A stretch of DNA of 32,000 bases from assembly GCF_000025685.1 (NCBI RefSeq), contig NC_013967.1, positions 660,001 through 692,000 of the forward strand, read 5' to 3'. This DNA is from Haloferax volcanii DS2 (GTDB taxonomy: Archaea > Halobacteriota > Halobacteria > Halobacteriales > Haloferacaceae). The position numbers and the translations under genes were made by a program. Position 1 is the stretch's first letter. Each line of letters opens with the position of its first letter. The notes beneath the pieces are model-generated. The model saw only the letters and a list, made by a program, of their open reading frames with translations. It was not told the DNA's origin and did not search any database. Shown in pieces: positions 1 through 32,000 of the stretch.

Positions 1-234
1 GGCGTCGACACCGTCCAGTCCACCGAGTCCGCGCGCTCGCCGGCCGGCGCGGCCGACCACCCCGACGCCGACCGCCCGGCGAACGCCACCGTCGGCGACC
101 GCTACTGCGGCAACTGCACGTACTTCGAGTACGTCCGCACCTCCGACGGGCTCAAGCCCTACTGCGCGGCCCACGACGAGATGATGCAGGACATGGAAGC
201 CTGCGACGAGTGGTTCCCGCGCCGCCGCGAGTAG
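1..234 (+). CDS. 3' end of a small Cys-containing protein of unknown function (5' end lies outside the window)
   Basis: Frame 1 is open from base 1 to the TAG at 232-234. The tail ...GDRYCGNCTYFEYVRTSDGLKPYCAAHDEMMQDMEACDEWFPRRRE has a CxxC plus two further Cys and an acidic composition. It is absent from the ORF track because no start codon lies in the window. Confidence 0.4.
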   Translation, partial: GVDTVQSTESARSPAGAADHPDADRPANATVGDRYCGNCTYFEYVRTSDGLKPYCAAHDEMMQDMEACDEWFPRRRE

Positions 235-287
235 TCTGTCGACGACTCTGACGGCCCGTCTGACCCGACCGCCCCGACCGTTTCCGC

Positions 288-854
288 TTACTCTTCCCCG
301 CCGTCTAACCTCGTTTCCACGTCGCGCCAGTGGCTCCCGCGCCAGAACACCTGCCCGCAGTCCCGACACCGCCACAGCGCCGTCTCCCCCGGGTCGGGCG
401 CGTAGTCGGGAACCGGCTCGTCGCGGCCGACCGCCTCCACGCGGCCGTTACAGACGCCACACCGCGACGGCTCCTCGTCCAGCGACACCGCGAAGCCGAC
501 CGATTCGAGTTCGCGGAGTTGCGCGAGTGGTTCCCGCTCGGCGAGGAGGACGTTCCGCGGGGCTCGCTCGGCCAGTCGCACGTCGCGGGTGAGGAGGACG
601 CGCCCCTCGGCGTCCGCCCGCGCGAGCAGGCTGTCGTCGCCGGGGTCGGTTCGGGGGTCGCGCGCTCCGTCCGCTCCGTCTTCTGTTTCGTCCCCGCCGT
701 CGAGCGCGTATTCGGCGTCGTAGCCGCACATCCGCAGATACGTGGCGAGTTTGCCGAGCATCACGTCCAGAAGGAGCGCCGTGTCGCCGGGCGCGGCTCG
801 CTCGACGCCCGAGGCGACCGTGCCGGGGTGGCCGGCTCCAACGTCGTCGGTCAC
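288..854 (-). CDS. Mut7-C RNase-domain (PIN-like, DUF82-type) protein with a C-terminal zinc ribbon
   Basis: 188-aa ORF. The core LLLDVMLGKLATYLRMCGYDA...LLTRDVRLA is typical of the Mut7-C family, and the C-terminal pair is CGVCNG...CRDCGQVFWRGSHW. The GTG start at 854 overlaps the polX stop (GTGA at 851-854). Confidence 0.7.
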   Translation of the reverse strand: MTDDVGAGHPGTVASGVERAAPGDTALLLDVMLGKLATYLRMCGYDAEYALDGGDETEDGADGARDPRTDPGDDSLLARADAEGRVLLTRDVRLAERAPRNVLLAEREPLAQLRELESVGFAVSLDEEPSRCGVCNGRVEAVGRDEPVPDYAPDPGETALWRCRDCGQVFWRGSHWRDVETRLDGGEE

Positions 855-2599
855 GCGAGGAAGTCGGACAGTTCCTCGACCGACCGCGCGTTCAGCACGT
901 CAGCGGTCTCGACCCAGCCGCGACGGGCCGTGTGGACCCCGTAGCGGGCGTGGTCGAGTTCACCCGGTCGGTGGGCGTCGGTGTCGATGGCGACGGTCGC
1001 GCCCGCCTCGACGGCGATTTTGAGCGCCTCGCCGTTCAGGTCGAGGCGATAGGGGCTGGCGTTGAGTTCGAGCGCGACGCCGTGTTCGACGGCGGCCTCC
1101 GCGAGTCGCTCGTAGTCGAGGGGCAGGCCGGGGCGTTGGTTGATGAGTCGGCCGGTCGGGTGGCCGAGGACGTTCACCGCGGGGTGTTCCATCGCGGTGA
1201 CGAGTCGCTCGGTGGCCGTCTCGCGGTCCTGGTCGAGCGCGCTGTGGGGCGAGGCGACGACCACGTCGAGTTGGTCGAGCACGTCGTCGGCGACGGAGAT
1301 GCCGCCCTCGGCGTCGATGTTGGCCTCGACGCCGGTGAACACCGTGATGTCGGCGTCGTCGGCGACGGCGCGGACCTCGGCAATCTGGTCGAGCAGGTCG
1401 TCGTCCGCGACGCCGACGCCGCCGACCATGCCGGGGCCGGTGGCGTGGTCGGTGACGGCGTGGTAGTCGTAGCCGCGTTCCGCCGCGGCCGCGACCATCT
1501 CTGCGATGCTGTTGTCGCCGTCGGACCTGTCGGTGTGGGTGTGGAGGTCGCCGCGGAGGTCGCCCTCCGCGAGGAGGTCCGGCAGGTCGCCGTCGGCGGC
1601 GCGCTCGATTTCGCCGGTGTCCTCGCGTAGCTCCGGCGGGACGAGCGGGAGGTCGAGCGCGGCGTACATCGACGCTTCGGTGTCGCCGGCGACGCGCGTT
1701 CCGGCCCGCGGGCCGTCGTCGGGGTCGTCCACGTCCGAGGTGTCGAACATCCCGTACTCGTTCATCTTGAGGCCGCGGTCGATGGCGATGTTGCGGAGGT
1801 GGACGTTGTGGTCCTTGCTCCCGGTGAAATACTGGAGCGCCGCGCCGTACTCCGAGGGCTCGACGACGCGGAGGTCGACCCGCATCCCGTTCACCCGGAC
1901 GCTCGCCTTCTGCTCGCCCGCCTCGATGGTGTCGCCGACGAGGTCCCACGCGAGGAAGCGGTCGATGACGGCTTCGGCGTCGGCGCTCTCGGCGAGCACG
2001 TCGATGTCGCCCACCGTCTCGCGCCACCGCCGCATCGACCCCGCGGGTTCGACCCGCCCGACGGCGTCGTAGTCACCGAGGTACGTGAGCAGGTCGTCGG
2101 CGACGGGCCGCGCCCTCCCGAGCAGTTCGCGGCCGGTCGCCTCGCGGGCGAACTCGATGCCGTCGAGGATGTTCGTCTCCGTCTTCGCGCCGAACCCCTT
2201 GACCTCCTGTATCTCCCCGTCGCGGGCGGCCGCTTCGAGGTCGTCGAGGTCGGACACGCCGAGCGCCTCGTACAGTTTTCCGACCGTCTTCGGGCCGACG
2301 CCCTCGACGCTCGTCAGGCCGGCCATATCGACCGGGAGGTCCTCGCGGAGGTCCTCCAGCTCCTCGATGCGACCCGTCTCGACGTACTCGACGATTTTCG
2401 CGGCGATGGCGTCGCCGACGCGGTCGATTTCTTGGACCGCGTCTTCGCCCGCCTCCGCGAGTTCCTCGACGGGCGTCGGGTGCTCGCGGACGTTCTCGGC
2501 GGCGCGGCGGTAGCTCGACGGCTTGTAGGCCACGTCTTTCGCCTCCAGCAGGTCGGCGAACTCCTCCAGCAGGGTCGCTATCTCGTCGTTTCGGCTCAT
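851..2599 (-). CDS. polX: Family X DNA polymerase with a C-terminal PHP phosphoesterase domain
   Basis: 582 aa. The N-terminus is Pol-beta-like with helix-hairpin-helix motifs (VEGVGPKTVGKLYEALG, KGFGAKTE) and a nucleotidyltransferase core (GSMRRWRETVGDIDVL). The C-terminal PHP signature is DLHTHTDRSDG...DHA...SPH...DTDAH. The ATG overlaps the upstream gene's stop (ATGA at 2596-2599). Confidence 0.9.
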   Translation of the reverse strand: MSRNDEIATLLEEFADLLEAKDVAYKPSSYRRAAENVREHPTPVEELAEAGEDAVQEIDRVGDAIAAKIVEYVETGRIEELEDLREDLPVDMAGLTSVEGVGPKTVGKLYEALGVSDLDDLEAAARDGEIQEVKGFGAKTETNILDGIEFAREATGRELLGRARPVADDLLTYLGDYDAVGRVEPAGSMRRWRETVGDIDVLAESADAEAVIDRFLAWDLVGDTIEAGEQKASVRVNGMRVDLRVVEPSEYGAALQYFTGSKDHNVHLRNIAIDRGLKMNEYGMFDTSDVDDPDDGPRAGTRVAGDTEASMYAALDLPLVPPELREDTGEIERAADGDLPDLLAEGDLRGDLHTHTDRSDGDNSIAEMVAAAAERGYDYHAVTDHATGPGMVGGVGVADDDLLDQIAEVRAVADDADITVFTGVEANIDAEGGISVADDVLDQLDVVVASPHSALDQDRETATERLVTAMEHPAVNVLGHPTGRLINQRPGLPLDYERLAEAAVEHGVALELNASPYRLDLNGEALKIAVEAGATVAIDTDAHRPGELDHARYGVHTARRGWVETADVLNARSVEELSDFLA

Positions 2600-3036
2600 C
2601 GGCCGCCCCGTTTGCCCTTTCCGCCGTCGCGGCCCAGCGCCTTCTTCAGGAAGTTCATCCAGCGCTTCTGGTCCGCGGCGTTCTGGCGGTGTTCCTCCTG
2701 TTCGAGGTCGACCGGCCGAAGCTGTTCGAGGGCGTTCAGCGCCCGGTCGATGCCGACGATGTCCTCGGCCAGTCGTCGCCCCTCGTCGTAGCTCACCTCG
2801 TTGTCCTCGATTCGCTGGAGCCGTTCGAGGCGCTCGCGGCGGAGGTTCCGCTTCGCCCGGTCGACGCGCTCTTTCTCCCCCGACGGGATGGTGTCGCGAC
2901 GCTTGATTTCGAAGACGAACTGCCTGAGGTCTATCTCCTCGCCTTGGACCTCGATGCGGTCGGGAATCTGCGTGCCGACGGTCGCACCCTCCCGATTGAC
3001 GCGCTCCAAGAGCTGTTTACGCTCGAACTCCTTCAC
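2596..3036 (-). CDS. Conserved hypothetical charged protein, first gene of the polX operon
   Basis: 146 aa, highly charged and helical-looking (RRERLERLQRIEDNE...), with a basic Gly/Lys/Arg tail (GRDGGKGKRGGR). It is translationally coupled to polX. I recognise no family with certainty. Confidence 0.55.
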   Translation of the reverse strand: MKEFERKQLLERVNREGATVGTQIPDRIEVQGEEIDLRQFVFEIKRRDTIPSGEKERVDRAKRNLRRERLERLQRIEDNEVSYDEGRRLAEDIVGIDRALNALEQLRPVDLEQEEHRQNAADQKRWMNFLKKALGRDGGKGKRGGR

Positions 3037-3289
3037 GTCCTGTCGTTGTCCCGCGCGGCACTTCGCTCCTTCGCCCGGTTCGGTGTGTGCCTCGACTGGG
3101 CCACGCGTCCGGCGTCGTCGTTCCTGCGGGCCTACTTCGACGTTGACAGGTCATCGACGGGCCAGCGCCCCGCGATCGCCCGGTGAGATTCGCCGCTTTC
3201 TCCGACAGCGGCTCCGTATCCGTCGTCTCTCGTCGCAAACTCCGGCGGAGAGACGAACCTTCTTATGGTTCTCTTGGATACCGTGAGGT

Positions 3290-4639
3290 ATGGGTTTGTT
3301 CGACCGACTCCGCGGCAAAGACCACCCCCGCGTCGCCTTCATCGGCATCGACGGGGTTCCGTTCACTCTCCTCTCTGAGCACCCCGACGAGTTCCCCAAC
3401 TTCGCGGCGCTGGCCGACGCGGGCTCGGCGGGCGACATCGACAGCATCGTCCCGCCCGAGTCCTCGGCGTGTTGGCCGGCGCTCACGACCGGCGTCAACC
3501 CCGGCGAGACCGGTGTCTACGGCTTCCAGGACCGTGAGGTCGGCTCCTACGACACCTACGTCCCGATGGGTCGGGACGTGCAGGCCACCCGCGTCTGGGA
3601 CCGCGTCACCGACGCCGGCCGCAAGGCCACTGTGATGAACGTCCCCGTGACGTTCCCGCCCCAGCGCAACGTCCAGCGCATGGTCTCGGGCTTCCTCTCG
3701 CCCGGCGTCGACAAGGCCGCCTACCCCGACGACTTCCGCGACGCGCTCTCCGAGATGAACTACAAGATCGACGTGAACGCGAAGCTCGGTCACGACGAGG
3801 ACAAGACCGCGTTCATGGAGGACGCCCGGAAGACGCTCGACCGGCGCTACGAGGCGTTCGAGCGCTACATCGACCAGGACGACTGGGACCTCTTTTTCGG
3901 CGTCTTCATGACGACCGACCGCGTCAACCACTTCCTGTTCAAGGACTACGAGCGCGACGGGAAGAACAAGGACGCCTTCATGGAGTTCTACCGCACCGTC
4001 GACGACTACCTCGGCCGCATCCGCGACGCCCTCCCCGAGGACGTGACGCTCATCGTCGCGTCCGACCACGGCTTTACCTCCCTCGACTACGAGGTCCACT
4101 GCAACACGTGGCTCGAGGAGAACGGCTGGCTCTCCTACGAGGACGACGACCACGACGCGCTGTCGGACATCGACGAGGACTCGAAGGCGTACTCGCTCAT
4201 CCCCGGTCGGTTCTTCATCAACCTCGAAGGGCGCGAGCCCCGCGGATCGGTCCCGCAGTCGGAGTACGAGGACGTCCGCGACGAGCTCAAGGCCGAACTC
4301 GAAGCCCTCGAAGGCCCCGACGGCAACAAGGTCGCAGACCGCGTCGTCGTCAAGGAAGACGCCTTCCGCGGCGACCACGACGACATCGCCCCCGACCTCG
4401 TCGTCATCCCGAACCACGGCTTCGACCTGAAGTCCGGCTTCAAGGGCCACGACGACGTGTTCGGCGTCGGCCCCCGTAACGGGATGCACTCGTTCGACAA
4501 CGCGACGCTGTACGTCGACGACCCCGGCGCGGTCATCGAGGACGCCGACCTCTACGACATCGCGCCGACCATCCTCGACCTCATGGACGTCGAGTACAGC
4601 CGCACCGAACTCGACGGCGCGAGCCTCATCCAGCAGTAA
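3290..4639 (+). CDS. Alkaline-phosphatase-superfamily protein (type I phosphodiesterase / nucleotide pyrophosphatase-like)
   Basis: 449 aa. The N-terminal metal-site region is VAFIGIDGVPF...PPESSACWPALTTG, followed by ASDHGF and PRNGMHS motifs typical of PF01663-like enzymes. A TATA-like CTTCTTAT lies about 25-30 nt upstream of the ATG. Confidence 0.7.
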   Translation: MGLFDRLRGKDHPRVAFIGIDGVPFTLLSEHPDEFPNFAALADAGSAGDIDSIVPPESSACWPALTTGVNPGETGVYGFQDREVGSYDTYVPMGRDVQATRVWDRVTDAGRKATVMNVPVTFPPQRNVQRMVSGFLSPGVDKAAYPDDFRDALSEMNYKIDVNAKLGHDEDKTAFMEDARKTLDRRYEAFERYIDQDDWDLFFGVFMTTDRVNHFLFKDYERDGKNKDAFMEFYRTVDDYLGRIRDALPEDVTLIVASDHGFTSLDYEVHCNTWLEENGWLSYEDDDHDALSDIDEDSKAYSLIPGRFFINLEGREPRGSVPQSEYEDVRDELKAELEALEGPDGNKVADRVVVKEDAFRGDHDDIAPDLVVIPNHGFDLKSGFKGHDDVFGVGPRNGMHSFDNATLYVDDPGAVIEDADLYDIAPTILDLMDVEYSRTELDGASLIQQ

Positions 4640-4654
4640 GCGGTCGGCGGTTTC

Positions 4655-5764
4655 TCACTCTCGTTGCCGGACCGCGTTCCGAACGTCCCGTTCGAGCCGG
4701 TCGGCGTGGGTCAGTCGCAGCTCCCGCGCCTCCGCGGCCGTGACCGTCTCGCGGCCGTCGATTTCGTGCGACACCGGGCTGTACGCACCCACGTCGAACC
4801 CCATCCGGTCGAGATACGACCGCACCGTCTCGGAGTCGAGGCCGTCCTCGATGGCGGCGTTGACGTACCGGAGCACCGCGTCGAACTCGGGGAGCACGAC
4901 CCGGTCGTCCGTCACGCGCCCGCTGTCGCCGTCGATTCTGAGCGTCGCGTCGTCGAGGCGTTTCACCACGTCCGCGACGCTGTTCGCCAGCCTGAGCGCG
5001 TCGCTCGGGAGCGAACAGTCCGGCGAGCGCCACTCGACCGTGCCGAACTCGGCCCTGAGTTGCACCGGCGTCCAAATCGCGCTCTCGGGGTCGAAGTTCG
5101 CCTCGATGGTCGCCCGGTCGACGCCCTCCTCCTCGGCGCGCACGAGGAACTCCTCGAACCGGCGTTCGAGGCGGCGCGACCACTCCCGCGTGTCGTCGGC
5201 GTAGCGCCACAGCCGACCCTGATGTGGCACGTCGTCGTAGGTCATCCGGCGGTACAGCTTCGACCGCGCGCCCGCCGCCAACCGCTTCCCGTCGTAGTAC
5301 GGCGAGGAGTTCACGAGCGCCAGCGCGGGGTCCAGCGCCACGAGCGCGTTGTACTGGTCGATTTCGCGGCCGGGGCGCTGTTCGACGTGGACGTGCGTCC
5401 CCACGCAGTGCCGCGCGTACTGGAAGTCCGACCCGACGACGCGGTTCTGGATGCGCGTCCGGTCGCTCTCCAGTTCCGTCACCGTCTCGTCGCTGACCGG
5501 CGTGGCGAGCGGGACGAGTCGCTTGCCGACTTCCTCGGCCCGCGAGAGCACGTCGCCGAGCCGTTCGTACAGCTCTTGGCGCAGCTCGGCGGCCGAACCG
5601 CACGGCGTCGTCTTCACCTCCAACACCGGCTCGACGAACTCCCGTTCGGCCCCGGGTGAGGCGTCGACGAGCCCACCCGGGTCGGTGAACGACCCGTCTT
5701 CCTCGACGACCCAGTACTCGACTTCGATACTTCGCCGGAGCGGGTCCGAGGCCGACTCAGACAT
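4655..5764 (-). CDS. Carboxylate-amine ligase of the glutamate-cysteine ligase family 2 (YbdK/GCS2-like)
   Basis: 369 aa. IEVEYWVV, GTHVHVE and TVEWRSPD match the conserved blocks of GCS2 enzymes, the family that includes haloarchaeal gamma-glutamylcysteine synthetase. Whether this is the gshA orthologue or a paralogue cannot be decided here. Confidence 0.7.
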   Translation of the reverse strand: MSESASDPLRRSIEVEYWVVEEDGSFTDPGGLVDASPGAEREFVEPVLEVKTTPCGSAAELRQELYERLGDVLSRAEEVGKRLVPLATPVSDETVTELESDRTRIQNRVVGSDFQYARHCVGTHVHVEQRPGREIDQYNALVALDPALALVNSSPYYDGKRLAAGARSKLYRRMTYDDVPHQGRLWRYADDTREWSRRLERRFEEFLVRAEEEGVDRATIEANFDPESAIWTPVQLRAEFGTVEWRSPDCSLPSDALRLANSVADVVKRLDDATLRIDGDSGRVTDDRVVLPEFDAVLRYVNAAIEDGLDSETVRSYLDRMGFDVGAYSPVSHEIDGRETVTAAEARELRLTHADRLERDVRNAVRQRE

Positions 5765-5915
5765 GGCGACTCCGGCGTTGTGCCGAGTCAGTTCTCACGT
5801 GCATCGTTTCGCGCCCTCGAGAGAGGATATTGTTAACACATACCACGGATGGGGAGGGAGACGGAAAAAGTATTCGCAGACTGGGCAGTCGTCGCGGAAT
5901 CGATGGACAATCGTC

Positions 5916-5957
5916 TTTAAAACGACTCGTTTGTTGGTCGTTCGTGTCGCAAACGAC
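5916..5957 (-). terminator. Candidate cetZ terminator: hairpin(s) followed by a U-tract
   Basis: The minus-strand RNA after the cetZ stop reads GUCGUU-N9-AACGAC-N10-GUCGUUUU. There are three copies of the AACGAC/GTCGTT arm at 5921-5926, 5937-5942 and 5952-5957, with a U4 at 5919-5922. A further U5 lies at 5865-5869. Archaeal termination uses oligo-U tracts. Confidence 0.4.
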
Positions 5958-5969
5958 AGGAGTCGGTTG

Positions 5970-7052
5970 TCACAGCAGGTCGTCGAGGTCGTCGCTGTGC
6001 CACATCCCTTTGGGGTCTTCTCGGGGTTCGGTCTCCGCCTTGTCGATGGCCTCGCGGGCGCGCTCCATGAACGACTCGACCCGCTCGGAGCGCTCGACGC
6101 CGCCGAGGAGGACGAGCGACGCGAGTCGGCCGCTCTCCAGCGGGAAGTCGCCGCCGCGGACCTGCATACTGCCGGTCTCGTCTTCGACCCAGCGACGCGC
6201 TCGCTCGACGCCCTTCCGCGGGATGGTGTCGGGCTCGCCGGCGATGACGACCAGCGCGGCGTCCGCGTCGCTCGCGTCGGGCAGGCTCGTCCCCGTCAGG
6301 ACGGCCCGGCGGGTCGTGCTCATGACCGCGTTGATGTTGTCCTCGGCGTTCGGAGAGGCCTCGGCGCTCGCGTAGCCGAGCGCGGCGATACCGCCCGAAC
6401 GGAGGGTGTTGATGACCTCGGAGGTGTCGACGACGCTCTCGCCGACGCCCTCGGTGGCTTCGCCGGCCGCGAGAAGCAAGCCGACGCGGCGAGCGATGGC
6501 CTCGTTGATGGCGTCGTAGCCCTCGCTCATCGATTCGCCGGCCGAGCGGAACGCGTCGTTGTCGACGAGGAGGACGGCGTCGGCCTCGCGGGCGACGGTC
6601 TTGAGCGACCGGCCGGCGTTCACCTGATACAGCGCCCCTTCGTCCGCCCCGGGCAGGATGCCGAGGACGTACACCGGCACGTCGTAGACGCCGGCGAGCG
6701 CCTTCGCGAGGACGGGCGCGCCGCCGGACCCGGAGCCGCCGCCGAGGCCGGCGACGACGAAAATCGACTCCGCCTCGGCCGTCACGCGGCCGTCGAGGGC
6801 GGACATGACCTCGGTCTGGTCCGACTCCATGACCGCGGCTCCGAGTTCGTTGTCGCCGCCGACACCGTGGCCGTTGACGCGGTCTTGGCCGATGAGCACG
6901 GTTTCGACGGGAAGTGACTGGAGGTCCGCTTTCGCGGTGTTCACCGCGACCGCGTCGAGCACCGCGCCGAAGCCCGTCTGCCGGTCGAACGACTGGAGCG
7001 CCGACGCGAGCTTCCCACCCGCTTGCCCCACACCAATCAGGACGGTTTTCAT
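5970..7052 (-). CDS. cetZ: CetZ-family tubulin/FtsZ-superfamily protein
   Basis: The ORF track starts at a GTG at 7091. The internal ATG at 7052 gives the canonical N-terminus MKTVLIGVGQAGGKLA (360 aa). The tubulin signature is GLGGGSGSGGAPV, and LGILPG..EG and VDNDA blocks match CetZ proteins. Which CetZ paralogue this is was not determined. Confidence 0.85.
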   Translation of the reverse strand: MKTVLIGVGQAGGKLASALQSFDRQTGFGAVLDAVAVNTAKADLQSLPVETVLIGQDRVNGHGVGGDNELGAAVMESDQTEVMSALDGRVTAEAESIFVVAGLGGGSGSGGAPVLAKALAGVYDVPVYVLGILPGADEGALYQVNAGRSLKTVAREADAVLLVDNDAFRSAGESMSEGYDAINEAIARRVGLLLAAGEATEGVGESVVDTSEVINTLRSGGIAALGYASAEASPNAEDNINAVMSTTRRAVLTGTSLPDASDADAALVVIAGEPDTIPRKGVERARRWVEDETGSMQVRGGDFPLESGRLASLVLLGGVERSERVESFMERAREAIDKAETEPREDPKGMWHSDDLDDLL

Positions 7053-7142
7053 ACATGATTCACTCCGGCGACGCCCTTGAACATTCCTCACATGGGGACT
7101 GTTATCTCATCTGGCTGTTCGACTCGGGTGCTGGCCCGGAGC

Positions 7143-7173
7143 TTTATGACGGATGGCGGGACCACGCCGGTCT
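7143..7173 (+). promoter_or_regulatory. Promoter cassette P1 (TATA TTTATGAC + 23 nt + ATG), leaderless unit 1 of the pilus-like locus
   Basis: TTTATGAC at 7143-7150, CGGGACCAC at 7157-7165, ATG at 7174. The spacing is identical to P2 and P3, and the last 10 nt (CCGGTCTATG) are identical to P3. Confidence 0.6.
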
Positions 7174-7800
7174 ATGACGACCGACCCAACTCGCTCCGAC
7201 GCCGCTGTCGACACCGAACTCGGTTCGCCCGCTTCCAGCGCCTCGCCCACGGCGGACCGTACGGCCGACCGCACCGCCGACCTCGCCGCGCGACTCGACG
7301 CGGTCGAGCGCACCATCACCGACGGCGACGCCGACTTCTCGTCGCTCGAAGACCTCGCGGCCATCGAACGCCGGGTCACCGAACTCGAATCGGCGGTCGA
7401 GTCGCTCACCGACCGCCTCGACGAGATGGACGCCGCGACGCAGGCGATGCGCGGCTACCTCGGCGGCGTCCGCGCGGTCAACGAAGACGTCGAACGCCGG
7501 GCGAACGCCGCGCTCGCCAAGGCCGAGTCGCTCGAATCGGAACTCGTCGACGAGACGGCGTCGCCCGCGCCCTCGCGGTCGACCGACGCGCCCGCCTCGG
7601 AAGCGGCGTCCCACGCCGGACGGACTACCGACGGTGGTGACGGTAGTGGCTCCCAGCGCGCCGCGGAGACCGGTCTCGGCACCGGCACCGCCGCCCCCTC
7701 ACCCGAGTCTCGCACCGCCCCCGATTCCGGCGCACCCACCGATTCCCGCGGCGACTCCGCCGACCGTGGACTGGCCGCCCGCCTCCGCGACGCGCTGTGA
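7174..7800 (+). CDS. Coiled-coil protein with a low-complexity acidic/Gly-Ser-Thr C-terminal half, unknown function
   Basis: The track ORF starts at ATG 7153. I prefer ATG 7174 (MTTDPTRS..., 208 aa) because it sits exactly TATA+23 nt, as in the two sister promoters. The heptad-like region is LAARLDAVERTITDG...IERRVTELESAVESLTDRLDEMDAATQAMRGYL...LAKAESLESEL. The stop overlaps the next start (GTGA). Confidence 0.65.
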   Translation: MTTDPTRSDAAVDTELGSPASSASPTADRTADRTADLAARLDAVERTITDGDADFSSLEDLAAIERRVTELESAVESLTDRLDEMDAATQAMRGYLGGVRAVNEDVERRANAALAKAESLESELVDETASPAPSRSTDAPASEAASHAGRTTDGGDGSGSQRAAETGLGTGTAAPSPESRTAPDSGAPTDSRGDSADRGLAARLRDAL

Positions 7801-8258
7801 TTCGCGTCGTTCTGACGTGTCTGCTCGCGGTCGCCATCGCGGGCGTCGTTTTCCCGGCGGCCGACGCGGCGAGAGCGGACGCGACCACGGTCAAAATCGG
7901 CTCGCTGGCCGACGATATCGCGCACGCCGCCACGACGCTTTCGGCCGCGGAAGACCCGACGCCGGCCGGCGTCGCGGGCGCGCAGCGGCACGTCGTCCTC
8001 GACGTTCCGTCCGGGTCGTGGCGGGCCGCCGGTGTCTCCAACCTCACGGTTCGCGGCGGCGACGGCGTCGAACTGTCGGCGAGTGTCACCGCCGGCTCGA
8101 CTGTCGTCCGTCGCGTCGGCGGTCCTCGGACTCGCGTCGCCGGTGACCGACTCGCCCTCGGACCGGGCGAGCATCGACTCAGGCTGACGCTCGAAGCCGC
8201 TGCGGGCGGTTCTGTCGTCGTCATCGCCCCCGCGACGGCCAACCAGTCGGCGGCGTAG
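7797..8258 (+). CDS. Small exported or membrane-anchored protein, unknown function
   Basis: 153 aa. The GTG start overlaps the upstream stop. The hydrophobic N-terminus IRVVLTCLLAVAIAGVVFPAADAARA looks like a Sec-type signal or anchor with an AxA site. Two N-x-S/T sequons are present (NLT, NQS). Confidence 0.6.
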   Translation: MIRVVLTCLLAVAIAGVVFPAADAARADATTVKIGSLADDIAHAATTLSAAEDPTPAGVAGAQRHVVLDVPSGSWRAAGVSNLTVRGGDGVELSASVTAGSTVVRRVGGPRTRVAGDRLALGPGEHRLRLTLEAAAGGSVVVIAPATANQSAA

Positions 8259-8259
8259 G

Positions 8260-8290
8260 TTCAAATACCCGGACGGGACCACGACCCCGT
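8260..8290 (+). promoter_or_regulatory. Promoter cassette P2 (TATA TTCAAATA + 23 nt + ATG), leaderless unit 2
   Basis: TTCAAATA at 8260-8267, starting 2 nt after the upstream stop. CCCGGACGGGACCAC at 8268-8282 is identical to P3. ATG at 8291. Confidence 0.6.
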
Positions 8291-10273
8291 ATGCCCCTCG
8301 GCTCACCTTCCATCGACTCCCTCTCCGAAACCGTCGCCGCGGCGCTCCCGGACGCGCTCGGCGACCGGCTCGCCGACGCGACCGGCAGCCAGCGCGACTC
8401 CCGTGACTCCGCCGGCGACTGCGGCTGTGAACCCGCCTTCTCGACGCCCACCGACCGCCCCGACGACGACACCGTGACGCTCGCGGTCGACGCCGGCGAC
8501 TGCCCGCACCGCGGGTCGCTCTCGACTTCGGCCCCCTGCCGCGCGGCGGTCGTCGAGGCGCTCGAAACCCGCGACGCCGACCGACTCGTCGTCCGCGCCG
8601 ACGGACTCGAACGCCGGTACGACGCCGACGCGACCGGCTTGCTCGTCGCCGCCGGCCGGTTCGCAGAGCGCGTCCGCTTCCGCGACGACCGCCTCGCAGA
8701 CCGCGCCCGCGATGACCCGCTCGGAGCCGCCCACGAGGCGACGGGTCGCGCCGGGCCGGTCCGCCGCGCCGCCGTCGAGACCGGGCTCGCGGAGGGCGCG
8801 TCCCGAAGCGCCGACTACGGCGACGCACTCCGGGCGGTGGTCGGACCGACGCTCGCACGCTCTCGCGTCGACCCCCGTCCACCGGCCGACGGGCGACTCG
8901 TCGAGGCGACCGACCTCGACACCGGCGCAGTCGCCCGCCGCTACGAGTGCCCGCGCGACCCCGTCTACCATCTCACGCCGCCCGAATCGACGCTCGACCA
9001 GCGCGCCGCGCGGACGCTCGAAGCCGCCCACGACCGACTCGCCCGCGGCATCGTCGACGCCGGCCCCCGCGCGCCGGGTCGCGCCGTCCGACTCGCCGCG
9101 GACGCGGACGCCCCGGTCGAGACGCTCGCGGCGATTCTGGCGAAGCACACCACGGGTAACGGCGTTCTCGACGACCTGTTTTCGGACCCCGCGGTCTCGG
9201 ACGTGTACGTCTCGACGCCCGCCGACGAGAACCCGATTCGCGTCGTCGCCGACGGCGTCTCGATGCCGACGAACGTCCGCCTCGCGCCCGGCGGCGCGGA
9301 GTCGCTCGCCTCCCGCCTGCGACGCGTGAGCGGCGCGTCGTTCTCCCGCGCCGACCCGACGCTCGACACCGTCGTCGAGGCCGGCGGCGCGAACGTCCGG
9401 GTCGCGGGCGTGACCGCGCCCGCCAGCGACGGACTGGGCTTCGCGTTCCGCCGCCACGACGAGACGCCGCTGACGCTCCCCGCGCTCGTCGCCAACGGGA
9501 CGCTGTCGGCCGACGCCGCGACGCTCTGCTCGCTCGCGGTCGAACGCGGGGCCTCGGTCCTCGTCGCCGGCTCCCGCGGGGCCGGCAAGACGACGTTCCT
9601 CGGCTCGCTCCTGTGGGAACTCCCGCGCGACGTTCGCACGGTGCTCATCGAGGACACGCCGGAGCTGCCGGCGTCGAGCCTGCTTGACGCCGACCGCGAC
9701 GTACAGTCGCTCCGAACCGACACGACCGGTGGCCCGGAGCCGACGCCGCAGGAGGCGCTCCACGCGGCGCTCCGACTGGGCGACGGCGCGCTCGCGCTCG
9801 GCGAAGTCCGGGGCGAGGAGGCCGCCGTCCTCTACGAGGCGATGCGCGTGGGCGCGAACGCCAACGCGGTCCTCGGAACCATTCACGGCGACGGGGCCGC
9901 CGACGTGCGCGAGCGCGTCGTCTCCGACCTCGGCGTCCCGGCGTCGTCGTTCGCCGCCACCGACCTCGTCGTCACCTGCGAACACGCTGACGAACACCGC
10001 GTCGCCCGCGTGGAAGAGGTCCGCCCCGTCGGCGACGACGCGGCGTTCGAGACGCTGTTCGAACACGACGGGCGCGCCCTCGAACCCACGGGGTCGGTCG
10101 CGCGCGGCGACAGCCTCGCGGTCGAATCCCTGGCCCGCCCCGGCGAGTCGTACGCGGACGTGCTCGATGCGCTCGACGCCCGCGCCACTCACCTCGCCTC
10201 GCTCGCCGAGACGGAGCGGACGGCTCCAGACGACCTCGCCGCGGCCCGCGCGGAGCGTGGTTCGGGATGCTGA
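8291..10273 (+). CDS. Type II/IV secretion-system ATPase (GspE/VirB11/FlaI/TadA superfamily; archaeal PilB-like)
   Basis: 660 aa. Walker A is GSRGAGKTT, the Asp-box is VLIEDTPEL, Walker B is ALALGEVRGEEA and the His-box is VLGTIHGDG. A long N-terminal region (~250 aa) carries a Cys cluster. The stop is overlapped by the platform gene's ATG. Confidence 0.85.
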   Translation: MPLGSPSIDSLSETVAAALPDALGDRLADATGSQRDSRDSAGDCGCEPAFSTPTDRPDDDTVTLAVDAGDCPHRGSLSTSAPCRAAVVEALETRDADRLVVRADGLERRYDADATGLLVAAGRFAERVRFRDDRLADRARDDPLGAAHEATGRAGPVRRAAVETGLAEGASRSADYGDALRAVVGPTLARSRVDPRPPADGRLVEATDLDTGAVARRYECPRDPVYHLTPPESTLDQRAARTLEAAHDRLARGIVDAGPRAPGRAVRLAADADAPVETLAAILAKHTTGNGVLDDLFSDPAVSDVYVSTPADENPIRVVADGVSMPTNVRLAPGGAESLASRLRRVSGASFSRADPTLDTVVEAGGANVRVAGVTAPASDGLGFAFRRHDETPLTLPALVANGTLSADAATLCSLAVERGASVLVAGSRGAGKTTFLGSLLWELPRDVRTVLIEDTPELPASSLLDADRDVQSLRTDTTGGPEPTPQEALHAALRLGDGALALGEVRGEEAAVLYEAMRVGANANAVLGTIHGDGAADVRERVVSDLGVPASSFAATDLVVTCEHADEHRVARVEEVRPVGDDAAFETLFEHDGRALEPTGSVARGDSLAVESLARPGESYADVLDALDARATHLASLAETERTAPDDLAAARAERGSGC

Positions 10274-12030
10274 ACCCGGACACGGATGCGCCCGCGGACC
10301 CCGACTCGAATCCGGCGGTCCGCACGGCCGTGACGACGCTCGCGCGGCTCTCGCCCGACTCCATCGACGCCGAGCCGAGCGACGAACTCCGCCGGTCGCT
10401 CGCGTTTCTCGACGCCGGTTTCGACCCCGAGACGGTCGTAGCAGCGGGCTACGGCGCGGCGCTCCCCGCCGGACTGCTCGGCGGACTCGTCGCGCTCGTC
10501 GCTCGACTTCCGACCGTCACCGTCGTCTTCGTCGCGCTCGCGGCCGCGCTCGGCGCGACCCACGCGGTTCACACGCTCCCGGTCTGGCTGGCGACGCTCC
10601 GCCGGACGCGGGCGCTCGGGAACGCGCCGGAACTCGTCGGCCGCATCGCGCTTCGGATGCGCATCGAGCCCTCCGTCGAGCGGGCCAGCGCGTTCGCCGC
10701 GCGCGGCGGCGACGACCCGCTTTCGACCTCGCTCGCCGCGCACACCGACCGCGCCCGCGGAACGCCGACCGCGGGACTCTCCGCGTTCGCCGACGCGTGG
10801 CGCGCGTGGTTCCCGGCGCTCGACCGTTCGACCGCGCTCTTGCAGACCGCCGCGGACGTTCCCGCCGGCGAGCGCGACCGGGCCCTCGACCGCGCCCACG
10901 AGGTCGTTCGCGAGGGAACCCGCGACCGCCTCGCCGACTTCGTCGGCTCCGTCCGCGGGCCCGTGACGGCGGTCTACGCCTTCGGCGTCCTGCTCCCGCT
11001 CGCGCTCGTCGGCGCGCTCCCCGCCGCCCGCGTCGCCGGCGTCGGCGTCACCGCCGCGCACGTCGCCTTCGTCTACGACGTGGCGCTTCCCGCGTGCCTC
11101 CTCGCCGCCGTCGGGTGGGTGCTCGTCCGCCGGCCGGTCGCGTTCGCGCCGCTCTCGGTCGATGCGTCCCACCCCGCGGTCGATGACCACCGACTCCTCG
11201 GCGTCGCCGGTGGCGCGGTCGCTGGCATCGTCGGGTTCGTCGCCGCCGACGCGCTCGTCGCACCGTGGCTCGCGCCGCTCGCCGCCGCCGGCCTCGGGAC
11301 CGGAACCGCGCTGTTCGTCGCGGCCCGCCCGGTCGTGGTGCTCAGAGCCCGCGTCCGCGCGGTCGAAGACGGCCTCCCCGACGCGCTCTACCTCGTCGGC
11401 CGCGCCGTCAGCGAGGGCGAAGCCGTCGAATCCGCGCTCGCCCGCGCGGCGACCTCGGTCCCGGGCGAAACCGGCGACCTGCTCGACGAAGCGGTCGGCG
11501 TCCAGCGTCGCCTCCGCGTGGGCGTCGTCGAGTCGTTCCGCGGCGAGTACGGCGTCCTCGAATCGACGCCGGGCCCCCGGGTCGCGGGCGTGGCGACGCT
11601 CCTCGGCCTCGCCGCCAGCGAGGGTCGCCCCGCCGGCCGCGCCATCGTCTCGATGGCCGACCAGCTCTCGGCGCTCGCCCGACTCGACGCCGAGGCCCGC
11701 CGCGAACTCGCCTCGGTCACGGAGACGCTGTCGAACACGGCCGCCGTCTTCGGGCCGCTCGTCGCCGGCGCGACCGTCGCGCTCGCCGACGGGATGGCCC
11801 CCGCGAAGACGCTCGACCAGACCGCCGTCGCAACGCCGCTTTCGACCGCCGACCTCGGACTCGCCGTCGGCGCGTACGTCCTCCTCTCGGCGGTCATTCT
11901 GACGACGCTCTCGGTCGGCGTCGAACACGGCCTCGACCGCCACCTCGTGGCCTCCCGCGTCGGCCGCGCGCTCGTGTCGGCGACGGCGACGTTCGCCGTC
12001 GCGTTCGCCGCCGCGGGGACGCTCGTCTGA
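10267..12030 (+). CDS. Polytopic membrane platform protein (type II secretion system F family; TadC/PilC/FlaJ-like)
   Basis: 587 aa with several long hydrophobic segments. Two cytoplasmic T2SF-like repeats are visible, for example PELVGRIALRMRIEPSVERA... and LPDALYLVGRAVSEGEAVESALARAA...LLDEAVGVQRRLRVG. It overlaps the ATPase gene by 7 nt (ATGCTGA). Pairing with a GspE-type ATPase is the standard arrangement. Confidence 0.7.
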   Translation: MLNPDTDAPADPDSNPAVRTAVTTLARLSPDSIDAEPSDELRRSLAFLDAGFDPETVVAAGYGAALPAGLLGGLVALVARLPTVTVVFVALAAALGATHAVHTLPVWLATLRRTRALGNAPELVGRIALRMRIEPSVERASAFAARGGDDPLSTSLAAHTDRARGTPTAGLSAFADAWRAWFPALDRSTALLQTAADVPAGERDRALDRAHEVVREGTRDRLADFVGSVRGPVTAVYAFGVLLPLALVGALPAARVAGVGVTAAHVAFVYDVALPACLLAAVGWVLVRRPVAFAPLSVDASHPAVDDHRLLGVAGGAVAGIVGFVAADALVAPWLAPLAAAGLGTGTALFVAARPVVVLRARVRAVEDGLPDALYLVGRAVSEGEAVESALARAATSVPGETGDLLDEAVGVQRRLRVGVVESFRGEYGVLESTPGPRVAGVATLLGLAASEGRPAGRAIVSMADQLSALARLDAEARRELASVTETLSNTAAVFGPLVAGATVALADGMAPAKTLDQTAVATPLSTADLGLAVGAYVLLSAVILTTLSVGVEHGLDRHLVASRVGRALVSATATFAVAFAAAGTLV

Positions 12031-12053
12031 GCCGCCGCGAGTTCGTGCTGAGG

Positions 12054-12084
12054 TTTATATACCCGGACGGGACCACCCCGGTCT
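12054..12084 (+). promoter_or_regulatory. Promoter cassette P3 (TATA TTTATATA + 23 nt + ATG), leaderless unit 3
   Basis: Consensus TTTATATA at 12054-12061, CCCGGACGGGACCAC at 12062-12076, ATG at 12085. Confidence 0.65.
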
Positions 12085-12555
12085 ATGCTCGACGCACCGC
12101 TCGATACGCTTTACACGTGGACCGCGCTCTCGGTGGCCGCGACCGTCCTCATCGGGACGGTCGCCGGCCTCCCGGTGACGCCCGCACCCGACGCCTCGGG
12201 GGTCGCGGACGCCGTCGATACCGTGGCCGTCGCCGACTACGACGCGACCGCCGAACACGACCTCGACGCCGACGCCGTCCGCATCGGCCCGCACCGCATC
12301 GGGCTCCGAAACGACGGCGGTGCGGCGCACGCCACGTTCGGATTCGGCCCGGTCACGCCGGTAACTCCCGACTCTCGACTCGGCTCGGTCGCCCGCGGCG
12401 CACCCCCGAGCGCCGTCTTCGACACGGCCGCCGAGTTCGACGCCGCGGCCGAGACCGCACGCGACCGGGACGCCTCGTGGCGGCCCGCCAGCGAACTGCT
12501 CGTCGTCCGCCACGTCAGTTGGGAGGGAACGGATGTCACCGTCGTCTCGGCGTAG
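12085..12555 (+). CDS. N-terminally anchored small protein, pilus-associated (unknown family)
   Basis: 156 aa. It has a single N-terminal hydrophobic helix (TLYTWTALSVAATVLIGTVAGL) followed by an acidic Asp/Ala/Thr/Val-rich domain. It is the first gene of unit 3. Confidence 0.65.
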   Translation: MLDAPLDTLYTWTALSVAATVLIGTVAGLPVTPAPDASGVADAVDTVAVADYDATAEHDLDADAVRIGPHRIGLRNDGGAAHATFGFGPVTPVTPDSRLGSVARGAPPSAVFDTAAEFDAAAETARDRDASWRPASELLVVRHVSWEGTDVTVVSA

Positions 12556-12925
12556 AGCACAGGCCTCGCCCGTCGCCGCGCTCACCGCGTTGCTCGTCGT
12601 CTGCGCGGCGATTTCGGGCTACGCGACGGTGCTCGACGAGTCGATGCCGACCGCCGACCGCGACCTCGCGTCCGCGACCCTGTCGAACGTCGAGTCCGCG
12701 CTCGAAGACGACTCGGGCGTCGTCGTCCTCTCACGGCTCTCCGACGCCCGTGACGCCTGTCCGGACGGCTTTTCCTGCCGCGTCGTCGTCGCCGTCGACG
12801 ACGACCGCCGCGCCGTCGGCCCCGACGCGCCCGCCGACGCCGACACCGATTCGACTCGGGTCACCGTCCGCGCCGAGCCCGGACGCGTCGGCTTCGGCAC
12901 GCTCCGCGTCGAGGTGTGGCGATGA
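12533..12925 (+). CDS. Pilin-like protein with a class III (prepilin-type) signal motif
   Basis: 130 aa. The N-terminus MSPSSRRRAQASPVAALTALLVVCAAISGYA resembles the archaeal prepilin pattern (K/R)(G/A)|x-SPV-hydrophobic. A GGAGG-like SD (GGGAGGG) ends about 6 nt before the ATG. It overlaps the upstream gene by 23 nt. Confidence 0.6.
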   Translation: MSPSSRRRAQASPVAALTALLVVCAAISGYATVLDESMPTADRDLASATLSNVESALEDDSGVVVLSRLSDARDACPDGFSCRVVVAVDDDRRAVGPDAPADADTDSTRVTVRAEPGRVGFGTLRVEVWR

Positions 12926-13806
12926 CCGACCTCGTCTTCGACGTGACGGTGTGTCTACTCCTCGTGAGCGCGAGCATCGGCCTCGTCGTCACCGCGGACG
13001 CCGGCGCGGACACCGGCCTCAACGGCGATGCCGCCGTCGACGCCGACGGGGTCGCCTCGTCGCTGGCCACGAGCACCGCGACGGTCAACTACTCGCTTTC
13101 ACCCGGCGTCGACGCGGCCGACCCGTCGTTGCTCGATGCCGACGACATCGACGCCCGCGAACTCGAACGGACCGCCCACGGCAGCCTCGCCGGACTCCTC
13201 GCCCGCTCGACGCTCGGCGCAGTCACCGTCGATGGCGTTCGCCTGACCCGCGCCCGCGACGACTTCCGGAAGCGGGCCGCCGCCCGCGTCGCCTCCGAAC
13301 TCCCGACGCGCGGCGTCTCCGTCGCCGTCTCGTGGACGCCGTTCCCCGGTTCGTCCGTCCGCGCGAACGACACGCTCGGTCCCGAGCCGCCGTCCTCGGC
13401 GACGGTTCACTCCGCGACGCTCGACGTGCCGAGCGGGTTCCCCGCAGCGCGCGAAGACGCCATCGCCGCCAGCGACGACGGCTTCGACGCCGTCGCTCGG
13501 CTCGTCGCGGACCGGACTGTCGCCGGGCTGTTCCCGCCGACGCTCGCCCGGCTCGCGCTCCGCGGCGACGAGCCGGTATCGACGCTGATGGCTCACCGCT
13601 ACGAGCGGGCCGGCGCGCTGGCGGGGGCCTCCGTCGCGCCCGAGGTCGCCCGCGAGGAGACTCGCGCCGCCAACGCCGACCTCGCCGCGGCGCTGAATCC
13701 GCGGTTCGCAAAGACGATGCGCGCCCGGTACGACACCCCGCGCGCCGCCGCCGAGGCCGTCTCCGTGGGACGCGTCACCGTCGTCGTCAGGACGTGGTCG
13801 CCGTGA
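12922..13806 (+). CDS. N-terminally anchored extracellular protein, pilus-associated (unknown family)
   Basis: The track ORF begins at GTG 12916. The ATG at 12922 forms an ATGA overlap with the upstream stop and has GAGGTG 6-11 nt upstream (294 aa). The N-terminal helix is DLVFDVTVCLLLVSASIGLVV. Sequons NYS and NDT are present. Confidence 0.6.
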   Translation: MTDLVFDVTVCLLLVSASIGLVVTADAGADTGLNGDAAVDADGVASSLATSTATVNYSLSPGVDAADPSLLDADDIDARELERTAHGSLAGLLARSTLGAVTVDGVRLTRARDDFRKRAAARVASELPTRGVSVAVSWTPFPGSSVRANDTLGPEPPSSATVHSATLDVPSGFPAAREDAIAASDDGFDAVARLVADRTVAGLFPPTLARLALRGDEPVSTLMAHRYERAGALAGASVAPEVAREETRAANADLAAALNPRFAKTMRARYDTPRAAAEAVSVGRVTVVVRTWSP

Positions 13807-16800
13807 GACTCGCCGCCGACGACCGGGGGCGGGTTCCGTTCGCCCTCCTCGGCGTGTTACTGCTCGTCGGGAGCGCGACGTTCTCCGGCGCGCTCTCGGC
13901 CCACGACCCCGTGGCCGACCGCCGCGTCGACGACGCGATGGACCGAGCGACCGCGCAGGCCGACGCCGCCGTCCGCGCGGCCGTCGGCGACGCGGCGCGC
14001 GAGGCCGCGGCGAACCCCGTCACCTCGCCCGCGAACACGACCGCCGGGCGACTGCTCTCGGACGAGCACACCTTCCGCGACTATCTTCGGCTCCGAATCG
14101 CGCTGGCCGCGACGGAGCGGCTCCGCGCCGTCTCGGTCGGCCGCGGCGACGTGAACGCGACCGCGACCCTGCCGCGACCGACGAACGAGTCGAGCCTGCG
14201 AGACGCGATGGACCGCGTCTCCATATCGAGTCGCGAGAACGGAACCGTCCTCGTCGCGACCGTCGAGAACGTCTCCGTCGAAGTCGCCCGCGGCGGCCGC
14301 ACCGTCGCCGCCGACTCAGTCACTACGACGGTCGGCGTCCGGACGCCGGTCCTCGCGCTCCACGACCGGACCGAATCCTTCGAGCGCCGCCTCGACGCGA
14401 ATGCGCTGGACGGCGGGACGCTCGACGCGACGGTGACGACCGCGCTGTGGGCCTCGGCGTGGACCCGCGGCTGGAGCCAGTACGCCGGCGCGCCCGTGGA
14501 CAACGTCGTCTCGAACGACCACGCCGCGCTGGCGACGAACGCCGGCGTCCTCCTCGCCGAACAGCAGGCGTTCGGGGCGACGGACGCCGACGCCCGCGGC
14601 GCGACCGGCCGCGACGCCGTCCGCGTCGGTGCCCAGAGCCTGCTCTCGCAGACCGGCGCCCCCGCCGCGCCCGAACTGGCGAACGCGCTCCCCGCACCGA
14701 ACCCGGACGCGGAGTCGCCCGCGAGCGAGGTCCCGACGAACCGGACCATCAACGCCTCCGTCGGCTCCGCCGCCGACCACGCGCTTGTCGGCCTCCTCGA
14801 CGGCCGCGGCGACGCGCCGGCCTACGACGACGTGGTCGCGGACGCCCACCGCGCCGGGGTGGAAATCGACGCCGAAACGGACGTTCTCTCTCGGACCGAA
14901 GACCCGTCGGAGAACTCCGGACGCGGATGGACACTCGTCAGCATCTCGACCGACACGTCGTCGTCGGCCGAGACGGTGCCGACGCGAACTCCGGCGGTCG
15001 ACGCTGACACCGTCGTCGTCGACGCCGGCTCCCGCATCGTGACGACGGTCGAGACGACCACTCGAACGTTCCGCCGGGGCAACGAAACGCTCCAGACCGA
15101 AGCGCGAACGGAGACGAGGACGCGCGTCGACCTCGCGGCCGTCGTCGACCCGGCCGCCGTCTCAGCCCCCGTTCGACCCATCGACCCCGCGGCCACCTCC
15201 GGCGGCGCGCTCGACGGCGAAAACTTCGCCGCGGCCGCCGACGCGGCCGCCGACATGGTCGTGACGCGCGGCGGCTTCGACGACATCGCCTGCGATGTTG
15301 TGACCGGCATCCCGCCCGAACCGCGACAGACGACCGCACCGATGGCAGCCGGTCTCGACCGCTGGGTTCGCTCGGACCTCATCGCGCTCGCTGACCGGGT
15401 CAGAGACCGGCGCGTGACGGTGTCTGCGCGGCGAGTCGCCGCGGGCGAGGTGAACCCCGCCGCAGAGCTCGCGTCCGACCTCCGCGCCGACCGCAGCGAC
15501 CTCGTGGACGCGCCGGCCGCCTACGACGGCGTCGCGGACCGGGCTCGCGTCACGGTTCGCGCGACCTACCTCGACCGCGTGCTGGCGACGCTCGACCGCC
15601 GGGCGAACCAGACCGCGGCGGCGAGCGACGCGGCCAACAACGAGAGCAAGGACGCGGAGTTCGGCTCGCTCTCGGAGGCGGTCCGCGCCGAGGAGGTCGC
15701 CCGCGCGGCGCTCGGTGACTCGCGAGCCGACGGCGCGAACGGAACTGCCAACGAAAGCGGCGTCAGATTCGTCCCCGACGCGGACCCGATGTACCTCTCG
15801 CTCGGCGGCCTCGATGGCGCTGCGGTCCCCACGGTCGCCCGGGGCGGCACGTATCACCCGCTCGTCGCCCGCAACACGAACCTGTTTACGCTCCCCTACG
15901 GCGACGCCGCCGACACGGTTCTCGAACCGCTGTTCGGCGCGAACCGCCGCGTTCCCCTCCGCGTCGCGGCCCGCACGCTCCTCGCGGCCGACTCGACGCT
16001 CGAAAACACGAACGCAACGAACGAGACGCTTGCCGACCGCCGCGACAGGCTCGAAACCGCGGTCGACCGGTCGGTCGTTCCCGCGGAGGAGGCCGCCCGC
16101 CACACGCTTCGCGACCACACCAACCACTCCGTGACGGAGCGCCAGCGAATCTTGGAGCGCTCGCTCGGCGCGTGGGACGACCCGGCTCGTCGGGCGCTGG
16201 CGATTACGAACGGCTCCGCGGCGCGCGCAATCGCCGTCGAGGCCGCCGCTCCGGGAACCGTCGAGGCCGACCTCCTCGAACTCCGCCTCGACGATGCGTT
16301 CCGAGCCGTTCGCAGCGACCGCTCGACGACGGTCCCACAGCGGCTGACGAACCGGACCGTCGAGACGACGCGGACCGCCCGCCAGCAGGCCGTCTCCGAC
16401 ACCGCGACCGATGCGGCGATGAGCGCGACCGAGGACGCGGTCGCAGACCGCCTGAACGACACGCTCGACTCGCGGTTCGACACGTCGTTCAAGCGCATCC
16501 CCGCCGGAATGCCGGTCGCGCCCGTCCCCGGCTCCTGGTACGCCACGGTCAACGTCTGGGACGTGGCGGTCGCCGGCGAGTTCGCGCAGTTCCGCGTCCA
16601 CGCCCGCGGCGACGCCGAGTCGCTGACGTACGCCCGCGACGGCTCGACGGTCGCCCTCGACTGGGACGACGACGGCACCGCCGAGACGGTCGGTCGCGGC
16701 GACCGCGTCTCGTTCGACGTGGAGACGACGATCGTCGTCGCGGTGCCGCCGTCGGGCGTCGGCGTCGGTGACATCGACGGCAACGCGGACGAGCGCTCCG

Positions 16801-16859
16801 AGGGGTGGCAGGGCGGCCCCGGCTGTACCGTCGCGGCCGACTGCCCGCTCGACGAGTAG
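13803..16859 (+). CDS. Large (~1018 aa) sequon-rich extracellular protein with a class III-like N-terminus, pilus-associated (unknown family)
   Basis: This is the real part of the 1864-aa track ORF. The upstream 846 codons are Arg/Pro-rich and overlap genes in other frames. The GTG at 13803 forms a GTGA overlap with the upstream stop; an alternative GTG lies at 13794. The N-terminus is RLAADDRGRVPFALLGVLLLVGSATF. The protein has about 18 N-x-S/T sequons, and its C-terminus GGPGCTVAADCPLDE carries a Cys pair. Confidence 0.65.
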   Translation: MRLAADDRGRVPFALLGVLLLVGSATFSGALSAHDPVADRRVDDAMDRATAQADAAVRAAVGDAAREAAANPVTSPANTTAGRLLSDEHTFRDYLRLRIALAATERLRAVSVGRGDVNATATLPRPTNESSLRDAMDRVSISSRENGTVLVATVENVSVEVARGGRTVAADSVTTTVGVRTPVLALHDRTESFERRLDANALDGGTLDATVTTALWASAWTRGWSQYAGAPVDNVVSNDHAALATNAGVLLAEQQAFGATDADARGATGRDAVRVGAQSLLSQTGAPAAPELANALPAPNPDAESPASEVPTNRTINASVGSAADHALVGLLDGRGDAPAYDDVVADAHRAGVEIDAETDVLSRTEDPSENSGRGWTLVSISTDTSSSAETVPTRTPAVDADTVVVDAGSRIVTTVETTTRTFRRGNETLQTEARTETRTRVDLAAVVDPAAVSAPVRPIDPAATSGGALDGENFAAAADAAADMVVTRGGFDDIACDVVTGIPPEPRQTTAPMAAGLDRWVRSDLIALADRVRDRRVTVSARRVAAGEVNPAAELASDLRADRSDLVDAPAAYDGVADRARVTVRATYLDRVLATLDRRANQTAAASDAANNESKDAEFGSLSEAVRAEEVARAALGDSRADGANGTANESGVRFVPDADPMYLSLGGLDGAAVPTVARGGTYHPLVARNTNLFTLPYGDAADTVLEPLFGANRRVPLRVAARTLLAADSTLENTNATNETLADRRDRLETAVDRSVVPAEEAARHTLRDHTNHSVTERQRILERSLGAWDDPARRALAITNGSAARAIAVEAAAPGTVEADLLELRLDDAFRAVRSDRSTTVPQRLTNRTVETTRTARQQAVSDTATDAAMSATEDAVADRLNDTLDSRFDTSFKRIPAGMPVAPVPGSWYATVNVWDVAVAGEFAQFRVHARGDAESLTYARDGSTVALDWDDDGTAETVGRGDRVSFDVETTIVVAVPPSGVGVGDIDGNADERSEGWQGGPGCTVAADCPLDE

Positions 16860-16917
16860 CCGCCAATACGACCCGAGTGGCAACCGTTTTGCCGCCGGAA
16901 CGCCGAACCCGCGGTGT

Positions 16918-17337
16918 ATGTTGCACGACGCCGCCGCGGAGCCCGGAACCCTCTCGGCCGACGAGTTGCGGGCCGCCTACGGGGACGAGATTCGCCGCGC
17001 AGTCGACGCCGCAGGGACGGAGCCGGCCGCCGAGGCCGCGGGCGTCTCGGAAGCCGCGCTCTCGAACGGCGTGTTGGACCTCACGCTCGAACAGGCCGCC
17101 GCCGTCCTCGAACTCGCCGACGGCAACCCCGACGCCGACGCCATCATCTGGGAGTTCCGCGACCACCTCCTCATGGGCATGACGAGCGGCATCCTCGACG
17201 TGGACACGCTCGCGTCCGAGGTCGACCTCGACCTCTCCGGACAGGAGATTCAGCAGGCCATCGAGGGCCGCACCGCCGCCACGCTGAACGAACTGGCCGC
17301 CATCCACCACGTCATCGCCGTCCGAAACGAGCGATGA
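16918..17337 (+). CDS. Conserved acidic hypothetical protein
   Basis: The internal ATG at 16918 of the track ORF gives 139 aa (MLHDAAAEPGTLSADELRAAYG...). The region upstream of it is Arg/Pro-rich junk overlapping the previous gene. The stop overlaps the next gene's start (ATGA at 17334-17337). Confidence 0.55.
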   Translation: MLHDAAAEPGTLSADELRAAYGDEIRRAVDAAGTEPAAEAAGVSEAALSNGVLDLTLEQAAAVLELADGNPDADAIIWEFRDHLLMGMTSGILDVDTLASEVDLDLSGQEIQQAIEGRTAATLNELAAIHHVIAVRNER

Positions 17338-18230
17338 GAGTCGCCGTCCTCGGCTGTGGCTACGTCGGCCTCGAACTCGCCCGCACGCTCGTCGCCGACG
17401 GCCACGACGTGTGGGGCGTCCGCCGCTCCGACGACGGCCTCGACGCCGTCGAAGCCACCGGCGCGGAAGCGGTTCGCGCCGACGTGACCGATGCCGACTC
17501 CCTCGGAGCGGTCCCCGACGTGGACCACGTCGTCTTCGCCGCGAGTTCCGGCGGCCGCGGAGCCGACGCCGCCCGGGCCGTCTTCGTCGAGGGTCTCCGA
17601 ACGGCAATCGACCAGTTCGCCGCGCGCGACTCGCCGCCAGAGCGCCTCGTCTACACGTCGAGCACGGGCGTCTACGGCGACCACGGCGGCGACTTCGTCG
17701 ACGAATCGACGCCGCTCGACCCGACGACCGACAAGACGCGCGTCCTCGCGGAGGCCGAGCGCGTCGCCCGCGAGTACGCCGCCGAGCGTGGAGTCGAGGG
17801 AACGGTCACCCGGTTCGCCGGGCTCTACGGCCCCGACCGCTACCGGCTCGAACGCTACCTGAACGGCCCGGTCACCGCGGGTTACCTCAACATGGTCCAC
17901 CGGGACGACGCCGCGGGCGTCGTCGCGTCCCTCCTCGAAACCGACCGCGCCCGCGACGACACCGTCCTCGTCGTCGACGACGAACCCGTCTCGAAACACG
18001 AGTTCGCGGACTGGCTGGCCGACGAGTGCGGCGTCCCGCGCCCCGAAAAGCGCACGAAGGAAGAACGCCTCGACGCGGGCGACCTCTCGGCGGCCGCTCG
18101 CCGCCGCATCCTGACGAGCAAGCGCTGTTCGAACGACTACCTCCGCGAACTCGGCTATTCGTTCGCGTATCCGACGTATCGGGAGGGTTACCGGGCGGCA
18201 ATCGACGCCTACCGAGCCGACGGCGACTGA
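17334..18230 (+). CDS. NAD(P)-dependent epimerase/dehydratase-type SDR family oxidoreductase
   Basis: 298 aa starting at the internal ATG. The Rossmann motif is MRVAVLGCGYVGLELARTL. The YTSSTGVYGD block is typical of extended SDRs. Confidence 0.75.
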   Translation: MRVAVLGCGYVGLELARTLVADGHDVWGVRRSDDGLDAVEATGAEAVRADVTDADSLGAVPDVDHVVFAASSGGRGADAARAVFVEGLRTAIDQFAARDSPPERLVYTSSTGVYGDHGGDFVDESTPLDPTTDKTRVLAEAERVAREYAAERGVEGTVTRFAGLYGPDRYRLERYLNGPVTAGYLNMVHRDDAAGVVASLLETDRARDDTVLVVDDEPVSKHEFADWLADECGVPRPEKRTKEERLDAGDLSAAARRRILTSKRCSNDYLRELGYSFAYPTYREGYRAAIDAYRADGD

Positions 18231-18331
18231 CCGTATTCGGGGGACGACAGGTTCGAACCGCCGAAATTCTGTCACTCAGGACAGTTCGATTAGGGGGAAT
18301 ATTCATACGGTAGGCCCCGGTCGTGTTGTGT

Positions 18332-19516
18332 ATGTTCGGTCCGGTGGGGCAGTTCGACACGGGTGCTATCTTCGAGTCTCTCGACTCGTTCGTGCGAACC
18401 CACCCCGAAATCGCGGCGGCGCTCGTCGTCGCGCTCGGAGCCCTCGCGCTCGTCGTCTACGCCGCGATTCGGTTCAAGCGGCCGATGGGCACGCGCTTCG
18501 CTGAGGCGCTGGAGGGCGTCGACGAAATCGCCGTCCTCATGCACCCGAACCCGGACCCCGACGCCATGGCCGCGGCAATCGGCGTGGCCTGTCTCGCAGA
18601 ACAGGTCGGCACCACACCGACCATCCAGTTCGCCGGCCAGATTCGACACCAAGAAAATCGCGCGTTCCGAACCGTTCTCGACCTCGACTTAGACCCAATC
18701 GACCACGTGAGCGACCTCGCCGCCGAAGCGGTCGTCCTCGTCGACCACAACGAACCGCGCGGCTTCGCGGGCGCGGAGGGCATCCTCCCCTACGCGGTCG
18801 TCGACCACCATCCCGGCGACGGGACCGGCGAGGCCTTCACCGACGTGCGCACCGACTACGGCGCGTGTTCGAGCATCGTCGCCGAGTACTTCCGCGACGT
18901 GGGCGCGAAACCCGTCCCGCCGGACATGCACGCCAGCGAGGTGAACGCCTCGTACACCGTCCCCTCGCAGGTCGCGACGGGCCTCGTCTACGGGATTCTC
19001 ACGGACACCAAACACCTCACTGCGGGCTGTTCGGCCGCCGACTTCGACGCCGCCGGCTTCCTCTTCCCCGGCGTCAACGAGGACCACCTCGACCGCATCG
19101 CCAATCCCGAGGTCTCCCGCGAGGTGCTGGAGGCGAAGGCGCGGGCCATCGCCGGCCGCGACGTGCGCGGTCCCTTCGCGGTCGCCGACATCGGCACCAT
19201 CTCGAACGTCGACGCCATCCCGCAGGCGGCCGACGAACTCATCCAACTCGAGGGCGTCACCGCGGCGGTCGTCTGCGGCGAGCGCGAGAGCAACGTCTAC
19301 CTCTCGGGTCGCTCCCGCGACGACCGGGTTCACATGGGTCGGACGCTGGAGGCCGCCCTCGACCACTACCGCGGGTCGAGCGCCGGCGGCCACGCCCGGA
19401 TGGGCGGCGGCCAGATAATCCGGCCCGACGCCGTCACCGACGGCGGCAACGGCGAGTCCGTCCCCCGCGACGAACTTGTCGAACACATCTTCGAGGCGCT
19501 CTCGGGCGATATCTGA
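18332..19516 (+). CDS. DHH-family phosphoesterase (NrnA/RecJ-like fold) with an N-terminal membrane helix
   Basis: Motifs HPNPDPDAMAAA, VLVDHN, VVDHHPG and GGGHARMGGG. The track starts at GTG 18323. ATG 18332 is preferred because AATATTCA at 18298-18305 lies about 26 nt upstream. The N-terminal helix is AAALVVALGALALVVYAAI. Confidence 0.75.
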   Translation: MFGPVGQFDTGAIFESLDSFVRTHPEIAAALVVALGALALVVYAAIRFKRPMGTRFAEALEGVDEIAVLMHPNPDPDAMAAAIGVACLAEQVGTTPTIQFAGQIRHQENRAFRTVLDLDLDPIDHVSDLAAEAVVLVDHNEPRGFAGAEGILPYAVVDHHPGDGTGEAFTDVRTDYGACSSIVAEYFRDVGAKPVPPDMHASEVNASYTVPSQVATGLVYGILTDTKHLTAGCSAADFDAAGFLFPGVNEDHLDRIANPEVSREVLEAKARAIAGRDVRGPFAVADIGTISNVDAIPQAADELIQLEGVTAAVVCGERESNVYLSGRSRDDRVHMGRTLEAALDHYRGSSAGGHARMGGGQIIRPDAVTDGGNGESVPRDELVEHIFEALSGDI

Positions 19517-19520
19517 CTCT

Positions 19521-19573
19521 CGGACCGGACCGAATCGGACCGGACCGGGACCACTATCGCGGACCCGGACCGG
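19521..19573. repeat. Degenerate pentanucleotide (CGGAC)n tract
   Basis: CGGAC CGGAC CGAAT CGGAC CGGAC CGGGA at 19521-19550, then CGGAC-C-CGGAC at 19560-19570. It contains CGGACCGGGACCAC at 19541-19554, which is one inserted C away from the pilus-locus promoter box. Confidence 0.6.
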
Positions 19574-19607
19574 TGGCCCTTAACAGCCGGCCGCCGTAGC
19601 CCCGCCC

Positions 19608-20699
19608 ATGGCTACAGGACGGGCGACGTGGGCCTACCGCGACCGGTTCGGCGACAGTTTCGGCCGCACCTTCTACCGCCGGTTCGGCCCCGGCGTCGTC
19701 TCCAGTATCGGCATCGGAACCTACCTCGGCGAGCCGACAGACGCGGTCGACGACCGCTACCGCGAGTCGCTCGTCTCCGCGCTCGAACACGGCGTCAACC
19801 TCGTCGATACCGCGTCGAACTACCGCCACGGGCGCGCAGAGCGGGTCGTCGGCGACGCGGTCCGCGGGGCCGACGTCGACCGCGACGCCGTCGTCGTCGC
19901 CTCGAAGGCCGGGTTCGTCCCCTTCGACCGCGAGCGCCCCGACGACCCCGGCGCGTACGTCCGCGAGACGGTCCTCGACGCCGGCCTCGCCGACCCCGAC
20001 GAACTCGCACACGGCAGTCACACCATCGCGCCCGCCTTCGTCGACGAGATGGTCGACCGCTCGCTCGACCTGACGGGACTGGACCACGTCGACTGCTACT
20101 ACCTCCACAACCCCGAGACGCAGTTGGCCGTCACCGACCGCGAGACGGTGTACGACCGCGTCGAGGCCGCCTTCGAGGTGCTCGAACGCCGGGTCGCCGC
20201 CGACGACATCGGTCGGTACGGCGTCGCAACGTGGGAGGCGCTCCGGGTCGCACCCGACCACGACGCCTACCTGTCGCTGCCCGAACTCGTCCGTCGGGCG
20301 GAGCGCGCGGCCGAGACCGTCGGCAACGACGACCACTCGCTCGAAGCGATTCAGCTCCCGTTCAACGTCGTGATGGCCGACGCGTTCACCGTCGAGGCCC
20401 ACGACACCGACGCGGGCGAGGCGATGAGCGCGCTCTGGTACGCCCACGAACACGGCCTGCACGCCTTCACGAGCGCCAGCCTCGCGCAGGGCGACCTCGC
20501 CGCCGAGATTCCGGCGTCGGTGAACTCGGTGCTCGCGGGCGACACGGCGGCTCAGCGGGCGCTCAACTTCTCGCGGAGCGCGCCCGGCGTGACCGCGGCG
20601 CTCGTCGGCGCATCGTCGGTAGAACACGTCGCGGAGAACGTCGCGGCCGGCACGTTCGACCCCCTCGGGGCGCGGACGTTCGATTCGGTCTTCGAGTGA
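19608..20699 (+). CDS. Aldo/keto reductase family oxidoreductase
   Basis: 363 aa. IGIGTYLG, LVDTASNYRHGRAERVVG and YYLHNPE are typical AKR blocks. Confidence 0.85.
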   Translation: MATGRATWAYRDRFGDSFGRTFYRRFGPGVVSSIGIGTYLGEPTDAVDDRYRESLVSALEHGVNLVDTASNYRHGRAERVVGDAVRGADVDRDAVVVASKAGFVPFDRERPDDPGAYVRETVLDAGLADPDELAHGSHTIAPAFVDEMVDRSLDLTGLDHVDCYYLHNPETQLAVTDRETVYDRVEAAFEVLERRVAADDIGRYGVATWEALRVAPDHDAYLSLPELVRRAERAAETVGNDDHSLEAIQLPFNVVMADAFTVEAHDTDAGEAMSALWYAHEHGLHAFTSASLAQGDLAAEIPASVNSVLAGDTAAQRALNFSRSAPGVTAALVGASSVEHVAENVAAGTFDPLGARTFDSVFE

Positions 20700-20744
20700 G
20701 CAGTCGCCCCCGTTCTCGGACGGCCGCTTTCGGTCGACTCGCGG

Positions 20745-20915
20745 TTATCTGAGTTCCTTCCACTCGCGCCCGCAGTCGGCGCAGATACGGACCGAGAACA
20801 CCTCGTCGGGGTCGTTTTTCTTCTTCAGCGACTCGCCGCACTCGGAGCAGGTCAGCCGTCCGTAGGTGTCTTTTTCCAACTCCCCGTCTCGAAGCCCCTT
20901 CCGCGTTGTCTTCAT
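20745..20915 (-). CDS. 56-aa zinc-finger/zinc-ribbon microprotein
   Basis: This is the C-terminal real part of a 332-aa shadow ORF: MKTTRKGLRDGELEKDTYGRLTCSECGESLKKKNDPDEVFSVRICADCGREWKELR (CxxC...CxxC). A minus-strand TTTTTATG at 20938-20945 lies 22 nt upstream of the ATG, the leaderless architecture. Confidence 0.6.
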   Translation of the reverse strand: MKTTRKGLRDGELEKDTYGRLTCSECGESLKKKNDPDEVFSVRICADCGREWKELR

Positions 20916-21036
20916 ACGCTCCCGTTTGTGCAACGAACATAAAAACCCGACGACAATCCCCGTTTTCGACCCGCACGACGCCCCGCGGTCTCGTTCAGCC
21001 GAAACTGTTGTCACCTCGCGGCGCGCGGTTCCGTCC

Positions 21037-22233
21037 GTGTCACGTGGCCGCCTCTTCGGAACGCTCTGCGGGATGGTGTTACTCGTCAATCTCGCTCGGG
21101 TCGTCTTCGCACCGCTTCTCGGGGAGTTCATTCTCTTTTTCGAGGTCGACCGGGCCACCGTCGGCATCGTCGCCACCCTCGTCTGGCTCGGGAGCGCCGC
21201 CCTCCGCGTCCCGACCGGTTGGCTGCTCACCCGCGTGCCGAGACATCGCGTGGTGCTCGGGACCGGCGTCGTCCTCGTCGTCGCCTCGGGCGTGACCGCC
21301 AGCGCGACCACCATCGAGGCGCTGATGGTCGGCGCGGTCTCGATGGGGCTCGCCTCGGGCGCGTACTTCGTCGCCGCCAACCCGCTCGTGAGCGAGCTGT
21401 TTCCCGACCGCGTCGGCCGCGCGATGGGCATCCACGGCACCGCCAGCCAGCTCGCGGCCGTCGGCGTCGCCCCCTTCGTCACGCTCGTCCTCGCGGTCGG
21501 CCCCGACCTCGTCGACCGCCTCCCGTTCGTCTCCGCGGCGTGGCAGCTCGTCTTCGTCTGCGTCGGCCTCGCGGCCGCCGTCGTGACGCTCGCGCTGTTC
21601 GTCACGGCCCGCTCGACGGACCTCCCGGACGCGGGCGCGGCCGACCGCGACCTCCTCGGCGCGGCCCGCACGGAGTGGCGGGTCGTCCTCACCGGCATCG
21701 TCATCCTCGGCTTCACCGGCTTCGTCTGGCAGGGGCTGTTCAACTTCTACGAGCTGTACATGGTGTCGAAGGGGCTGCCGGCGACGACGGCGCGAAACAT
21801 GCTGACGGTCGTCTTCGGCGCGGGCGTGCCGGCGTTTTTCCTCTCGGGGCGACTCGCGGACAAGCTTCCGCGCATCCCCTACATCCTCGGCGTGCTCGTC
21901 TCCTTCGTCGTCTCGGTGTTCGTCCTCACGATGACGTCGAGCCTCGTCGGTCTCATCGTCGTCACCGCGGTCGTCGGCTACGTCATCCACAGCCTCTTTC
22001 CGGCGCTCGACGCCTACCTGCTCGACACGCTGCCCGACGAGAGCCGCGGGAGCGCCTACTCGGTGTACTCGTTCGGCATGATGATATTCCAGGCAAGCGG
22101 GTCGGGCGTGGTCGGCACCCTGACCGACTTCGGCTACGCGTTCGACGAGGTGTTCTTCTGGTTCTCGGTCGGGCTGGCGGTCGTCGTCACGGGCCTCATC
22201 GTCTTCCAGCGCGCCGGGCGCATCCCGAATTGA
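21037..22233 (+). CDS. MFS transporter
   Basis: About 12 hydrophobic segments. MFS motif-A-like loops are LFPDRVGRAMG and LSGRLADKLPR. The start is uncertain: GTG 21037 or ATG 21073. The track start at 20866 overlaps the divergent promoter and encodes a non-MFS-like basic peptide. Confidence 0.8.
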   Translation: MSRGRLFGTLCGMVLLVNLARVVFAPLLGEFILFFEVDRATVGIVATLVWLGSAALRVPTGWLLTRVPRHRVVLGTGVVLVVASGVTASATTIEALMVGAVSMGLASGAYFVAANPLVSELFPDRVGRAMGIHGTASQLAAVGVAPFVTLVLAVGPDLVDRLPFVSAAWQLVFVCVGLAAAVVTLALFVTARSTDLPDAGAADRDLLGAARTEWRVVLTGIVILGFTGFVWQGLFNFYELYMVSKGLPATTARNMLTVVFGAGVPAFFLSGRLADKLPRIPYILGVLVSFVVSVFVLTMTSSLVGLIVVTAVVGYVIHSLFPALDAYLLDTLPDESRGSAYSVYSFGMMIFQASGSGVVGTLTDFGYAFDEVFFWFSVGLAVVVTGLIVFQRAGRIPN

Positions 22234-22315
22234 ACGGTCGGCGGTGGTCGCGCGAAGTCGGCAGCCGACTCGGCTCTCGCCGCACTTTTGCTCGCCCGGT
22301 CCCACGGCCGACACG

Positions 22316-23422
22316 ATGGAGTACGTACAAGAGCGGGTCACGACGCTCCACGACCTCTCCGGCTCGGTCCCCGACGCCCCGACCGACCGCGCGGCCGTGG
22401 TCGTGCCGATGACGGAGCGGGAGTACGCCGGCCTCGCGGCCGACCGGGTGCTGTCGACGCTGGAGTCGCTCTCGCCCGCGCGGGTCGTCGTCCCCCTCCG
22501 TGCACCCGCCGACCGGGTCGCCCCGTTCGCCGACTGGCTCGACGAGTACGACCTACCGCTCGACGTGCTGTGGTGCGACGGCCCCCGCGTCGCCGACCTC
22601 CTCGACTCCCACGGCCTCGACGGCGAGCGGGGCAAGGGCCGCGACGTGTGGCTCGCGCTCGGCTGCGCCGCCCGCGAGGAGTACGTCGTCGTCCACGACG
22701 CGGACACGAAGACCTACGACGAGCGCTACGTCCCGCGGCTTCTGTTCCCGCTCGCGCACGGCCACGACTTCTCGAAAGGCTACTACGCCCGCGTCGAGGA
22801 GGAGCGGCTCTACGGCCGACTGTTCAGGCTGTTTTACGCCCCGCTCGTCCGCGCGCTTGAAGCCGAGACCGACGCCCCCATCGTCCGGTATCTCGACTCG
22901 TTTCGGTACGCGCTGGCCGGGGAGTTCGCCGCCACGTCCGACCTCGCGGTGCGGATGCGGTCGCCGCGGAAGTGGGGACTCGAAGTCGGAACCCTCGGCG
23001 ACGCCTTCGCCCACGCCGGCTTCGACCGGAGCGCGCAGGTCGACCTCGGCGAGTACGAACACGACCACCGCTCCGTGAGCGGCCCGACCGGCCTCTCGGA
23101 CATGAGCGAGTCGGTCGGGCGGACGCTCCTCAGAGCGGTCGTCGAACACGGCGGGAGCGTCGAGTTCGACACGCTCGCGGAGCGCTACCGCGAGGCCGGA
23201 CACCGGCTGGTCGAGCAGTACGCGGTCGACGCGGCGTTCAACGGCTTCGACTACGACCGCGGCGACGAGCGCGAGCAGGTCGCCACCTACGCCGATGCCA
23301 TCTCGAAACCCGGCGAGGACACGCGGCTCCCGGCGTGGAACGACACGTCGCTGTCGCCCGACGAGGTGCTCGCCGCCGCGGGCGACGACCTCGACGACGT
23401 TCGGGAGGGCGCGGGCCGATGA
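22316..23422 (+). CDS. GT-A fold glycosyltransferase, glucosyl-/mannosyl-3-phosphoglycerate-synthase-like
   Basis: 368 aa from the internal ATG 22316. GKGRDVWLALG followed by VVVHDADTKTY (DxD) and YGRLFRLFYAPL resemble GpgS/MpgS-type retaining transferases. The substrate assignment is not secure. Confidence 0.55.
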   Translation: MEYVQERVTTLHDLSGSVPDAPTDRAAVVVPMTEREYAGLAADRVLSTLESLSPARVVVPLRAPADRVAPFADWLDEYDLPLDVLWCDGPRVADLLDSHGLDGERGKGRDVWLALGCAAREEYVVVHDADTKTYDERYVPRLLFPLAHGHDFSKGYYARVEEERLYGRLFRLFYAPLVRALEAETDAPIVRYLDSFRYALAGEFAATSDLAVRMRSPRKWGLEVGTLGDAFAHAGFDRSAQVDLGEYEHDHRSVSGPTGLSDMSESVGRTLLRAVVEHGGSVEFDTLAERYREAGHRLVEQYAVDAAFNGFDYDRGDEREQVATYADAISKPGEDTRLPAWNDTSLSPDEVLAAAGDDLDDVREGAGR

Positions 23423-23907
23423 GCGAGGCGACCTACGACGACCTCGCGGGCGTCGTCGACCTCTTCGGGGCGCTCACCCGCGAGGAACTGGAGACCGCGC
23501 TGGACGAACTCGCGTTCAAGCAGGGTCGCGAGACCGACGGCGACGCGCTGTCGGGCGCGATTTCCGACGCGGTCGACGCCTACTACCTCGTCCCCTACGA
23601 GGACGACGAGACGGACGCGGAGCTTCTGACGGTCGGCCCGATGGCGTTTCCGACGCTCCCCGACCGGGCGGAGGACCTGCCGCACATCCTCGATTACCCG
23701 ACCCGCGAGGTGCCGCGGGACGAACTCGCGACGCAGGTCGAATCCCGCCTCCGAGCGGCGGCCGCGAGCGCGGTGCAGACGGGCGACGCCGACGAAATCG
23801 AGCGTCTGCTGGACGTGACGTACGACCTCGAAGCGTGGGCCGACACCGACGTGGGGTCGATTCGCGAGCGCCTCGACGCCGCGCTGGACGCGGAGGGGCA
23901 GGCCTAA
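23419..23907 (+). CDS. Conserved highly acidic hypothetical protein
   Basis: 162 aa from the ATG that overlaps the glycosyltransferase stop (ATGA at 23419-23422). It has typical halophilic acidic composition and no recognisable motif. Confidence 0.55.
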   Translation: MSEATYDDLAGVVDLFGALTREELETALDELAFKQGRETDGDALSGAISDAVDAYYLVPYEDDETDAELLTVGPMAFPTLPDRAEDLPHILDYPTREVPRDELATQVESRLRAAAASAVQTGDADEIERLLDVTYDLEAWADTDVGSIRERLDAALDAEGQA

Positions 23908-23936
23908 GTCGCGGCATCGCTTTACGAACCGTGACG

Positions 23937-24533
23937 ATGGACCTCGCGGGCGTCACTCGACACGAACCGGTGACCGTCGACGCGGGCCGGCGGGCGGCCG
24001 TCATCGCCCCCGTCGTGTTCCGCGACGAGCGGCCGCACATCCTGTTTACCAAGCGCGCCGACCACCTCGGCGAGCACCCGGGCCAGATGAGTTTTCCCGG
24101 CGGCGGCCGCGAACCGAGCGACGCCGACCTGCGGGCGACCGCGCTCCGCGAGTCCAACGAGGAAATCGGACTTCGACCCGAGGAGGCGGCGTTTCACGGC
24201 CGCCTCGACGACATCCGAACCGTGACCGACTACGCCGTCTCGCCGTTCGTCGCCACGGTTCCCGACCGCGCGTACGAACCCGACCAGCGCGAGGTGGCCG
24301 AAATCGCGGTGCTCGCGGTTGGCGACCTCATCGACCGCGCGAACTACGAGTCGGAACGCCGCGACCACCCGCAGTACGGCGAGATTCGGCTCCACTTCTT
24401 CCACGTCGACGGCTACACCGTCTGGGGCGCGACCGGGCGGATGCTCGTGCAACTGCTCGAACTCACGACCGACTGGCGCGTCCCCGAGGAGGTCGACCGC
24501 GTGGTCGACCCCGACGCCGACTACCCGGTGTAG
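23937..24533 (+). CDS. Nudix hydrolase (CoA-pyrophosphatase-like)
   Basis: 198 aa from the internal ATG 23937. The Nudix box is GGGREPSDADLRATALRESNEEIGL (Gx5Ex7REUxEExGU). Confidence 0.85.
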   Translation: MDLAGVTRHEPVTVDAGRRAAVIAPVVFRDERPHILFTKRADHLGEHPGQMSFPGGGREPSDADLRATALRESNEEIGLRPEEAAFHGRLDDIRTVTDYAVSPFVATVPDRAYEPDQREVAEIAVLAVGDLIDRANYESERRDHPQYGEIRLHFFHVDGYTVWGATGRMLVQLLELTTDWRVPEEVDRVVDPDADYPV

Positions 24534-24588
24534 TGCCCCTCGGCGCGTGCCGACCCGGCGCGGTCGCTCGCGGCGTCCGAACCAGTTC

Positions 24589-24602
24589 CGAAAAACAAAA
24601 CA
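24589..24602 (-). terminator. Candidate doxX terminator (oligo-U tract)
   Basis: Plus-strand AAAAACAAAA at 24591-24600 reads UUUUGUUUUU on the doxX strand, about 70 nt after its stop. It lies in a convergent intergenic region. Confidence 0.4.
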
Positions 24603-24670
24603 GCGTCGCGGACGTCGATCCCGTCACTCCCTGCCCCTCTCAGTCCCGTGTCCGGCCCGCGTGTACCCCC

Positions 24671-25198
24671 TCAGCCGAGGAGGTACTTGAGCGCGGGGCG
24701 CTGGCGGACGAACTCCATCTTCTCGATGATGGCGTCGAGGCCGAGGATGCGGCCCGCCGCGAGCGTGCCGACGATGACGAACATCATCAGCCCGAACAGG
24801 TCGCCGTTGACCACGCCGTGGCCCCACTCGGCGTTCCCCAGGTAGAAAAACACCATCAGGACGCCGCCGAAGAAGGCGGCGAGCCGGACGAGTGCACCCA
24901 CGATGAGCCCGAGACCGATGAGGAACTCGCCCCACGGAATCATGACGTTCGTGAGGTCGAGGAGCCACGGAGTGGCGGCGGCCCACGCGAAGAAGCCCTG
25001 GAGCGGCGAGGCTGCGGGGGCGTTCGCGAGGTAGCCCGCGGCGCTGAACGGCTCACCGGTTATCTTCCCCAGTCCCGCGTGGAGGAACCAGTAACCGGTG
25101 ATGAGGCGGGTCAACACGAGCACGTAGCCCGTGACGCCCCGCGAGTAGTCGAAGTCCATTCTGTTCCCCAGCATCTCGATTTGTGCGTTAGCGGGCAT
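24671..25198 (-). CDS. DoxX-family integral membrane protein
   Basis: 175 aa with four hydrophobic segments. LTRLITGYWFLHAGLGKI and IPWGEFLIGLGLIVG resemble DoxX proteins. A GGTGA SD-like element lies about 7 nt before the ATG. Confidence 0.7.
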   Translation of the reverse strand: MPANAQIEMLGNRMDFDYSRGVTGYVLVLTRLITGYWFLHAGLGKITGEPFSAAGYLANAPAASPLQGFFAWAAATPWLLDLTNVMIPWGEFLIGLGLIVGALVRLAAFFGGVLMVFFYLGNAEWGHGVVNGDLFGLMMFVIVGTLAAGRILGLDAIIEKMEFVRQRPALKYLLG

Positions 25199-25451
25199 CT
25201 CGGTTCACCTTACATCTAAATCGTCGGCCGCGAACCCCATATAACGGCGACGCGATTTCCGAATCCATAGAAATGGGAATGACCGAAAACGGGCGTCTGA
25301 GACTGTCACGATTCGTTTTCGACTACTAATCGAGACATAGGATTGTGTCCTAAATACAATCGTGTCGAGACGCGGGTGAACACGGCGGTCTCTCGCAGTG
25401 CGACCGGCTGACACGCGCTGCGGAACCGGTCGCTGCCGGGGCGATGCAGGG

Positions 25452-25459
25452 TATATAAA
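25452..25459. promoter_or_regulatory. Strong TATA element of ambiguous orientation (TATATAAA on +, TTTATATA on -)
   Basis: On the minus strand this is the same 8-mer as promoter P3. In the plus orientation it would give a leader of about 105 nt for the 25589 gene, which has a GGTGA SD 5 nt before its ATG. In the minus orientation it would start a transcript running toward doxX. Confidence 0.45.
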
Positions 25460-25588
25460 CGCCCCGCGACGAGTCACCGTCGCCGTCATCGACAGGGTTT
25501 TGGCCTCCTCCGCGCTACTCGTTCTCACATGGTCGCACAGACGATGGATCGCGTTCCGCGACGGTACTGAAACTTCTGTGGTGATAGC

Positions 25589-26371
25589 ATGCTGACCGCC
25601 GAGCGTGCGGTCTCGAAAGCCGGTCTGGACGCAGTCGCGCTCAAACCCGCCGAGTGCGACGTGCGCGAGGCGCTTTCGGTCCCGCTGGATGTCGTTGCCA
25701 TCGACTACGAGGGCCGCGAGCGGCTCCCCGACGAGGACGTACTGCGCGACCTCGCGGCCGAAAAGGAGGTCCGACTGACCACGCCGGTCCGCACCGACGG
25801 CTTCGACCCGCTCGGCGACGACTCGCTGTACGAGTGGCTCCCCGACGGGGTTCGGCAGGTGCTCGTGGCCGGCCACGGCGCGTATCTGACGGACGACGAG
25901 GCGCGCCGCGCGGTCGCCCCCCGGCTCCGCGCCGCGAGGGAGCGCGCGCCCGACGCGTGGGTCGGCACCGAGGGCATCGAGCGAATCGCCCTCGCCGCCG
26001 GCGGCACCCAGTACGAACTCCTCTCGCGGTCGACCCGCAGAGACGTTCGGGCGCTCCGGGCGGCCGGCTTCGGCGGCGAGGTCGCGCTCTACGCCCCGAC
26101 CGCCCTCACCGACGACGACGACGAGATTCTCGACGCCGTCGGCGCGTACGTCTCCCGTCGCCGCCCCGTCGCTCGCGCGCTCCCCGACGACGCCGCGACC
26201 GACGCCTCGGCCGAGGGTCGCGCCCGCGAGGTGCTCCTGAAGGCCTCGCGCGACTACGCGCTCATCGGCTCGGTCGACGACATCCGCCGGCGAATCGACG
26301 ACCTCCGCGACGCCGGTATCGACCTCGTGGTCGGCTACCCCGCCCGCGGCGTCGACGAGTTCGCCGAGTAG
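25589..26371 (+). CDS. Conserved hypothetical protein
   Basis: 260 aa with acidic composition. The C-terminus (ALIGSVDDIRRRIDDLRDAGIDLVVGYP) loosely resembles the C-terminal end of luciferase-like (LLM/TIM-barrel) oxidoreductases. The family was not confirmed. Confidence 0.55.
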   Translation: MLTAERAVSKAGLDAVALKPAECDVREALSVPLDVVAIDYEGRERLPDEDVLRDLAAEKEVRLTTPVRTDGFDPLGDDSLYEWLPDGVRQVLVAGHGAYLTDDEARRAVAPRLRAARERAPDAWVGTEGIERIALAAGGTQYELLSRSTRRDVRALRAAGFGGEVALYAPTALTDDDDEILDAVGAYVSRRRPVARALPDDAATDASAEGRAREVLLKASRDYALIGSVDDIRRRIDDLRDAGIDLVVGYPARGVDEFAE

Positions 26372-26653
26372 TCCGGCGCGCCGGGCGGTCGCCCGCTCTC
26401 CGCCTCCTGCGGTTCGCCCCGCCTGTGCCGCGCCGAGCACCGGAGGCCTTTTACGCGGTCGCCGGAGAGGACAGGTGACGGCACGGTCGGGTGGCTCCTT
26501 TCGGACCCACGTGGTTTCCACGCGGGCCACGGCCGGCCGACCTACCCCGTCTCTCTACAATCCTGAGCGACCGCGCCGCGCAGTTCTCGACCACTCTCGC
26601 CCCACGACCGGCGAGCAACTGCCATTCAAGTCGGTCGCCGACGCAGACGGGGT

Positions 26654-27820
26654 ATGAACGAGTCAGCGCGCGTCGCGGTCGTCGGCGCGGGCGCGGTCGG
26701 CCTGACGACCGCCTTCGACCTCGCCGAGCGCGGGGCGCGAGTCACGCTGTTCGAGCGCGACGTCCCCGGCCGCGGGTCGACGGGCCGCGCCGCCGGCATC
26801 TGTTACGACGCCTACGCGGAGGACATCGACGCGGCCGTCGCCGGGAGCGCGATGGACCGCTTTCGGAGCCTGTCGGGCGAGGGCGGGTTCGCCTTCCACG
26901 AGACGCCCTACGTCTTTCTCGCGCGCGAGGGCGACGACGCGGCGGCCGCGGCCCTCGAGGAGTCGGTCGAGCGAATGCGCGTCCACGACCGCGCGGTGTC
27001 GCTCGTCGGAGCCGACGAACTGGGCGACCGGTTCCCGATTCGGACCGACGACGTGCTCCTCGCGGGCGTCGCTGAGAACGCCGGCTGGGCAGACCCCGCG
27101 GCCTACGTGGACCTGTTCGTCGAGCAGTGCGAGTCGGCCGGCGTCGCGTTCCGCGTCGGCGACGCGGTGACGCTTCGAACCGACCCGCCGGCCGTCGCCG
27201 TCGACGACGTGGTGACCGCCCGCTTCGACGCCGTCGTCGTCGCCGCGGGCGTCCACTCGCGCCGCCTGCTCGCCGACGCGGGCCACCCAATCGCGCTCAA
27301 ACCCTACCGGGCGCAGGCGCTCGTCGCTGACTGCGACTACCGCGGGCCGACCGTCTACGACGCGACCGACGAGTCGTACCTGCGGCCGCATCCCGGCGGC
27401 GTCCTCGCGGGCGACGGCGTCGAACCGGTCGAACCCGACCCCGACGACTGGGACCCGACCGCGGACGACTGGTTCGTCGCCGACGCCCTCGACGGGGTTC
27501 GCCACCGGACCGGCATCGACGGCTTCGACGAGGCCGGCGAGGCGGCGGCCGAGGCCGACCAGTCGGACAGCGCGTGGGCCGGCCTCTGCGGGGCGACCCC
27601 GGACCGGAACCCGCTCGTCGGCGCGGTCGCTGAAGGCGTCTACGTCGCCGCCGGCTGGCACGGCCACGGCTTCATGTGGGCCCCGGCAATCGGGGAACGA
27701 CTCGCGGAGGCGGTGCTCGGAGACGGTCGAGAACGGATTCCGGCCGCGTTCGACCCTCGCCGCTTCGACGGCGACGAGGAGTTCGCGGTGGTCGAAGGGA
27801 TGACGCTCGACGGCGACTAG
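26654..27820 (+). CDS. FAD-dependent oxidoreductase (DAO / glycine-sarcosine oxidase-like family)
   Basis: 388 aa. The N-terminal dinucleotide fold is RVAVVGAGAVGLTTAFDLAERGARVTLFER...GSTGRAAG, and a late GHGFMWAP block is present. Confidence 0.8.
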   Translation: MNESARVAVVGAGAVGLTTAFDLAERGARVTLFERDVPGRGSTGRAAGICYDAYAEDIDAAVAGSAMDRFRSLSGEGGFAFHETPYVFLAREGDDAAAAALEESVERMRVHDRAVSLVGADELGDRFPIRTDDVLLAGVAENAGWADPAAYVDLFVEQCESAGVAFRVGDAVTLRTDPPAVAVDDVVTARFDAVVVAAGVHSRRLLADAGHPIALKPYRAQALVADCDYRGPTVYDATDESYLRPHPGGVLAGDGVEPVEPDPDDWDPTADDWFVADALDGVRHRTGIDGFDEAGEAAAEADQSDSAWAGLCGATPDRNPLVGAVAEGVYVAAGWHGHGFMWAPAIGERLAEAVLGDGRERIPAAFDPRRFDGDEEFAVVEGMTLDGD

Positions 27821-27865
27821 CGCGAAACGGAGGTTCGGAGGGGTCGTCGCGCCCGAAACTGAGAC

Positions 27866-28354
27866 TCAGGCGTCTTGGTCGTCCACGTCGCCGAAGTCGA
27901 CTTCGTCGTCGGACTCGGTGTCGGCCTCGCCGTCGGCTTCGTCTTCCTCCTCGGTCACGGCGATGTCGCTCGCGCGTTCGTCCTTGGGAATCCGAATCTG
28001 GAGCGTGCCGTGCTTGCCGACCGTGGCGGTTCCCTCGGCGGCTTCGACCGAGGCGTCGGAGGGGATGGTCGCCGTCCCCGAGAGCGTGAGGCCGCGGCCG
28101 GGGAAGCGCATCTCGTAGCCCTCGTGGAAGTCGCGGAAGCGGTCGATGCGAATCTCGACCTCGCCGTCGAGGAAGCGGACCTGCACGTCCTCGGCGCGTG
28201 CGCCGGGCGCGTCGAAGACGACGAGGTAGGCGTCCTCGGATTCGAGCAGGTCGTGGGCGAGCGGCTTGCGCTCCTGCATCTGGCTGACGCCGCGGCCGAC
28301 CCGTTCGAGGACGGCGTTCGCCGCCGACTCGCCGTACTTCCGCAGGTCGCTCAT
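27866..28354 (-). CDS. hsp20: Hsp20/alpha-crystallin family small heat-shock protein with an acidic tail
   Basis: These are the last 162 aa of a 760-aa shadow ORF: MSDLRKYG...DLLESEDAYLVVFDAPGARAEDVQVRFLDGEVEIRIDR...GTLQIRIPK, followed by a Glu/Asp tail. The ATG overlaps the stop of the upstream microprotein (ATGA). Confidence 0.8.
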   Translation of the reverse strand: MSDLRKYGESAANAVLERVGRGVSQMQERKPLAHDLLESEDAYLVVFDAPGARAEDVQVRFLDGEVEIRIDRFRDFHEGYEMRFPGRGLTLSGTATIPSDASVEAAEGTATVGKHGTLQIRIPKDERASDIAVTEEEDEADGEADTESDDEVDFGDVDDQDA

Positions 28355-28509
28355 AGCTGAATCTCCTCCAGGGCGCGGGACTCGCCGCAGTACGGACAGG
28401 AGAAGTCCGCCACCGTCACGTCGTCGGGCATGTCGTAGGTGTAGTGCAGCTCGAACATGTCGAGTTCGCAGTCCTCGTTGGCGCACTTGACTTCGAGGGT
28501 CGCGGGCAT
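28351..28509 (-). CDS. 52-aa zinc-ribbon microprotein (not in the ORF track)
   Basis: Manual translation of the minus strand gives MPATLEVKCANEDCELDMFELHYTYDMPDDVTVADFSCPYCGESRALEEIQL* (Cx5C...CxxC). A minus-strand TTTATGAG at 28532-28539 lies 22 nt upstream of the ATG, the leaderless architecture. Its TGA overlaps the hsp20 ATG. Confidence 0.6.
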   Translation of the reverse strand: MPATLEVKCANEDCELDMFELHYTYDMPDDVTVADFSCPYCGESRALEEIQL

Positions 28510-28630
28510 GGCCGTCAGTTACGCTCCCACGCTCATAAACGCGCGGGAGGCGGAAGCGCCCCCACGACGCGGTTCGGGGCCGCGACCGCCGACCGGTTGC
28601 GTTTTCCGCGTCGAACCCGAACCGCGACCG

Positions 28631-30328
28631 ATGACCGACCCCGCCGACCTCACCGTGACTATCGTCGACGGATACGTCGACGAGCCGGCGCACTTCGGCG
28701 TGCCGCCGTACATCTCGACGTATCCGAGGTTCACCGCGGGTGCGGTGGTCGACGCGGGCGTCCCCGAGTCCAACGTCGTCTACCACACCATCGACGAACT
28801 CCGCGAGGACAGACAGAAGTGGCGCGACGTGGCCGACGCCGACCTCATGATTTACATCGGCGGCATGACCGTCCCCGGCAAGTACGTCGGCGGGACGCCC
28901 GCCGAACCCGACGAGGTGCGCGAACTCGCGTGGGTCGCTGAAGGCACCGCCCTGATGGGCGGGCCGATTCGCTTCGGCGTCGGCGACGAGAACGCCGGCG
29001 GCCAGGACATGGAGCGCAAGAACCTCGACTACGACTTCGTCGCCAAGGGCGACATCGAGGCGGCCGCCTACGACCTCGTCGACTCCGGGCTCGAAGGTTT
29101 CGGCAACCGCATGCGCGACAACGAGGAACTCGACCGCTGGGCCGCCATGGGCGCGTTCGTGGTCGAACAGCACCCGAGCCACCCCGACCACCTCATCTGC
29201 GAGATGGAGACCTCGCGGGGCTGTGCCTACCGCTGTTCGTTCTGTACCGAACCGCTGTACGGCAACCCCGCGTTCCGCACCGCCGACTCCGTCGTCAAGG
29301 AGGTCGAGAACCTCTACGACCGCGGCGCGCGACACTTCCGGCTCGGCCGGCAGGCCGACATCCTCGCGTTCGGCGGCGACGGCGAGGCTCCGAACCCCGA
29401 CGCGCTCCGCCGGCTCTACGGCGGTATCCGCGAGGTCGCGCCGGACCTCGGCACGCTCCACCTCGACAACGTCAACCCCATCACCATCGTCGGCTGGCCC
29501 GAGAAGTCCCGCGAGGCGCTCCGCATCATCGCCGAGCACAACACGGCCGGCGATACCGCGGCGTTCGGCCTCGAATCCGCCGACCCCGTGGTGCAGGAGG
29601 AGAACAACCTCAACGTCACCGCCGACGAGTGTTTCGAGGCGGTCAAAATCGTCAACGAGGTCGCCGGCTGGCGACCCGGCGACGACCCCGCGGACGCGCC
29701 GACCCACGGCTCGGACGCCGCGAACCGCCTGCCGAAGCTCCTCCCCGGCATCAACCTCCTCCACGGGCTGAAAGGCGAGCGCGAGGAGACGTTCGAGCAC
29801 AACAAGCGGTTCCTCCAGCGCGTCTACGACGAGGGCCTCATGGTCCGCCGCATCAACATCCGGCAGGTGATGGCGTTCGACGGCACCGACATGTCCGACA
29901 CGGGTGCCGACATCGCCCGCGACCACAAACAGCTGTTCAAGACGTACAAAACGGAGGTCCGCGAGGAAATCGACCGGCCGATGCTCCGCCGGGTCGCCCC
30001 CGCGGGGACGGTCCTCCCGAACGTCCACCTCGAATACCACCAGGACGGCCGGACGTTCGGCCGCCAGCTCGGAACCTACCCGCTTTTGGTCGGGATTCCG
30101 GGCGAGCGCGAACTCGGGAAGACTATCGACGTGGCCGTCGTCGACCACGGCTACCGCTCCGTCACCGGCGTCCCCTACCCGCTTGACTTCAACGAGGCGT
30201 CGATGGACGAACTCACCGCCATCCCCGGCATCGGGCGGTCGACCGCCGGCGACATCGTGGTGAATCGCCCCTACGCCGACGCGGCCGACGTGGGCGTCGA
30301 TGCCGACGTGACGAAGTACGTTCAGTAG
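28631..30328 (+). CDS. Radical SAM protein with a C-terminal helix-hairpin-helix
   Basis: 565 aa from the internal ATG 28631. The CxxxCxxC cluster is SRGCAYRCSFCTEP. The C-terminal ELTAIPGIGRSTAGDIV is HhH-like. The N-terminal domain is flavodoxin/B12-binding-like by position only. Confidence 0.8.
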   Translation: MTDPADLTVTIVDGYVDEPAHFGVPPYISTYPRFTAGAVVDAGVPESNVVYHTIDELREDRQKWRDVADADLMIYIGGMTVPGKYVGGTPAEPDEVRELAWVAEGTALMGGPIRFGVGDENAGGQDMERKNLDYDFVAKGDIEAAAYDLVDSGLEGFGNRMRDNEELDRWAAMGAFVVEQHPSHPDHLICEMETSRGCAYRCSFCTEPLYGNPAFRTADSVVKEVENLYDRGARHFRLGRQADILAFGGDGEAPNPDALRRLYGGIREVAPDLGTLHLDNVNPITIVGWPEKSREALRIIAEHNTAGDTAAFGLESADPVVQEENNLNVTADECFEAVKIVNEVAGWRPGDDPADAPTHGSDAANRLPKLLPGINLLHGLKGEREETFEHNKRFLQRVYDEGLMVRRINIRQVMAFDGTDMSDTGADIARDHKQLFKTYKTEVREEIDRPMLRRVAPAGTVLPNVHLEYHQDGRTFGRQLGTYPLLVGIPGERELGKTIDVAVVDHGYRSVTGVPYPLDFNEASMDELTAIPGIGRSTAGDIVVNRPYADAADVGVDADVTKYVQ

Positions 30329-30436
30329 CGCGTTCAGTCCTCGAAACGCCGTTCTTCACCTGCAACCGCGCTCTCTCTGCGCGCCCGACGCGTTCACTCG
30401 CAAGCGTGGTGCGTCGTTCACTTGCAGCCGTGGTCT
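30319..30436. repeat. Degenerate direct repeats with a CGTTCA(C/G)T... core in a convergent intergenic region
   Basis: CGTTCAGT at 30319 and 30331. CGTTCTTCACCTGCAACCGCG at 30350. CGTTCACTCGCAAGCGTGGT at 30391 and CGTTCACTTGCAGCCGTGGT at 30415 are 17/20 identical with a 24-nt period. Confidence 0.5.
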
Positions 30437-30495
30437 GTCGGTGGGGTGAGCACTGTCGGTGCGGCGGACGGCGTCGAACCGCGAAAAGAGCGCCG

Positions 30496-30900
30496 TCAGA
30501 AGTCGTCTTCGACGACCTCGCCGACGGCGAAGTTAGACTTGACTTCGGTGATTTCGACTTTCACGCGCTCGCCGACTTCCGTGCCGGGAACGATGATGAC
30601 GTAGCCGCGTTCGACGCGGGCGATACCGTCGCCCTGCTTGCCGATGTCCTCGATTTCGACGTAGCGGAGTTCGCCGGCTTCGACGGGCGGTTGCGGTTCG
30701 TTCGTGGGCGTCGGTCCGGCGTTCGGTTCGGACTCGGCGGGTTCGTTCGATTCGCGGGAGATGAGCGCGACGCGGTACGTCTCGCCGGGTTCGACGGTCC
30801 CGGTCTCGACTTCGCGGCGCGGAATTTCGACGACGTAGCGGTCGTCCTCGGTGCGAACGTCAGCATTGAACAGACACAGGAGTTTATCTGAGATTTCCAC
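30496..30900 (-). CDS. TRAM-domain protein
   Basis: 134 aa. The C-terminal TRAM-like domain is GELRYVEIEDIGKQGDGIARVERGYVIIVPGTEVGERVKVEITEVKSNFAVGEVV. The GTG start is preceded by GGAGGT about 6-7 nt upstream. A Pro/Glu/Asn-rich linker separates it from an N-terminal beta-rich segment. Confidence 0.75.
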   Translation of the reverse strand: MEISDKLLCLFNADVRTEDDRYVVEIPRREVETGTVEPGETYRVALISRESNEPAESEPNAGPTPTNEPQPPVEAGELRYVEIEDIGKQGDGIARVERGYVIIVPGTEVGERVKVEITEVKSNFAVGEVVEDDF

Positions 30901-30964
30901 CGTAAGACCTCCAATATGTGGTCAGGCCGGAGTGTTAAAGATGTACCGCAGTCAGCGGATTCGA

Positions 30965-31660
30965 CTACTGAACCCGCGTCCCGTCGGGCCGTTTCGCGCC
31001 CTCCGAGTCGTGGACGACGACCTCGCCCGGCCCGGTCTCGACCGACTCGTACGCGTCGGTGACGCCCCGCGCCTCGCGGAGCTCTCGAACCGCTCGCTCT
31101 TTCAGCGCCCGCGCCAGTTCCTCCGCGTCCGCCCGGGAGATGTCCCGGCCGAGGCCCTCGCACTCGTGGGCGCGGACGACGCCCTCCTCGTCGACGGCCT
31201 CGCCCATCGGCTGGCTCGTGCCGCCGAGGGCGACGCTGAACGGGTAGGTCTCGCAGATGAGCGGGCGGTCCTCGTGGACCTGACAAGCGCCCCGCCCGGA
31301 GTCGTCTCCCTCGTAGAATCGGCAGTCGCCGCAGGCGGTCGTCTGGAGCGCCCACTCGAACGTCTCGCCCTCGGGGCCGTCGTCGCCCTCGACGAGGCCG
31401 TAGGGCATCGGTCGGGCCACGTCCCGCCACTCCATCGGGGTTCCCGACTCGCCTTTCGAGTCGTCTCCGCCGGCCTCCTGCAAGGCGCGCACCTCGTCGG
31501 GGAAGACGGTCGCCGTGTGCGGTTCGGGGCCGTCGTCGCCCTCGTAGCCCTTACAGCAGGCCCCGCAGCGCGTGCACTCGAAGCCGATGGACTCGATGGC
31601 GTCGGCGAGTTCCGACACGTCGAGGTCGCGGGCGCGGTCCAGTTCGGCGTCGAGGTCCAT
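30965..31660 (-). CDS. YkgJ-family (UPF0153) cysteine-cluster protein
   Basis: 231 aa from the internal ATG 31660 (MDLDAELDRARDL...). The signature CxxCxxCC is ECTRCGACCKG, with further Cys at TTACGDCRFY, GACQVHE, ICETYPF and HECEG. Confidence 0.7.
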   Translation of the reverse strand: MDLDAELDRARDLDVSELADAIESIGFECTRCGACCKGYEGDDGPEPHTATVFPDEVRALQEAGGDDSKGESGTPMEWRDVARPMPYGLVEGDDGPEGETFEWALQTTACGDCRFYEGDDSGRGACQVHEDRPLICETYPFSVALGGTSQPMGEAVDEEGVVRAHECEGLGRDISRADAEELARALKERAVRELREARGVTDAYESVETGPGEVVVHDSEGAKRPDGTRVQ

Positions 31661-31756
31661 ACCCGCGATGCGGGCGCGAGCCCAAAGAGGGGCGCGGTTT
31701 TTCGCGGGGGCGCGACCCCCGGCCACCCGCGGTCTCGGACACCGACGACGCGCGCC

Positions 31757-32000
31757 CTATCGCGGTTCGACTCGCTCGGCCTCGGGGTCCCAGCGGACCC
31801 GCCGCTCGGCGGCCAGTTTCTCGATGTGGGCGACGACCGTCGCGCGGGCGAGGTCGCGCACGGCGGACACGTCCTTGTCGTAGGCGGCGTCGGTCACGGC
31901 GTCCGGCGTCGCGTTCCCGGCGCGCACCGCGTCGAGGACGGCCCGCTCGCGGTCGTTTCGGTGCGCGACGAGTCGCGCGAGCGTCGCCCGCGGGTCCGTG
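31757..32000 (-). CDS. 3' end of a probable MBL-fold metallo-hydrolase (5' end lies outside the window)
   Basis: The minus-strand frame is open to the window edge and ends at TAG (31757-31759). The tail ...AYDKDVSAVRDLARATVVAHIEKLAAERRVRWDPEAERVEPR looks like the winged-helix C-terminal extension I associate with haloarchaeal beta-lactamase-fold hydrolases. The catalytic domain is not visible. Confidence 0.4.
   Translation of the reverse strand, partial: TDPRATLARLVAHRNDRERAVLDAVRAGNATPDAVTDAAYDKDVSAVRDLARATVVAHIEKLAAERRVRWDPEAERVEPR

What the first reader, a model, noticed from the sequence alone, without database searches (positions are those of the whole stretch)
7143..16859. Eight-gene type IV pilus/Tad-like locus with an uncharacterised accessory set and no visible major pilin or prepilin peptidase
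Seen in the sequence: a GspE/FlaI/TadA-type ATPase (all four nucleotide-binding boxes intact) and a TadC/PilC/FlaJ-like platform are flanked by six proteins I cannot assign to any characterised family. Upstream lie a coiled-coil protein and a small exported protein. Downstream lie four N-terminally anchored proteins of 156, 130, 294 and about 1018 aa, packed with 23-nt, ATGA and GTGA overlaps, which suggests a stoichiometric complex. Established: ATPase plus platform pairs drive assembly of archaeal type IV filaments (archaella, adhesion pili, Ups/Aap/bindosome-like systems). These need class III signal-peptide substrates and a PibD/FlaK peptidase. Inference: no short DUF1628-type major pilin, no peptidase and no FlaH/KaiC-like partner is present in the window. 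The locus may therefore encode only a priming or tip complex that uses pilins encoded elsewhere, or a short pseudopilus/secretion-type device rather than a long fibre. From memory, homologues in other haloarchaea are annotated only as domain-of-unknown-function families; this is unverified. The biology appears to be open.
Basis: partly seen in the sequence, partly recalled or inferred. Interest (0 to 1): 0.7.

Follow-up and report, generated by a model that had tools for sequence, protein, structure and literature searches.

The report
Haloferax PilB2/PilC2 type IV pilus locus
This is the already catalogued but never experimentally studied "PilB2/PilC2" (subclade 4F) type IV pilus-like gene cluster of Haloferax volcanii, sitting next to the tubulin-like gene cetZ2. 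It does carry its own pilin-like proteins and appears to be switched off under laboratory conditions.

Summary
The window is Haloferax volcanii DS2 chromosome 660001-692000, and the genes are HVO_0746-HVO_0753, next to cetZ2 (HVO_0745).

This locus is already in the literature. It is the halobacterial subclade/subsystem 4F type IV filament system, also called the pilB2/pilC2 regulon (Makarova 2016; Brown & Duggin 2023; Sivabalasarma & Albers 2026). I found no experimental characterisation.

- The six accessory proteins are DUF-only (DUF7310, 7311, 7283, 7285, 7284, 7286).
- No peptidase or KaiC-like gene is in the window.
- The function is open.

"No visible pilin" is not supported. Five of the six accessory proteins have an N-terminal hydrophobic helix. 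Three families carry a canonical class III R-[G/A] cleavage motif. The AlphaFold2 model of HVO_0747 is a pilin-like "lollipop".

- Three translationally coupled units (g1-g2, g3-g4, g5-g8), each behind a conserved TATA-GGGACCAC-N8-ATG leaderless promoter.
- A conserved tetracysteine N-domain on the ATPase.
- A 1018-aa sequon-rich class-III-signal protein with no match among solved structures.
- Published TSS and RNA-seq tables showing no transcript for g1-g7.

Verdict: already known as a catalogue entry, with modest interest.

The parts
5970..7052 (-). cetZ2 (HVO_0745), a tubulin-like CetZ. It is the divergent neighbour and the conserved syntenic partner of the locus.
   Evidence: Pfam CetZ_C 4.9e-67 plus Tubulin 2.5e-28. 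The start is the ATG at 7052, read from the sequence. It is syntenic in most of the 77 loci. The cetZ2 / pilB2-C2 adjacency is published.
7143..7176 (+). Promoter-like site P1: TATA-like TTTATGA (7143-7149), GGGACCAC box (7158-7165), then 8 nt, then the ATG of g1 (7174). This predicts a leaderless mRNA.
   Evidence: The same architecture is found at g1 orthologue starts in many loci.
7174..7800 (+). g1 = HVO_0746. Cytoplasmic Asp-rich coiled-coil protein (DUF7310 / arCOG07564), 208 aa.
   Evidence: PF23991 7e-30. No TM segment. Makarova 2016 describes arCOG07564 as a unique intracellular coiled-coil component of the halobacterial 4F system.
7797..8258 (+). g2 = HVO_0747. DUF7311 / arCOG10216, 153 aa. 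Membrane-anchored and pilin-shaped (helix 2-51 plus an 8-strand beta domain), but with only a 3-residue "MIR" N-terminus and no R-[G/A] site.
   Evidence: PF23993 6e-35. 99% identical to HVO_0747. AlphaFold2 pLDDT 81, pTM 0.70. The N-terminus is conserved and the leader is never longer. There is a weak lone PDB profile hit to the helix of type IV pilin PilE1, E 0.067.
8260..8293 (+). Promoter-like site P2: TTCAAATA, GGGACCAC (8275-8282), then 8 nt, then the ATG of g3 (8291).
   Evidence: An exact 18-mer is shared with P3. It has 2 matches in the window against 0.06 expected. It is conserved in the orthologous loci.
8291..10273 (+). g3 = HVO_0748 (PilB2). GspE/VirB11-family secretion ATPase, 660 aa, with an N-terminal tetracysteine domain (C44, C46, C71, C83).
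   Evidence: T2SSE 8e-17. TadA-like and FlaI models match below their cut-offs. The closest solved chains are A. fulgidus GspE 2oap (4e-21), FlaI 4ii7 (2e-14) and CpaF (7e-12). The four Cys are 98% conserved and the four nucleotide-binding boxes at least 90% conserved in 61 orthologues.
10267..12030 (+). g4 = HVO_0749 (PilC2). Polytopic TadC/PilC/FlaJ-type platform, 587 aa.
   Evidence: It has no Pfam hit of its own. 12 of 19 orthologues hit T2SSF PF00482, best E 2.5e-6. It has about 8-9 hydrophobic segments. arCOG01814 is annotated as a 9-TM TadC.
12054..12087 (+). Promoter-like site P3: TTTATATA, GGGACCAC (12069-12076), then 8 nt, then the ATG of g5 (12085).
   Evidence: A TATA box plus a GGGACCA-like box at a fixed distance from the g5 start is present in about 60 loci from many genera.
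12085..12555 (+). g5 = HVO_0750. DUF7283 / arCOG04673, 156 aa. One N-terminal hydrophobic helix. The family starts directly with MFD-x-P-x-D-x-WY-x-W-x-G and has no leader.
   Evidence: PF23954 8e-54. N-termini of 74 orthologues. Alignment A7.
12533..12925 (+). g6 = HVO_0751. DUF7285 / arCOG05166, 130 aa. A small protein with a canonical class III signal (MSPSSRRRA|QASPVAAL...). It is the best in-locus candidate for a shaft pilin.
   Evidence: PF23956 3e-30. The family consensus is RR[G/A]Q-x-EP-x-AAL, with R8 and Q10 at least 90% conserved and P13 invariant.
12922..13806 (+). g7 = HVO_0752. DUF7284 / arCOG06291, 294 aa. Pilin-like N-terminus with a conserved Asp (D7 in H. volcanii). Most genera have an R-[G/A]-[IV]STV-x-D leader; Haloferax has none.
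   Evidence: PF23955 2.5e-90. Orthologue N-termini. D7 is at least 90% conserved. The family is FlaFind-positive in Makarova's table.
13744..13744 (+). Published weak internal TSS (chromosome position 673744), 59 nt upstream of the g8 start.
   Evidence: Babski 2016 supplement row, with its 70-mer matched exactly at window 13674-13744. An RNA-seq transcript spans 673755-675064.
13803..16859 (+). g8 = HVO_0753. DUF7286 / arCOG02945, 1018 aa. A large protein rich in N-glycosylation sequons, so probably extracellular, with an N-terminal class III-type motif (DDRG|RVPFALLGVLLLV) and DxDxDGxxE loops near the C-terminus. It is annotated as an adhesin-like surface protein.
   Evidence: PF23957 covers the full length at 1026 bits. 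The R-[G/A]-RVPFAL motif is invariant in 60 sequences. It has 18 sequons against 5.2 +/- 2.0 on shuffling. AlphaFold2 pLDDT 78.9, a mixed alpha/beta fold with no PDB Foldseek match (best E 0.1). Profile against PDB sequences: nothing.
16918..18230 (+). Context genes: HVO_0754 (DUF5791 / arCOG04674, a predicted HTH protein, 16918-17337) and HVO_0755 (NAD-dependent epimerase, 17334-18230). They are syntenic with cetZ2 whether or not the pil cluster is present.
   Evidence: Pfam. Starts. Synteny. Brown & Duggin 2023.

Best explanation
**Identity.** The locus is the Haloferax volcanii PilB2/PilC2 type IV filament system (archaeal subclade/subsystem 4F), genes HVO_0746-0753. It is a self-contained three-unit regulon, not an ATPase/platform pair lacking substrates.

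**Unit 2 (g3-g4)** is the motor. It consists of a GspE/FlaI-type ATPase with a conserved tetracysteine N-domain (probably metal-binding; inferred) and a polytopic TadC-type platform.

**Unit 3 (g5-g8)** encodes four translationally coupled proteins, each with one N-terminal hydrophobic helix. HVO_0751 (130 aa) and HVO_0753 (1018 aa) carry R-[G/A] class III cleavage motifs, as do most orthologues of HVO_0752.

Inferred mechanism:
- The single PibD peptidase, encoded elsewhere in the genome, cleaves these proteins.
- The motor extracts them from the membrane.
- HVO_0751 serves as the likely shaft subunit.
- HVO_0750, 0752 and 0753 form an initiation/tip complex that displays the large glycoprotein HVO_0753 as the functional head (adhesin or receptor). 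This would be analogous to bacterial minor pilins plus PilY1, or to GspH-K.

**Unit 1 (g1-g2)**, a cytoplasmic coiled-coil protein plus a pilin-shaped but leaderless membrane protein, is inferred to be a basal or regulatory accessory pair.

**Regulation.** All three units are leaderless and share a GGGACCAC box between the TATA box and the start codon. I infer that this box is an operator for a common regulator. The locus is not transcribed under standard laboratory conditions, so the structure is conditional.

**Shown versus inferred.** Shown: gene content, motifs, synteny, promoter architecture and transcriptional silence in published tables. Inferred: PibD processing, subunit roles, filament length and the operator function.
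For: **Identity**
- g2 is 99% identical to HVO_0747.
- A 70-nt row from the published TSS table matches window 13674-13744 exactly.
- Gene order and sizes equal the Haloarcula hispanica 4F locus: arCOG07564-10216-01818-01814-04673-05166-06291-02945, followed by arCOG04674 and arCOG03095.
- The cetZ2-adjacent pilB2/C2 regulon and subsystem 4F with CetZ2 and arCOG02945 are both described in the literature.

**Motor**
-.

**Pilin-like substrates**
- g8 family: invariant R-[G/A]-RVPFAL[VL]G, with only G or A at position -1.
- g6 family: RR[G/A]Q-x-EP.
- g7 family: R[G/A][IV]STV-x-D.
- Each has a single N-terminal hydrophobic segment.
- The g2 model is a helix (residues 2-51) plus a beta domain.

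**Extracellular head**
- g8 has 18 sequons against 5.2 +/- 2.0 expected.

**Conservation**
- 330 relatives of g8 occur in species-representative genomes, and the eight-gene order is kept in the fetched loci that span the whole region.

**Unit structure**
- Median junctions are -4, +32, -4, +54, -23, -4 and -4 nt.
- TATA-GGGACCA-N8-ATG sits at the g1, g3 and g5 starts across genera.

**Silence**
- The dRNA-seq table has no gene TSS for HVO_0746-0753.
- The four-condition RNA-seq list has no transcript between chromosome positions 667032 and 673755.
- delta-pilB3 strains are used as pilus-free backgrounds.
Against: - No tool here detects homology of any accessory family to a known pilin. There is no PF07790 hit. 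Foldseek against PDB and BFVD shows nothing for g2. Profiles against PDB sequences show nothing for g5, g6, g7 or g8, and only E 0.067 for g2.
- The five families are not detectably related to each other (hhalign probability below 5%).
- g2, g5 and Haloferax g7 lack a cleavable leader. This does not fit canonical PibD substrates.
- The g8 model is not a beta-propeller or an Ig array like known pilus adhesins.
- The subunit roles rest only on analogy and gene size.
- No filament, processing event or phenotype has been reported.
- The transcription tables I read were truncated when stored, although the rows are contiguous across this region.
Confidence: 0.6

Rival explanations
1. Tip or priming complex only. 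The locus supplies the motor plus a minor-pilin/adhesin set. The shaft would be built from pilins encoded elsewhere: the stand-alone arCOG02981 family proposed for 4F, or PilA1-6.
For: Makarova 2016 links the stand-alone arCOG02981 to 4F as its predicted major pilin. Haloarchaeal PilB/PilC modules are known to use pilins in trans and to cross-complement. Each in-locus pilin-like gene is single-copy and stoichiometrically coupled, which is typical of minor pilins.
Against: g6 is a small (130 aa) canonical class III protein inside the operon, so a trans-encoded shaft is not required. Whether H. volcanii has an arCOG02981 gene could not be checked from this window.
Confidence: 0.25
2. A short pseudopilus or surface-display device rather than a fibre. 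The machine acts like a type II secretion or bindosome-type piston. It would export or anchor the 1018-aa glycoprotein HVO_0753 at the envelope, possibly positioned by CetZ2.
For: No PilB2-dependent fibres are seen; delta-pilB3 cells are treated as pilus-free. Two or three of the five pilin-like proteins lack leaders. There is strict synteny with cetZ2. A very large head protein carries a class III N-terminus.
Against: The absence of fibres is equally well explained by transcriptional silence. No secreted substrate or binding-protein gene lies in the locus. Nothing here measures length.
Confidence: 0.2
3. A decaying or dispensable horizontally acquired island with no current function in H. volcanii.
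For: The locus is silent in published transcriptomes. Its GC content is 0.744 against 0.69 in the flanks. Brown & Duggin suggest it behaves like a mobile insertion next to cetZ2. The related 4C locus is disrupted in Halobacterium NRC-1.
Against: All eight ORFs are intact. The catalytic boxes, cysteines, signal motifs, overlaps and promoters are conserved down to 35-45% protein identity across many genera. This indicates purifying selection.
Confidence: 0.05

Closest known systems
Archaeal type IV filament subclade/subsystem 4F (Makarova, Koonin & Albers 2016; Sivabalasarma & Albers 2026 preprint), i.e. the H. volcanii pilB2/pilC2 regulon next to cetZ2 (Brown & Duggin 2023)
   Same: The gene order and sizes are identical: a coiled-coil protein, a small pilin-like protein, a Cys-rich-N-domain ATPase, a 9-TM TadC, three pilin-like proteins and a roughly 1000-aa surface protein. 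The cetZ2 neighbour and the arCOG04674 plus epimerase tail also match. This window is that locus.
   Different: Nothing differs in content.
H. volcanii PilB1-C1 and Halobacterium salinarum pil-2 (subclade 4C)
   Same: Both are halobacterial clade-4 "hybrid" systems: a crenarchaeal-type ATPase/TadC with downstream FlaFind-positive proteins in one operon.
   Different: 4C has an adhesion phenotype and is transcribed in adherent cells. It uses arCOG01810 TadC and different pilin families. It has no coiled-coil partner, no DUF7286 giant protein and no cetZ2 linkage.
Bacterial minor-pilin tip complexes (T2SS GspH-I-J-K; T4aP FimU-PilVWX plus PilY1)
   Same: This is a functional analogy only. Both have a set of single-copy, co-translated, size-graded pilin-like proteins plus one very large head protein. 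Some members lack the canonical N-terminal features. g8 has DxDxDG-type acidic loops; from memory, PilY1 is reported to have calcium-binding sites.
   Different: No sequence or fold similarity was detected. The g8 model has no beta-propeller. The analogy has not been tested experimentally.
Archaellum and crenarchaeal pili motors (ArlI/FlaI-ArlJ; Aap, Ups, bindosome)
   Same: The ATPase core is homologous: FlaI 4ii7 at E 2e-14, with the NCBIfam FlaI and BasE models matched below their cut-offs. A T2SSF platform is present.
   Different: There are no ArlH/KaiC, ArlX, ArlCDE or ArlF/G genes and no archaellins. The ATPase N-domain (tetracysteine) differs.

Membership tests
Type IV filament (TFF) assembly system | GspE/VirB11-family hexameric ATPase with Walker A, Asp box, Walker B and His box | tested here: met
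   T2SSE E 8e-17. PDB relatives are GspE, FlaI and CpaF. The four boxes are at least 90% conserved in 61 orthologues.
Type IV filament (TFF) assembly system | Polytopic GspF/PilC/TadC/FlaJ platform (T2SSF domain) | tested here: met
   The window protein is below detection. 12 of 19 orthologues (45-82% identical) hit PF00482, best E 2.5e-6. It has about 8-9 hydrophobic segments.
Type IV filament (TFF) assembly system | Substrates with class III signal peptides ([K/R]-[G/A] cleavage site followed by a hydrophobic helix) | tested here: met
   The motif was read from alignments. g8 has an invariant R-[G/A]-RVPFAL. g6 has RR[G/A]Q-x-EP. Most g7 orthologues have R[G/A][IV]STV-x-D. FlaFind and SignalP were not available, and cleavage has not been shown.
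Type IV filament (TFF) assembly system | Prepilin peptidase (PibD/FlaK) | not testable with these tools
   None in the 32-kb window. The rest of the genome is not available here. The literature describes a pibD gene in H. volcanii elsewhere in the genome.
Archaeal subclade 4F (pilB2/pilC2 regulon) | Characteristic gene set and order (arCOG07564-10216-01818-01814-04673-05166-06291-02945) | tested here: met
   Order and lengths match the Haloarcula hispanica rows of Makarova's Table S4. There is one Pfam DUF per position. The order is conserved in the fetched loci that span the whole region. arCOG HMMs themselves were not run.
Archaeal subclade 4F (pilB2/pilC2 regulon) | ATPase with an additional N-terminal cysteine-rich domain | tested here: met
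   C44, C46, C71 and C83 are 98% conserved. The feature is described.
Archaeal subclade 4F (pilB2/pilC2 regulon) | Adjacency to the CetZ-family gene (cetZ2) in Haloferacales/Halobacteriales | tested here: met
   A CetZ gene lies divergently at 5970-7052. It is present in most loci. Literature.
Archaeal subclade 4F (pilB2/pilC2 regulon) | Phylogenetic placement of the ATPase inside clade 4F of the reference tree | not tested
   The reference sequences of the 356-protein tree were not available as sequences. Table S3 lists two clade-4 ATPases for H. volcanii. This is consistent with PilB1 (4C) plus PilB2 (4F).
Type IV pilin (applied to g2/HVO_0747, the published "predicted major pilin" arCOG10216) | Long N-terminal alpha-helix followed by a globular beta domain | tested here: met
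   The AlphaFold2 model has helix 2-51 plus 8 strands, pLDDT 81, pTM 0.70.
Type IV pilin (applied to g2/HVO_0747, the published "predicted major pilin" arCOG10216) | Cleavable class III leader with [K/R]-[G/A] at positions -2/-1 | tested here: not met
   The family starts MIR-hydrophobic. In all 150 best representatives the profile starts at residue 1-5.
Type IV pilin (applied to g2/HVO_0747, the published "predicted major pilin" arCOG10216) | Sequence or fold similarity to established pilins | tested here: inconclusive
PilY1-like tip adhesin (applied to g8/HVO_0753) | C-terminal beta-propeller with calcium sites | tested here: not met
   The model is mixed alpha/beta without a propeller, and it has no PDB match. 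DxDxDGxxE loops are present in the sequence only. The resemblance is functional at most.

The most novel reading that the evidence does not exclude
The 4F system may not be a conventional adhesion pilus. It could be a conditionally silent, CetZ2-coupled machine whose three leaderless operons are controlled through one conserved GGGACCAC operator. It would extrude only a short stalk: HVO_0751, with the leaderless HVO_0750 and HVO_0752 as non-canonical subunits. That stalk would present HVO_0753, a structurally unprecedented 1000-aa glycoprotein with a class III signal, as a tip receptor or adhesin.
Probability: 0.2. Interest if true: 0.6.

Novelty: already known. Interest (0 to 1): 0.3.

Why it matters
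H. volcanii is the main genetic model for haloarchaea, and PilB2/PilC2 is one of its five pil systems, with no reported function that I could find. The system is conserved in hundreds of halobacterial species and is physically linked to a tubulin-like cytoskeletal gene. Its function therefore bears on how archaea position and regulate surface machines.

As a scan result the locus is not a discovery. It has been catalogued three times.

The practical value of this check lies in the leads it gives:
- three defined promoters with a shared box to mutate, or to use as bait for the regulator;
- clear candidates for PibD processing (HVO_0751 and HVO_0753), and non-candidates (HVO_0747 and HVO_0750);
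- the expectation that standard cultures will show nothing unless the locus is induced.

Tried and rejected

**Pfam at E up to 10.** g6, g7 and the g8 N-terminus gave no archaeal pilin N-terminal domain. There were only sub-threshold hits to other haloarchaeal DUFs (DUF7261, 7263, 7287).

**Profiles against PDB sequences.** The g4, g5, g6, g7 and g8 families found nothing.

**Paralogy.** hhalign among the five pilin-like families found none. I therefore could not reproduce the idea that they arose by duplication of one pilin.

**Exhaustive HMMER search with the g2 profile.** It returned only full-length DUF7311 proteins.

**Literature.** Searches for the DUF names, the HVO locus tags and pilB2 found no experimental work. 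The Archaeal Proteome Project supplements held here do not mention these genes. That absence is not informative.

**Considered and rejected:**
- Natrinema "PilB2-C2" and Halobacterium "pilB2" as orthologues. The names coincide, but the Halobacterium pil-2 locus is the one Makarova assigns to 4C, and the Natrinema pair was not shown to be 4F.
- The ATG at 7153 as the g1 start. It lies inside the predicted promoter.

Full report
**1. What is in the sequence**

The region 7143-16859 holds eight co-directional + strand genes:
- g1: 7153/7174-7800
- g2: 7797-8258
- g3: 8291-10273
- g4: 10267-12030
- g5: 12085-12555
- g6: 12533-12925
- g7: 12916/12922-13806
- g8: 13803-16859

So do the junctions: GTGA, a 7-nt overlap, a 23-nt overlap, ATGA and GTGA. 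The window has 64-77% GC. The locus itself is 74.4% GC, against 68.6% and 69.6% in the flanks.

**2. Where it comes from**

g2 is 99% identical to HVO_0747; the one difference is plausibly the GTG start, which my translation reads as Val. A 70-nt sequence printed in the published H. volcanii transcription-start table for chromosome position 673744 matches window 13674-13744 exactly. The window is therefore H. volcanii DS2 chromosome 660001-692000.

That fixes the gene names. g1-g8 are HVO_0746-0753. The divergent CetZ gene (5970-7052) is HVO_0745, i.e. cetZ2; the tag-to-name link is my recollection, and Brown & Duggin's cetZ2 / pilB2-C2 adjacency agrees with it. The downstream DUF5791 and epimerase genes are HVO_0754 and HVO_0755. 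The genome scan did not return H. volcanii itself, probably because that stretch is masked in the collection. The best returned loci are 92-93% identical Haloferax species.

**3. Family assignments**

Pfam places every accessory protein in a family of unknown function:

| Gene | Pfam family |
|---|---|
| g1 | DUF7310 (coiled coil) |
| g2 | DUF7311 |
| g5 | DUF7283 |
| g6 | DUF7285 |
| g7 | DUF7284 |
| g8 | DUF7286 (full length, 1026 bits) |

NCBIfam has nothing for them.

g3 is a T2SSE ATPase (E 8e-17). Its closest solved relatives are A. fulgidus GspE (2oap, 4e-21), FlaI (2e-14) and CpaF (7e-12). In 61 orthologues, Walker A (AG-RGAGKTT), the Asp box (EDTPELP), Walker B (GEVRG-EA) and the His box (VLGT-HGD) are at least 90% conserved. 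Four N-terminal cysteines (C44, C46, C71, C83) are 98% conserved.

g4 gives no Pfam hit even at E = 10. However, 12 of 19 orthologues hit T2SSF, best E 2.5e-6, and g4 has about 8-9 hydrophobic segments. The platform assignment therefore holds by transitive homology.

**4. It is a published system**

Makarova, Koonin & Albers (2016, PMC4858521) describe a halobacterial "subclade 4F" system. Its features are an ATPase with a Cys-rich N-domain, a cognate TadC, predicted pilins, a frequent S-layer-like protein, a unique intracellular coiled-coil protein (arCOG07564) and an FtsZ-family gene nearby.

Their Table S4 rows for Haloarcula hispanica give the following order:

| arCOG | Size and annotation |
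|---|---|
| arCOG07564 | 170 aa |
| arCOG10216 | 157 aa, "predicted major pilin" |
| arCOG01818 | ATPase, 619 aa |
| arCOG01814 | TadC, 581 aa, 9 TM |
| arCOG04673 | 153 aa |
| arCOG05166 | 131 aa |
| arCOG06291 | 292 aa, FlaFind-positive |
| arCOG02945 | 1000 aa, "surface protein" |
| arCOG04674 | downstream neighbour |
| arCOG03095 | epimerase, downstream neighbour |

This is the same order and nearly the same sizes as the window.

Brown & Duggin (2023, PMC9856176) name this the pilB2/pilC2 regulon. [quoted passage not shown] A 2026 preprint (Sivabalasarma & Albers) lists subsystem 4F with CetZ2 co-localisation and the adhesin-like arCOG02945.

I found no experimental work on it. The "pilB2" genes of Halobacterium and Natrinema share only the name: Makarova assigns the Halobacterium pil-2 locus to 4C, and the Natrinema pair was not shown to be 4F.

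**5. Conservation**

A genome scan with a 60-sequence DUF7286 alignment found 330 relatives in species-representative genomes. In the 77 loci fetched, tblastn shows the full arrangement in nearly every locus long enough to contain it: cetZ2 (divergent), g1-g8, DUF5791 and the epimerase. Protein identity goes down to 35-45%.

The junctions are also conserved. Median gaps are -4 (g1/g2), +32 (g2-g3), -4 (g3/g4), +54 (g4-g5), -23 (g5/g6), -4 (g6/g7) and -4 (g7/g8). The locus is therefore three translationally coupled units: {g1, g2}, {g3, g4} and {g5, g6, g7, g8}.

In three loci (L051, L066, L074) the g5-g8 cassette occurs without g1-g4 nearby. This fits modular evolution.

**6. Promoters**

Upstream of g3 and g5 lies an identical 18-mer, ATACCCGGACGGGACCAC (2 matches against 0.06 expected). 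A close variant precedes an ATG at 7174 in g1.

All three sites read TATA-like box, 7-8 nt, GGGACCAC, 8 nt, ATG. The start codon is about 23 nt from the TATA box, which implies leaderless mRNAs and moves the g1 start to 7174. The same architecture sits exactly at the g5 start in about 60 loci from many genera, and near the g1 and g3 starts in most.

A conserved element between the TATA box and the start is where archaeal repressors commonly act. That it is an operator here is my inference.

**7. Expression**

In the dRNA-seq TSS table of Babski et al. 2016, no gene TSS is listed for HVO_0746-0753. There are only weak internal sites in HVO_0752 (673744, 59 nt upstream of the g8 start) and in HVO_0753. 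The neighbours HVO_0743, 0756 and 0757 do have gene TSSs.

In the four-condition RNA-seq transcript list of Laass et al. 2019, nothing lies between 667032 and 673755. A 1.3-kb transcript covers only the 5' part of g8. Both files were truncated when stored, but the rows are contiguous across this region.

delta-pilB3 strains, which still carry pilB2, are routinely used as pilus-free backgrounds. The locus therefore appears silent in standard culture.

**8. Are there pilins?**

Each of g2, g5, g6, g7 and g8 has one N-terminal hydrophobic segment. Their N-termini across orthologues read as follows.

| Family | N-terminal pattern |
|---|---|
| g8 | ...DDR[G/A]RVPFAL[VL]GVLLLV. R at -2 is nearly invariant, only G or A occurs at -1, and RVPFA is invariant. 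|
| g6 | ...RR[G/A]Q-x-EP-x-AAL, a textbook class III signal. |
| g7 | R[G/A][IV]STV-x-D-...-[CF]LLLVSA in most genera, with a conserved Asp. Haloferax versions start MTDLVFDV with no leader. |
| g5 | Always starts MFD-x-P-x-D-x-WY-x-W-x-G. |
| g2 | Always starts MIR plus a hydrophobic stretch. In 150 representatives of the 513-member family the profile begins at residue 1-5. |

The AlphaFold2 model of g2 (70-sequence alignment, pLDDT 81, pTM 0.70) is a 50-residue N-terminal helix followed by an 8-strand beta domain. That is the pilin "lollipop" shape.

Against this, no homology to known pilins is detectable:
- no PF07790 hit;
- no Foldseek match in PDB or BFVD;
- only an E 0.067 profile hit to the N-helix of PilE1;
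- nothing for the g5, g6 or g7 profiles;
- no paralogy among the five families.

In summary, "no visible major pilin" is not supported. g6 is a small canonical candidate, and g2 is the published candidate. Which protein forms a shaft, if any does, is unknown.

**9. The large protein**

g8 has 18 N-glycosylation sequons among 35 Asn, against 5.2 +/- 2.0 in shuffles. This suggests an extracellular glycoprotein.

Its AlphaFold2 model (pLDDT 78.9, pTM 0.57) is a multi-domain mixed alpha/beta structure with long beta-hairpins. It has no significant match among solved structures.

Near the C-terminus are invariant acidic loops: D953-x-D955-x-D957-G958-x-x-E961 and G-D990-x-D-G993-x-x-x-E997. These have the form of DxDxDG calcium-binding motifs. 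That is a lead only.

**10. Most likely mechanism**

- PilB2 (hexameric ATPase with a tetracysteine N-domain) and PilC2 form the motor.
- PibD, encoded elsewhere, cleaves HVO_0751 and HVO_0753 (and HVO_0752 in most genera).
- The coupled quartet assembles at the platform. HVO_0751 is the probable repeating subunit. HVO_0750, 0752 and 0753 form an initiation/tip complex that displays the HVO_0753 glycoprotein.
- HVO_0746 and HVO_0747 form a basal accessory pair.
- The three units are co-regulated through the shared box and are off in standard culture.

Identity and anatomy are shown. Processing, subunit roles, filament length, the operator function and any CetZ2 coupling are inferred.

The rivals are a tip complex that uses trans-encoded pilins, a short pseudopilus or display device, and a dispensable island. 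They differ mainly in what the shaft is and how long it is. No tool here can decide between them.

**11. Verdict**

- The locus is already known as a catalogued, functionally uncharacterised system, so interest as a discovery is modest.

Noticed in passing
window 7143-7176, 8260-8293, 12054-12087: Three promoter-like sites share the architecture TATA box, 7-8 nt, GGGACCAC, 8 nt, ATG. They imply three leaderless transcription units with a common box between the TATA box and the start. The box is conserved at the same genes across many haloarchaeal genera. I did not see it mentioned in the sections of the papers I read.
   Followed up: yes
window 13744 (chromosome 673744), upstream of g8 at 13803: A published weak internal TSS lies 59 nt upstream of the g8 start. 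A 1.3-kb RNA-seq transcript (673755-675064) suggests that the 5' part of HVO_0753 is transcribed on its own while g1-g7 are silent.
   Followed up: partly
window 8420-8540 (g3 residues 44-83): Four cysteines (C-x-C ... C ... C) in the ATPase N-domain are 98% conserved in 61 orthologues. This suggests a metal-binding module at the N-terminus rather than in the C-terminal domain, where, from memory, bacterial GspE/PilB proteins carry a tetracysteine motif.
   Followed up: partly
P0118 (metagenome protein, 1168 aa): One relative of g8 carries both DUF7286 and DUF5791, the domain of the downstream neighbour HVO_0754. It is either a true fusion that links the predicted HTH protein to the system, or a read-through or gene-calling artefact.
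   Followed up: no
L051, L066, L074 (g5 at about 8200 in each): The g5-g8 cassette keeps its own promoter box (in L051 and L074) but occurs without cetZ2 or g1-g4 within the 8-10 kb upstream. The pilin-like cassette can therefore be separated from the motor.
   Followed up: partly
window 16660-16800 (g8 residues 953-997): Invariant acidic loops of the form DxDxDGxxE and GDxDGxxxE lie in the C-terminal beta domain of DUF7286. They have the form of calcium-binding DxDxDG motifs.
   Followed up: no
window 7143-16859 versus the flanks: The locus is 74.4% GC against 68.6% and 69.6% in the flanks. This is compatible with the published suggestion that the pil regulon is an insertion next to cetZ2, or with amino-acid composition bias.
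   Followed up: no
window 16918-18230: HVO_0754 (DUF5791, 139 aa) and HVO_0755 (NAD-dependent epimerase, 298 aa) overlap by ATGA. They follow g8 in most orthologous loci.
   Followed up: partly
window 851-3036 (- strand): A family X DNA polymerase with a PHP domain (582 aa) is followed by a DUF5788 protein. Both are unrelated to the finding.
   Followed up: no
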